Part shown: positions 1 through 64,000 of the stretch, in pieces | How positions within the stretch are numbered: position 1 is the stretch's first letter | Layout: every line of letters begins with the position of its first letter | From: Balanoglossus misakiensis | Lineage: Eukaryota > Animalia > Hemichordata | Length of the DNA stretch: 64,000 bases | Assembly (NCBI GenBank): GCA_040954595.2 | Contig: CM082577.2 | Location: forward strand, 13,523,903-13,587,902 | Direction of reading: 5' to 3' | Program-made: the position numbers and the translations under genes | Notes under the pieces: model-generated | Databases searched by the model: none | What the model saw: only the letters and a program-made list of their open reading frames with translations | What the model was told of the DNA's origin: nothing

Positions 1-1103
1 ATATTTTGATCACACACTAATCCACATACATCAAAAACCAAACTTATAGCCCTATTGGTTAGCCTGGAATTAGATATGCAGAAAAATGATGTGTCAAAAG
101 TAGGTCAAAGGTCATTGCCAAAATTACCAAAATATTTATAGCATATTCTTGTCATATGATGATTCATATCCATAAAAAGAATTTCTGTGCTATCAATTTT
201 TAGGCTAGAAAGGGAATTTTTACTTTTTAATCGTTTTTCACAAAATCCAATATGGCCGCCATAATCTTCGACCAATCACATTCCTCTTCGCAAACTTGAT
301 AGACATCTGTTTAATGACCACACACACCAAATCTTGTGACTCGGTTATCGCCGGTTCTTGAGAAGAAGATTTTTGAAATTTTACTAAGGTTTTACGAAAA
401 TCCAATATGGCCGCCATAATCTTCGACCAATCACAAAGATCTTCGCAAACTTGATAGACATCAGATAGGTGACTACATACCCCAAACCCCGTGTCTCGGT
501 TATCACCAGTTCTAGAGAAGAAGATTTTTGAAATTTAAGCTGGATTTCAGAAAAAAAATTGTAGCAAAAAAACTGCAACATTGACAGCAAAATATCCAAT
601 TACAAAAATGATGGGTAGAAGGTAGACTACCTGCACACCAAATTTGAAGTCGATCTGACTTGTAGTTTCTGAGATCTAAGATTTGCATTTTTTCAGAAAA
701 TCCAATATGGCCGCCAGGTCACGTGACCAATTAAAAATTCAAGGGTTCAATGCACATCTACTCATTGACCTTGACCACTGTAGCAAGTTTCAGAAGTGTA
801 CCTGCAGCGGTGTCTGAGATCTAGAGCGACAAAGAATTGACACAAGAAAAAAGAAAGAAAGAAAGAAAGAAAGACAGAAAAACCCCAACGAAACCAATAG
901 GGCCCAAGCGCTGGCTTGCGCTTGGGCCCTAAAAAACCCCAACGAAACCAATAGGGCCCAAGCGCTGGCTTGCGCTTGGGCCCTAAAAAATTCCAACGAA
1001 ACCAATAGGGCCCAAGCGCTTGCTTGCGCTTGGGCCCTAATAAAGAAAAATTCCAACAATACCAATGGGGGCACAAGCCGCCTGAGGGCGCTTGTGCCCC
1101 CAA
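1..1103. repeat. Non-autonomous interspersed repeat (HINE/DINE-like) with internal repeats, a (GAAA)n tract and a tandem hairpin end
   Basis: AAAATCCAATATGGCCGCC recurs at ~243, ~397 and ~697. (GAAA)n at ~848-872. Four ~57-60-bp units at ~880-1103, each with a GC hairpin such as GGGCCCAAGCGC...GCGCTTGGGCCC. Confidence 0.6.
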
Positions 1104-1159
1104 TAAATCGTACTTTCGTAATTAATGTTATATTAAGAAAAATGAAAATATAACATTCT

Positions 1160-2372
1160 TTAGTTACACACCATCGTTACGTCATTAGCCATCTTGCCTA
1201 CCGTACCACATATGTCAGAAAAGGATGGTCTGGTTTCAGCGCGTTGCAGCCAACACTTCAGCATTACTTCATAGCTAAAACAGTGACATTTTGTAAAGTT
1301 TTACCTATTGAGTCCAGGTAAATAAACATTAACGATACACATGTATGCTGGATAATCTTTTACCTGTTGATAATATGTTATTAATCATTCATTCATTCGT
1401 TCAGCGCGTTGCAGCACGATATCAGCATATTTAATTAATTATTAATTGGAAACAAAACGCATGGCGACATGTTAAATATTTAAACTTTTATGAGGACTGT
1501 TAAATGTATTTCAAATATTTCACCAATCGCAAACAGGAGGAAACTCCTGCCAAATAAAAAGTTTTCCCCATCACTTTGCACAGATGTGTGACATAAAATA
1601 TCCGATGATGATTTCATCTAAATTCTCAAAACGTCATGCTTACATCTCTTTGCTACAGTGGTGTGGCTTTTGGAGCCTGTCTCCAGCACGTAATTTGTTC
1701 ATAACCTGAGAAGCTGTCAAATCCGCATATGGCGAAGAACCTATGAGAAAGTCGATATAAACTAACTAAATAAATATGCCTTCATTTACATGATATCAGG
1801 ATAGATTGATCTCGCAGTGACTCTCGCGTAAAGGCTTAATTTACTGGCTTCAGATAAACTGAAAGTATTATTGAAAGTAAAGGCTATCCAAAAATGAGTA
1901 GGGTATTTATCGTTCATTTAACACCCGGTATTTCCTGAAGTTAGACCTTATTAATTGTCTTACCTAATGTTGCTATTTCCCACAGTAGAACTCCGTATGA
2001 CCAAACATCACTTTTAATCGTGTACTTGTAGTGCATCAATGATTCTATGGCCATCCACCTAATTGGCAAACGACCCTGAAATAATTACATACAGACAGTT
2101 TCACTCTCTATTCGCAGAGATACAAATCGCTGGTTTACCGATTTAAAAACAGTATGTGTATTACTAATCCAATGTCAAAGTAATACACTAAACAAAGGAC
2201 CAGCGTAAGCATGTGCGTTTACTTGCCTGGGGTTTGCAGAAATAAACAGGGTTTTCACTGACATTTCTAGCAAAGCCGAAGTCTGATATCTTACAGCACA
2301 TTTGTTCACCTAATAGAATATTCCTTGTCGCTAGATCCCTGTGAATGCACTGAAGTTTATAAAGAACATGTA

Positions 2373-2423
<51 letters not shown>

Positions 2424-5400
2424 TTTAGTACAATTTATACATTTCGAAATGATTACCAAAAAATGTCTGTCATCTAATCCATGTTCTCAAATGTTTGCTT
2501 ATATACCCATTATTTTTTAAAAGTTACCTCTTTCGATGCAATAAAACACATGCCCTTGGCGATCTGCCAGGCAAACTGGAGCAGGTCATGTGAGGTGAGG
2601 TCTCGACAGTTCGGGTAGACATTCTGATAATTTTGCTTTGATCTGTTTTTTACCAAGTACTCTTGTAAGTTGCCATTGGGTGCTAGTTCGAGAACAATAC
2701 ACAGGGGGCCTGTGTGCAAAATAAGCTGTGTTATTGCGCTAGAATCTTCCATTATAAACACGTCAAATCATGAAATGTAGGGTGGAATTCAATTTCATCA
2801 CAATTATTGGAAAACGCTCTTTTCTAAAATCTCGGAAATATAAACATTTTAATATAGTTCCCTTGACTTTATTTCTGTGAAAGGTGACCAATATTTCTTT
2901 GGAAGTTAACGTTTATTTAAAAAAACATGGGTTAAGTAAGACACTTTTCAGGAATGGAGGTTCACATTGCTATACATGTAGTCTCGTATCACCATGACAA
3001 AACAGTGACGTCATCTCTAACTGATTGTATTTCTCTTTATTTCAAGGCATCCCCGTTTCCTGTATATTGTCATAAATAAATGTAGATGCGTGATTGGCAT
3101 TGGATTTGGTCAGCTACAAACGAGGTCGTGTTGTGACAGAACTCCATGACCTATGCGCACGATCTGTGCCGTACAGAAGTTACAGAAGTAAATCTTGTGA
3201 CAGTACTACGAATTACTTCTATACGGCACGGATTGTCAAAGGGTTCTGTTATTATTGCATGTGTTTCTTCAAATTTGACGAAATTGAAGTTTCGATCGTG
3301 GCGTCTTCATGCAACCCACAGACGGTCGCTCATTGGCCAAGTTACGCAGCTTTTGTCATTCAAAGTAGGTCATCTTGGGTCAGGTCATCAGCGGGTACGC
3401 TCAGGGGTAGCGAGATCGTATTTGCTGTATTCAGGAACACTGGCGACAGCGAAAGATTTTCGTAAAGTAAGAGGTTATACTGTTGGTTAAACTGATGTCG
3501 TTCTTCTGATGATAGTTGGGAAGCATAATAAAACAACGCAACCCAGAGACGGCTTTTCATCTGGTTATTGGCCATATACAAAGCCTTTGTCTTTCAAAGT
3601 AGGGTGATTTGAGTCAGGTCACCAGCGGTTTGGCTCAGAGATCGCGAGATCTCATCGGCAATATTGAAGAACACTGGCAATAACGAGTGATTGGAGTAAA
3701 TTTTGAGGTTCCTAAATCTACTGTCCGCAAAATATGTTTTATCTTCTGAAGATAGCTGGGAAGGATAATTAAATGACGTGCTCAAATGTCAAAAAATCAC
3801 TCGCCGACGATTATTTGTAGCTCTAGCATCCATGGTGTCCCTGATGGTGTCCAATGTTTACAATCAGAAAGTAGTTCCCTGCTTCTATATGTTCATGTGC
3901 ACTCCTGATGACCAAGTGACTAGTTTACAACACAATGTACTGAAACTGGCCTGAGATAACTATTGGTACATATGGTGTATGATGAATTAATTAATTTTCA
4001 TTAGTATTTTAAAGGGGATTTAAATTGACAGAAATTCCAATTCTATCGCGCTTTGAAATGGGACTATTTTATTTTATTTACAAATGTAGACCAAACCAGC
4101 TGGCAAACGACGGAATCGGCAGTAAAAATGCGTGTAGACCTACACTAGATCACATAGACCAAAATGAAACACTTAAACCCCGGTGCGGGGTATAAAAGAC
4201 CCCCCAAATCAGTGGCGAATCTTAATGCCGTTTGACTGACAACAGACAACACCAACGATCTTGGCTCTATGAAAATCGGCCCAAACAGGTCCAAGCATAA
4301 AGAATTACACCACACAACGACAGTAGTTGGCTTTATAAACACACACAACATAAAGTTATCGACGAAAAAGTACACGGGCTTATGAGACAACGATGATTTT
4401 TGGAGAAATCTGGTTTCAGTGCTTTTCAGAAGCGTCCCTGGGAAACAATAACCACGCCATTCAAACAGTTGTCAATCGCGTGGAAGTGTGAAGTGTTCAA
4501 TTATTTTCTGTGTACATGAGAGCAATTACACAGTCATTATGCAAGACGACCACTCCCAAATAAACAACCATACAAACACACGTTAATCCGAACCCCAGGA
4601 CTTTCCGCACCGGGGTTTAAAGATTACCTATGACCCCTGATAAACTGATGGCAACGCATACGTGTCCACGCATTGTTTACCTTTGTCAGTAAATCTAATG
4701 CAGCTCAGCACGTCTGACCGCTTACCATCTACTGACGAATATCTAGGTACGTGAACATCGATTGGTGTAATTGCTATCGAGTGTGCACCTCCATTTCTGA
4801 AATGTGTCTTATAATGCATTCATTTATTGACTCGCGGTTGATGTAACGACCCAAATGGCATGTAGAACATTGGCAACGATGACACAAAGTGTAGTAAGTA
4901 TCTCAAAGGGTGGGTGTCGTCCTGTCTGCGATTTATGATGTCACATGCAAAACAGTTGCTATAGCAACTCAAATTGTAAATGTGCGTCATTGCAAACAAT
5001 ACGGTTGTTCCTTTGCGTTATGTATTACACCGTTCACCATGGCGTCGTTACATTATATCTCAAGTGACCAGTGGGGACAATGCCCATGGTGTTTTTATAA
5101 ACAGAAAAGTCTCACATGTGCAGTTCAGGACGACACGCGCCCTTTTGATATTGAGGCCATATACCTGATTGCGTACAGCTGCCGAGAAGTGCCACAACAT
5201 TTGGATGACTTGATCCTAACAGTTTCATTATTTCTAATTCTTGAAGGAAGTTTTCCATTCCGCAAACGGAAGCCCCTTCTAGCGTACAAAAGAAATTGTT
5301 AGAATTTGTTGAAAGAAACAGGTAGACAACGCACTCACATTGCAAGAAAAGTCTCATTTTATTACAACAAAATATACAGAAACATAAAACCAGAAGTATG

Positions 5401-8400
5401 ACAATGGTACTATACTGTCTTAACATACCTCGCAAACGCTTAACAGCTACCTCAGTATTTTGTAAGTGATCATGAATATTTTGCGTCACTGCTTTCCAAA
5501 CGACACCGAATTCTCCCTGTCCAAGGTAACCATTCTCACAGAAAGTCAGTTCACCATAATCAAATTCAAACTTGTCGAAAGAGGAACGATGTTCGTTACT
5601 TAGCAGCGGTAGTGCTCTCTCGAAGTTATTAAGTTCATAAAAAATATCCTTGATTTAAAATAAGAAGAGTTATATTAGTATAATTCAGTATGCAATTTAG
5701 TTTTTCAATAGAGATATGTTGATTTATTGTCTTTATATTTTTATGTTTAATTAAGCAATTACCCCACCACAGGTCAATATACACTAGATTTTGGTACAAT
5801 GAGCGAAATATATCATGAGACGTTAGGCGAGTGCTGCATGGAGCAAATTGTACCCGAAATCGAGGCGGGGGTTATTGCTATAATATTAAATCAAAAATCG
5901 ATTTTGTGGTATATCAGTGTCATTTTAGTAACGAAAGAGCGTCAAAAAGAGAAGTTACAAACTGAACGAAAGTCGCTTTGATAAATGTAAGCTCGAGGGC
6001 TGGAATCGAGCATTAAAACATGAAGCAGGCGACAAAATTTGACACAACAAGCATCATGCATGTAAAATTGCCAAGATATTCAAATACAGACTTCCAAAAT
6101 AAACCGCCTGTAAATTCAACATTGATTTTATTATATAAATATCTGGTTTAAGCCCTTATTTTCCGTGCGGAATGTTAGTTCAGTGGCCGATTTTAGCAGC
6201 GTTCTCTTGAGTATTTTAGCATAGTTGGTTTAACTCTCGCCCAATCAGAATGGTATATGGTATAGCATGATATTTTTTTTATGTAATCTTTTATTTGCAT
6301 TGTAGCTAATAAAACTGTTTTCTGCTACTGGAGGTAAATTATATTTTTACCCATATCAAAATATATTTTTTGTAAATTAAATGCAATTTTCGATATATAT
6401 TGACATGGAGCATTTTCACGTGTTTTTTTAACAGGCAGTATTTTCATTATTTACACGTGGTTTTGGATTCTCCACCAACTCTTCTTTTCTCCCTGAATCT
6501 ATATTCTGAAAACAAAACATATAATATATTTCAGTGCATTGCCTATGATAGCATTGCATACGCATTAATTCGCATATTTTGAAATTACGTTTAACACGAC
6601 TAGAACTCTTTGGGTACCGGACAACAGCTGTACTCGCCATTTTATTTTGTCCAGACAATAGCCCCACACTTAAATTTGTCCATTTGGGGCAGCATTGATA
6701 GGCGTAGCGTGCTAGCAGGGTACGCTTACCCATTCCATACACCTGGCACTGCCTCTTAAAGGGGTTCCAAATGACCAAATAAGTCATTGTCATTTTTATT
6801 TGTTTGTTTCTTGGACTAGGTAATTCACTTACTTTATATGATAATGATTTTTGGACCTGATTTCATACCATGTTATATACGTTACACATTTTATATGTAT
6901 AGATTGATTCTTTAGATTGCATGTAAACTGTGTGCATGTAATACGTGGCTACTTACTGATTCCATGCTTGATTTGCTGTCATATCCTTCATCAGCATGAA
7001 TTTGCACTGTCAAGTCGGTTGACTGTTTATGAGGTTTCTGGAAGAATACCAATAATGCGAAACATAATGTTTTCTTACTTACTTAACGTTTGTTGTTTGA
7101 CAGAGTGTTAACCAGGCATATCAATTTGCTTAGCAGTACAAAAATTACAAACAATTGACTTTGCAACAATGCCTCCGTTGTCGTTATTCAGTTCTTTACA
7201 TTTCAGTGATACGCGACGACAGTACCAAGTACTCTTAATCAATACAAAACAAAACCAAAATCGCAAAAGTCTAGAAGCAAAACGTTGCTACCTTACACAA
7301 ACATGAAAACGATTTAAACTTTCCTTTACATGTTAAAGATGTGCGCATTTGCTTACCGTCTTTTCGTTCTCCGTGGACGTTCTTGCATATTTTCCCCCGG
7401 CTCTAGACCGGCGTTTTCGATAACAAATAACACATGCCACTAAGGCTATAATCACCACCGGTAGCACCACTGTTAAAGTGATCAATAGCGTCATTTTGGA
7501 GATGCTGATCACCGATTTGGGTGTAGGTGTAGTAGTATCTGTGTAGCGCAAAACAAAAACAAAAACAATGACGTTAGATGTTATGTTATATACATTTGTT
7601 TTAAGTGAATTCCTTTTCAAGACAATAATGACAATTTGTAACGTTCTTGTTTTAAAATATATTTATTCACACTTTAAAGCAGTACAAAACAGATAATTAC
7701 TTGGGTTTTTAAAACTAGAAACACGGACAATAGATAACATTTCTTTAATCAATGTAGTACACAGTAGTTTTTTTATCAGTCAATCTACACTTGCACAATA
7801 ACAAAAACCTTACAAAGTAGATAAATGTGTGTTTAACTCTTTGTACTTCTATTTTCTAGATTGAACGAGTTTTACTATGGATATAACATAACTGAAAAAT
7901 GGGTTTATAGCATGCCACCACAATGAAAACATTTCCCCATGGAATAGCTAAATTTGTGAATTGCTTTCGTGAAATGCACATTAAATTACTGGTGAAATCA
8001 CCGAAGCTCTCTCTGTGTGATTATATCAATCCTGTTGATAACTATGGTCGAATTCTCCTGTCGGTCGAATCACCGCATGGATAATATAAAGTGTAAAACC
8101 ACCTTCTGGCATCCTGAGACCGGCAGAAACTACACAAATACATATCCCTTAGAACTCTAAACTGTACACGCCAGCCTGTCCTTGTGTGGATAGTTTGGCC
8201 ATCATGATAATAACACGCAGTTATGTTAAGGTCAATTGTTACCTTGTATCGTTGACATGATCAAGGCTGATGAAATTGCCGTAGTTCTTATTCCCGTCGA
8301 CGACGGCCCTTTAAAGATAAAAAAAACATAATAAAGCCACGTTTGATAAATACGATTTTAACTTTCAATCCCCCATTCTTGAACGACATAATTTTCAAAG

Positions 8401-10583
8401 ACAAAAATAAGTTGAAATTACCTTGAGTTTTTGTCGAGGCAACCGATCTTGCCAGGGATACGCCTTTCGTCGCGATAAAGAAGGTTGTCGATTGACCTAT
8501 TAAATAGACGACTCTTCCATGACAAAATACCAGCTAAAATGTGATATTCCACAAACACGTCTTGGTTGCAGTAAACGCATTTTAGAAAAGCACGTCAAAA
8601 TCGCTCCCTAAATACAATAAAGACTGTTGGGATAGTTCCACACAAATAAAATATGGAAAACACAAGCACGTTTTGTTGTTGCATTAATTACTAGCAACAT
8701 GATAAATACGGCTGATGTCATGATTTCCTTAAATAGGATTATCCCAAATAGTTCCAATCGTGTTGAAATCACAGGTATCGACAAAATTACGAGCGGACGA
8801 CGGACGGTTTCCTACGAACAATAAGGATATGAGTTGTTTGTTGCAGCGGGGTTAAAAGAGTCGACCTCGACAATTGGGAGGAACAATAGTTTAACATTGC
8901 ACTGGGCCTGTAAATATGAATTATGTTCAAGGTCGGCACAAAATGAACTATTACACATTCAGACATGTTCGGGTGTTCTGTGAGTGTGAAAACCCAGATG
9001 GTGTATATTAGTCTATGCAAAGGGCCGGTCGAACTAGTAGACAGTTTCTAGCACGTAGTTCATTTTTATTTTCTTTCATCCGGACTTGGATGGCGCACCG
9101 GCTAGAGAAAGGTGTCGTATCGGTCGTCACTTGCTAATAATAGTTGCCTGTAGTAAATCTTGATTTAGCAACGGTATTTTGGGGTGTGTCTCCAATGACT
9201 AACATCGCGTGACTGTCACATGATTGCCGCATGATATCCAAAGTACACGTTATCAACCGTTCAAACGTATCACAACCTTCTGTTCTGACCATCCCATGAC
9301 GGCTATCTGTTAATCACTGTGCCCCGGGAAAAATCGAACAGGTAATATCCAGTGTAAGCTTACAGGCTGTGCGATATGTTTCAAGATAGCGATAGTATAT
9401 GTAAATTGCTGTAAAATGTGTTTAGATCCATATTGTGTCAATGATGACGTCATAGCTACCAGTCGGCAAGTGTTTTTCTTGCATTTGAACAAGCGAACAA
9501 ATCGACACAAACGGCAGCACATGCAAACCTTTGCGGTGGTTGGGCATGTTGTTGCCTGTTTCCAATGTTGAGAAATTTCTCACCGCGTGTTTCACAAAGC
9601 CTCTCCTGACATATACAAATAAATAGGCGAGGTTTGTAAACAAAAGTTAAACATTCTCAAATTCACTTAAATGACAACATTTTTAACATTTAAAAAAGAA
9701 AAGTAAAAAGAATGAATGTCGTGCTTGTCGCCAAAATCCAGACAATAGTTAAAATCGTTGTTGTTCTCTGGCCGCCATGAGCATATCTAGTCAAGAATCT
9801 AACCGGACGTTGATGACGCTTGGCCACGTCAATCCCGAATCTGTCCACGCTATCGGGCGAAGTCCTTCTAAGTACGTTGATTTGGATAGATTCCAGACAA
9901 ACTCCATATATGGAAGAACTTTACGCCTATACTTCAAGTCTAGTGATATGTAGGGTGTATAACTGCGCCATCGCGTGCACTTCAATCAATGATCGTTTCG
10001 CTACTGCATACCTGCACTGATTTCTTCAAATAAAACTACACAAACAATGTAAACATATCAAATCAGTTAATTGTGAACATAACCACCACGGGTTCGATGT
10101 AGAAACTCGACGACGACAGTGTTTTTCATTCTACTTTTTTATGACGAGAAAAAAATCTAGATCTTCTGTTAGTAAAACTGATTGGTTTAAGGCAATGTAC
10201 CGGTTCTAAAATGGAATTTTCTGTTCCCCTGAATTTGGTTATGAAAGTTAAAACGTTGATTCTAAATAGGGGAACGTAACTGTTTCTACTGCCGGTCGAT
10301 GATGGGTCGACCGAAACTGATGACATTAAATCTCCATGAGATAACATTTAAGCATAATTTTAACGAGCAAATGGTTTTCTTTATCGTTATCCCATCGACG
10401 ACACCATTGTACATTTGGGGAGGTTTTAAAATGCACGAGCGCATATACCGCAAGAGTTGCTGCGTACTGAATAAAAGGGTGCGACACCCATTTGTTGTTA
10501 AGGTTATTCAACTAACTATTGACGGGGGTGAGTGCCTAAACAATTGCTAACTTCGCCAGAAACAAACACAAACAAACAAACAC

Positions 10584-10642
<59 letters not shown>

Positions 10643-12019
10643 AACAAACACACGCACACAATGAATTACAAGATAACCAAAGAGGTTTAACACATTTACA
10701 CTCCGTACCCAAGTCTCACTCATATCTCAACACTGAGACTGCGCATCACTGAGACTGCGCATGCCAATTGGGCTTACCACACACATAGAAATTTAGTGGG
10801 CATGGTGTAGGCGCTGTCTGACACATGACCAGTGAGAACCAATGGAAATTCAGTTGCATCACCCAACTTTAGGCAGCAATATGTATTGCGACACGACATT
10901 CTTCCAGCGCACACGTTAGCCAACGTCGTGGGCTTAGTGTGACTAGGCAATGTAGAAATTTAAAAAAACAACTCTTAGTGAGAGAGACTTAGCATTACGC
11001 ACCAATATACTGGGACCTTGCGGAAAACAACAATAGCCGTTCACGTTCTATGCATTGCCTTACCTGATACTACGTCTACGTATACGGACTCCTTCTTGAT
11101 GTTTCGCTGTTCATAAAAAGCAAGGCAAGTGTATTCACCCATATCTTCGTACAGGATGTTTTTAAACATAAGTAGGGCAAAATCGGTTGAGAGATTATTC
11201 TCTGTAGTGTGTCCGAATGTTTGGGAAATGCGGTCACTGTCGCCCTCGAAAATCGTTTCTTTGGCCTTCCAGCGAAGCGTCAGAAATGGCTGTGATGGCG
11301 TGGCAGTGCATTTCACGTGTAAATCCACACCAGCGGTGGTGTTGATGACGGACAGGTTGTCGCGTTTAGCTGCATTCATGGAAATAATTTTCATCTCAAG
11401 GGGTTCTAAAAACAAAGAATAGAAATATGTTGAGAAATTAAAGACTTGTCGAAAACTAGTATATTGATTGCGGTAAAATATTGCCACAAACTGCAAATCA
11501 AACTACGAAAACACACATATATGTCTCCACGCAGGAAGTGCCTACCCGGCATATCAAGCAATACAATAAGAAATAATAATGATAAATGCCACACATTAAA
11601 TTTCATGTGCAAAAAATCATACTCATCATCAGTTATAACAACAACAACAGCAATAATAACAACAACACTAGCGCTAAAGCCTTACCATAAAGCTTGAACC
11701 GAACGAGTCCAATTTTTCGTGAATCCTGAGTGTGTAATCGGCAGTGATATTCACCCTCATCGGTTTTCCTTGTACCATTTATATTCAAAGTTGTAAATGT
11801 AGCGTCTCCAGCATAATATCTGTTATGAATGGGGTAAGGCTGTTCATTTTCGTTTTGTTGGGCAAGAAATGTGTTGTATTCTCCCTTTGTCCAACGAACA
11901 GAAGCTATAGGCTGGTCGTTTAGTCTGGCGGGACATACTAGCGAAGCAATCGTTCCTAGTTCAGCGTAAATTGGCTCTTCGATGCTTTGATCTTTCGTGT
12001 ACGTTCCTTTAGCGCTTCC
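1160..12019 (-). CDS. Ig-domain receptor tyrosine kinase (FGFR/RET-like), multi-exon; signal-peptide exon not resolved
   Basis: Approximate exons: Ig1 11686-12019 (LVCPA..VRW..DEGEYHC), Ig2 11064-11406 (VKC..LRW..DMGEYTC), S/T-rich micro-exons ~8422-8497 and ~8244-8308, TM 7357-7538 ([27 protein letters not shown]). Kinase exons 5429-5648 ([13 protein letters not shown]), 5165-5279 (HPNVVALLG), 2529-2710, 2227-2350 ([11 protein letters not shown]), 1964-2075 ([17 protein letters not shown]), 1643-1741 and ~1160-1274 (MLKCW..RPSF). Kinase splice phases are compatible where checked. Confidence 0.9.
2376..2422. repeat. (CAT)n microsatellite
   Basis: Uninterrupted ATC/CAT run in a kinase intron. 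Confidence 0.95.
4177..4616. mobile_element. MITE flanked by TTAA
   Basis: TTAA|ACCCCGGTGCGG ... CCGCACCGGGGT|TTAA perfect inverted termini; no coding capacity. Confidence 0.75.
10561..10650. repeat. (ACAG)n/(AAAC)n microsatellite
   Basis: Direct tetranucleotide runs. Confidence 0.9.
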
Positions 12020-15000
12020 TGCAAGATATAATAGTGGTTGCTTTACTGTGTGCGAGTAAAATGTTCCCAGGCTAAAACTTTGCAGGAATATTTCGACGGA
12101 GAACATGTACACCATACTTTTCAAATATACATGTAACGCGTCGCATATTGATAAGACTTTACAGTTTTTAATGTACGATACTCGCTTTTAACAATCTACT
12201 TGTTTTATTTCATAGAAAATGGCATATTTTAAGATTATTTCAACTATTATGCCATTTGCGGTGCTCTTCAGTGTGTGTGTATCAAGCCAGGAGAAAAGTC
12301 CACCAGGTAAAATTTTATTAATGTGTTGAATAGTACAAATACCTGAACGATATTCTCGCACAAATGACCTCAAAACGTTTATCATTTAAACGTTATTTAA
12401 GCTGACCAGACAATGTATTGGTAAAGTTTCTCTCTTTTCCTTTCAGTTCAGCGTATTTTGAATAACGACACGGTGATCGTTCACTTTGATGAGGATGTGT
12501 ACGCGCCAGAAGGAACATTGCTGAGACTAGTATTTCAAAGCACAAAGAAGATTAACGCCAGTGAAAGCATCTGCGTGAACCGGACAAAAGAACCAGGTAC
12601 TTGAAATCAGGCACCGAACATTCCAAATAACTTATAGATTAATCTCAGAGTATATACTGCCATGTATCCTTATAGTTACACGGAAGGATGTTTTAATCAT
12701 AAACTACACCGCTTTTATTTGAATACATGTGTATTAACGCACTACATTAAGAGATAGTGTTCTGAGAGAATGAAATTTTATCCCTAACATCATTACAGAC
12801 AAAACTGCGCTGATCGACTGTTGGCCAACCTCACCAGAAGACCTGGGATATAGATTTACATATTTGTCTCTGAAAGAAAGAAATGGCTGTGTCTGCTTGG
12901 ATGTTGATGAACTGAGGTTGCGCGATGATAACGTTGTGTTTACATGGTGGTTACGAAATACAATTAATACACCAGTCCTGGGTACAACAACTGTGGCGGT
13001 TATAAAAGGTAAATACAGAAACATATAAATATGTAGAATTTAGAGTACCTTTGTAATATAAAATCTAGAATTTCGAGAAAAAAAACTAACATTCACCGGT
13101 TATAGTGCAATTACTAATCGTCTGAATGTAAAACGTCTAAGGGGTCAAACCTTTGATACGAACACTGACATTGTACACGATTCTTCGTTTAAATGCAAGA
13201 TACATTCCTTTCGCTGTATTTTCAATATCAGTAGAACTGATAAAATAATATATAAAAATAATGGTTTTCCTGCTCGGTAATTCATTAGAGTTATTAATAT
13301 ACAGAAAGGATATTACACGGAAGGTGTTAATCTGGTGTTCGAAAAAAAAACGATTAAGTTAGATTCTGGCAAAATATACGTACCCGCAAACAGGATCAAT
13401 AAGTAGGATATCAAATAATGATATTTCATTTTCTTCACAAAAATGTCATGTTCTAACTCCAAGACTTGGTACGCAGTCTGAATTGGGAGAGACTGAGCTA
13501 CTTACTACGAACGATATTATTACTTTAATAGTTTTGTTCTTGTAATGGGAGAATGCACGCGTCGATCACGAGCATGCTTTGTGAACACATAGCCCACGCT
13601 CTGTTCACGATGGCAAAATCTTGGAACATCGGACCTTGGACCTGAACGGTCGATTGTAACTACACTGCCGCCTATATCCAAACTGTTTGTTCATGTAGCA
13701 ACGAACTATTATCATCTGTCAAAAATAAACTCAAGCGATTCATAGTAAATTTATATATGAGAAAAGGGATATAAGGATAATGGAAAATGCTTGTTGAGCA
13801 GCATGGAGACGTAAATTACGTTTGCGCTTTTAAATGGCCGTAGTCATGCAGCAAAATCTTTGGAGACATAATATTTTTAACGGAACTATGCTGTAGAAAC
13901 GTATACACATGTATTATCTATTCATGAATATTCGCATAGGCAAAGCTCAGCCACGCGATCTAACTACCATGTATCACGTGAATTGTTGAATGATAGCACG
14001 TAGCTGATCACGCCTTGATCACGCCGTCACATGACTATGACTGCCTTGTAGGATATGCCCTCCTGCAAGTAAACAAGAATTTTTGGCACAGTAACAAGAT
14101 TTTATTATAGGTATATACTAAACAACCTTATTGCGTCTAAATGTAGTCACACTCCTCAAAATTTTATGTTTCAAGGTAATAGCAGTATATAGCAGTATTT
14201 TAACATTATGAGCGTGAGAACTATGCGGGCAAGTTCACAAATTAGAAATTTAATTACGCACGTGCGTGGCTGAGATTGATTTATATTTGAGATGTCTATC
14301 AGTGAACTGGTATTTAACACATCTACATGCGTTCACAGCGGCTTGGGTTCAATCAACAGTTTTCTGAAATGTTGATAAATTGTATTCTGGTTTGCATTGT
14401 AACTTCGGCCCATCAAAACATCACTGAAATACTGTAAGAAACCACGATATAAAAGAAATGGCTTACAGTTCAGCAGATAGTGTTCAATAGTGCTGGTCCC
14501 ACAATGTTTGCGTCGCATGACATGTATTTCGCCAGTCGTCACTTTTCTCTAAAAACTTCTATGGGGCTATTTTGTTACAAAAATGAAAATTATACAATCT
14601 ATGTGAATGTTGAGTTATTTATTGTGTCACAGATATATCGATGTTTTGGTACCTCGAATAGGTGGTAGGTAGGTTGATATTTGGGTTGATTGAGAACTAC
14701 AGTTAGTTATATTTATTCCATAAATGTTTTAAACTCCACACGCATTCCAGCGCATTACAATTTCTGATGATCAACAACGCCATAACTGCTATGAATTTTT
14801 TTTTTCTGAAAAAGAGAATATAGTCAAAACTTTGATTAAACGTATTTTCTTTTAATTGTCATTTCACAGTTATAACCCAGCCACGGTGAAAAACTAATGA
14901 TAAACAGTGGAAGATTGTTAGCACTGTTTGAAAAGAATTATATTACAACCATACTTCAGATAAATGTTTAACTTTTGTGTGTTTCCACGGTTTGTGTTCG

Positions 15001-15130
15001 GTTATATATATACATAGACCGGGCTAACATTTTTGTCATCTGGGTGGTCATTTAAACGGTGTACTAATAATTCCTTTTATATACCAAATCTTTGATTTTA
15101 AGATGGGATCTTTTCTTTTCTTTTCTGTAG

Positions 15131-17989
15131 ATTCTGGGTCATTTAATGTCGTTGAACGAAAGGACAGAACTGTGGCGTTGGTTTTGAAGTTGGCTGATCA
15201 CCCGTATATTGACTTGGCATTGGCTAATAGCCACCATGATGACATGTATAACATGCGCGTCTCAGTGGATGGAGAAGTCTCACGCTTACGACGTTCACAT
15301 CCACAGATTGTACCCTTTCATGAGGGATTATGGCATGTCATTGTTTTTGAGAATGTAACTTGTGGTATGTCTGATAATTACACCTTTACTGGTACTTACA
15401 TGCAAGGTGAAGAACCCAAATCTGAAGTGACACACTTTTCACTGGAATCCAAAGGTAATTTTCAGGTATTCATTTTCATATAGGAGAAACCGTTTTTTTT
15501 CTAATGTAAGGTTGTGTCAGTCGGGCATTTGTTTCAATTGTGCCGGTTATGTTTATGTCTACTTCCCTTCGGATCTGAAAGTTGTCATGTCGTAACGGAT
15601 CATGCAATCCGTCTGGTTGTTTTTGTGTCATGTACATCAAATATCTATAGACTACATTAATTTAACTGCAAAAATTAATTTTAAAGGCGAACAGGAGTGA
15701 ACAAGACGCGATTTAACTCTTTTAAAGACCAGTGTGTTTTACTTTACAGAGGACTCACAGGTGAATATAAGCACCATTGACGCACCACAGTCGAATGGTG
15801 ACGTTGCAGTTTTGTCCTGCAATGTATCCGACTATTTTCCACCACAATGGTTTTTTAAAGGACGTCCCATACAGGTACTTTCAATCATGAATAATGTCAT
15901 TTCTTACAAGGATTGGTGCTATCAGCTATGAAATTCGGTTCTCGCTGAAAACACGCTTCATAAACTGTGTATATGTGTTACTCTCCTTGGTGATATTAAT
16001 TGGTGCAATGGCTAAAGTATCTGCATTTTATTTACGGTTATGTTTCTGTAGACCACAATCCCCCATAAGTTTCTGGTTATGTCAGTTTCCTTGGACCATA
16101 GTTTCTTTTCTGTTTATCCACCATGTAAAGTGATAACTTTTATTATTTTCATAGTGTGACGAGCAACATAACATAACTACCATTGGTGACTCAGAATCAA
16201 GGCTGACCGTGTCAAATTTCTCAACCATGAACGCAGGCCAATATTCATGTGTAATTAACAACGATTGCAATGATGCAGTGAGTTCCACTATCGGTGTAGC
16301 GGTCCCAGGTAAGCAAACGATTAAAGTTGTTGGTCACCAAGGGTGATATGGCCAAAAAAGTAAATATGTGCTGCTCCGATTACATTGTTTTCAAAAATAG
16401 GGTAGGTAGGTAGGGAAATTGTTTTATGTTGCTTTTTTTTTCTCTCTGGTCGCCATAGTGTTGGAAATGAAGTCATAGTTCTTGCGTGGTGCGCGCGATT
16501 TTGTCATAGTTCTCGAGTGATTGCGATTTTCATCTATTTCGTATATTTCACATCATTATTTTACTTTCGGGTATACGAAGCTCTTATAAGTTTAGGGTCG
16601 GCGGGTAATCGGAACATCACATGTTTTTTTATTTTGGCCAATATTGCATTTATATCTCAGGGGAGGAGTGTTAACCAGTAGAAGTCATTTTAACAAACCA
16701 CAAGTCATGTGTTTTCGCTCAAATCAAAGAAGAGAATGACTTTTAGTCCGTTAATATGATTCTCAATAATGCTTATTGAGGGAATAATTCCCCATATCAG
16801 CATTTGCCCGCTATATCTTCAGTAAATGCGAGATATTATGAGGCTTGTTTGTGATTGCAGATTAACATATATGTATACCCCTCTTGTCCCAGTTTCAAAA
16901 CAGATGTCTGTTGATGCTGATATATTACTTAGCCCAGCTAAATATGGAGATACTGCAATGTTGGTATGCCAGGTCACTGGTACTGTTGCATCAATAGAAT
17001 GGGAGTACAAAGGAAGAGTCTTGAAGGTAAGTGGAAAATACAGAGAAATGTGTCTTTTTGAAGATGTTCCGAAAATCACAATGCTAAATATCGTTATAAC
17101 CTAAACGTAAAACCGTAAAGGGAAGATGTGATTGTGCGATTTTAAATGATCTACACATACCCTATGCCGTTAAACATATTGGGTGTTTCGAATGCAAATT
17201 ACGCAACGTATAAGTGTAGCGCACAATGTACGGCTGTGAACACTTTTAAACATAAGTATTTTAATTGGATGAACCTTAAATATAGATGTCTTGAATTTAT
17301 GCAAGTTGAACAAATTTCCTGCATAGTAAATGCATATGTTTTCGTTCTTTATAGAATAACGGAAGAATCACGATATCGTATAACGGGATAAACACGTCAA
17401 ACCTGACAATACAAAATATCACGCAACGTGACATCGGAAAATATTCGTGTAGATACCAAAACAGCAATACAGGAAACGGCAACACGCTAGTTTCCAATGT
17501 ACACGTTCGCGTAGATGGTGAGTCTTTTATTGAAAATTCACTCACACATGTATCTATGTGTCTATCTATGTATCTATATATCTATCGATCTATCTATCGA
17601 TCTATCTATCGATCTATCCATCCATCCATCCATCCATCCATCCATCCGGTAATCTGGCTGGCTGTCTGTCTGTCTGTCTGTGCCTATACTTCTATGAGAG
17701 CTTGCGTTCAGCATACATTTAGACGAAAAGTCAACAGTGTGAGATAATTCCAAACTTTTCACGCCAATTCACCCTGTCCGATTACTGCCACATATAATCT
17801 ATTTATAGATGATTTCAATAACTAAATATATGTTTCTTTATAATTATTCAGACGATATTTTTGACACTACTCGGGGCCCCCCAACTCAAAGGCCAACAAC
17901 AACAGGTAATGCGATTTTGTTAGTTAAAATCATACTGATTGTTTATTACCTAATTACTATCGTCAACCCTTAATCAATAGACATTTTGG

Positions 17990-18048
<59 letters not shown>

Positions 18049-19217
18049 CTTAATAACTTAATTCATAAAGTAAATTAAAAAGTAAATAGAAAGGCATAAA
18101 CTGTGGCAACCCCAGAAAGATTAAAGAGTATATTACTTTATTAGCGTGCAAAAATTACTTTATTAGCGTGCAAAAAATACAAGATACTTGTAGTGATTTT
18201 GACTTAGTGTTCCATAATCTCGCATCAATCTCTATTTCATTTAAATTGCTTTGTCGTATTTGTTAAAGTGTATAAGGATTTTAAATATTTGTTCATTCAT
18301 AGCACAATCTGAAATGCACATTTGCCTTTAAGAGATGTATTGTTTCTATTCGCAGATGGCCTAAATACAACAGAGCCTGCTTGTCAGTGTGGTAAGTAAC
18401 TACAACCTTTGAAGGAAACAGAGCAAAGTATACATAATACTCCTGTTTCCAGGAGCGGTGCATGACTTCGGCAACATCACAATTTTCCCAACTTTTCTAC
18501 GCGTAAATTTCCGCCTCCACGCTATGTAATTATGCGGATGATAACGTAGTAATCCCCATGTCAAATAGAGAATAGTTCAGTTTATTCTTTATGGAGCCAC
18601 TTGCAAATATAATCACAAATTAATACAGAGCAGCGCAGAGAACATAGAAAGCATATAAGTCCGTAAGAGAAAAATCTATAGACCAAGGTGTTCCGAAAAT
18701 ATTAATGATTTACTGCCATCGTATGTGAATCTCTAGGTCAACTAGAAAGTTGTCACACACTCATGACAAATAACTGAAATGCAGTATGAATGTTACATTA
18801 ATCTTGCGTTTGATTTTATTAAAAGTATTGTTAATTTCAGGACGACCATTCACGGATCGGGGAGAAGCAATTGTCATCATTTCAATTACTATTATAGTAC
18901 TATTGGCGGTAATATTCGGTCTTCTGTGCAAAAACAACAACACGCATTTGTTTTGTAAACAAACAAAACGATCTACGTTAAAGTTGGTGAGTAAAGTAAA
19001 CCACGAGGGACTGTGCGACGGTATACGATTGTTTTGCTTGGCCGCCTATTGCTTTACTCAAATATTTACTCTTATAAAAAGATGTAACAGATAAAAAAAT
19101 TTCAAGAGTTAAATCTATAGTCTTTCCCCTTAAATCAGATGTCTTGAAATGCAGATGAAGCATTTCTACAAAGGGACAATCAGTTTCCCTATATTCTCAC
19201 AAGTCGACAGCATTTAA
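15131..19217 (+). CDS. Type I membrane Ig-superfamily protein with a short tail and no kinase; first exon not resolved
   Basis: Exons 15131-15454; 15750-~15874 plus ~16154-16308 (VLSC..PPQW / RLTVSN..NAGQYSC); ~16893-17026 plus ~17354-17518 (LVCQV..IEW / NLTIQN..DIGKYSC); T/P-rich micro-exons ~17852-17905 and ~18356-18391; TM exon 18841-18986 (AIVIISITIIVLLAVIFGLLC); candidate last exon 19155-19217 (MKHFYKGTISFPIFSQVDSI*). Confidence 0.75.
16367..16621. mobile_element. Small MITE-like insertion in intron
   Basis: TGTGCTGCTCCGATTAC ... GTAATCGGAACATCACA imperfect inverted repeat. Confidence 0.45.
17550..17680. repeat. Compound (TCTA)n/(TCCA)n/(TCTG)n microsatellite
   Basis: Direct tetranucleotide runs. 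Confidence 0.9.
17994..18047. repeat. (AAAT)n microsatellite
   Basis: Direct run. Confidence 0.95.
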
Positions 19218-20296
19218 CTCTCATAGAGTTATGTTTATGAAGAACGAAGTCGAGATGGCCAGGAACATTTTTTTCTGTTTCAAATGGCGCATGACTTGTT
19301 ACTGGTTGCGTGGGTAACATGCGATTGGTCTGTGTTCTTTTCCTTGATTGGTTCCACTGCAGAGCCAAAATGGCGGTGCACAATACCAATCGGCGGAGAC
19401 CAAGCCACTGACTGATGAAAAACATCCGTGTTAATTCAAGCTTGAATATCAGAAGCACGGGCTGTTGACAGAAAAGGGACATTACATTTACAGCAACATG
19501 AATCTTGCATATAGAAAAGCTATCATTAGGATTTTAAACTCACTGTGAAAGTATTTTTACGTTTAAAAAGTAAGTTATGACATTCACTATGGGTATCTAA
19601 CGATTGAATGTGAAACTTGTAGTCGTGAAACTCGTAGTAGTGTAACCTAATTTTAAGAAAAGCATATATTTGTGGGTAGCGTCAAGTTCTTTGTTATACT
19701 TTATAGAAACGTAAGGCATAGGCCTATGTATAAGTTGCTTGGTATATCTTTGTTTAGTCTTGGCAAGGTGCATATAACATGCCTTACATTTATTTACAAA
19801 TTTCCCCTTTTGTGGATAGTTTATCACGTCACTTTGATGGTGTAACACACTCTTTCTACCCTTTTGAGTATGTAAATGGGAAATCCTTTAAAGGCACATA
19901 ACCTGCAACTTTTGAGATATTTTTTTTTTTCAAACTGTACTACCATTAGTCCATTCAAATGAAGGCAATGAACTAAACCCAAGCATTATAAACTCTAAAT
20001 ATGAGTGCATATGCAAGTTTTAAAAGCTTTGCCGCAAGCGAATATGGCCGCCACCGTGGGAAAATGCAAGAAACAATGATAATGTTGCATTTCCGGTTAT
20101 GAAACTTCATAAACATGATCTCATCCACTGGAGCTCATGGAAGTAAATGTACACCGTTGAGACATTAGATTTTCCTTTTTCATTGTAATATTGCACTTTT
20201 TTAAAAATTGCAGGAATTTTCGATTTTCTTTAATTTTTGGCCATTTTGTCATAATTAAGTGTTGAACTTGATATCTTATCATGAAATATCATTTAA

Positions 20297-20775
20297 AGGG
20301 GAAATCCGCTGTAGCTGATTTCTGCATAATTTGGTAGCTTTGACGTCTCTCTTTCAGAAAAAAACATATTCGCCATGTATAGGTCACTGTGTCACAAGCT
20401 AAGCGTATATGCATATTTTTCATGGGTTATAGCTCATGAAAACTGTCAATAGATGACAAATTTTCGACTTTGCTGATGATTGTTTATCAACTGATGCAAA
20501 AAACAAACAATAGCTATGAAAATACGCCTAGTCTGTCGCCCAGTGACACCAATCGGAGAATGGTATCACCCACACCATGGTGGGCGGAAGTTGCTCCTGG
20601 CGCTTTTTTTCCCATGATTCAAATTACAGTAAACGCCATATTGGAAATTCTGCCAACCTTCCCTAGATTTTGTAAAAAATCACGCGACCTATACATGGCG
20701 AATATGTTTTTTTTCTGAAAGAGAGACATCAAAGCTACCAAATTATGTAGAAATCAGCTACAGCGGATTTCCCCT
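20297..20775. mobile_element. MITE with ~90-bp TIRs and TTAA target duplication (Kolobok-like termini)
   Basis: TTAA|AGGGGAAATCCGCTGTAGCTGATTTCT... and ...AGAAATCAGCTACAGCGGATTTCCCCT|TTAA. Confidence 0.85.
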
Positions 20776-22348
20776 TTAATTATATATAATTCCCCCGTAT
20801 TTCGAACTCGTGATTCCCCGTATAGCGGCCGCAGCTATACGGGGAATCACGAGTTCGCGACGCAGGTACACGAGTGAGAAATACGGGGGGAATTATATGT
20901 TTATCACATACATAGATCCGCTAATTTTGATTTTCAAATAAATCTCTTTGTGGTTGCGATAAAATTTGGAACTATTTTGTGCAAAATTGAAGATCGATGT
21001 TATGCGGTCTATCTGTCAGGTGACTCAGTTCACGACCTGGACGATTCTGGTTTTGGCGAGGACCCGTCTGTCGTGCGTCAGCTGGATTTCATCGTCCGTC
21101 AAGGTTTCACTGGAGCAGGAAACCTTTCTTATGCCTTTTGCTTTATGACTAGACCGTTTTGCTCTAATCGTCGCATCAAAATTTTCGCGAATACTCAGTT
21201 TTGTACCTGTCGCTCGTTCGAAAACGCGACGAAATTGGCTCAGCACTGACGACCTCGCGACAGTTTTGGTGCCGGTTGGTGCGATAAAAATGTACACGGG
21301 TAAAACTAATCGTCGATCGTCCATATTTACACATACGAAACATTTCATTATCTTTGCTTATTTTTTAATATCGAAATAAAACCAACAATTGCACTGAATT
21401 TTGTCGCCCTAAGAGGACTCTGTTTACAAGTTTAAAATAGTTCCGTTTGGTGACGTCAGAGGGATGGGTATTACAATAACGCTTGGTGCAAATTTACCTA
21501 CGTCTGACATCATACTATGGTATATGCGGAGCTATGTTTGTGATAATTTATAGAAACGCAAGGCAAATATATAATTTGCTTGGTACATGTATATGTTTGT
21601 TTAGTCTTGTCAAGGTGTATATAACATACCTTAAACCCTTGGTGCTCTTCTCCAACTGGTACCGACAGGGTACTCATTAAACAACTGCGATGCGGCTTGC
21701 AAGACAACGCAGTGGGCCTCGTGCATACCTGCGCGAACTTTTAGTACATTTTTCGCTCGAAACTCGCTACTATCCCCCGAAACGAAATATCCGTCAAAAA
21801 TCCAATGAAAAACGTTTTACTGAATGTAGAAATGTAAGATAACACATGATAGGAAAAGTTGAGTGGTAGTGGTAATATGTAGTGAACGGTATTGACCCGT
21901 ACAACCATCCAAATTTATTAATATGTAACCCGGTTTACAAAATAAACCATGTGATAGTCATGTGATATGTCAATTGTAACATAGCCCTTACGGTCCGCAA
22001 CGCCGCGTCTGGTGACCGAACTTGAACTGTTTTCGCAAAACATTTGTTGGGATATCATTGCTTACTTACGGATTTGCATGGCATTTGCATGCGCGTATCA
22101 CGTCTCCTTGCTCTGCAAAATAGTCGAGATTTTCTGCAAAGGATTCCAGTTTTTTTGTTGTATTACTCAAGGAATTGGTTTACGAATGGTCTATGCTTGT
22201 CCTGCTGTGGTCAGAAATTGATGTTCTTTGCTTTTGACAAGGCATTTGGGCCGAATCTTAGTGAACTTCGGTAAGCCATTCACTACTGCTGATAGCGGTT
22301 ACGTAATTTGGTGTGGGATCGTGACGTGGCCACTTGTGGTGACTCAGT

Positions 22349-23527
22349 ATGCCTCTGACCTGCGAGGACTGCGGAGAGTGCTCTTCGAGAGTTAGTCTGT
22401 GCCAAGGAGATATGCATCTGTGTAATACTTGCAACAAGAAACGATTTGGTGGCAGTAACGGCTCTACAGCGGATGGAGGAAGTGGACGAAGTAGAATAAG
22501 CGACAGTGGTGTGGTAATTAACGAACTTTTATGTTTTATTGTGAATAAGATGGATGTTCTTACAACAGACCTGCTGGTGAAGTTGTGTTGCGACCAATTT
22601 AACGATGGAGAAGTCGAGACTGCAAAGCGTACTCTTTTTGAACTATGTTGCAATGACCCTGGGAGGATGATAAAACGTCAGGGGCAGAATAAACGATTCA
22701 ACAATTTGATGGATATGGTGAAATTGCTCCACGAAGTTGACATTGAAGACCTGCCATGCTTCGTTGCTAAAGATTTGGCAAAACTCCCGCCAATTGATAC
22801 GTCTCACATCGACGTCTCCACATTGATGACAGAACTGAAGTCACTAAGGCGAGAAATGGCACAAATGAAAGACACTGTGGTGCGGTCCGAGGTGACCGAT
22901 TTTGCAAGTGAACTCAGTTTGTTGCGGCAAGAAATTTGTGAAGTGAAAAATTGCGTCGATAATTTGCAGAAAGGAGGTGTTGAAAGCGACGTGGTTTCAC
23001 AGGTGGCACAATGTGAGCCGCCAAGACCAGCTGTTTGTGAGCCACTGGATCCCCATTGTTCTCTGAACAAAGACCCTCATACGAGCTCGTATGCAGACAT
23101 AGTTCAATCACGTGTATCAGCGGTGAAAGCCAAGCGTCCAGTTCAGTCGGACCGTCCATCGACAAAGGTATCTGAAATCCAGTCGGGGAATGGAGAAGAA
23201 GAGTTTACTGTGGTGTCTCGCCGACCTAAACGTCGTCTTCAGGCAGTTTTTGGCACAGCAAAACTCAGTGATGATTCTGCTATCAAATCTGTTCGCCCTA
23301 ATCCGCCTTTTAAATTTTTTGTCACTAGATTTGCACCCACAACGACTTCAGATGCTGTTATTTCTTATATTAAAAAACGCAGTCATGTTACCGTTAAATG
23401 CGAACAACTGAAAACCAAATATGATACTTATTCATCATTTGTGGTTGAAACGACACGTGAGTTCGCCGAGAAAATTCGTGACCCTGCGATGTGGCCTGAT
23501 GGTATTCTTATCCGCCGATACTATTAA
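22349..23527 (+). CDS. LINE ORF1 protein
   Basis: 392 aa; N-terminal CxxC..CxxC, NELLCFI motif, coiled coil, C-terminal FVTRFAP...YSSF...WPDGILIRRY typical of L2/CR1-group ORF1. Confidence 0.85.
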   Translation: MPLTCEDCGECSSRVSLCQGDMHLCNTCNKKRFGGSNGSTADGGSGRSRISDSGVVINELLCFIVNKMDVLTTDLLVKLCCDQFNDGEVETAKRTLFELCCNDPGRMIKRQGQNKRFNNLMDMVKLLHEVDIEDLPCFVAKDLAKLPPIDTSHIDVSTLMTELKSLRREMAQMKDTVVRSEVTDFASELSLLRQEICEVKNCVDNLQKGGVESDVVSQVAQCEPPRPAVCEPLDPHCSLNKDPHTSSYADIVQSRVSAVKAKRPVQSDRPSTKVSEIQSGNGEEEFTVVSRRPKRRLQAVFGTAKLSDDSAIKSVRPNPPFKFFVTRFAPTTTSDAVISYIKKRSHVTVKCEQLKTKYDTYSSFVVETTREFAEKIRDPAMWPDGILIRRYY

Positions 23528-23535
23528 TTTATTGT

Positions 23536-26349
23536 ATGACACTACGTCTTTCTACATATAACTGTCGTGGCATAAAGTCATCAGTAGACTCTATTATGTC
23601 TCTCTGTAACGATCATGATGTTATACTCGTTCAAGAACACTGGCTGACGGAAGCGGAACTACCTCTTCTGTCGAGTATTCACAAAGACTTTAATGCATGT
23701 GGTATTTCTGCCATTCAAGATGACTGTGGAATTCGCATCGGGCGTCCATTTGGTGGAGTTGCAATCATGTGGCGTAAATCCTTGGGACAAAACTTTTCAA
23801 TAAAATATTTAGATGATACAAGACTTTTAGGTGCTGATATTGTTACATCTTCTGGAAAACTTTTTATTTTATGTGCGTACCTCCCGACCTGTTCTGGAGA
23901 AAATTATGACACTTATATGAATTATTTGGCAAAAATTAATTGCATTATTAATGATATTGACACAACGAATGTTATAATTCTTGGCGATTTTAAGGCTAAC
24001 TTTGGTACAATATTTGCTAGGGAGCTTGATATTTTTTGTAAAGAACATAATTTGTATATCTCCGATGTTGAAAAGCTTGGTAGATGCAATGATAATTTTA
24101 CATTCGTTAGTGATGCACATGGTAGTACTGGTTGGTTGGACCATATTTTGAGCACCCATGCAGTACATAATGCTATTTCTAGTATTGGTATTTTGTATGA
24201 TTATGTGTCCTCTGACCATTTTCCTCTCTCTGTAAATATTGATATTGTTGGGTTAGTACATACAGATCCGACTCCACAAAATGTGACCAATGCTCATGTG
24301 AAGCCTAACTGGAGTAAAGCGACACCCAGGAACTTGTCTGCTTATGAACATATGACGGAGTGCTTACTCCGTAGACTGGATATCCCAAATGTTGCTCTTG
24401 TATGTCGAGATCCTAACTGTAAGAATATAGATCACATTAGCAGTCTAAATTCTTTGTATTCGAATATTGTTACTTCTCTTAAATCAGCTGCGTTGAACTG
24501 CATTCCTGCTTCGAAGGCAGAGGGGTTGGGTTTTAAAACTGTTCCAGGTTGGAATGAACATGTACGTGATTTTCACAATGCCGCTCGTGATGCATTTAAA
24601 TTATGGGCTGCTAATGGCAGGCCTAGGTTTGGCCCGCTCTTTGATCTCATGCGCAGAACTCGTGCAAAATTTAAGTCGGTTTTACGGGCGTGTAGAAGAG
24701 ATGAAAACGTAGCCAGGGCCCAGGCTTTGGCCAACAACTTGACGCAGGGGGGCACACGTAAGTTTTGGCAGTCTGTACATACCACTCGTGGTTGTTTATC
24801 TTCGCTTCCGACCAGTGTAGGTGGCTGCACCGGTCATGAAAATGTTGCCGATATGTGGAAACAACATTATGAAAGTTTGTTGAATTCTGTTTCGAACTGT
24901 CGTGATAGAGCATTTGTATTGTCATCGTTAAATGAAACTGGTTCCCACAACAATGCCATGGTTGTTACTGCGACGGAACTAAAAGGGTGTATTGATAAGC
25001 TTGAGAAGGGAAAGGCATTGGGCTATGATGGTCTTGGTGCCGAACATCTCATGTATGCAAGTCCAATCATTTGCGTTATGTTGAGTTTATGTTTTACTAG
25101 TTTTTTTACACATGGTTATTTACCTGAGACTTTAATGCACGCCATTATTTGTCCTATTGTGAAGGATAAATCCAAAGATCTTACTTCTGTGGATAATTAT
25201 AGGCCCATTGCAATTGTCACGGCCATCTCGAAAGTTCTGGAACTTTGTATTCTATCTCGTATTGATTCACTCTTAGATACAAGCAATTTACAGTTTGGTT
25301 TTAAAAGTAATCACTCTACCGACATGTGTATCTTTGTTCTCAAAGAAATTGTTGACTTTTATAAGAGGCATAATACGCCAGTTTACCTCTGTTTTATGGA
25401 TGCTACGAAAGCTTTTGATAGGGTCAACCACTGGACTTTGTTTAGAAAACTGATTAACTGCAAGATACCTCTTTTTATTATTCGTATTTTACAATATTGG
25501 TATAGTAATCAATGCTTTTCTGTGCGCTGGGCATCTGTAATTTCTAATTCCTTCAGTGTTATTAACGGTGTACGGCAAGGAAGTATTCTTTCACCCAAAC
25601 TGTTCGCTATATATGTAAATGATTTAAGCGGTCAGCTGCAATCAGCCGGGGTTGGCTGTTACCTAGCTAATACCATTGTTAACCATTTGTTCTATGCAGA
25701 CGATTTAGTCTTGATTTGTCCGTCGGTCAAAGCATTACAGAAACTGAGTAACATTTGTGAACTTTATGGAAATGAGCATGATATTATTTTTCATACTGCA
25801 AAGACAGAGTGTATGGCAATTTTCCCAAAGTCTTGGAAAGCACACAGAATTCCTTGTGTATATTTGTATGGTAAACCTCTTAAGTATGTATGTACAAAAA
25901 AGTATCTTGGCTATATTATGTCTTCTTCGGGTATGGATGATGCTGATATGCAGCGGCAGCTTCGTTGCTTTTATGCTAGAGCTAATTTTATTTTGCGTAA
26001 TTTTGGCCATTGCTCACATAAGGTGAAGTGCACTCTTTTTAAAAGTTTTTTATATAGTGTTTATTGTCTTAACGTGTGGTGTAACTACAGTGTCAAACAA
26101 ATGTCTACTTTAAAAGTTGCGTATAACAATGCCTTAAGATTGATTTTTAATCTGAAACGCGATGTAAGCATAAGTCATAACTTTGTAAGTAGGAATATTT
26201 TGAACTTCACCTCGCTACATCGAAAGTTGGTTTTCTCCTTTTGCCAACGCTTACAAAAAAGCGGTAACCCGGTTATCCGCAGCTGTATACAGACTGACTG
26301 TTACTTTTTATCTACATTCTGGGGGCATTGCAGGGTTGTTCTTCATTAA
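23536..26349 (+). CDS. LINE ORF2: AP endonuclease plus reverse transcriptase
   Basis: 937 aa uninterrupted; YNCRG, QEHW, GDFK(A), SDH (APE); NYRPI, QFGF, KAFDRV, GVRQGSILSP, YADD, YLG (RT). Confidence 0.95.
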   Translation: MTLRLSTYNCRGIKSSVDSIMSLCNDHDVILVQEHWLTEAELPLLSSIHKDFNACGISAIQDDCGIRIGRPFGGVAIMWRKSLGQNFSIKYLDDTRLLGADIVTSSGKLFILCAYLPTCSGENYDTYMNYLAKINCIINDIDTTNVIILGDFKANFGTIFARELDIFCKEHNLYISDVEKLGRCNDNFTFVSDAHGSTGWLDHILSTHAVHNAISSIGILYDYVSSDHFPLSVNIDIVGLVHTDPTPQNVTNAHVKPNWSKATPRNLSAYEHMTECLLRRLDIPNVALVCRDPNCKNIDHISSLNSLYSNIVTSLKSAALNCIPASKAEGLGFKTVPGWNEHVRDFHNAARDAFKLWAANGRPRFGPLFDLMRRTRAKFKSVLRACRRDENVARAQALANNLTQGGTRKFWQSVHTTRGCLSSLPTSVGGCTGHENVADMWKQHYESLLNSVSNCRDRAFVLSSLNETGSHNNAMVVTATELKGCIDKLEKGKALGYDGLGAEHLMYASPIICVMLSLCFTSFFTHGYLPETLMHAIICPIVKDKSKDLTSVDNYRPIAIVTAISKVLELCILSRIDSLLDTSNLQFGFKSNHSTDMCIFVLKEIVDFYKRHNTPVYLCFMDATKAFDRVNHWTLFRKLINCKIPLFIIRILQYWYSNQCFSVRWASVISNSFSVINGVRQGSILSPKLFAIYVNDLSGQLQSAGVGCYLANTIVNHLFYADDLVLICPSVKALQKLSNICELYGNEHDIIFHTAKTECMAIFPKSWKAHRIPCVYLYGKPLKYVCTKKYLGYIMSSSGMDDADMQRQLRCFYARANFILRNFGHCSHKVKCTLFKSFLYSVYCLNVWCNYSVKQMSTLKVAYNNALRLIFNLKRDVSISHNFVSRNILNFTSLHRKLVFSFCQRLQKSGNPVIRSCIQTDCYFLSTFWGHCRVVLH

Positions 26350-27389
26350 GTTTTTGGGATTTTTTTTTTCTTTCTTTTGTGTCTTTCTTTTATGGAGTTG
26401 TTTCTGGGTTTGTTTTGTATGTTTTTTTTAAAGTATGGGCATACGGCCTGAATTAAAGAATAAATAAAATAAAAATAGATATGCTGTCCAAAGGGAGGAT
26501 CATTTCCCGCCAAATAGTGTCACGTGACACAAGTTTCCTTCACGTAATGACCTTCAAGTTTCAGCCCCGCTGACGGCTAACACTTCTGGACGAAGTGTTT
26601 GAAATTTGTAGCGTATCTTGTTAGGGAATTGCCCAGAGACGGTGTGGTTGGTCTTTCAAACATATTTATTTGAAACCTACAGGTACGGGACTCATTGTTT
26701 GTGATGCAGAATCGAATTTTTAAATGTGAAATGACTTGTTATTGTGTGTGAAGTGCCTTTGTCCTTTTATGTTGTTCGGAGCATCTTTTATATATGGCAA
26801 TAAAATAGCAATACTGTTGACTTCTAACAATTTGTGCGATATCTGTTCTTGTTGTTGACCTTGAATGAACTCGGTCCGGGTAGTGTTGACTTGTGTTGTG
26901 AATAACCAAATCGAACTCCGGGTTACACATATTTTACGAGTCATTTTAATGAGCTAGTCTTGTCTACGTATGGTTAACACGGCCAACAACAAAACTCAAG
27001 ACATTTATTTTTTTATCGGGTGTTGACAGCATCATTTGAATACAATGGCCTCTCCAGTCAAGGAGCAGGTGGTTATCGTAGGCGTGGTGTGGGGGTTTTA
27101 CACGATGACCGCAATTTCAAGAGAGTGACGTCGTCACCCTATCGAAATTGGCAGAATGATTCCATGATTGAAAGGTAATGAAATACACGGTTAAAACACA
27201 AATGTACACAAAAGGCATACCGCTATGCATCTATAACTGTTCAAACAATCACAGTATTGTGAATGGCAATGTGTCAGGCCAAAGTACCGCATATTTAAGA
27301 GGGGAGGAACTACTAAGGATAAGGAAGACGTGATGAGGTATTTCATTGATTCAACAACCTCCTGGGGGCGCTGTCATTGCAATGCAGTA

Positions 27390-28130
27390 GAGATATTCAC
27401 AAAATACTAGTACCGGTACTATTGAATTGTGCGTATTGCCAATATGCGGTGAACATGCGACTGAAGGAAACCAGTTCTTCTGACAGCCCGTTGACAAGTT
27501 CTCGAATGGTACCAGTCATTTGCACAAGGCACTTTTTCTTCTTACTCTCTGGACCCTCAGATACACTAACACTCTCCCATTTCAGCCAACAGGTTTGTTT
27601 CTCTACACATGATAATGGCTCTAGTTTGTCTTTCACACGCTGGACTCCACACTTCTGTCATGCTCTGTTGATACAGCCAAGATCATTATGTTTGCTGTCA
27701 GCTTCTTTTGCACAAAGACTCATCTCAACTGCATCATACTTATTGTTGATTCTCATTGCTGATAAGTTGAATCTGGTAGCCAATTTGGTGACTTCTTTCA
27801 ACTTCAACTCAATGTTCACACAATATTCACATAAACATTGGTTAAGTGTTTGGTGTTGTTGAACCTTGACATTTTTTGACCTCAATTCACAGAACTTGGA
27901 AAGCCCAACTTGATTTTCTGGATTTTCCTGTGACCACTGCCTGTGAACGTTTTTCAATGATTTATTCAGAATATGAGTCTGAAGCGATGTCTTCTTACTG
28001 ACAGTGTTTTTTCCCTGGTAACTGAACAGACACATCTGGGCGAATATAGAAATCATGTATTGATTTTTTAGCAATGCATGGCACACTATCAGATCTTTGC
28101 CTTTTCTCCAAAGTATTGGTGGATGAGGCT
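27390..28130 (-). pseudogene. Decayed DNA-transposase fragment (Sola2-like, tentative)
   Basis: GLSKFCELRSKNVK..CLCEYCVN and LKWESV..FTAYWQYAQF in broken frames; cut at 28131 by the piggyBac TTAA. Confidence 0.5.
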
Positions 28131-28134
28131 TTAA

Positions 28135-29900
28135 CCCTTTGACCCCCATTTCGGCCTGCCTATTGTCCCTACACATAGCGGAATTAAACGGCCGAGCGCC
28201 ACCATGAGTCAAAATCCCAATGCGGAATGAAACGGCCCTTCTGTTAACGCCAGTCAAAACATTAATTACTCGTTTCCTAAAAGCTATTGGGTGTTTCACT
28301 TTTCAAGGCGGGAAACTTTAGTTTCTAAGCAACAGAACTGTAGTGACAGGACCATATTTATACAGAATGATTTACGGCGGGAGAGGTTTTTCGCGGGCGA
28401 TAAATCGACTTTCGATGTTGAATTTTCGGGTCCGACTTACATCTTAGACTTTTCGAAGCAGTCGATTAACATTTTTGAACTTTTTCTTACTGAAGATTTT
28501 GTTGAACTGTTAGTGCGGGAAACAAATGCTTACGCGGAATTCAAGCAGGAACAAGCCGGTCACCGTGACTCAGAGTGGTAGGCCCTATAACACAGACGCA
28601 ACCGAACTGCGCGCCTACTTTGGAATGATGATTCTCATGGGCATCACAAAGTCCCTGAAGTCAAGCACTACTGGGCAAGTGACGATCGTTTGAATGTGCC
28701 TGGAATTTCCAAGGTAATGCCCAGAAATCGGTTCATGAAAATCAGCCAGTATCTCCATCTGAGTGGTTCCCGTAACGAGCCAGATGCAAGAGACCCTCAC
28801 AGAGATCGTTTTGTATAAAGTCTGCTCTATGGTAGATCTTGTTAGAGAGACTTTTCCTGAACATTATTATCCTCACAGGGAAATTGCAATTGATGAGGCC
28901 ATGTGTAAATATAAGGGTGGGTCTCACATGATTCAGTATATGCCTGGAAAGCCAGTGAAATGGGGCTTCAAAATTTGGTCTGCTGCTTGCCTTAAAACTG
29001 GCTACACTCTCGACATGTTTCCGTACACGGGGGAAAAATCCAAGAGAGAGGGCTTGGGTACCAGGTTGTTTATCATTTGACCGAGTGTTATTTCAACATG
29101 GCTCATCATATTTATTATGATAATTTTTTCAGTAGTGTCCAACTTGCACTTGATCTTCTTGACAGGGATGTATATATCACTAGTACTATTCGACAGAATT
29201 GAAAGGGGCTTCCACAGCAAATCAAAACAAAACCGAAAATGAAATGGGGGATTGTGTTGTTCTGCAGAGTGGGAGGCTTTTTGATTATAAGTGGTTCGAC
29301 ACTCGAGATGTGAGAATGCTGACAACAATATCTCCCCTGGGGGTGAAAACCAAACAACGGCTGGGAAAACTTTCTTTACTCCACATGTAATATTGCAATA
29401 CAATAAGTATATCGGTGGGGTAGATAAAAGTGATCAGATGTCAGTGTATCAGTCCATTTCATATAAATACATGAAAAATGGGAAGTATCTATTTTTCTTT
29501 TTTCTGCAGCGCATGATTGTTAATTCTTTTATTTTGTACAAAATTGCACACACTCCGGATCAAAGGAGAAAATACAGGGGTCTTGATTTCAAATTAGATT
29601 TATCAAGCCAGTTGATCGCAGGGTATACCAATAGAAAACAAAGAGGCCCCCTTCCCAAACGCCAGCAACAGAAAGTAGTTTGAACGCAATCAATATCCAC
29701 TCCCACAAATGTGAAAAAAATGGACCCCAATACCAAAAGGCCCGAAAGAATATGCAGGCACTGCTCAAAATTGAAAAGAAAAACTGCTAAGGGTTACCCT
29801 GTCCAAACAATCTTCGGCTGCAAGCTGTGTGGGGTTTATCTGTGTAAAAACACGGTTTATTGAATACCACTGTAGCATTATGCAGCACTGAGTGTCACTG
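28135..29900 (+). mobile_element. Decayed piggyBac element (DDE_Tnp_1_7-type pseudogene)
   Basis: TTAA|CCC left end at 28131-28137. Fragments FELF..LVRETNAYA, IAIDEAMCKYKG, YMPGKPVKWGFKIW, DNFFSS, YNKYIGGVDKSDQ and a Cys-rich C-terminus, with many frameshifts. Confidence 0.9.
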
Positions 29901-30105
29901 TGAGAATGTAAAGTGTGTTTAAATTTGAAATAAAAGTTCATTGTTCTTAGAATTTTATTGTGGTGTAATGTCATATCATAGTTGTGTATTTGTAGAGTGT
30001 TATAATTTGCCTCTATGCAGTGAGAGTGAAAGTTTGCTGTGAGTGAGAAAGTTTTGGGAATCTGGGGGTATTGATATGCAAATTTAGAGTGGGGAGACTC
30101 ATGTA

Positions 30106-30680
30106 CAGTGAAACCTGTCAATTACGGACACCCTCGGGAATAGCCTTACTGTCCGTAATTTAGAGATGTCCGTAATTGTAAAACTCATTAATATTCATGA
30201 CGTGACGTGCCTGAGTTATCACATTACGGACACATGACACAACCTTCAATGGCCAATAGTGTAACAAATACGATACGCACTCATTGCACACGCACACTTG
30301 TACAAACAACGCAATAAATTTCAACTTTTCATTCACTGTTATTTTTATTACTATGTTATTACCAATCAATTCTGAAAAATATACAAAGCGAAATAAATAA
30401 AATGAAATGGGATGTACACCTGAAACTCAACTGCAAGTAAACAAACTCAAACATGAAAAATTATGCAAGAAATAAGACTTCATTTTACGGAGTTAAAAGT
30501 TCATCTACAACTGCTAAAAAACCTATCAAGTGTCTGCTGCCTGGCTGCGTGGTGACGATTCGCGATTGCTTTCTGAAGTTCTTCTTCGATGCCGACGAGG
30601 CTTCCAATGATCTCCGGGTGCTTATCTAGGGCAAACTTCTTGATGTTGGCAATCAAACGAAGTAATACATAATAGGCCTT
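30106..30680 (-). mobile_element. Truncated pogo/Tigger-like element (one TIR plus transposase C-terminus)
   Basis: TA|CAGTGAAACCTGTCAATTACGGACACC terminus; minus-strand peptide ends RQQTLDRFFSS, a PIP-box-like tail typical of pogo transposases. Confidence 0.6.
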
Positions 30681-33620
30681 AAAGGGTTCACACCAAGTCG
30701 ATCGCTTACTCTTCATTTATGACCGTAACTGTTTTAGTGTTTTTTAGCAAGTGCCATCAGAAAGGTTCTGCGAGCTACTCCTTTCTTGACCAGTGACTTG
30801 TAGGTTGATGTCAGGGTTTTTACAGATACCAACTAGTTCCCTCTATTCGTCAGCAGAAGCTAACCCTAAAGCTTTATAATGCAGCCTTCTTACTTGGAGA
30901 CAAATTTGTATAGTATACCAGGTTCACCCAGCTGGGTGATCATCAGTTGTATGATGATGGGTTGAAAAGGGGAAAATAACACGAGTCATGAACGAATTCT
31001 TTGGACGCTCTGATGCTCCCGTGGTTGCTGAGTGTCAGAGTATCCAAACACAACTGAATCTTTAAGTTGAAATACTTACCTTGATGCATTTCCAAAAAAG
31101 AGTAGTCCCTCTTCTTCTTCTCCACTTGAGACCCCCAATTCGAGCTTTCTGTTTTAGTGGTCCCCTCTGATTCCTCCGACCCCCTCCCCCACATGCCACA
31201 CATCAATAATTCAAATTCATGTAATTTCAATAGCAAACTTTAAAATTAATTTAGAGAAATTAACTATAAAACGTGAGATTCAGTTGTTTTTCTTTAAACA
31301 TTCTCTAAAAAATCATTTTTGATCAAATGACAATTTTGCACAAAATTCTTTATTATGTCATAACGAATGGTAACACATTTTCAATGTTAGCGATACTCGA
31401 CCTGGAACAACATTCAATGGGTATTGTTCTAAGCAAAGCGAACACTACTTAATTAGTCCTATGGAAATCACTCGGATGCTACGAGCAATACACACAAAAG
31501 CACTAAAAACTTTGACGCAAACTGCAGCGATTGTTTGTAAACTCAGACACTTAACAAGTTTAAGCATTGATGCGGTGTGACATCAGAAACATTTCTTTAT
31601 AGTGCATTAGTTATTCATGTATAACAAGTAATGTACACATCGTAGGTCCACTCAAATTATTTCCAACCAAAGGAAGAAAGCTTAAATTTTTCTCTCTTGT
31701 TTCATGTTCGAAAATATCAAAAATATTTATTTTTGTGGGGTTATCTGTCTCCATGTACTTAATCTATGATTTGTAAGTTGTGAACATTGCTAAGATTAAA
31801 AGATAATAAACACATTGTTGTTATTTTCAAGACAATATAGTCAATTTCTTATTCTCTATTTCTACATAACAGCATAATTTTTTTAAATCTAAAAGTACTT
31901 AAATTCTTTATTTAGAAAATTATTGTTACTCTCTCACAATTTATAAACATGTAACACATTGGTTACGTTACATATAACATTTTATAGTTCTGTGTTCCGT
32001 TTATACAAGTTTACATCATTTGGAAGCATGTCATACATAATAAGCACATACAATTTGACAGTTTTCTCACTGCAGTTACATGTATTTTTCTGTTATACCA
32101 TAACTGTACTTGCAATAACATATGCATCAGCACCATTTGGGCCATGAATGACGATGCTTGTGTCTGGCGATAAACTTCTAGGATTTCATTAAAGAGGTGC
32201 CCTGTTGAATTAAAAAAGCATAACATTGTTACGCAGTCTGTTACCTTTTAAGGTAAAAGAATAATTATGCAATAGAAGATTCCATTAATTAATCTGCTTA
32301 TTTCTCGTTGATATGTTTTTTTTTTAAGCGGGTGTCGTCCTGTCTGTGCACTGTCATACATCACAGCTGCTAAGTCAAATTAGGCGCATAGTAAAACTGC
32401 TACATACAATGTACATCCTTGAAAACGATGTATATGTGGTTGTTACTATGGCTAACATTGCATCGTTACTTTTGTATCACATTTCCAGTTTACTTTAATA
32501 TAACCTGTATTTTGCAGGGTCTCAGTGGAGTGGGAACAATGCAGATGGCGTTTTTATAAACAGAAATAGTGTCGCGCATGTGCACTTCAGAAGATCTTCC
32601 CTTTAACCTTTGCGAATGATATAGTCACAAACCTGTGGAAGCTAGTAACTTCAAAAAGTGCCCCTATACATAATCAGATATCACCCTCAGTGATTCAAAG
32701 TTACATTTTTGGTTGAATAAATAAAATGAAGGGGGGGGGGGGGTAGAAAGGGGGCGTGAAATGATGCTTTGGAGAGAGATCGTTTTACTATGATTTAGTG
32801 TGTGTAAAGCACAAAATACGCACCTCTGTAGGCTCTCCTTCTTCTGGTGGGGACCTGGTGGAAAGTAAAAGAAATGCATCAAACTATGAATTGGCGTGAC
32901 AAGGGTGGGGTTACTTCACATTTTCAAAGGTTACAAACAGCATTAAAGATTTTTAAGTACATGTACGTTGAAGAGACCTCGTTATCCACAATGAAAAACC
33001 AGCAAATGCGTAGTTCTGACAATGACACGCAAATACAAATCATTGCCTTTCGGACGCCGCGCGCAGAAAGAATGCTGCAGGTAGGTTGCAGTTAACAGAG
33101 GAAGATTTACAGTTGTTAGAATATGTCGCTTACAAGCGATGTCAAGTACACCTTGACGGACACGCCAATAGCGTATTGCTACCGACGAACGATTAAAACC
33201 CATCTAGCTTACCAGCTTAATTAATGTCATGTACTTCAGCAGGTGTTTACAATTGTTGTAGATGTTACATAACATTTCATGTACTAAAGCTGCCTAAACG
33301 TGACTTATATGCGCCAACAGAAAATTAATTTACGTCTAATAATTATACTAGAAACTTTCGTAAGTTTAACCATTGCATGACTTCTCGGCATGAGACTTTC
33401 TACACGTTCCATTGACAACGGCTTGGAAATGTAATAATAAAGGTATACGGTCGTCAATGCAAATTTAATCACTATCACCCTAAAAATAACTATAACCAGT
33501 CACAGATTTCAATCGTGGCACACGCGAAAAAAAAGTTCGCCTCAACATGGTCATTCGAAGACTTAGACACACCCTTTGACCATAGGTATATGTAAATTAA
33601 CCAGGTCCGTTACGTGTAAC

Positions 33621-34258
33621 CATATATAAATATGAAATAGAGTTATGAAGCACTCTGTGATCAACGAGTTGAAACTACAGCATGAGCTTTCGGGCTCTGT
33701 AGTCCTCTTCATCAGATGCACACGTGGAATGAACAGAGAAACAGAGAATCATGGAGTATTCAAAGCAGGAAATATGTGCAGGATCAGGTGCATCAGAAAA
33801 TAAAAGATGGGTTGGGTGTGAAAATTAAATAATGGACATGTTAATGAGAATGCAAATTTGTTAATGGGGTATCGGACTGCAGAAAACTGACAGTTATATG
33901 TAGCGTGACATAAAACCATAGTCCCACATCTACACAGTCAAAATGTTCGATTAACTTGTAAACCTGCAAACAATTCCCACAAGCTGTATATATAGGTCAA
34001 ACTGGACAGTCACTGCGGAAACACGTTAACAACCACAGATTTGACATACAGAATGGTAACAAACACAAACCCGTCAGTGAACATTTCAACAGACCAGGAC
34101 ATTCCACAACTAACTTTACCGTGACAGCCCTAAAAAGGCAAACTATAAAAACAACCGTGAACGTGAAGTAGATGAACTGAACTGAGTGCTACATAACTTT
34201 ATTTCATATTGTACTGAAGATCAACACGGCAATACTCTTACTTGCATATATAAATATG
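33621..34258 (+). mobile_element. Penelope-like retroelement remnant (GIY-YIG fragment with inverted pLTR piece)
   Basis: ~33957-34140 encodes CKTCKQ..YIGQTGQSLRKHVNNH..PVSEHFNRPGH. Inverted repeat ~33629-33655 vs ~34184-34210. CATATATAAATATG direct repeat at 33621 and 34245. Confidence 0.8.
33680..33719 (-). ncRNA. Minimal type I hammerhead ribozyme
   Basis: Minus strand GCAT-CTGATGA-AGA-GGACT ACAG AGCCC-GAAAGCTC-ATGC: CUGAUGA/GAAA core, stem I GCAU/AUGC, stem II with one mismatch, palindromic AGCU stem III. Confidence 0.7.
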
Positions 34259-34312
34259 TAATTATTGTCTTGTAATGGTTATCTTCGGAGTGGTAGCTTA
34301 TTCAACAGTCCC

Positions 34313-37300
34313 CTACCTATTTCCTTGTCTCTTCTTCCAGTAGCAGTACGCTGCAGCTACGATTAAGAGAATGATACCAATACCTACCCCTAAACCAATT
34401 AGGAAGCTTTTCCAATCAAAGTTCCAGGGGCAAGCTATTAAAAAGAAGGATTTGTTACAATATTGGTGTCTACATCAACAAACAGGCGGTTGAAAACTGG
34501 CGCTGGCAAAATTCGACAAGGTGGACAAAACCGCAAGAAGACTCGCAATGGGTTTCACAGGCACAAACATGGGTTAAAAACTCGAGCGTAAATTTTTTTT
34601 TCGTGACAATTGACATCACAAAATGTACAGATCAAATATTAATTCGGTTTCAATGTTCTTAAAATTTGTTTATTTATAAATTTAGCCACTCACGAAATGG
34701 CATCACAAAATGCTATAGTTTGTGTTCAGCTATGTGTTCCAGCAAACATATCGCGAGTTTTCAGGTAAATCTTGAAGAAACATCCAGATATGCCGAGTTT
34801 ATTATTAATTGAAAACAGGTTCCACGCCCCACGCAAATACATTTTAGAGTGTTAAAGAAAGAAACTGTCAAAAGCCGGCATTCTAAATGCTTTATATTCA
34901 CTAACTTTTTGATTGACAATGCATTCTGAGTAACAAGACATACCAGACTTTTTCCCGGATATCTTGTCATAGAACTCTTCAGAAGACCAGTAAAAGTTGC
35001 CACAGCTCCGAAAACTTTCTGGCGGGGAACTCATTTCATTTTCACGGCCTTCTTTGAACATCAGCGCCATCCCTTCAACTTGGTGTATTTCGATGTGACA
35101 GTGAACGAACCACCAACCTTCCAACAGCAATAAGAACACAATCAATAAAAAATAACAGCAACAGCAATATTAATACTAAACACGATCATTATCACATCGT
35201 AAATCTGTGGGGCTAACTCATTCATCAGCATATATTCTCACTTTTATTAGTAAACGCATAACGCATTTTAGCATAAAAAGATACTTACGATTTACGTTAT
35301 TGTAAGCAAAATAGATTTTCCTTTTGGTATTCCATATTCAAGGCGGTCCAAGTAAAATTCCAAGGTGCCGTTTTTCAGACAACTGTCTATTTTCTGCTAC
35401 TAATTTCGGATCGACTAAATACAAAAATAATACCTGAATGGTTTCTTGAAATGCACCAAGTGGCAATGCATCTAGTGCTTATACGTAGGCATAAGATAGA
35501 CATACCCGGGTTATCAGCGAGGTACCTGACCACAACGTATCCCCCTACTGGCACGATGACTGTATCTTTCATTGGAGGATTTATCAGGTTGAGTCCAGGG
35601 ATGTTATCTCCGCCCCAAGTGGGGTGCCTCCATCTACCGTTGTTACACCGCGTGTCCTCGCCACAGTATATGTCTTTGTTGTCGCGAACATATGTCCCAT
35701 TCTCATCATACTCTGCAAAGCCAGTCTTTAACACATAGAAGTGGTGGCCATGCAAGTGCACTGGGTGTGGCGTTCCTCTGATCCCTTCGCCTGATGCAAA
35801 AGAATAGAGTAGAGCATATAAACTATTTTCTTGTTTTTATTCCTACACAGAGACTTCTTACACACGTTAACATAGCAAAGAATTGAAAGCTTTTGTTTAC
35901 TGCATTTTTTTTTAATTTGTCCCCAAAGAGCATTCTACCTAAATGATAGAACAGAGATATTTATTATCCTACCCGGGTACTGAACCATGTTATGCAGGAC
36001 GATTTGAACAACATTCCCAGTCTGAATTTCAATGAAGTGAGTGCAGCTGCAATGTTGTTTTGCACACTCAGTCTCATTACACACCGTCATATAATCTTCA
36101 TACTTCCCGCCAGGGAGGGTCTCCATGGAAAAGAAACAGAACATTTTGATTTACCTGTAACATGGAATTAACCCTTTACGTCATGTTGTCGTCACTTATC
36201 TCTTTCACATTTTTTGTCAAAAATTTGACCAAGGCCTGTAGGCAGTGGAGCTCATATCCAATTTATTGAAGAAAAATCCGGGCGGGGGAATCAGAGTATG
36301 TGAACTTCCTAAAACGTTAATATTATTCTAAATAGAGTATTGACGAGATGAATGTGATTTGTTGTGGTACGGCAGCAGAGAGGGAACGCGTGTTTGTTGA
36401 GCTAAACAAGGCGCACAACTCAAAGAAACCATAGGTTCAAATGGACACGCGTATCCGTCGCCATTTTAGCATTAATAGAGAGAGAGAGAAGTTTTGTAAG
36501 TAGTTTTCTTATATCGTCATATCATAATATCAAATGTTACAAATATCGGGTCTGGGTAACCGAGACTACCACGTCATTTCGAATGTGTACTGTAAATTAC
36601 TCCGCACAAAATGGCGGTGGATATTTGTTCGTTTGGGCACTGTGGTTAGGGAGTGTGGCGTGTAGCGCAGCGCCGAATTAGACAAGGACCAAGTCTAAAA
36701 AAATAGCTAAGAATATCCGAATAGAAAATGAGACAAATCTTTCAACATTGTGGTGGCAGTACAACACTTACCATAGGTGGGGTACTAGGTGTAATGAATC
36801 GCCTGCCATTTACTGAAGACATTCTTGAAATTGTTCCAGCGAAGTGAAAGTTTATGAAGTGTTCTTCTGCACCACTGGCGCTGATGTCTGGAATGCGTGG
36901 TGGCGGGGGTTGACTGGAAAGTGCCGTTAGATATGCCACAGGTATGCAGACTGTGTATTCTTTTGGCGGGAAATAGCTGGCGACAAAATTGTGCGATAAG
37001 TTAATCGTCGAAAATACGACACACTTGTGTTTACATGTTTACCCTTGCCAGCAGAAACATGCATTGTGCTCGCCATTGATTCGATTAAAATCTTAAAGTA
37101 TGCATGATCTCTGTGATGCCTACCTAAATGGACAGTTTACTGCAATGCAACGGTCTGATGCAGTGCACTCGGTGGGTTGGCTCACCGGCCATGTGTTTTT
37201 AGGAGCTTGATCATAGTGCAGAATGGCTTCCACGTGTCCGGGATAAATAGTGACCTTAAAAGGAAAAGGTTTTCACCATCAGAGTATCATAGATTTGATG

Positions 37301-40300
37301 TGTATTTTATCGCACCGCCAGTCAAACAATATAAGGGGCATATTAGCAAAGCCTACTCCACAGCAGGCTGAAATGGTATGTCTATTTGGTAACATGTCTT
37401 GACGAGGTGGCCATAAGCTTTATATAGCTAAACTGTAAACAATTTAGGCCGATTTTGTAGAACAAGGCAGCGTATCACTTATCTGAAATTTTTCAGTTTT
37501 TTTTAAAGAAAACTCCTTTCTCCCCCTCCCACTTTCACCCCCTTCTCCCTATCTTTCCTTCCCTCTAGGCTCCCCTCTCTCTATCTCTTTCTCTCTCTCC
37601 CTTCCTGTCTGTCTGTCTCTGAATGTATGTATAGGTATATTTGTGTAGTCAACTAACATTCCTGATATCGGCAGTTTCCAGTGTTGTTGCGCGTATCCAG
37701 TAGTTGTTCGTAAGTCCGTGCGTCTCAATATAGAAATCAAATCTCTCGCCAGAATTGATGATGATTGAATCAGAAACTTGGTTGCGAACTCGATTGCCAT
37801 CCGTTGCAACCACGTGTAACTTATGTTGGTCTATAGACACGCGGAATGCATAAATCATGGCCGCATTAATCAACCGAAAACGGTAAGTGCCCCTTCGTTT
37901 GACAGTAAATGTCTCCATAGGTATCAGGTAATTTTCGACGATGTCCCTTTTACCATTCGCGCCATACAGGTACGAAAGTCCTAGGTTTATGAAAAAAATA
38001 TATTGTCAATGACTTCATGACAACAAGAAATTAAGAACATTTTCATGGATATACAGTATGGAAAGGATTAATAGTGGGCTGTGGCTATGATTGGAAGGGT
38101 CACTGTATTTCAGGGAAAGATCGCCAAATCATGCAGAAGCATTTGGACGCTGGCTACTATTTTTCTTGCAAAGGGATGTGGATTAATATGACTGAAATGT
38201 TTCAACCCATACAAATTCCCAATTAATATAAGTTGTAACTCTAATATTGTTTGTCTTGGGTAGACCGTGTACAAGGATTATCATTTTGCAAAAAACATAC
38301 ACATGTATTTAAACAAAGCAAACTGAGAAATACAGGGGTACATGGTACATTTGCTCTTTGTATAGAGTCACTGTCGGTACATTTGCTCTTTGTATAGAGT
38401 CACTGTCTTTACATAAAGACAAAATTGCAATATTCCCGACCAAGTAGGCCAATTACTCCTTTTTAATAATTCCAAAATAGTTCTGACCCTGTTTCTCTTA
38501 AACCGCTTGTATGATTTCTGCAATAAAATCGGAGGTGAAGGCATGTTTCCTTTCAGATCACGGCAAAATTAGCAACATTGCCAAAATTTCTATTCAAAAT
38601 GGCTTCCTATTGGCCTTGTTGAATTGGACCGCAAGCTATGAAATATACGTGTAAACTACGGAATATTATCAGTAAACGAATGCGCAGGCCATGAGGTAAA
38701 CAAACATAGACAGTCTATCAGTTAAATCAACATGAGTTTACCTTTTCCATTTATCAGCCCAGAGATGAATGGCGAAACTCCGATTTCTGTGCCATCTGCC
38801 TGTCGCGTTTGGTAAAAGCACGCGTCTGTGTTGTTATAGCCCGGGTAGAATCTATCAAACATTATTATAGGCAACACCAATTTAATAACACGGTTCTGAA
38901 CTGTACCGAGATTATATCAGGTTATTTATCCCACAGGTTTCAAACCACAGAGGGCTGCAAACATAAAAGTTATAAATGGCAGAGTTCGGATATGCATCCC
39001 CCCCCCAATAAACAGTACTTGCTGAACAGTCTCTGTGCTTGTTTATTTTTCTGTGTTACCCCCACCTGTCGTATCAGTTGCTAATCCAAAATAAAAGCTA
39101 TCGCATTTCCCATTAAGCATGGAGTAAATTACCTTTGCATTTCCCAGAGAATTTGATTGTTGATATCAAGAGAAGAATTTCTCATCCAATCATGGAGAAT
39201 CATTATGAAGTCACCATCATAATCGACTTCTTCTTTCTCATCCTGTTGAAAGGAACATTAATATGTGTGTCATATGAGAATGTCTCTATAAGCTCGCGAA
39301 ATCTCTTGGAGTTCGGAAATGGGCCCACTATAAAGCTGTTTTGGAACCCCAGACGACCTAATATTTACTAACCTGTCTTCCTTTATCGTCCTCGTCTGGT
39401 AGGACAATCAAAGCACCGTATAGTCCATCTGTCCTTTGTGTGCCGAGATGGGAATGGTACCAATGGGATCCCGGAGGAGTGGCCAGGAATCTATTGCAAA
39501 AGCAACCACAGGAACAACGTCACTCTACCGAGTCGAGTCTCAAAGAGAAATATTTTAAACAACTTCGTTCCACCCTTGGGAAGCGGTCGTCGCGCCTCGT
39601 TGGTGTCGCGCCTCGTGGGTGTCCCCCCCCCCCCTTTGATGAGAATATGTCCTCCCATTCAAGCTCAAACCCCCACTGCAGTTGCCACGACCTACTACGG
39701 TCTTCAGTTGATGTCATGCCCAGTCTACGCTACGGTTGGCTGCTTCGATTATTCTAAAAAGATCTAATTTCAGGAGTTTGTGGATGAATTATAATGTTTA
39801 TTTACAAACCAATGCGGCGCGGCGACCGCTTCACTTAAAATGCCCCGTACCCTTTGTTAGTGTGCCAAGAAAGCAACGATTATTGTGAATTCCTCAATGC
39901 TCACATTTGATTGACCTAACGAACTTATACGCTGTCGCAAGAGCGCGCAGTTGACTAGATATGATAGCAGACAATCCGCCGAAATTGGCGACAAATGCCT
40001 GCATGGTTGCACTACAGATAGAGAGTTAGTCTGAGGTTGCACACCTTCTGCTGAAACCAGCAATCTAGAAATCTGTTGGTCAAGAATTTTTAGTTTCACT
40101 TTGAATTGTGTTCGACCAATTGACTGACCCATCCTGTCAATGAAAAAAATGCCCCAGGTTGCCTGGTTGTGCTGCGTCGACCAGAGGTATTTGGGTAAAC
40201 ATGCCGTGCGTTTTTGATGTCGAGGTTTCTGGCAGGCGTCCTAAATTACATGGGGTAGTAGAGAGACACCCCGAATTATACCTGTACGTGAAGGTTTCTC

Positions 40301-42581
40301 CCGGGTTGATAGGGCAATGCGACACGCCACCAACACCGTCCATCCACGGTGTGTTACGCTGTACCATTCCATGCCAGTGAATAGCAATGCCTTCCATCAT
40401 TAGATCATTTGTCACGTGTACCACAACCTTCAACAAAACGACCCGAAGTGATCTATCACGTTTCATCAAACCAGCAAAAGAATGTATTGTTTGTTTTAGA
40501 GGTATCAATCGATAATATTTGCTTGTATGCTTTGTCCACAGCCTGTCCATGATGAGCGTATGGGTCGATGAAGAGGACAGCGAGACAAAGGGATTAAGTT
40601 TATTAGGCACACATCGATTTTATGAAGATGTTTCGGTCAGTGCTATCGCGTCGGTACTACGCGATAGTGGAATGAGGTGTTCAATACCTGCGTGCCATTA
40701 TTGACAATGATCGGTGGTCCGGGCAGCTGGCCGTTGATAACGATAACTGATCTGTAGGATCCATCGGCCGTGATCACCTTTTCTTTCTCTTAAATAAAAA
40801 ACAAAACAAGAAGAATATTGTAAAGTGAAAACAAATTTAAAGCATATCTGACACTCGTTCACAAGCAGTATTGCATAGTACGTCCTAAATACACAGTAAT
40901 CAATTATAACTATTAGCGAAGTATCCGGAATGTTAGTTTTTTAGGTCGGGAGTTCTCCGTTTCTGGTTGCCCGACCGACCCTAGCCCTGGTATTTGACGT
41001 TGGCATGGAAACAAAAACAATTATTACTGTTGTACGCATTATTTAAACCAATTTATGGTCTATTCTGTATGTCTGAGAACACGTTATTGGCTCTAGGGCG
41101 GAAGAATAGGTTTAATCTTGAACATTTACTCTGTGGCCATGCTAAGGTCGACTCCTCCCATGCTAACCCCAACCACTCTGCTGTCAACAGCATCTATATG
41201 TAAAACTAGGGATTCAGGCGGTAAATGCAACTTATGTACACAGAACGAAATCATCTAAAACTAACAAAATTTACACATAGTGAAACTTTAAATTACCAGA
41301 TTTCTTTGTTGTTGTTGTTGACTTGGATCAATTAACTTGCAGAACTGAACACATGAAGGGGAATACATTCCTACAGTTTTCAGTTTGAAATGAGGAAATT
41401 AGGCCCTAAGGAGACCTAGTATACAATCATTTTTTTTACTGCGACGCCATTTGTGTGACAAAGTGCACTAGCATAAGTGCTATGTAAACATTGTCTTGTA
41501 TGCCTATTTTGTCGGCTAGACAAGATATGTACATTTTATATGCGACATTTTAGATTCATCTGTATTTGAACGGACCAGGATGTAACACTTACAAACAGGT
41601 ACTTGGGGCACACTGCTGTGATCGTTTCAAAAGATCTGTATTATACTCATTTCTTATCTCTTGGTATCCACGCTTCCGTGTCCACAGTAACATATAATTG
41701 TATTTTCATGTTAGCCCGTATACATCGAACTGCGCAAACACGGAACTTTACGGTACTTGTTTCAATTTTTTCTTCCTGGTTGACCACACAACTGGCTGGG
41801 GCGAAAAAAAACTACCAGTGCCTTGCCTCGTTCAGACCCTGACATCACAGCCTAATCTGATTACAATCAGCTGTAGACACATGAAGCGATTTTACCAACG
41901 CAAAGTTTAAGACACCGTCTTTATCTACAACTGATTTCTATTCAGATTGGTCAAAGCCGTGGCAGTGCTTGAAACGAGTATTCTCGCACTGTGGGTCAAT
42001 TGTTTTGGGAATTGGACCTTGACGTTTTTACATACTGGGGGTTTCTTGTGGAAATAAAATTTGGTTTAGCGTTTACTATCAAAGATAGATATCAAATAGT
42101 GTTTCACCTTGGGGTGGTTATATCAATTTGATTAATAAAAAATAACCTATTATCGTTTCCTTGTTCGTTAGCACGATATATTTGTATTGAGCAAGGCATT
42201 CAAACTAATTCATTTTCCATCCACTCGAACTCTACAGGCAAACATCTATCCCCCTATAGGAGGCAAGTTTAATGTTGTGTGTAGTCCCACAATGTGGTAA
42301 CTATTACCTGAATCAGACAGACGGTCTTGGTTGCCACACTTATTGACGTCCCGATTTCGTCTGTAATAGTCGCCCTGACGAGTGACTACAGGTAGGCCGG
42401 ACCCGGTTGTGGCGTTGTACGTCACCATGGTTTCCCTGTGCTCAACTTTCCATGTGAACTCGCAGATGGTGCCCTCCGCGTTGCAGTCACCGGTCGGTGT
42501 CAATTTCTGTGCAGCTGTCAAGGGCTGAAGTGCTAACGCGGCCGCAGTAAAAAGCAGAACACCTGCCATTAAGGAAGGCAT
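34313..42581 (-). CDS. Multicopper oxidase (laccase/ascorbate-oxidase-like) with signal peptide and C-terminal transmembrane helix, ~13 exons
   Basis: Signal [18 protein letters not shown] (42581). INGQLPGP (~40730), IHWHG (~40375), WYHSH (~39455), YRFRLINA (~37875), [10 protein letters not shown] (~35760), [27 protein letters not shown] (~35090). TM exon ~34313-34434 ([26 protein letters not shown]). Confidence 0.93.
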
Positions 42582-42794
42582 TTTGTTCTTCAGTGCGGAA
42601 GTGAAGTATGATATATACATGGAGTTGTGGGGCGGGTATGCGTACAAGAGGTAATGACATTTCCCACAATTCCGTTTTATAGACACATTCTGGACTCGTT
42701 AGTTCTCGACTTGCCCCAAGTCTATCATTGGGCTTCATTGTTTCATAATAAATACATTTGAGAAACTTTTTGTTCAAAGTCTGTCTATAGCATA

Positions 42795-43693
42795 GGCGTA
42801 AACGTTGCATTGACCGTATTGTCAACTCAGTGGTAACTGCTACTGAGAATGTAGCTGAAGGTTTGGAAATGGAACCAGAACTGGTCAGCCAAACAAATGC
42901 ACTAAAAGAAAAAGTACAAACCTCTTGTTTTCTCTGTTTGCTGCCTGTCACATAATCTATTCTCTTTAAAGGCAGCATACTTTCAAACACCGAACTAAAG
43001 TTCAGGAGTGTACATGTACCTTGCAAGCTTCATATGCACACAAAACACAAATTTGATCAGCACCAGAAATTACTGTTTTACCATCTCTTTGTTTGGGATG
43101 AACTTTTCAAAAGATTATACAGTGAGTTATATTTCAACCGATGATTCAAGATGTTTCTAAATATAAAGTAAGTTTAAAGGAAAATAGTCAATATAATGTA
43201 AAGCTGTGGCTTTGTCCAAAGGAATAGTAAGTTTAATTCACCTGAAACTATTTCATACTAACAAATAGTTGATACAGTACAGTAGCTAGCATGCTCGTTG
43301 TGGGCATATCACTAACATACTTCTGCTTTATCAACATTTAATTTCATTTAACTTTTCTTCAGCCTAGATATCAATATTCGCAGCCTTCTGGAATACTACA
43401 GGACAGTGTTCCCACAGGAAAACATCTTTCCCAAACTACATATACTAGAGTGCCATGCACTCTCACAGATTCAGTCAACCAAGATGGGTTTAGGTTTCTT
43501 GGGTGGGAATGGTGTAGAGGTCATTCACCATCATTTCAACCTGGCAATACAGAATTATGCTGCAATGCCTGATGAGTTACACAGCCTCAGGTTAGAACGT
43601 TTGGTAAAAGACCACCTGTTCGCACACACCCAAGCAAAAAAGAGTCGACATATGCACGGTGAGCCTGTCGGGTTATCACTGAGAAATGTGTAG
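42795..43693 (+). pseudogene. Relic of a second RAG1-like transposase (last two exons)
   Basis: ~42800-42965 gives NLLFSLFAACHIIYS (compare FNRLFKLLARCHSGYS at ~61340). ~43370-43690 gives FPQENIFPKLHILECH..GLGFLGGNGVEVIH (compare ISPKLHILEDH..GCGFHGEQGGESVH at 61650-61755). Confidence 0.75.
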
Positions 43694-46596
43694 ACACGTG
43701 AAGCCGTCTTACTGCTCCAAGATCTATACAAGGAAAATGCATTCAAGATGAAAGATCCGCGAATTAAAAACGAAGCCGTTTGGAAGGCAATATCTGACAA
43801 ACTTCGGTTATTCTGCTGACTCCTGCGAACTGAAAATACCTTAATCTGAAGGCAACGTTTACAGCAACATCTGACCACAACAATACCACTGGTAATGGCA
43901 GGAAAGGTTGCCCAACCCATGACCAGTTAAACTGGAACGGGTCAGTCAAGGAGACGTAAGCCCGACCCAAGTACCAAAATTTGCTGCGGGAGACAAACGG
44001 GACTATAAAATCAGGGCCACAGGGAGCAGATGTTCACCACACTGTAAAAAAAGCGGACGCGAGACACGTAATTACGCGTTCAAACTTTCGATGTTGGCGT
44101 TCAAATTTGAACACACAGTGTTCATAGTGTTAACGCCATGTAATTAAATAATGCACACACTGGTGTTCTTAATCTGCACAGAATGCGCTAACAACCCCTC
44201 TCCTTCAAGTGTTCAAAACCAATGCAAGATCGTAATTTTGAATGTGTGAAAAAATCAACAATTTTCGGTTGTTTTTAGTCTAATATGGTTTTGTCAAATT
44301 TGTAATTGCCTGGTTGTCCGGCAAGCATATACGAACTTGATATAAGGTGTAGCACAACAAATGAAACATTTCTCTGGTCCGCAGTTGCCAAAAGCATGTT
44401 TTTCCCGAAGAGAAGGTTCACACAATAGTTTTAGAGCTGTCTCGTTCATCATTCACCTGCAACAAGAGTGAATTTTCACGAAAATTAAGAGATTTTCAGA
44501 CACCGGTTGACTATGCAGAAGAGTGCAATAGGCTGTTGGAATCAGAAAGAACTCAAGATGGAGAGACAAGCTCATCACCTTGCAGTAATGGGTCAGTGTC
44601 AAGTGTTGAATTATCTGATGAGGATGACATAGAGGAAAATAGCCCGAGTGCAGATTAAAAAAGCCCGAGTGCAGAACCAAATACCTCAGTGTAAGTGTTG
44701 AGGCGCACAAATATATTGTCAGTTTCCAGTAACCAAACCTACCCTAGTACAAACTCCCTGACACAATAAACATTTTTTAACAACTTGAAATTCCTGTGAT
44801 AATCCAACTTGAGTGTTGCTTCTTTGTTATGGCAAACTTGTTCTGCACAGTATAATTCATTACATTTTCTAAGCATACTGGTACGTATCAAATCATAATG
44901 AGCCAGAATGTCTGTTGTGTTAAGAATTCTTAGCTCATCTATATGATTTTAAGCATTTTCTAGCAGCACACAGCAGATAAATATCTAGCAATGGACATGT
45001 CATGAAAGAAGCAAAATGGGTCATGTTTTTTTCCGGATTAAAAAGATGAATTCAGTTTATCTTGGAAATTGCAAAGTAATCTGGGGCATATTGCTTGATA
45101 AGTCTCTCATTAGACTCTAGTGACAATGAAAGAACCCAAACTGAGTTAAAGAATGATGCATCATGCCTGAGTGAGATATGTGAAATTACATTTCTTCCCT
45201 ACATATCTAAAATTTGCTTCTTCACAAAAAGAAGTATTTCTGTGTATTTTTGTTTTATCCATCTCTGAAACAAGGAAGGAAACAAAATCAAGGACGCCGA
45301 AACGACTATGTGATCAAGCCAGAGCACTGGCCATACCAACTTCAAGAAAGCGACAAAAAACACAGGAAAAGTTGCCCAAATTGACGAAGAAACAGACGCT
45401 ATGAAGAGAAGTGTCAGGAATTGTCATATTGGTATCAAGCTTACACACTAGAAGTGGCAGCTTGAGTCTTCCTTGAAAGATAGGTTTTTATCTGCTGGCA
45501 ACTAAATTCAACTAGAAAGGTACATATTGTAATACGTGCACGGCTAATGAAATATTGTGTGCATTTTAGCAATAAACTTGTAATAGTAACTTACAGTAAC
45601 ATTATCAATGGCAATAGTAACTTACAGTAACATTATCAATGCAGAACAAGATTTTATGTTTTTATGAGTAATCTTTATGAATATAATTCACAATGGTATT
45701 TGAAACTTCACCACTTTAGAGGTACATATCTTTTAAGCATTGGATCAATAGAAGTTGGAAAAAAGATATGTGAAGTCAAAGAAAATTGGGTGAAGCACCT
45801 GCAGGAATATATGGAGGAGTATTATAATGAAGCGTATCAGCCACTTGCTGTCGTTTTAAAATGAGAAAGCAAGCAAAACTTCAGAGACAGCAATGTAAGT
45901 GAGAAAAATGTATATTGCCGTAAGGGAAATGGCATATAATCACATCTTTCTTGCATTTATTATGATACGAAATACAAATTAGCTCTAACTTCTAAGGCTT
46001 ACAGGGAAAGTGGTTTAAATATTCATTTGCATGATCAGTCAGATTTATTTTGACAGGTTTATATGTTATGCTCTAGTGTTCTAAACATGACGCAAAGACA
46101 GAACGCATGTTCGCAGCGTTGCCCATTATAATGAGTTCGCTGAACACTGCGTCTCACGTGACTAAGCAAAAAGACGCGTCACAAACCCCATCTAATGCAG
46201 TCGCATCGATGACCCATATTAGGAGTTGCTTATTAGCATAAAAATTTACATATCGTTAATATGTAGAACGCGATCTGACCAATGACGTGCCCGGAAATAC
46301 GTCTTTTCCCGCTCTTTGTTATGAAAATCACGACCTTTTTTTTTCAAATGTAAATTTTGGGGTCAAATACGCTGTTTGGGGATATCCCGTCAATTAAAAA
46401 CAAGAAAGTACGAGTCAAACTTGCTTCCAGGTCAATAAGAAAAATTTTCACCAGTGCTTTTGTGAAATAATAAATTTTGATTTCGGCGCCTACACTAGTT
46501 TTGACGACAGCGACACTACAAGCCCCGCACAACCGAAAAAGCAGGCGAGCGAACACATCACATGCATCACCAAGTCATCGTGTCACAATACAGAGA

Positions 46597-46989
46597 ATGC
46601 CTTCACTTATCGTACACCAAGTACTGGCAGTGGGGATGCACCGCTATAAAGGTGCACTTACTGTCGGTGCTGGGTATCGCCTTCTGCGGGAGAAATCCAA
46701 CCCATACGACCAGAACGCCGTCGCAATCGTCGACAATGAAGAAGGCGCCCGCGAAATATACGGACATTTGAAGAGGGATGCCGCTCAAGTGCTCGCAAGA
46801 GTGATCGATGCGGCTCTATCTCCAAATTCCGTATATTTCCTCAAACCAAAAGAAAGTCCCTTCTTTCATTCTCGGCGATGCGGCGTCGTTCAGGTGTGTA
46901 ATGTTGGATTTCACCTGAAAGAAGGCGACCTACAAAGAGTGAAGGCGTTCGTGGAGAGCAAGGGCTTCAATGTGACGGTGATCGCCTGA
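46597..46989 (+). CDS. Stand-alone HIRAN-domain protein (130 aa)
   Basis: VGMHRY..YRLLREKSNPYDQNAVAIV...IYGHLKRDAAQVLARVID fits the HIRAN pattern L.REP.NPYD.NAI.V...GY/HL.R..A..LA; intronless, first ATG in this frame at 46597. Confidence 0.8.
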   Translation: MPSLIVHQVLAVGMHRYKGALTVGAGYRLLREKSNPYDQNAVAIVDNEEGAREIYGHLKRDAAQVLARVIDAALSPNSVYFLKPKESPFFHSRRCGVVQVCNVGFHLKEGDLQRVKAFVESKGFNVTVIA

Positions 46990-47576
46990 ATTACTGGTGA
47001 CACCGTCTACGCCTGGCGGTACACACCGCAACCAAACCAAACGGCCCTTTTCAGGGCCACACATCCTCCAGAAAGACATATACCGTTTGAAAAAAAATCA
47101 CTTGATGTTTTGATGTAATTATTTTATTATTTTTTAAATTCATTTTGTTGTTCTTTCAACTGTTTGTAATATCGCATACGAACGGGTTTCGCGTTTGTGG
47201 TTTGAGGTCATCAGCATTGCTCTTGGATACATGTACTTCGTCATGATGGAGTCGGGATTTTTTAAACGTTCTTTTTTATCAAGGTAGGGAACAATTAGTA
47301 TTTGTGTATGAATTACTTATTGATCTAGAAGGATCGGGGGAATCGGCCAGATAACCTGACAGTAAAACGGTGAAATCAAATGGAAATTCTGCAACTTGAA
47401 CCGCCGGTGATGTTTACTGTTTACAAATTGAATTCCCCTACACGGTCGAAGAGCTTTATATTGTGGTAGGTTTACAAACGATATTCCGGACATCTGTCAT
47501 GTACACATGGTGTTCTTGATGTTATACTGTTATATCTTCAGTCACCGAGTATAGTTCATTGTCTTAACTCATACTT

Positions 47577-47716
47577 CAGTGTTTCATTTAGGATGGCATC
47601 AACAGGGGGGATATGTCCCCCATTGCAAGAATATTGGTCCCCCCTTGACAAATTCCTAGGGGGTGCTATCATGTCAACAAGGGGGTGAATCCCCCCTCCC
47701 CCTAGATGAAGCACTG
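47577..47716. mobile_element. Small hAT-like MITE
   Basis: CAGTGTTTCATTTAGG ... CCTAGATGAAGCACTG imperfect TIRs; no TSD seen. Confidence 0.4.
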
Positions 47717-48905
47717 ATGTTTCTACTGTCAAGAAATTAAAATTACATTGTATGATGTTGCCACTTTCGTAATTTGTTTTATTGAAATGACTGTATTTTT
47801 GAAAATTTGTTTTAATTGTATAAATGCATAATTTTGTAAACTTCCAAATGTCAAAAAGCTAAAATAAGATGGCATGAAATTGAAATAAACGACTCCTCAC
47901 AACTGACCACTATTTGAGATTATCAGATTTTTATTACAAAGAACTAAAAAATTCATATAAATTTACATTCAATTCATGATTATTATAACAATGCACAAAA
48001 ATCTCTCTCAACCCCGAACCCACCCAATCCAACCCCATAACGATTAACAAATCAATTCCCATAATTTATAAATAATGATAAAAGAAAATAATACTGGAAT
48101 CCAATTTGGCGAAAGAAATGATTGCTGTATTTAAATAATATATGAAACCAAGTTTATTAAAAAAAATTTAAATGACACTCAATATTTTGCCCACAAATAA
48201 AAATTAATCGTAAAAGAATAAATAAATAAACCTAAAAGATAATAAAAATGTAATTAAAGCATAAAATAAAAGTAAACCATTGCACCTGAAGTGTTAGTTG
48301 AATAGGTTTCTAAATAGGAAAAAAAATTGTGTCATGATTTTTAAAAAAATAAAATTCGGAAATGATCATAATTTGAATTTTTATCACATGATTGACTGGA
48401 AATAATGTTGTAATGTTGGGTTATAATATCAAAAGTAATTAATTTGTTTCATTCCTATTTAGAAACCTTCAAATAAATTTACAATAAAAATATAATTAAA
48501 AAAATATATAAATTCTGTTGATTAGAAAATAGAAAATCAATAATAAAAATAATATTAACATTAAGCTCCTCAGCTGGTCAGCAAGTACAGTGGCAGTGAT
48601 TTTCAGTAACATCTGCTCCTCAAGAGGACTAAACATAATTGAAAAAAAGATACACACAAAAAAGAGATTAAATCATGGAAAGTAAAAAAAAAAGAATAGA
48701 GATACATGGTAAACTAATAGATAAACTGTGAAATAAGACCAAAAAAAGATTATAAATATATAAATCAATAAAATCTGTAGCCACTGTAATTAAATTGTGT
48801 ACTGTGTTGTGTATGTCTGTTTTTGTCAAGACTCCTGTGTTTTGTGCACAGTTAATATGATAGACAAGGGGAATGGGTGTTTGAATTTGAAATACACTGA
48901 TAATT

Positions 48906-51900
48906 TTACTGTTGCATTTCAAATTCAAACACTTCTGTTATAGCCCCTTGTAAATCATGCAAACTGTGCAGTAATTCCAGGAGCTTGGCTTTGTTTGTTG
49001 CCCGTCGTAGTTGTGTATGCAGTGATGTTCTGTCTGTCAACGGTAGTGTCTGAATTATGTCGTTGCATTCGTGTCGAAGTGTGGCATTTGTTTTATTTTC
49101 TTCTCTTTCACTTTCTTCTCTCTCGTTTTCTGTTACGAATAGTATTTTTTTTTGCCAGTGCCTGGATACTTACCTTGGCAGATGATACTTACCAGGGCAC
49201 GTCTTCTTTCTTCGGCATTGATGTTATAATTGCCAATGTGTCTATCCATAGCATCTCCTGAGATGGTAATAGGAGACCGACCAGCCTGATACTTGACATA
49301 AGATGTCTGTCTCAGTCGTCCCCTGAAACCCGTCAAGTCGTTAGAGTAGCCTGGGCGGCTACGTTCCAACGACTCGGGGTTTACAAGGCTAACGACTGAG
49401 AAGACTGTCTTTCTCAGACTGGCCAGGGCATCATGCCTGCTACAGATGACAACCCACTTACCCGAATCGGGCACTGGAGGAGCCCAGGCCTTGATGTTTT
49501 TGTTGTACTCCTCCAGGACGGCGTCCGCACCTTGATGGGCATCAGGCCTGCCAGATCGTGAAATGGCCTCGTACTTCTCCAGAGTTTGGAGAAGTATTGG
49601 TGGATACCGGGCACGGTCGGTCTCGTCATAGACGTCAATCAGTTGGTAAGTGGGGTGATTCCGACCGTGCCACAAGGTGCGAAGGAGACGCCGCCCAGCC
49701 CGTAGGTAAGTGGGTGAATTGAAGCGCGTGCCCTGTCGAAAGAGGAAAATTCCATGTAAATGTTGTAGAAGAATATTGTAAATGAAATTCATGTGAGAGT
49801 CTGTCACTGCTGCTGCATTCAACCAGCCAAGAAACAAACTGGTGGATGCATCAGCAGTGGGATTACTCACATGAAATTCATGTAGCAATTCGCTCCACAG
49901 ACAATCTCTGAATTTGCAAAGAAGGTCAAATGAAATGTGATGATCAGAACACTTCTTCACAAATTCTAGAGATCTGCCTGAGGAGAATCCCTGAGATAAA
50001 GCAAAGTCCCTGTAAATTACATCCCAATACATAGAAACAAATGATTTGACTGCATTGATTTCTTCATGTAAAAGACCCGTCCTTAAAACAACCCATGAAA
50101 ATATTCCCTCATGATCTTCTGATAAAATTTTACGGATAATTACATATGGCAAGCCATCACACCTGATTATAACCCATTCCCTATATGTACAATATAAATC
50201 TCCATTGCCCTCACCATGATTAAAATATTGTTTGATTTTTGCAAGTTTACCAATGTGATTAAGAATTTCTTTCACTGATTCGACACAATTAGGATTTACA
50301 AAAATAGGGGACATAACAGAAATATTTGCTTTATTTGCTTGTTTTGGGGGCTTTTTAACAATTCTGGTAGTTTGCTTACCCATGTGATCAACTTTTACTT
50401 CACCAACACACTCATGCAAGATGGTTCCCTTCTTCTTCTTTTTAATCTGTCTTCTGCCCGGTGAAATAAAAGTTGATGTCTTCTCTCTTTTCAGCTCCTT
50501 TCTATACTTACCCATCCAAATGCCACAACCTCGACACTTGGCAATTCTCGATTTGCCCTTCGTGTGGGTGAAACCACACTTAGGGCAAATGTCGATGCTG
50601 TCAGTATGTTGTTTTTGTTGTAAGTATGTGTCAATATAGTCAGTCTGTGGTGCATTATCTACATTGATAGTGGCTACAGAAGATAAAATTAAATTATCAA
50701 CATAAGAAGCAATGGACTCTTTGACAACTGAATCAAACTCATCATACTTGCTGTCCTCTGTATTGGAAACATCTGTCTCTGAAACCTTCTGCCACTGACT
50801 TGGCTTCAACCCAGAATCATATTGCAGTGATGATTCTGGGTCCAGCTGAGAAGCAATAATGTTAGTAAAAATATCCAAAGTAACTGAATTACCATTTCTG
50901 TTAATGTAATTTTTGGAAAGACGTTGTTCATTATCAAAAGAAAATTCAACTAACCCCTCAGGTGCATCTGGAAAATCAAAATTACCTTTAAAAAGAATAT
51001 TGTTAATAACATCATAACATGGGCCTGCTGTTACGTGGCCCATGAGATCAACTGCCAGGCGACTTCTGGTCAAACTAAATAAAATAACTTGAATTGCGGA
51101 AATAAAACTACTCACAAACTTAGGATTCCTGGCAGTATAAACAAGTTCAACGGCATGGGCAAGATATTGAGTGTTATTTTGGATTCCAGTATTTGGCATA
51201 CAGATCTCCTCAAGAAAGGAAACCAAGACAGGATTCCGTTCTGACAATAGATTATGTAAATCTATGTCTGATAAATTTTGAACGGAATACCTGTCTTGGT
51301 TTTGGCAGAGGAGATCTGCATGCCTGTAAATTTCTAAATTTTCTAATTTACCAATTTCCCTAATTGCTTCCACCCTCTTATCACTTGTGCTAAACCTCCC
51401 CCCGATTTCCCTTTTCAGCCTCTCAATTTCTTCCTCCAACTCTTTTATTTTCTCTTTGTCCTGAAAATAAAATAAAAATAAAATACACATTTTATTCAGA
51501 AATACCATTTTAATCATTTCAAGGCCCAAACTGACAGCATTTTCTTTGCATTGATTGTAGACCATTTCAATTACCTTGCTTCTGTCTTACTCTTCACCAG
51601 TCTTCTTTTGATTTTGTCGATGTTCACACTCCTGAAATAAATGCAAGATTTAAAGCATTAAATTATTATTCACTCATGTAAGTTAGACCAGAAGAACAAT
51701 TTAAAAAAAATCTACTTAAATTTGGCTATTGCAAGCTAACCAAAATTTCAAGGGTTTACAATACGTAGGAAACTTACGTAACAGTTCACCTCCATTGTAT
51801 GAGGCTGGCATGACCCAGCGGCCTCCGTGGCTAAACATGACTGTAAATACAAATAAAAATACAATAAAATTAATGCTTATGGTTTGTCTTTTTTTCCATA

Positions 51901-52975
51901 GTTGCTTGTTTTGTGTGTTTTGATGATGAATCAAGTAAATTAATAGGCACAAAAAACACACAATAAGAATAAACATGACTTACATCAAAATAAAATACTG
52001 GCCTGACTACCATGCATTTTAATCAGATATGTATCATACATACACACATAACTACCTGTGCATTGTTGTTGTCTTTGTGTGGCATATAAATCAGAATAAT
52101 TTCTTCACAATAAAAAAGATGTGTATACTGTGTTCCTGTGTGGTCCTCAAATATTTTGTCAGAGTTGAAAATACATGCAGCACAGTTTTTCATTTACCTT
52201 TGGTTCTTCAGGAATCGCTGCCGGTGTCCTCCAAGTCGCAGCGTGCGATTTTTTTTTCAAGAATGACTGAAAAATAATTTAGTGTCTACAGTTATTTTAT
52301 GGTTATTGAATTATTGACATTGTATATCCCACACCTGCGTTTATTGTAGCACCTGTCTGTTCCTTGTGAACTTTTATGTCAAAATCTTTCAAAACTTGAA
52401 TAATTGTTGATAAACACAACAATAGTTCATGCTGGTAATTATTATTCAAATAGTTTTACAGAAGGTTGTCATTTGATCACACTACTCAGTTCCGTTTTTT
52501 CTTTTTCTACTTTTTTGTTAAATTCTTATTTTTTGCACAAGGAGATATGTTCCTGCATTAATTCTATAAAATGCATAACTTCATGGGTAAATTCTGCAAA
52601 ATAAACAAATACGCTACGTATATAAAACGTGAATCAATAGCATTGACCGATAGTTTTTTTGTGCAGGTAACGTCTTCAGAATAACAAAAAAGTTACAAAA
52701 GAGTGACTTACCATTTGTTTGAGGCAGTCTGCACAGACGGATCCCCGTGTTCGAAATCCAGCCATATATTTTTTTGCATAGGCTGGCAATTTGACGTATT
52801 GGAACAACGGGGCCGCTAGACTGCCCCATTCGTCATGTCGAGGACATCGGCACTTTGGGACGTAACGTCCTGTTTGTTTCTCCATCTTTTCTGATTTGTG
52901 ATGTCGTCTGTCGCTACGTCTTGTCGCGCGAGCACCGTCAGCTTTTATCGCTAGCTCGCGCTCGGGCACTACCAT
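48906..52975 (-). CDS. Putative DDE transposase, Academ/DUF6589-like, spliced; one homopolymer frameshift near the C-terminus
   Basis: Exon 1 52975-52712 (Cys/His cluster, ATG|GTAAGT donor), several small exons at 52.4-51.57 kb, large exon from ~51460. Motifs FSFDNEQ, CPKC..CRGC, PIFVNPN, IIRCDGLPY, RTGLLHEEIN, SDHH, QGADAVLEEYNKNIK. The frame continues after the T9 run (49145-49153) to a stop at 48906. Confidence 0.75.
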
Positions 52976-53454
52976 GTCGTCAAAACTAGTGTAGGCGCCG
53001 AAATCAAAATTTATTATTTCACAAAAGCACTGGTGAAAATTTTTCTTATTGACTCGGAAGCAAGTTTGACTCGTACTTTCTTGTTTTTAATTGACGGGAT
53101 ATCCCCAAACAGCGTATTTGACCCCAAAATTTACATTTGAAAAGAAAGGGTCATGATTTTCATAACAAAGGGCGGGGAAATGGGTGAGAGGCGCGGCTTT
53201 CCGGGCACGTCATTGGTCAGATCGCGTTCTACATATTAACGATATGTAAATTTTTATGCTAATAAGCAACTCCTAATATGGGTCATCGATGCGACTGTAA
53301 TGAGCTAAGTGTTCATGGGTAATCCAGAAAGTTCTGCAGGGCATGCGCACATCAGACATAATTCGCGCGCCTTTTTTGTCAGACGACATTTTGTTGCTGG
53401 GATTTTTCTGGATTGCTGTCGCTAAATCGTAAGTATTGTCTTGAAGTTGGCAAA

Positions 53455-55893
53455 ATGGCATTAAATATTGGCACGATAGAGGAACCTATATTTAACTGTA
53501 GTTTGTGTACGTACTCGAGTGTTACATTTTCATCTTTCAAGAGGCACTTTGTACGTTTTCATAAAAACGACCCTAATTTTTTCTGTAGCTTGTTGTATTG
53601 ATTCTTGTGGTCACACAACTCATCGATGGACAAATTATAGGGTTCATGTTCATAGAAAACATAGACATGTAAACAGTGAGGTTGTTGATGACATTGTTGA
53701 CATTGAAACAGATGAAGATATTGTGCACCCATTTGTAAACGAGACAAGTGTAAACCATTACAACGCCATGTTTACTCTGAGTTTAGAATCAAAGCACAAT
53801 GTTTCACAAGCTGGCATTGATAATGTTGTGTCAACGACAAACAGTTTAGTTCAGAGTCATATGGATATATACAGGAAACGTGTGGTCGACAAATTGGAAA
53901 GTATTGGTATAGATCCACACATCATTGATGACATTGATATTGATACGGGGTTAGAATTATTTTATACGGACACAAGAAGAAAGACGTTCTATAAAAAGAA
54001 GCTAGAAACGCTAGTTGAGCCCAAGGCTGTAACAATTGGTAAAAAGTTTGTCACTAAGGATGGTATGGTACACGAAATGCCGACGTTGGGATATATTGTT
54101 CCTTTTAGTAAATGTTTACAACAGTTGTTAATGTTGCCTGAAGTATGGGAACATGTACAGCATCCTCATGTGTCATCTGATGACTCTTTCATGAATGACA
54201 TCTGTGACAGAGACTTTGTAAGAAATCATCCTCTATTTCTGAATGACAATCGATCACTTCAGATTGTTCTGAATTGTGATGATTTGGAAATTGTTAACCC
54301 AGTGGGCAGTTAAAAAGCACAAACTGACGGTTTTCTATTTCAGTTTGGCAAATATTCCCCCCCGAGTACAGATCTAAACTTCATGCAATTCAACTTCTGG
54401 CAGTATGTAAATCAAAAGATATCAGAAATGCTGATTCAGAAAGAAAGTTGCTCTCTGATTTTATAGACACAATGATTGAGATGGGAAATGACGGCCTAGA
54501 AATGGACCTACATGGTGAAAAACATGTCATGGTTTCTGCAGATACTTTGGCAGCAAATTGGCTAGGGAAATTTAAGGAGGGGGTTTCATTTGCCCTGAAA
54601 AATTGCAGAAGATGTGAAGTGGAGGCTGCAAACCTGAAGCATGTGTTTGATGAAAGGCAAGTTGTGTTAAGAAATAGAGAGACACACATGGAAAGATGTA
54701 ATGACCTTTCGGAAATGAGTAAAAAGGCGAGGATATACTGGAGTAAGTTGTGGGGAGTAAATGGTTCTAGTGAACTTTTGAAGATAAGGCAGTTTGATTT
54801 GCTTTCTGGCCTTGTTCAAGATCCAATGCATATTCTGTTGGAAGGAGTTGTCCAACATGAGCTGTCCCTTGCTCTCATTAGATTTATATATGTGCAAAGA
54901 CTGTTCACAATTAGTTGGTTGAATACAGCAGTTAGAGGATTTCCATATTCATATTTGCATATTCGATCAAAACCAGAGTCAATAGAGAAGAAACACATTG
55001 ATGGCTGTGGAACAATCAAGCAGAGTGCCTCAGCTATGCTCACCTTAGTGCATACTCTTCCTATCATTATTGGGCATCGAATACCCGTTGGTGACATTTA
55101 TTGGCAAAATATGTTGCGTCTGATACAAATTGTACTGTTTTGTACATCATCATATTGTACAAGAGAAACAGCAATGTATTTGAAAAATCTTATTGCTGAG
55201 TATCTGTACAATTTTAAGTCTTTGTATTCCAAAGCATCATTCATCCCTAAAATGCATTATATGGTGCACCTTCCTTCCCAAATGTTGATGTATGGACCAC
55301 TTCGACACCATTGGTGCATGAGATTTGAAGGCAAAAATGGTTATTTTGCAAATAAGAGGTATAAGAACTTCAGAAATATTCCACTGACATTAGCAACTCG
55401 CCATCAAATATACATGGCATACATGCAGGCTGGTTATGATGGTGGACGGTCAGGTTCGTTTTTGTATGGAGGTGACACAGTGGGTCCTGGTGTTGAAGTT
55501 AGTTTTAGGGAAGTGTATCCAGAGTTGCTCCATCCATTCTCTCAGATGACAATGATTGATGTTGATAGAGTGTATCAAACTTCACATGTCTCAATTCACG
55601 GTAATGATTACTATAGGGGTTGTGCTCTGGTAATTGATTATTGTGATGATATACCAGTATTTTGTATATTACTTGATGTAGTTGTGCTGGATCATGTGAA
55701 ATATTTCATCCTTGAAGAAGTTGAAGCAGAATTTAATGGGCATATTTTAGCCTATGCAGTCAGCTCAGTAGACAGGAAGAAGATAGTCAGACATTCAGAA
55801 TTAAAATTTAAGTGGCCCCTTAGTGTTTACACATACCAGGGTTCAGATGTTGTCATGAATACTAACAGTCACACATTCATAAACCCATTTTAA
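53455..55893 (+). pseudogene. EnSpm/CACTA-type transposase with two N-terminal C2H2 fingers, frameshifted
   Basis: CSLC..HFVRFH and CCIDSC..HVHRKH; DDLEIVNPVGS..HKL..FYF..NIPPEYRS; ADTLAA..CRRC; DPMHILLEG; PKMHYMVH..GPLRHHWCMRFEGKN. Breaks at ~53580 and ~54311-54345. Confidence 0.88.
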
Positions 55894-56077
55894 AACCTTT
55901 GTTGATATACATTTCTCATGTTCAATGCACCAGTTTCATGAGATATGGTAGTGGGGACCAACAGTCTATAGTTACATAAAGAATGCATTTCATTCCAATA
56001 AGCAATATGCCATTTTGCCAGATGACAATACTTAACAAAGTACTCCTAATTTGAATGTTATTGTGTGTTAGCTCACA

Positions 56078-56466
56078 ATGCCAGTGTTCAAAGTATGGAA
56101 TGCAGGAAGGACAGTGAAAAAGGCTGTAGTTGCAACGAATCTGTCTGAAATCAAAGAAAAAGGTGAGCTGTTTTAATTTTCTTATTGTATCGTAGAAGTA
56201 ATACTTATCAATTACTTATGCTATAGCTTAGCTTAAAACCAGTAATCTCTTTAGGAGTTTCCTGTAGATTTAACATGTAAATTTACATCTAAATTCAACT
56301 AAAATGATTTCTAAAGAGTGTTCTCTTTATTTGCAGGGGCACAGAAAGTTCTCTTGCCTCCTTGTGTTCATCCTATGGACATAACTGTAGTTCTGGAGGA
56401 AGATGGTACCATCATAGATGAAGACGACATCCTCTTGGAACTTGGTGGCAAAACTTTGCTCCTGTT
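56078..56466 (+). pseudogene. CIDE-N-domain gene, 5' two exons, truncated by the RAG1-like element
   Basis: Exons 56078-56162 and 56337-56466 (GT-AG, phase 1): MPVFKVWNAGRTVKKAVVATNLSEIKEKGAQKVLLPPCVHPMDITVVLEEDGTIIDEDDILLELGGKTLLL, carrying the CIDE-N signature VLEEDGT.(V/I)DE. Confidence 0.8.
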
Positions 56467-57107
56467 CACGTATGTTCAATACGCTGGATAATGTCAACTG
56501 AGTTCTACACATGCTCAGAAAAAATAAGCATAATTCTTGGGTCATGACCTAGATAGATGACGTATTGTGTGTAAATACAAAGGAACGGCCCATAGAAACC
56601 GTCCCGCCCCTTCATGTTTCCCCGGACTTTCTGCCAATAAATTTGTACCATTAAATGTCAATAATCTGTCAAACTATCCATATATGTCTATATTTTTCGC
56701 ATAATTAGCTGTATGGGTGGTTCCAAATCCAAAACGCGCGAAATTTTGACTTTGCGGTCGTCGAGCCTAGTCCGTGTCAGACAGACGCTCAGGCTGGGTG
56801 ACGACATCTGTTTCACAGGTTACGTAAAAAATAATCGTATTTTAAACAATTTTCTTGAGTTTTACTAGACATTTGGTTTTCAACAAACGTTTCTTCATCA
56901 ATTACATTTTTATTTTATGAATTAGTTCTCTGAGGCTAATTTTATTTTCATTGCTCTCCCGATAAAAACATTTTTTTTGCGATCGTAGGAGACGCCCGTT
57001 GCTAGGGACGCCATTTCATTTTTCGCTGTCAGTGATCGCATTTTGTTGTTTGATAGGGTACTTTCGCTTTATTTTGGGGGTTCGATTTTAGGTTGTGATA
57101 GAAAATA

Positions 57108-60100
57108 ATGATGTTTGGTTTAGAATTCCATAGATTTTGTTTGAGTAAATTGTGTAGAATTTGTGGGGGGAGAGCCCAAAGTTCATTGAGTTCATTACAA
57201 GGAAAATCGCCCAAGCAATGTTCTGTTTATGTCAACGAAATATCAGTTTTTGGGGTTGATATTTCGAATGATGAAACAGATGTACATCCCTCAAACTTGT
57301 GTTACCTATGTTACAAAAAATATGTAACAATGCAAATTTTTATGGTACCAGTGATCAGTGGGTGGGCCATCCTAGGGTTGGGTCCTGTAGTATATGTGAG
57401 ATGTTTACAAAACAAAGTAAGGGTGGGAGACCAAAAAAAAATAAAAGGGGAAGGCCACCAACTTATAAGAAAGGGGAGGGGGAATATACTATCAATTCTG
57501 GGGAGGGGTCAATTTTGACAAATGAGGGGTTGGAATATCTAACAACACAAGCCAGGGCTTCACAGACATTTCATTGTCCAGAAAACTTCAATCCAATGCT
57601 AACTGAAAATGATGTTAAGTGTAGTGTGTGTTTGTCTTTGTTCAATTGTCCATTGGAAAGTCCTTGTGAACATGTCTGATGTAGTGAGTGTCTAATCAAG
57701 GTATTCAAAACTGAAAATATGTCATGTATTCGTTGTCCTTGTTGTAGTCAGTCGGTCTCATGTTTTTCTGTTCGTCCAGCTAAACGTTATTTTCTTAATA
57801 TTTTGTGTTCTCTTCCAATGGAATGTCTTAATTGTAAACAAACTGTTGTCCTTGATTCTGTGTCGCAGCATGTCTGTCCCCAAAGACCAAAGCCTGTCCC
57901 CAATGTCACAAATACTGAAAGTACAATTACCGCCAATATTTTACAAAGGCCACCAGACTTGCCACTCACTCCTGCATTGGAAAAGGTGGCAACTCATCTT
58001 CTTAAAACAAAACTTCACCAGTCAACTGATGGTAAGACTGCTGTTTACAAAACTGGCGGACCGGTGAGTTTCACTTTCAATATCATAATCATAATTGCGT
58101 GTATGGCATGTTTACATTAACCCTTTCAATTCAAAATGAAACTGGAACATTTGTTTGATTTCAATAAAATGTAAAATTCTAAATTTGTGAGCTGCCAGTA
58201 CTCAAACAACGAAGCATCAAGATAAGAAATAGTAATTTTATTGTCTTTAATGATTTTCAAGAATCTTGTTGTGATGCACACTCCACAACCAAGAAAATCA
58301 TCAGAGCAGGCAACAAGGACTACCATCAGACAAAGGTCCAGGTATCTGGAAGAAGAAAGGGACATAATTAGTAAGGGCAGTACAAACCAGCAGCACAGAG
58401 ATGAGATACAAGTGGCATCAAAGCAACAAAGAATAGATCAAATATTTGACAAAATACCAAGAACAAGAGTGAGTCATGAGGAGATGCTCTCATTGAAAGC
58501 GGATAGGGATCTCATGGAATTCCAACAGAAAACTGAAAAGGTAGGTTGATAGCTATGTCACAAGTTATTGCTAATCAAATGTCACAATTTCATGCATACA
58601 GCTGCTTATAGTAATACATATAAAAATTATAATGATTGTCTTACAAGTCTTACATTCTTTTTATTTTATATCAAACTCAGATGGTTCAACCAATGGGGTG
58701 TAAAAACAGCTGGAGAAGGCAAGATTAGACAAGTAAAGGAAGACATCGTCGGAGAAAACATTCTTGCTGAAAATCTTCCTTTTAGGTTTACAGATGAGAA
58801 TGGACACAAACAGATGAAGCTGGCACCATGGATATGTGTGGATGACTTACCCTTGAGGGTCATCAAACAATTGGAAGAAAATGAGAAGTAAGTTTGAAAC
58901 AATATAATTTCTTTTTCTTAGACTGACCATGAATTTATCTATGACAGAAATGAAAATTTGGCATCACTCGCTAAATATACAAACAATGTGTGAGGTATTG
59001 ACTTGTTAGTATTAAGTAATCTGCCATTCCGCCACAATGGTTGTTGTATCAGAATGAGGCTGGTCACATCCTGACAATTTTTCATTGATTTTAATATTTA
59101 AACACTATAAAAATCTGCCAGGGGTGGGACTGCTACATTTTGACACTGGTGAGGTTGATTGGCAAACAGGACATTGACTCATGCATAATACTTACCTTTC
59201 TATCTACGCTAAAAAAATATGAAGACATGGGGTCCATAGAGTCCTGGAAAATCCTGGAAAGTCCTTGAATTTGATAGTGTTCCTGGAAGGATGCAATTTA
59301 CCCCAGAAATACCTGGAAAATAATCAATAAATAACAATGATTATTCATTGTGTTTATACAGATAATAGTATATGTAGGTCGTGTTAACTATATGATCTTA
59401 CCGGTCAACACTTCTAAAAAATCAAGATGTTTGTTTAAATACTCCTGGAAAACTAGTTGGAAACTCCTGAAATGTTATTCGATACCAGATCTAAGAACCT
59501 GGTGATGAGTAATTTAATTATGACATGTTCAATACTGAATGGTTTCCTGGTTTATTTTGTAGACTGAACAACCTGACATGGCATCACAACAAAATCCCAG
59601 CTAAAGAAATCTGGCTGAAAATCGGTGGTGACAAGGGAGGAGGAAGTTTTAAAGGCATGTTTCAATTGGCTAATGTGAATCGTCCAAACAATAAAAACAA
59701 CACAGTCGTCTTCTGTCTCTATGAAAGTGGGGACTGCTATTCGAATTTGTCCACAGCTATTGCAAGGTTCAAGGAGCAAATCAATCAACTGAAATCATTA
59801 ACCTGGAAGTAAGTTTATTTCTTAACATCAAACAAGTTTTGTGTAGAACTTCAATTATTTAAAGATATGTTATCAATACAATTTTGGAGTACATTGTAGT
59901 ATGAGACAAAACACATATTTCTCACTAATGATGTTTTCTTTTATTTTGATTGGAATAGAGACAAAGCATTCCGAGTATTTGCTTTTGGCGACTACGAATA
60001 TCTTTGTAGAATGTATGGTCTCAGTGGTCCTAGTGGAAGGCATTTCTGCCTATGGTGCCTTGCCACACAAGAGGATGCCCAGACTGCAAGGCACCACAGG

Positions 60101-61922
60101 CAGATACCTCTAAGGACCCTGGCCCAATTGGAACAAGACCATGACAAGTTCAACACCCTGGGTAATGGCAAGTTAGCTAATGCAAAGAAGTACAATAATG
60201 TCATACACAATGCCATCTTTGACATTGAAATATCACAGGTAATCACAATTACTGACTTCTAATTAATTTTCTCTTGTCCCTATCCAGTCGATACTGATAT
60301 CTGTGGTTTTAATTTGACAATAATATTCACCAACGATTTAACCACTGTCTCTGTGCTTCCCTATATCAAAAGCAAGGATGATAAATTATACTATGAATTT
60401 TACTGTTACAGGTGTGTGTACCGAGTCTTCATCTTGATCTGGGAATTTACCTGAGGTTTTATAACCTGATGGAGGCAGAAATAAATGCATTAGACAGGAA
60501 AATCGGGGTATACCTCGCTGAGTGCCATGCTGACACCAATGGGTACACCCCTGAGTTCCAACAATATGTACTAGCTATGGAAAAAGTTGCTGAAAAGCAA
60601 GAAGATTTACAGCAACTAAAGCTTCAGACTCAGAGTGACAATCTACAAAAAGAAATAGAACTACTGGTAAGAAATCATTATATGTACATGTATTGGCATG
60701 GTATCTGTACGTAACTCATCCGAATATATACTGATGCCAGTGATTGTACCTAACAAATGAAATTCTGCTGAGAAAATGAACTTGTAAATCATACAAATTT
60801 AATCCCTTTTTTATTATAGGAGAAGGCAATCAAGGACATGTTGGAGAACACCACATTGAAAGTCACAGCTGGCATACTAGCCCAAAAGCTCGACAGTGTA
60901 CTCCAACAGATTGGCGTTCATAGACAGGCTTACCATGGAATGTCCTTTGTGGGAAACCATGTTCACAAGTGTTTGCAAGTAAGTTTCTTAGTGATAACAT
61001 GATCTTACCTTGTAGAGTGAATGATGACAGACTGGACAGCTAGTTACCCTTTTCCAAGGCACCATAATATTAAAGTATAATAACAATCTGGTATTTGAGA
61101 ATGAGAATGAGAATATACACATTAATGTATGTACATGGTAATGGAAATATAATATTATATTATTGATTATATGCTGACTTAAGTTTTGGGCAATTATATC
61201 TTCTGAAATGATACTAAATAAACATATTATCTATCTACCTAGGATACCAATATCAACAAGTTGACTGATTCTATTCTGTGTGAAGTAGAAACAGTTTGTC
61301 CCAGTTTGGCTGCAGAAGCCCGTGCTGTATGTTTCAAATTTAACAGGCTATTCAAGTTACTTGCCAGGTGCCACAGTGGTTACAGCAAAGCTGAGAGTAT
61401 GGAAGCTGCTGAGATTGATGAATTAGGTAGGTAAAGTACAAATCAACACTTACCTTATTACCACATCCAAACTGGACCCCAGTTCCGAGAGAGTGTGACG
61501 TAGAACAGGGGGTATATGGATTTTTGATCTGTCCTGTCCTATGTCACACACTATGTCACTAATTTCTATGTAATGTATTTGTTCACCTTACAGAAACAAA
61601 TATTGACAGCTTGATGGCATATTACAGAGAATATTTTCCCAATGCAAGGATTTCCCCCAAACTACATATTTTGGAGGACCACACCACACAATTTATAAGA
61701 TCTTGGAGATTTGGATGCGGCTTCCATGGAGAACAAGGTGGCGAGAGTGTGCATGCCGACATGAATAATATAACATCAAATATCAGAGGACTCAAGGACC
61801 CTTTACAAATCGCCAAATCCATGCTGAAAGAGCACTGGGTACAGGTATCACCAACAACACTCCAACACAAACCACCAGTAAAAAAGAGAAAGTCTAGCGC
61901 ATCTATGACTAGTGTTACATAG
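57108..61922 (+). pseudogene. RAG1L: RAG1-like transposase, 9 exons, three lesions in the N-terminal part, catalytic-core exons open
   Basis: Exons 57108-58063, 58262-58540, 58681-58887, 59563-59808, 59959-60238, 60412-60667, 60820-60978, 61243-61426, 61594-61922. CND (LCRICG..DVHPSNLCYLC..WVGH..CSIC), RING (CSVC..CEHV*CSEC..CPCC), ZFA (CLNC..HVC). Core KIGGD(59630), FGD(59990)YEYLCRMYGLSGPSGRHFCLWC, LHLDLG, FVGN, PKLHILEDH, EQGGE(61743)S. Frameshifts at ~57320 and ~58505, stop at 57677-57679. Confidence 0.87.
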
Positions 61923-62276
61923 AACTGGTGTACGAAAAATTAATTGTAGTTCCTCACATAATACTTACCTTGCTGTCTCCGAGAGAAAGTCTACTAGCCA
62001 AATCCATGCTGAAAGAGCACTGGGTACAGGTATCACCAACAACACTCCAACACAAACCACCAGTAAAAAAGAGAAAGTCTAGCGCATCTATGACTAGTGT
62101 TACATAGAACTGGTGTACGAAAAATTAATTGTAGTTCCTCACATAATACTTACCTTGATGTCTCCGAGAGAAAGTCTACTAGTGCATCTATGACTAGTGT
62201 TGCATAATTAGAACTGTTGTATGAAAAATTAATTGTAGTTCCTCATGGCAATACTGTACTTACCTTGATGTGTCCG
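61812..62276. repeat. 185-bp tandem duplication plus a partial third copy at the RAG1L 3' end
   Basis: 61812-61996 is near-identical to 61997-62181; diverged partial copy at 62182-62276. Confidence 0.9.
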
Positions 62277-63499
62277 TGGACTCAGGACTCCGTGAATATC
62301 TGCAAAGCAAAAGGAAGTATTAAAATAGTATGTAATATAGTGTGTAATATACTGTAGTGTGTGAAAGGAATATTAAACAAATTGTGATACCGTACCACAT
62401 ATGTGATAAACTGTACATTTGTAGTTTGTCTTTCTTTAACTTTGTTTAGCTTTTTGTATTACCTGTTAAATTAAAATATTACACAAGGTTGCACAGTTAA
62501 AAGTTCATGTGTTTGCTTTTAATTTTTACAACTGTCAATTAACCTACCTTAGTACCATCAGATACACAAGATCTAAATAAATGACTGCATCCATCAACAG
62601 CATGGAATATTGAGATACATCTACATGTATGATTAGTGATTACACCATCATGAACATTTGAAAAAAAATGTGTTCTGAATGATAAAAAAAACAATAATTC
62701 GTTCAAGTCTAAAAATAAACAGTAGAAATGTAGAAATACAGTTTTACTCGACCCTTCACTGTACTGGTTTACGATTGAACGGGCAATTACATCGTTTGCC
62801 AAAACGTTTACGTTTGTTGTGTTGATCAAACAATCGAAGGTCAAAATCACTTCCGGTTTATGCGTTAACGATCAGCCATTAAGCATGTTGCGTGATGAAC
62901 GTAAACATTGTGACCCGTAGTACTTTTCTGGGGCTTTTCCTCCATTGCGACTTCATTTAATAACATCTATTTTTATCCCTTGTACATTTTAACTCCCCCA
63001 AAAGACCAGACATAAGATCTGACATTGTATTTGACGTTCAAACCTGTACTTTGATGGAATGTCCTCCGTCTGCAAAAAATTAGCCGCACATGTTGTCTGG
63101 TCCAGTAGTAGCGACAGCTTACGTACTTTTAAATTTGATACCATTCTCATCGGGAAAAACTCAAGAAAATTGTATAATCTATGAATGAATTATCGATTTT
63201 CGTAAAATTAAAAAAAAATACCGTTGCCGTGTTTTCGGCGGTAAAAGACCAAATAAAACGGTTTAATCTTCCGGTTTTCGCTGTTAAGATTCCTCGAGAC
63301 GTGATCGGATCTAATTATTAATTCATATAACCCTAACCCCGAGAGAAACGTGAGTTTTTATTGGCTAAAATGAAGGGGGTCACCGTTGCTAACGTTCGTT
63401 GCTAGCCTAATTAGCATATGATCTCAGGGAAATTCTTGTTCCGTCATACGCATGTGCACTACTCAGTTGACGCATAGAACATACGTGCGACCTAACTAC

Positions 63500-64000
63500 A
63501 AGGTATCTTCTGCAGATTTCGTCAGAAGTTTGATAAGCACCCGTATGACCGCGAGACGTGGAACAGGACAGCCTGTGAGCGATTGCAACTCGCTAGCATC
63601 AAAGAGCATGAACAGACCGCCGCGCATCGAGACGCAGTTAGCCGTGAACTGGCGTCAGTAAGCAGTTCGAACATCGCAGAAGGTATGCAGCCAGAAGTAA
63701 AAAGCGACGCGATCACTTCAGCAGTTTAGAGGTCTTTATTTTTTTTAGCAAAACGCCGAATCCCACATACTACGAAATTTGAGCCCACTCTAGATTTACT
63801 CACGCAATTCGGGTTGTCTGTGAAAGAAGATTTACGCGTCACTAAGAGTACAACGGTGAAGATACTGGTGTACTCGGACATTCGATCCGCAATATTTGCG
63901 TAGAACTGTCTATTTTACCTTCGGAAACGAGTCCGTGCTTCAGCTACACTGCCATTTTTATACGCCAAGGATGAGCCGAACAACGCAGCAGATGCCGTGA
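63500..64000 (+). pseudogene. hAT (ZNF862-like) transposase N-terminal fragment
   Basis: GIFCRF..K..WNRTACERLQLASIKEHEQTAAHRDA (TTF-type finger remnant), then after a frameshift LYFLAKRRIPHTTKFEPTLDL; begins abruptly at the RAG1L right TIR. Confidence 0.65.

What the first reader, a model, noticed from the sequence alone, without database searches (positions are those of the whole stretch)
46198..53297. TIR transposon pairing a stand-alone HIRAN protein with an Academ/DUF6589-like transposase and making a 5-bp TSD
Seen: a precise 7100-bp insertion, CAG...CTG termini, long TIRs, TAATG duplication and two convergent genes. Established: HIRAN domains (HLTF/Rad5) bind free 3'-OH DNA ends at stalled forks. 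As I recall, described Academ lineages carry XPG nuclease (3-4-bp TSD) or RecQ-like helicase (9-10-bp TSD) partners, while 5-bp TSDs typify Transib/RAG. Inference: a possibly undescribed lineage in which HIRAN protects transposon 3' ends or targets replication forks. I cannot verify novelty without a Repbase/Dfam search.
Basis: partly seen in the sequence, partly recalled or inferred. Interest (0 to 1): 0.85.

Follow-up and report, generated by a model that had tools for sequence, protein, structure and literature searches.

The report
Academ-like transposon carrying HIRAN helper gene
This is a 7.1-kb jumping gene of an animal genome, bounded by long inverted repeats and a 5-base target duplication, that carries a predicted cut-and-paste transposase facing a small gene for a DNA-end-binding (HIRAN) protein, which likely serves as the element's own handler of broken DNA ends, a pairing not found in the papers searched.

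Summary
In detail: 7100 bp, TIRs of 312/323 bp (outer 100 bp identical), CAG…CTG ends, TAATG duplication, two convergent genes starting 88 and 90 bp inside the TIRs. The large gene is a DDE transposase (D, D, E kept in all aligned relatives; predicted fold nearest P-element transposase, Z 10.3). It is 77% identical to a Ptychodera protein and only weakly DUF6589/Academ-like. This copy has a frameshift and a probable stop. The small gene is a true HIRAN (Pfam E 9e-12, HLTF-like fold) from a distinct 130-aa clade. In all 4 of 22 members with a visible neighbour, the neighbour is a transposase; 3 of the 4 are pogo-type. So HIRAN is likely a transposon helper shared between superfamilies, not a marker of this lineage. 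The element fails the AcademX/H tests (TSD, partner) and the Transib test (ends, core sequence). Limits: one copy only, so TSD length and HIRAN linkage in the family are untested; Repbase/Dfam unavailable; one distant relative's 12.4-kb contig lacks HIRAN. The scan noted HIRAN with pogo/mariner elements before on other DNA, but not with this transposase type. Verdict: new variant of a known kind.

The parts
46198..53297 (.). Whole TIR element, 7100 bp, CAG...CTG
46193..46197 (+). Left target-site duplication TAATG
53298..53302 (+). Right target-site duplication TAATG
46198..46509 (+). Left TIR, 312 bp; holds CCAAT (46279) and TGACGT (46283) motifs, possible promoter (inferred)
52975..53297 (-). 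Right TIR, 323 bp; same motifs in mirror position
46597..46989 (+). Stand-alone HIRAN gene, 130 aa, single exon, ATG 88 bp inside the left TIR
   Evidence: Pfam PF08797 45.1 bits vs cut-off 24.7; HLTF HIRAN E 2e-5; model pLDDT 92; Foldseek 6kcs E 3.9e-7, TM 0.73
52712..52885 (-). Transposase exon 1 (58 codons, Cys/His zinc-knuckle-like), ATG 90 bp inside the right TIR
   Evidence: 69% identical to P0178 residues 9-63; ATG position read
52198..52266 (-). Predicted transposase exon 2 (23 codons)
   Evidence: splice consensus and open phase 0 only; no RNA support
51778..51840 (-). Predicted transposase exon 3 (21 codons)
   Evidence: splice consensus; no RNA support
51575..51631 (-). Predicted exon 4 (19 codons) with in-frame TAA at 51589-51587; could be skipped in frame
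   Evidence: exons 2-4 give 63 codons against a 62-aa linker in P0178
48906..51460 (-). Main transposase exon: RNase H/DDE core with C4 zinc ribbon; frameshift against the orthologue at T9 run 49145-49153
   Evidence: 76.6% over 760 aa and 74.4% over 82 aa in a second frame to P0178
50933..50935 (-). First catalytic Asp candidate (FDN)
   Evidence: D in 38 of 38 non-gap rows of 40; lies in a strand
50156..50158 (-). Second catalytic Asp candidate (CDG)
   Evidence: D in 40 of 40
50066..50077 (-). GxxH motif at the place of the C/DxxH signature (inferred equivalence)
   Evidence: G 39 of 40, H 40 of 40
49511..49513 (-). Catalytic Glu candidate (LEEYN)
   Evidence: E in 37 of 37 non-gap rows of 40; lies in a helix
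48822..48992 (-). 170-nt imperfect hairpin centred on the transposase stop codon
   Evidence: -70.8 kcal/mol, z -10.8, 0 of 200 shuffles as stable
47578..47717 (.). Small MITE-like insert (CAGTG...CACTG) between the two genes
   Evidence: read, ends printed; no second copy in window; no TSD seen

Best explanation
This is a 7.1-kb TIR element with a 5-bp target duplication whose large gene encodes a predicted cut-and-paste DDE transposase distantly related to Academ/DUF6589, and whose small facing gene encodes a stand-alone HIRAN protein that likely caps the free 3'-OH single-strand ends made during transposition. Shown: anatomy, conserved D/D/E, RNase H fold nearest P element, HIRAN fold. Inferred steps: (1) both genes are driven by the mirror-image TIRs; (2) the transposase binds the TIRs, excises the element and joins it to target DNA with a 5-base stagger; (3) excision leaves 3' overhangs, as recalled for P and mariner/pogo elements; (4) HIRAN binds these ends on DNA, with no need to touch the transposase, and keeps host 3'-end readers such as HLTF/Rad5 and resection away until integration or sister-templated repair is done. 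This copy is probably inactive unless its two lesions are assembly errors.
For: Anatomy. Symmetric starts 88/90 bp inside the TIRs. D 38/38, D 40/40, E 37/37 non-gap rows. Fold: P transposase Z 10.3 (356 aligned, rmsd 6.3), Hermes 8.0, ISCth4 7.3, RAG 5.9; the wide search also ranks P first, Z 10.0. HIRAN keeps the equivalents of HLTF N91 and D94 (N35 and D38, each 22 of 22). The five nearest HIRAN relatives are 51-70% identical, 130-179 aa. The 22 subfamily members are split from 17 other HIRANs by a UFBoot-100 branch. All 4 of 22 with a visible neighbour lie by a transposase (window; L007, P0199, P0205). HLTF HIRAN binds a 3'-OH at ssDNA ends, and the isolated domain blocks HLTF-driven eviction of Cas9 and end resection (PMC11237066 passages).
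Against: Only one copy seen, so linkage within this family is unshown (no genome). L006, a distant relative with 6.7 kb of downstream DNA, has no HIRAN and no TIR/TSD pair. No subfamily HIRAN at E<=1e-15 in 380 genomes, 3 of which hold a related transposase (two of those contigs begin inside the gene). None of the 23 HIRAN loci holds this transposase. 18 of 22 HIRANs have no context. The HLTF N90 position is variable (S here), and the Y72 position is R here against H in 21 of 22, so this copy's pocket may be damaged. 3' overhangs are recalled for other superfamilies, not shown here. Z 10 at rmsd 6 is modest.
Confidence: 0.55

Rival explanations
1. HIRAN is a chance passenger or the remnant of a nested pogo element, with no role in this element's movement.
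For: Same HIRAN clade occurs beside pogo transposases; L006 lacks it; single copy; the element has taken up at least one small insert.
Against: Intact ORF placed symmetrically to the transposase start (88 vs 90 bp); no pogo remnant or inner TIR pair around it in the repeat and ORF lists; its own subclade of six (UFBoot 100) is separate from the pogo-linked subclade.
Confidence: 0.2
2. HIRAN targets insertion to replication forks by binding nascent-strand 3' ends.
For: HLTF HIRAN is proposed to find the nascent 3' end at forks (PMC11237066, PMC4666394 passages).
Against: Targeting needs a tether to the transpososome. The protein is a bare 130-aa domain, and the same clade accompanies unrelated transposases. 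No insertion-site data.
Confidence: 0.12
3. HIRAN is a RAG2-like structural subunit that binds this transposase.
For: Tail-to-tail two-gene layout and 5-bp TSD resemble RAG transposons (PMC8355894 passages); 9 of 40 aligned relatives carry a RAG1 N-terminal domain.
Against: The core is not RAG/Transib by sequence and is closer to P by fold; the HIRAN clade is shared with pogo elements.
Confidence: 0.08
4. The HIRAN pocket has been retooled (for example a His/Cys metal site from H16-equivalent and C101) and does something other than bind 3' ends.
For: Family has H at the Y72 position in 21 of 22 and C101 in 20 of 22; the H110 position varies (H, Y, S, N).
Against: N91, D94 and K/R113 equivalents are kept in 22 of 22; fold matches DNA-bound HLTF HIRAN.
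Confidence: 0.05

Closest known systems
Academ superfamily (AcademX, AcademH; Kojima 2020 not held, known here from PMC10045372 and PMC10799480 passages) and Pfam DUF6589 (PF20231)
   Same: TIR element with a DDE transposase plus a second DNA-processing function; weak DUF6589 match (window 15 bits; 26 of 40 relatives at E<=0.01; Atlas 0.88-0.89). The DUF6589 = Academ link is recalled and taken from scan notes, not from a paper read.
   Different: 5-bp TSD, not 3-4 or 9-10; partner is a non-catalytic HIRAN, not a nuclease or helicase; window protein is below the Pfam cut-off of 27.
P element / hAT / MuDR-IS256 (C/DxxH group)
   Same: Best fold matches: P Z 10.3, Hermes 8.0, ISCth4 7.3; a conserved His follows the second Asp; long TIRs with two convergent genes recall MuDR (recalled).
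   Different: Motif is GxxH, not C/DxxH; no sequence match to these structures; no THAP or other Pfam hit of these families.
Transib / ProtoRAG / RAG1-RAG2
   Same: 5-bp TSD; tail-to-tail gene pair.
   Different: CAG rather than CAC ends; no RAG1-core sequence match; fold Z 5.9; partner is not RAG2-like.
N-RAG-TP of Aplysia (seen only as described in PMC8355894)
   Same: 9 of 40 aligned relatives carry PF12560 RAG1_imp_bd on this transposase core, so the wider family may include or neighbour N-RAG-TP.
HIRAN domain (PF08797) of HLTF/Rad5 and stand-alone bacterial/phage forms
   Same: Fold (TM 0.73) and N91, Y93, D94, H110, K/R113 equivalents.
   Different: Stand-alone, transposon-borne, in a separate 130-aa clade; N90 is S and Y72 is R in this copy.
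pogo (DDE_1) elements with a downstream HIRAN (P0205 = Mytilus VDI43002.1, P0199, L007)
   Same: Same HIRAN clade next to a DDE transposase.
   Different: Unrelated transposase, tandem rather than convergent layout; their TIRs and TSDs were not seen here.

Membership tests
Academ | Transposase matching the Academ RNase H profile | tested here: inconclusive
   Only the DUF6589 proxy could be run: window 15 bits (cut-off 27); 2 of 12 relatives pass the cut-off; 26 of 40 at E<=0.01. The published Academ HMM (PMC5751038 supplement) could be read but not run.
Academ (AcademX / AcademH) | TSD of 3-4 bp or 9-10 bp | tested here: not met
   Only 5 bp matches among 2-12; one copy; lengths from PMC10045372.
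Academ (AcademX / AcademH) | Nuclease (XPG, name recalled) or helicase partner | tested here: not met
   ORF list and Pfam scan of the three relevant ORFs show only HIRAN and the transposase; no other ORF over 105 aa lies between the genes.
Academ | Terminal signature (TAG...CTA, recalled and in scan notes) | tested here: inconclusive
   Ends are CAG...CTG; the defining paper was not held.
Transib/RAG | 5-bp TSD | tested here: met
   PMC8355894
Transib/RAG | CAC terminus | tested here: not met
   CAG
Transib/RAG | Sequence similarity to the RAG1 core | tested here: not met
   Profile of A6 against PDB sequences: 32 hits at E<=10, none RAG1 or Transib; fold Z 5.9 against 10.3 for P.
C/DxxH group (P, hAT, MuDR, Kolobok, Dada) | C/DxxH between second D and E | tested here: not met
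   GxxH: G 39, D 1 of 40; H 40 of 40; definition from PMC10045372. Works like this group by fold.
DDE cut-and-paste transposon | RNase H fold with D, D, E; TIRs; TSD | tested here: met
   catalytic roles inferred from conservation and secondary structure of the P0178 model
N-RAG-TP | RAG1 N-terminal-like domain | tested here: not met
   No PF12560 in P0178 or in the window ORFs scanned; present in 9 of 40 relatives.
HIRAN (PF08797) | Profile above cut-off and HIRAN fold | tested here: met
HIRAN (PF08797) | 3'-end pocket residues | tested here: inconclusive
   N91, Y93, D94, H110 kept, K113 as R; N90 is S, Y72 is R. N90/N91 role from PMC11237066 and PMC4666394; numbering and roles of the others are recalled.
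HIRAN (PF08797) | Binds 3'-OH ssDNA ends | not testable with these tools
   needs a binding assay

The most novel reading that the evidence does not exclude
An unnamed Academ-related transposon lineage (hemichordates, amphioxus, bivalves, sponges, mycorrhizal fungi) makes 5-bp duplications and has an exchangeable partner-gene slot, here filled by a transposon-specialised HIRAN clade that unrelated DDE superfamilies have each recruited as a 3'-end cap competing with host HLTF/Rad5: a general end-handling module of eukaryotic cut-and-paste elements.
Probability: 0.35. Interest if true: 0.8.

Novelty: new variant of a known kind. Interest (0 to 1): 0.62.

Why it matters
Academ lineages differ in TSD length according to their partner enzyme (nuclease 3-4 bp, helicase 9-10 bp), and how the partners act is unknown. 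A third state, 5 bp with a non-catalytic 3'-end binder, gives a simple system to ask what partners do. If the HIRAN clade shared with pogo elements is a real helper, eukaryotic DNA transposons encode their own control over host repair of transposition breaks, which can be tested with one 130-aa protein and might improve transposon vectors. The wider transposase family also carries the RAG1 N-terminal domain, which bears on where that part of RAG1 came from.

Tried and rejected
No whole genome and no sequencing runs, so no second copy, empty site or RNA evidence. Transposase scans of viral contigs found nothing. The prokaryote-genome scan gave 1 locus of 61 pattern matches (L006), apparently stray host DNA. 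HIRAN scan of viral contigs: 5 loci, none in the subfamily. No phage match. No HIRAN fused to any of 200 transposase-side proteins; longer HIRAN fusions were not searched directly. Accession adjacency gave no named HIRAN in Ptychodera. Foldseek on the transposase model gave no E<=0.001 match. Rfam: 0 matches. A first tree script gave no answer; the transposase tree used 39 of 115 long proteins, those holding all three motifs. The HIRAN trees left out the 80-aa fragment P0198 and six other HIRAN loci and hold no host HLTF/Rad5; the script printed 54 for the subfamily after re-rooting shifted the labels, while the printed consensus tree gives 100 on that branch. Rejected: Transib/RAG membership, AcademX/H membership, HIRAN as a marker of this lineage alone.
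Full report
Observation. The element spans 46198-53297 (7100 bp). Its TIRs are 312 and 323 bp, 93.8% identical, with the outer 100 bp identical. Ends are CAG...CTG. Among flank lengths 2-12 only the 5-mer TAATG is duplicated (chance 0.0013). There is one copy in the window and no genome is held. Near-identical TIRs suggest a young insertion (inference).

Transposase. The main exon (51460-48906, minus) has 954 relatives at E<=0.001, 400 at 1e-10. Named ones come from Ptychodera flava, Branchiostoma, Crassostrea, Mytilus, Sycon and Gigaspora. The closest full-length one, P0178 (XP_070550918.1, 975 aa), matches at 76.6% over 760 aa, 74.4% over the last 82 aa in another frame, and 69% over exon 1. 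The host is therefore likely a marine deuterostome (inference). The frame change lies at the T9 run 49145-49153. Three predicted small exons give 63 codons against a 62-aa linker in P0178, but the third holds a TAA and could also be skipped in frame. This copy is probably dead, or the lesions are assembly errors. In 40 aligned proteins D(FDN) is 38 of 38 non-gap, D(CDG) 40 of 40, E(LEEYN) 37 of 37, with GxxH (H 40 of 40) after the second D and a C4 zinc ribbon. The P0178 model (pLDDT 79) puts the first D in a strand, the second at a strand end and the E in a helix. Foldseek found nothing at E<=0.001. VIA-align ranks P-element transposase first in both searches (Z 10.0 and 10.3, rmsd about 6, about 350 aligned), then integrases, Tn5, Hermes (8.0), ISCth4 (7.3), with RAG at 5.9. 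DUF6589 is weak: 15 bits in the window against a cut-off of 27, 26 of 40 relatives at E<=0.01, 2 of 12 above the cut-off, Atlas clusters 0.88-0.89, a lead only. Nine of 40 relatives carry RAG1_imp_bd; P0178 falls in a separate clade with the Gigaspora protein (support 0.997, 39 of 115 proteins used).

HIRAN. The 130-aa ORF passes Pfam (E 8.8e-12), matches HLTF HIRAN by sequence (E 2e-5) and by fold (pLDDT 92; 6kcs E 3.9e-7, TM 0.73). A profile search gave 20 relatives among 1654 candidates, 4 of them named as Mytilus. In trees of 39 sequences the 22 subfamily members are split from 17 other HIRANs (FastTree 0.986; UFBoot 100 in the consensus tree); no host HLTF was included. Equivalents of HLTF N91 and D94 are invariant (22 of 22) and K113 is R/K in 22 of 22. 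N90 varies, H110 is H in only 6 of 22, and the Y72 position is H in 21 of 22 but R in this copy (numbering beyond N90/N91 recalled). The HIRAN ATG lies 88 bp inside the left TIR and the transposase ATG 90 bp inside the right one, which fits a designed two-gene unit driven by the TIRs (inference).

Context elsewhere. Four of the 22 HIRANs have a visible neighbour and each is a transposase. Besides the window, P0205 (Mytilus VDI43002.1) joins a DDE_1 piece (27.1 bits, cut-off 22) to the HIRAN; P0199 is similar; and in L007 the HIRAN follows an ORF matching both (E 4e-20, 8e-22), although that ORF has no Pfam hit of its own. Against family-wide linkage: L006 (12.4 kb, distant relative) has no HIRAN and no TIR/TSD pair; 0 of 380 genomes had the subfamily at E<=1e-15 while 3 held a related transposase; none of 23 HIRAN loci held this transposase. 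These relatives are distant or cut off, so they neither show nor exclude linkage in the window's own family.

Mechanism. Most likely the transposase excises and inserts with a 5-base stagger, and HIRAN caps 3'-OH single-strand ends at the cut sites. Sharing between unrelated transposases favours action on DNA over protein contact. HLTF HIRAN binds 3'-OH ends, and the isolated domain acts as a dominant negative on HLTF-driven removal of Cas9 from breaks and on resection (PMC11237066), which is a precedent for a bare HIRAN shielding a cleaved complex. That P and mariner/pogo leave 3' overhangs is recalled. Confidence 0.55; rivals are chance passenger 0.2, fork targeting 0.12, RAG2-like subunit 0.08, retooled pocket 0.05.

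Comparison and novelty. The element works like an Academ-type two-function element but fails the AcademX/H tests on TSD and partner (PMC10045372) and the Transib tests on ends and core sequence. I found no paper on HIRAN in eukaryotic DNA transposons: 'HIRAN' + 'DNA transposon' (singular, whole word) 0 papers; 'HIRAN domain' + 'transposase' 12 papers, 11 listed; 'HIRAN' + 'transposons' 18 papers, 14 listed, judged from listings; one search was swamped by words beginning 'hiran'; DUF6589/PF20231 gave 2 papers not about this. Papers seen: PMC10045372 (passages and Introduction), PMC10799480, PMC8355894, PMC4455052, PMC11237066, PMC3417536, PMC3627910 (no HIRAN in main text), PMC4666394, PMC12210899 (passages only), PMC5751038 (passages, two supplement passages, 1 of 94 supplement parts). 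Not held: Kojima 2020 on AcademH, Yuan and Wessler 2011, one HLTF structure paper; their text and supplements, and Repbase/Dfam, could hold this architecture (my estimate about 1 in 4). Earlier scan notes report HIRAN with pogo/mariner elements and an Academ-like oyster element with a 5-bp TSD and another partner; none combines HIRAN with this transposase. I read them after finding the pogo link myself and treat them as unchecked leads.

Verdict. Real element, new variant of a known kind, interest 0.62.

Noticed in passing
window 48822-48992: Strong imperfect hairpin (z -10.8) whose one arm is the last coding part of the transposase and the other the 3' UTR; could feed small-RNA silencing or end the transcript.
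   Followed up: partly
window 47578-47717: About 140-bp MITE-like insert with CAGTG...CACTG ends between the two genes; no TSD seen, no second copy in the window.
   Followed up: partly
window 53480-55893 (+): Transposase-like gene just right of the element, CMC/EnSpm-type by recalled motifs (weak DUF4218, E 0.028), split over two ORFs; the HIRAN element sits about 180 bp upstream of it and may be nested in that element.
   Followed up: partly
window 57102-61922 (+): Decayed Chapaev-like gene by recalled motifs, with RAG1-N-like and RING-like Cys clusters; a 29-bp inverted pair at 56835-56863 / 63156-63184 may bound it.
   Followed up: no
window 22343-26349 (+): Two long ORFs (394 and 949 aa) of a LINE-type retrotransposon, apparently intact (type from recalled motifs).
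   Followed up: no
L006:9685-10197 (+): 170-aa ORF with a MADS-box-like stretch (by eye; no Pfam hit) 4 kb downstream of the related transposase, same strand; of interest given the scan note on a MADS-PHD partner.
   Followed up: partly
L006, L027-L029: Related eukaryote-type transposases lie in three prokaryote genome records (G001, G252, G371), most likely stray host DNA rather than transfer.
   Followed up: partly
P0159, P0006, P0008 and six more: RAG1 N-terminal (PF12560) domain fused to this non-RAG transposase core; possibly the N-RAG-TP kind.
   Followed up: partly
window 5112-15483 and 40137-42698: Host exons: receptor-kinase and Ig-like pieces, and multicopper-oxidase-like pieces (names from recalled motifs).
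   Followed up: no

Follow-up and report, generated by a model that had tools for sequence, protein, structure and literature searches.

The window analysed here is a stretch of 64,000 nucleotides from the hemichordate Balanoglossus misakiensis, and it holds a defective Chapaev element, a cut-and-paste DNA transposon of the kind that combines a Chapa domain with a RING finger (Table 1). A broken transposase gene lies between two bipartite ends.

Table 1. Features of the Chapaev copy, in window coordinates
Feature	Position	Strand	Comment
Left terminal block, CAC 11-mer	56467-56477	+	family pattern CAC-N4-GTT
Left (long) spacer, 15 nt	56478-56492	+	
Left inner block	56493-56514	+	includes the family 8-mer (56494-56501; position 28 counted from the tip)
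Subterminal inverted repeat arm, 29 nt	56835-56863	+	86% complementary to 63156-63184
Chapaev transposase gene	57108-61922	+	9 exons, 965 codons, 8 GT-AG introns
Exons 1-5	57108-58063, 58262-58540, 58681-58887, 59563-59808, 59959-60238	+	
Exons 6-9	60412-60666, 60820-60978, 61243-61426, 61594-61922	+	
Chapa (NZD/CND-like) double zinc finger	57129-57400	+	followed by KGGRPKK basic patch
Lesion 1, frameshift	near 57314	+	Chapa region
RING finger and C2H2-type finger	57620-57877	+	motifs at codons 172-257
Lesion 2, stop codon	57677-57679	+	RING region
NBD-like and dimerisation segment	58049-58540	+	KTGGP closes exon 1, then exon 2
Lesion 3, frameshift	near 58502	+	exon 2
Putative first catalytic Asp (GGDKG)	59630-59632	+	
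Second catalytic Asp (FGDYE)	59990-59992	+	aligned with the RAG1 GYDEK Asp
Catalytic Glu, second E of GEQGGES	61743-61745	+	aligned with RAG1 position 962
Tandem 185-bp duplication	61812-62181	+	across the end of the last exon
Subterminal inverted repeat arm, partner	63156-63184	-	
Right inner block	63450-63471	-	includes the family 8-mer (63463-63470; position 18 counted from the tip)
Right (short) spacer, 5 nt	63472-63476	-	length matched in a second insertion
Right terminal block, CAC 11-mer	63477-63487	-	

The nine-exon GT-AG model agrees with the sequence-only reading that preceded this work, which had proposed a KIGGDKGGGSFK motif at the first aspartate, zinc fingers at the N-terminus and three lesions; the model has exactly three. 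The core motifs CLWC, SLHLDLG, KLHILEDH and GEQGGES are present in the model, and the column of the first aspartate is nearly invariant across 53 homologues. The Chapa region matches the Pfam family RAG1_imp_bd (E 3.3e-05), and its layout, including KGGRPKK, is by eye that of the Chapaev-1/2_BF and Chapaev-1/2_NV rows (PMC4411706, supplement 5). Pfam scored neither half of the RING finger because a stop codon splits it; RING families were matched in 8/53 homologues. The tandem duplication is missing from a contig of run X2. The copy could be mobilised in trans, since its ends are intact though no whole enzyme can be encoded.

A Chapa domain, a RING finger and a distant core are the published architecture of the Chapaev transposase (PMC4411706). 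Here the Chapa domain precedes RING and C2H2 fingers, as in two Chapaev subgroups, the termini read 5'-CAC...GTG-3', and the DDE core has the C(2)C, LH and H(3-4)H features of Chapaev, being only distant kin of RAG1 and Transib. The N-terminus of the homologue P0066 resembles Chapaev-ACa by eye, and a search of published supplements for the core motifs did not link the core directly to any named Chapaev. Assignment to Transib was considered and rejected, as Chapa and RING are present and neither the CACAATG heptamer with an A-rich nonamer nor a D-E spacing of 206-214 aa was found.

The sequence-only reading had described a RAG1-like transposon of a divergent RAG1L lineage. Its CAC-ended cut-and-paste character, its RAG1 fold (in a homologue model) and its RAG1-type N-terminal zinc fingers stand; the lineage does not, and we regard it as very improbable. 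In its favour, RAG1 is the nearest solved fold for the model of the full-length Antedon homologue P0003 (E 3.2e-15, followed by lower-ranked matches to ProtoRAG at 5e-10 and Transib at 5e-06), the family profile matches RAG1 101-489 (E 3e-12), and the CAC ends with a one-turn asymmetry are like those of PflRAGL-A. However, structural identity of the homologue model to the RAG1 and ProtoRAG cores is 11-13%, the full-core tests having used homologues that share 43% identity with the window, whereas RAG1L cores are about 26-39% identical to RAG1 and TransibSU/RAG1L identity exceeds 30% (PMC4411706). The modelled homologue has the fold of RAG1 despite an identity of only about 12%. The family profile gives the RAG1 core just 3.6 bits, the window exon and the homologue P0001 have no PDB match to RAG1, RAG1L or Transib, and DUF1280 is found in 53/53 homologues and the RAG1 core family in none. 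Solitary RAG1L copies exist, but there is neither room for nor a match to RAG2L: the 1,565 bp 3' of the gene have a longest minus-strand ORF of 110 aa, with no Pfam or PDB match. The C-terminus of the gene model is also without a CCGHC tail, the D-E spacing is 332 versus 253, and the target-site duplications (TSDs) of relatives are of 4 bp rather than the 5 bp of RAG1L.

Between the zinc fingers and the core lies a segment which the family profile places on RAG1 384-489, and which may correspond to the nonamer-binding domain (NBD). The equivalent segment of a related element (L028) matched the RAG1 NBD (3gnb) weakly, at rank 2 of 48,161 chains (Z 4.7, rmsd 3.8, 58 aligned), tied with an unrelated top match and below the level that the tool treats as meaningful. 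The NBD-like segment alone gave no match to RAG1 by profile or Foldseek. A TGG/TRG-x-P-type motif occurs in just 13/53 long homologues, and the window segment has GGP, not GRPR.

The ends of the window copy were read earlier as an identical 11-mer and a second 22-bp block separated by unrelated spacers. Both blocks were recovered, the second with 19/22 positions matching between the two ends. The spacer lengths of 15 and 5 nt were also confirmed, but their description as unrelated holds only in part, since the first 5 nt match at 3; the left and right ends can for this reason be aligned as one terminal inverted repeat with a single 10-bp gap. The 11-mer occurs at two places only in the whole window, both of them transposon ends, although by itself it is weak evidence because a mean of 1.04 matches is expected by chance with one mismatch allowed. 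At an offset of -10 the inner block matches in 9/9 positions, a score that 0/300 shuffles reached. The transposon-end junctions are exact in contigs. Variant contigs of runs X1 and X2 start 30 nt before a variant at 56509, which fits a left spacer of the same length in these copies, judging from the contig ends. A second insertion carries the same short right end, and most related families share the offset, which is therefore not an indel private to this copy.

A 5-bp duplication, proposed as a check on the earlier reading, is absent at the window copy, where the left flank ends in ...TGTT and the right flank begins with CGAC..., with no TSD of any kind. Contigs show that the native upstream sequence of the right flank differs from that found here, and the duplication is probably lacking because the two flanks derive from unrelated sites, brought together by a rearrangement or by an assembly join. 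Chapaev transposons make TSDs of 3-4 bp; among 18 distinct relative sites examined, 9 have a 4-bp TSD and none a 5-bp TSD. A scan of metagenome contigs for the window's own end pattern gave 0 matches, and no relatives were confirmed in viral contigs or prokaryote genomes.

Across relatives, the inner block reduces to an 8-mer with the consensus GCCACTTA, which was found without a positional prior. In 26/33 ends of related elements its start lies 18-20 or 28-30 nt from the tip, compared with a mean of 11.6 and a maximum of 16 in shuffled controls. An end-to-end offset of 10-11 bp was seen by motif in 8/10 two-ended families, and in 7/10 by a motif-free scan; the pairs are not independent, because 6/10 fall in one clade. 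The cores of these families are 27-59% identical and their spacers 24-29% identical between families. The two exceptions among the ten pairs are L048 (variant motif, no offset found) and L005 (offset 6, no TSD). For L021, L028 and L005, the score by which the ends were chosen gives credit for the inner block, and none of the three has a TSD. A relaxed search of 29 loci gave no further convincing end pairs. Both polarities are seen: the long end is on the left in the window copy, L021 and L028, and the short end is on the left in one clade (support 0.987). The layout is 12/23-like, with two conserved blocks, a variable spacer and lengths one helical turn apart. In the recombination signal sequence (RSS) the nonamer starts at 20 and 31 (7+12 and 7+23; spacers per PMC1131882), and the inner 8-mer, which differs in sequence from the RSS nonamer, lies within 1-2 bp of this geometry at both lengths.

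From what is shown, namely the end layout, its conservation across related families, the 4-bp duplications of relatives, the homologue fold and the three lesions, we lean slightly towards a pairing rule, in which the Chapaev transposase would use the one-turn difference as RAG uses its 12/23 spacers and favour a long end with a short one. A plausible but on balance doubtful alternative is helical phasing alone: the inner motif would have to sit on a given helical face with respect to the cut, which lets spacers of n and n+10 work while other lengths die; ends would keep their inherited length, and all combinations of ends would be cut equally well. Phasing predicts the bimodal positions and the unrelated spacers of conserved length equally well, a single inversion of the element's interior would be enough to switch polarity, and Transib includes both symmetric and asymmetric families (PMC1131882, section 9; PMC9435367). 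Yet no short/short or long/long element was confirmed among the 10 two-ended families, and, among those ends of relatives that fall in the two bins, left ends are short in 9/10 and right ends long in 13/14, over deep divergence. The sole candidate symmetric case, L005, was rejected, as its inverted similarity extends outward past its CACs, which are therefore internal.

Under the pairing rule, and by analogy with RAG and Transib, a transposase dimer would use its DDE core for cutting at the CAC tips, and a dimeric NBD-like domain would hold the inner 8-mer, an AT-rich motif, at both ends and tilt, absorbing the extra helical turn. The ends would then be joined to target DNA at a 4-bp stagger. 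Enforcement of 12/23 by pivoting of the RAG1 NBD dimer is described in 10.1101/2023.08.20.553239. No RAG2-like partner is encoded here. Two published results count against a pairing rule in Chapaev: PMC8355894 reports that in the absence of RAG2 the RAG1 protein does not favour 12/23 pairs, and BbeRAGL relies on its terminal 15-17 bp (PMC7204232).

It is also conceivable, though improbable, that the inner block is conserved for a host factor or another domain (e.g. Chapa) and that its likeness to 12/23 is convergent or coincidental. The motif is unlike the nonamer, the evidence for an NBD is weak, and unequal ends are a common feature of other transposon superfamilies. Against this, at both lengths the positions come within 1-2 bp of RSS geometry, the NBD-like segment is correctly placed and in register, and sister lineages have the same asymmetry.

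The origin of 12/23 is debated, and has been placed in a Transib seed (PMC8355894), in RAGL-A (10.1101/2023.08.20.553239) or as ancestral in subgroup I Transib (PMC9435367); Chapaev is unmentioned in the origin passages of all three, from which these proposals are taken. Asymmetry has already been published for RAG, RAGL and Transib, whereas no description of bipartite ends offset by one turn was found for Chapaev in the literature searched. Should this geometry hold for Chapaev, more distant kin carrying the N-terminus of RAG1, the asymmetry is either older than all three lineages or a direct consequence of the NBD dimer. We tentatively suggest that Chapaev may have a true 12/23-type pairing rule without RAG2, through an NBD homologue and its own inner motif, and that the asymmetry may be ancestral to Chapaev, Transib and RAG. 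If true, the geometry of antibody gene assembly predates the Transib/RAG split and persists in many invertebrate transposon families. Chapaev offers numerous single-protein transposases that appear whole and have defined ends, and these would be suited to asking whether a RAG1-like enzyme can impose a pairing rule without RAG2.

The closest known elements, Chapaev-1/2_BF and Chapaev-1/2_NV (Kapitonov and Jurka 2007, via PMC4411706), share Chapa, KGGRPKK, RING and C2H2 with the window copy. With the Chapa and RING subgroup of Chapaev it has in common a distant RAG1-type DDE core, a single gene, CAC...GTG ends and, in relatives, a 4-bp TSD, but it is broken and has lost its own TSD. RAG1 and the 12/23 RSS share the core fold, the N-terminal zinc fingers, the CAC tip and, at about 20 and 30 nt, an inner motif that is AT-rich. 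The asymmetric ends of RAGL transposons (PflRAGL-A, 10-bp; AanRAGL, 4/13; ProtoRAG, 27/31) likewise have two conserved blocks with unequal spacers, and in AanRAGL the second element is likewise not a nonamer; RAGL transposons differ in having their own RAG2L, a CCGHC tail and 5-bp TSDs. Transib (subgroup I, Transib5, Transib2_AG and TransibN1-3_AG) is likewise a single-gene DDE system with CAC ends and 12/23-like asymmetry in some families, but it lacks Chapa and RING, carries CACAATG with an A-rich nonamer, and has a D-E spacing of 206-214 and TSDs that are usually 5 bp.

The transposon begins at both tips with an identical CAC 11-mer, followed by a spacer of 15 nt at one end and 5 nt at the other, and then by a 22-bp inner block in which the ends agree at 19/22 positions. 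This layout, claimed in the sequence-only reading, was confirmed on the sequence, and a 10-bp gap is all that is needed to align the left and right ends as one TIR. The one-turn offset is not private to this copy. In run X1 (X1 and X2 are sequencing runs of one sample whose contigs hold other copies), a second insertion with a different flank keeps the 5-nt right spacer; evidence for the left end is indirect, variant contigs starting exactly 30 nt before an inner-block change. At both ends the other copies are polymorphic at position 17 of the inner block, with an A-to-G change in end register. The two end regions also share patchy similarity over about 400 nt, and a subterminal inverted repeat lies 300-370 nt inward of the ends, which could mediate an inversion flipping the long/short polarity.

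The best 80 of 195 relatives detected in a metagenome scan were analysed and grouped into 54 families. Ends were called without the inner block; three families were assigned by TSD, and for the others the call relied on CAC-N4-GTT occurring 380-700 nt from the gene. This pattern was derived from the first examples and is expected by chance 0.09 times per 320 nt, therefore a few ends may be false. Among two-ended relatives, the ends of L021, L028 and L005, which have no TSDs, were chosen by a score rewarding the inner block; those of the remaining six were chosen without it, and 5/6 fit the offset. The final set held 33 ends, 31 from relatives and two from the window, with one ambiguous end excluded.

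When motifs were sought with no prior on position, an 8-mer (consensus GCCACTTA) emerged, which starts at 18-20 (short ends) or 28-30 (long ends) in 26/33 ends, the relatives coming from the best 80 of 195; 30 shuffles run with fewer seeds averaged 11.6 and reached at most 16. The seven ends outside both bins start at 14, 15, 21, 21, 22, 26 and 27. One end counted as long, the left end of L048, was probably assigned wrongly. The motif still selects 28 and 18 in the window when it is rebuilt without the window ends. By eye, the left ends of L018, L048 and L063 show at position 18 a variant of the inner motif in which GGCA precedes AT-rich bases; the general motif missed it in the latter two.

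An offset of 10-11 bp was found in 8 of the 10 two-ended families: 10 bp in the window element, L058, L015, L044, L021 and L028, and 11 bp in L035 and L075. The misfits are L048 and L005, the latter being the one clear case (inner motif at 29 and 23). L005 (66-4448) has unusually long, imperfect inverted repeats of about 200 nt at its ends. A motif-free scan, in which the L005 ends were misassigned, recovered the offset in 7/10 pairs, one of them a tie (per-pair chance 0.16-0.25), and in 6/9 among relatives alone (binomial P about 0.01), although the pairs are not independent because the short-left elements group in a single clade (support 0.987; midpoint-rooted FastTree, 67 cores, three short rows dropped). 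The window element, L021 and L028 are long-left with mutual core identity of 27-33%, and spacers are 24-29% identical between families. Even so, the offset is found across the sampled tree. Five-base TSDs, expected for a RAG-like element, were found at 0/18 distinct sites of relatives and four-base TSDs at 9/18, one wrong L005 end call being included in the 18.

The transposase gene was modelled from homology and splice sites as 9 exons with eight GT-AG introns (965 codons), and the three lesions counted earlier were recovered. Contigs from X1 and X2 differ from the window at all three lesion sites, and one lacks a 185-bp duplication at the gene 3' end, so the damage looks particular to the window copy. 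The N-terminal zinc-finger set reported previously is also present, as a Chapa domain, a RING finger and a C2H2 finger, together with a KGGRPKK patch. Compared by eye, Chapaev-1/2_BF and -1/2_NV have the same layout with KGGRP (PMC4411706, supplement 5). According to the text of that paper, two Chapaev subgroups carry Chapa plus RING and have cores whose relationship to Transib is only distant.

The core matches DUF1280 (Pfam), as do 53/53 aligned homologues, with a RAG1 core family listed for 0/53. PDB searches with a window exon and with the full core of the homologue P0001 did not find RAG1, ProtoRAG or Transib. The family profile matches RAG1 through residues 101-489, the catalytic region scoring 3.6 bits. 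For the predicted model of another homologue, P0003 (pLDDT 87.7), RAG1 is the best structural match (E 3.2e-15), followed by ProtoRAG and Transib, at 9-13% identity. Taken together, the N-terminal layout, the DUF1280 core, the failed PDB matches and the low-identity RAG1 fold indicate an element built like RAG1 yet belonging to Chapaev, and the divergent RAG1L lineage first proposed was not borne out. The family numbers 1,163 representatives at E 1e-10, with named members from sea cucumber, sea urchin, crinoid, amphioxus, snail and sponges; the window element is a broken copy and a new member of an already known superfamily.

Coordinates of the element, its lesions and its surroundings in the window
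Feature	Position	Remarks
HIRAN-domain frame	46474-46989 (plus)	E 8.8e-12; adjoins 817-aa frame
817-aa frame	49133-51586 (minus)	transposase-like; weak DUF6589 match alone
Left flank	53480-56466	two long frames, then CIDE-N frame
First long frame	53480-54313	
Second long frame	54328-55893	
CIDE-N domain frame		Pfam E 4.6e-06; cut exactly at Chapaev end
CAC 11-mer, left tip	56467	
Inner-block position 17, left	56509	
Subterminal repeat, left arm	56835-56863	
Frameshift	near 57314	
Stop	57677-57679	
Frameshift	near 58502	
Subterminal repeat, right arm	63156-63184	
Inner-block position 17, right	63455	
CAC 11-mer, right tip	63487 (reverse strand)	
Right flank	63488-64000	degenerate zf-C17orf113 fragment/repeat

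No TSD was found at either flank of the window copy. The empty right flank is present in contigs of both X1 and X2 with upstream sequence that differs from the window's left flank, and this native upstream sequence was absent from the window. The copy therefore joins two unrelated sites, which explains the missing TSD; the junction could have arisen by an adjacent deletion, by recombination between copies or through a join made during assembly. The two long left-flank frames presumably represent an EnSpm/CACTA-type transposase element, judging from their motifs; in Pfam they gave a weak DUF4218 match and nothing else. The right-flank repeat is probably a hAT-type transposase N-terminus.

The family profile aligned the segment before the core to the RAG1 NBD. 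With a model of this segment from L028, the RAG1 NBD ranked second of 48,161 chains (rmsd 3.8 over 58 residues), at a low Z of 4.7 tied with unrelated helical proteins, and two RAG1 cores were also among the matches listed; the NBD-like segment alone gave no RAG1 match by profile search or Foldseek. By analogy with the tilting described for RAG (10.1101/2023.08.20.553239), a dimer of this segment would read the inner motifs of both ends and would tilt to span the extra helical turn. We lean towards a real preference of the Chapaev transposase for long/short end pairs. The main rival, helical phasing with no pairing rule, accounts for the sequence data almost equally well, and we regard it as a lesser but appreciable possibility.

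No report of one-turn asymmetry in Chapaev was found in the accessible parts of PMC4079192 (text and searchable supplement), PMC12730594, PMC8355894, PMC7204232, 10.1101/100735, 10.64898/2026.01.24.700457 and 10.64898/2026.08.26.747230, nor elsewhere in the literature searched; the Repbase Reports defining Chapaev, Panchin and Moroz 2008, subscription papers and bioRxiv supplements lay outside this scope and could note it. As far as searched, the family-wide 12/23-like end geometry is thus an undescribed feature of the Chapaev superfamily. One-turn end asymmetry is described in some Transibs (PMC1131882), in subgroup I Transibs and AanRAGL (PMC9435367), and in PflRAGL-A (10.1101/2023.08.20.553239). 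The family inner motif begins at a place matching that of RSS nonamers, which start at 20 and 31.
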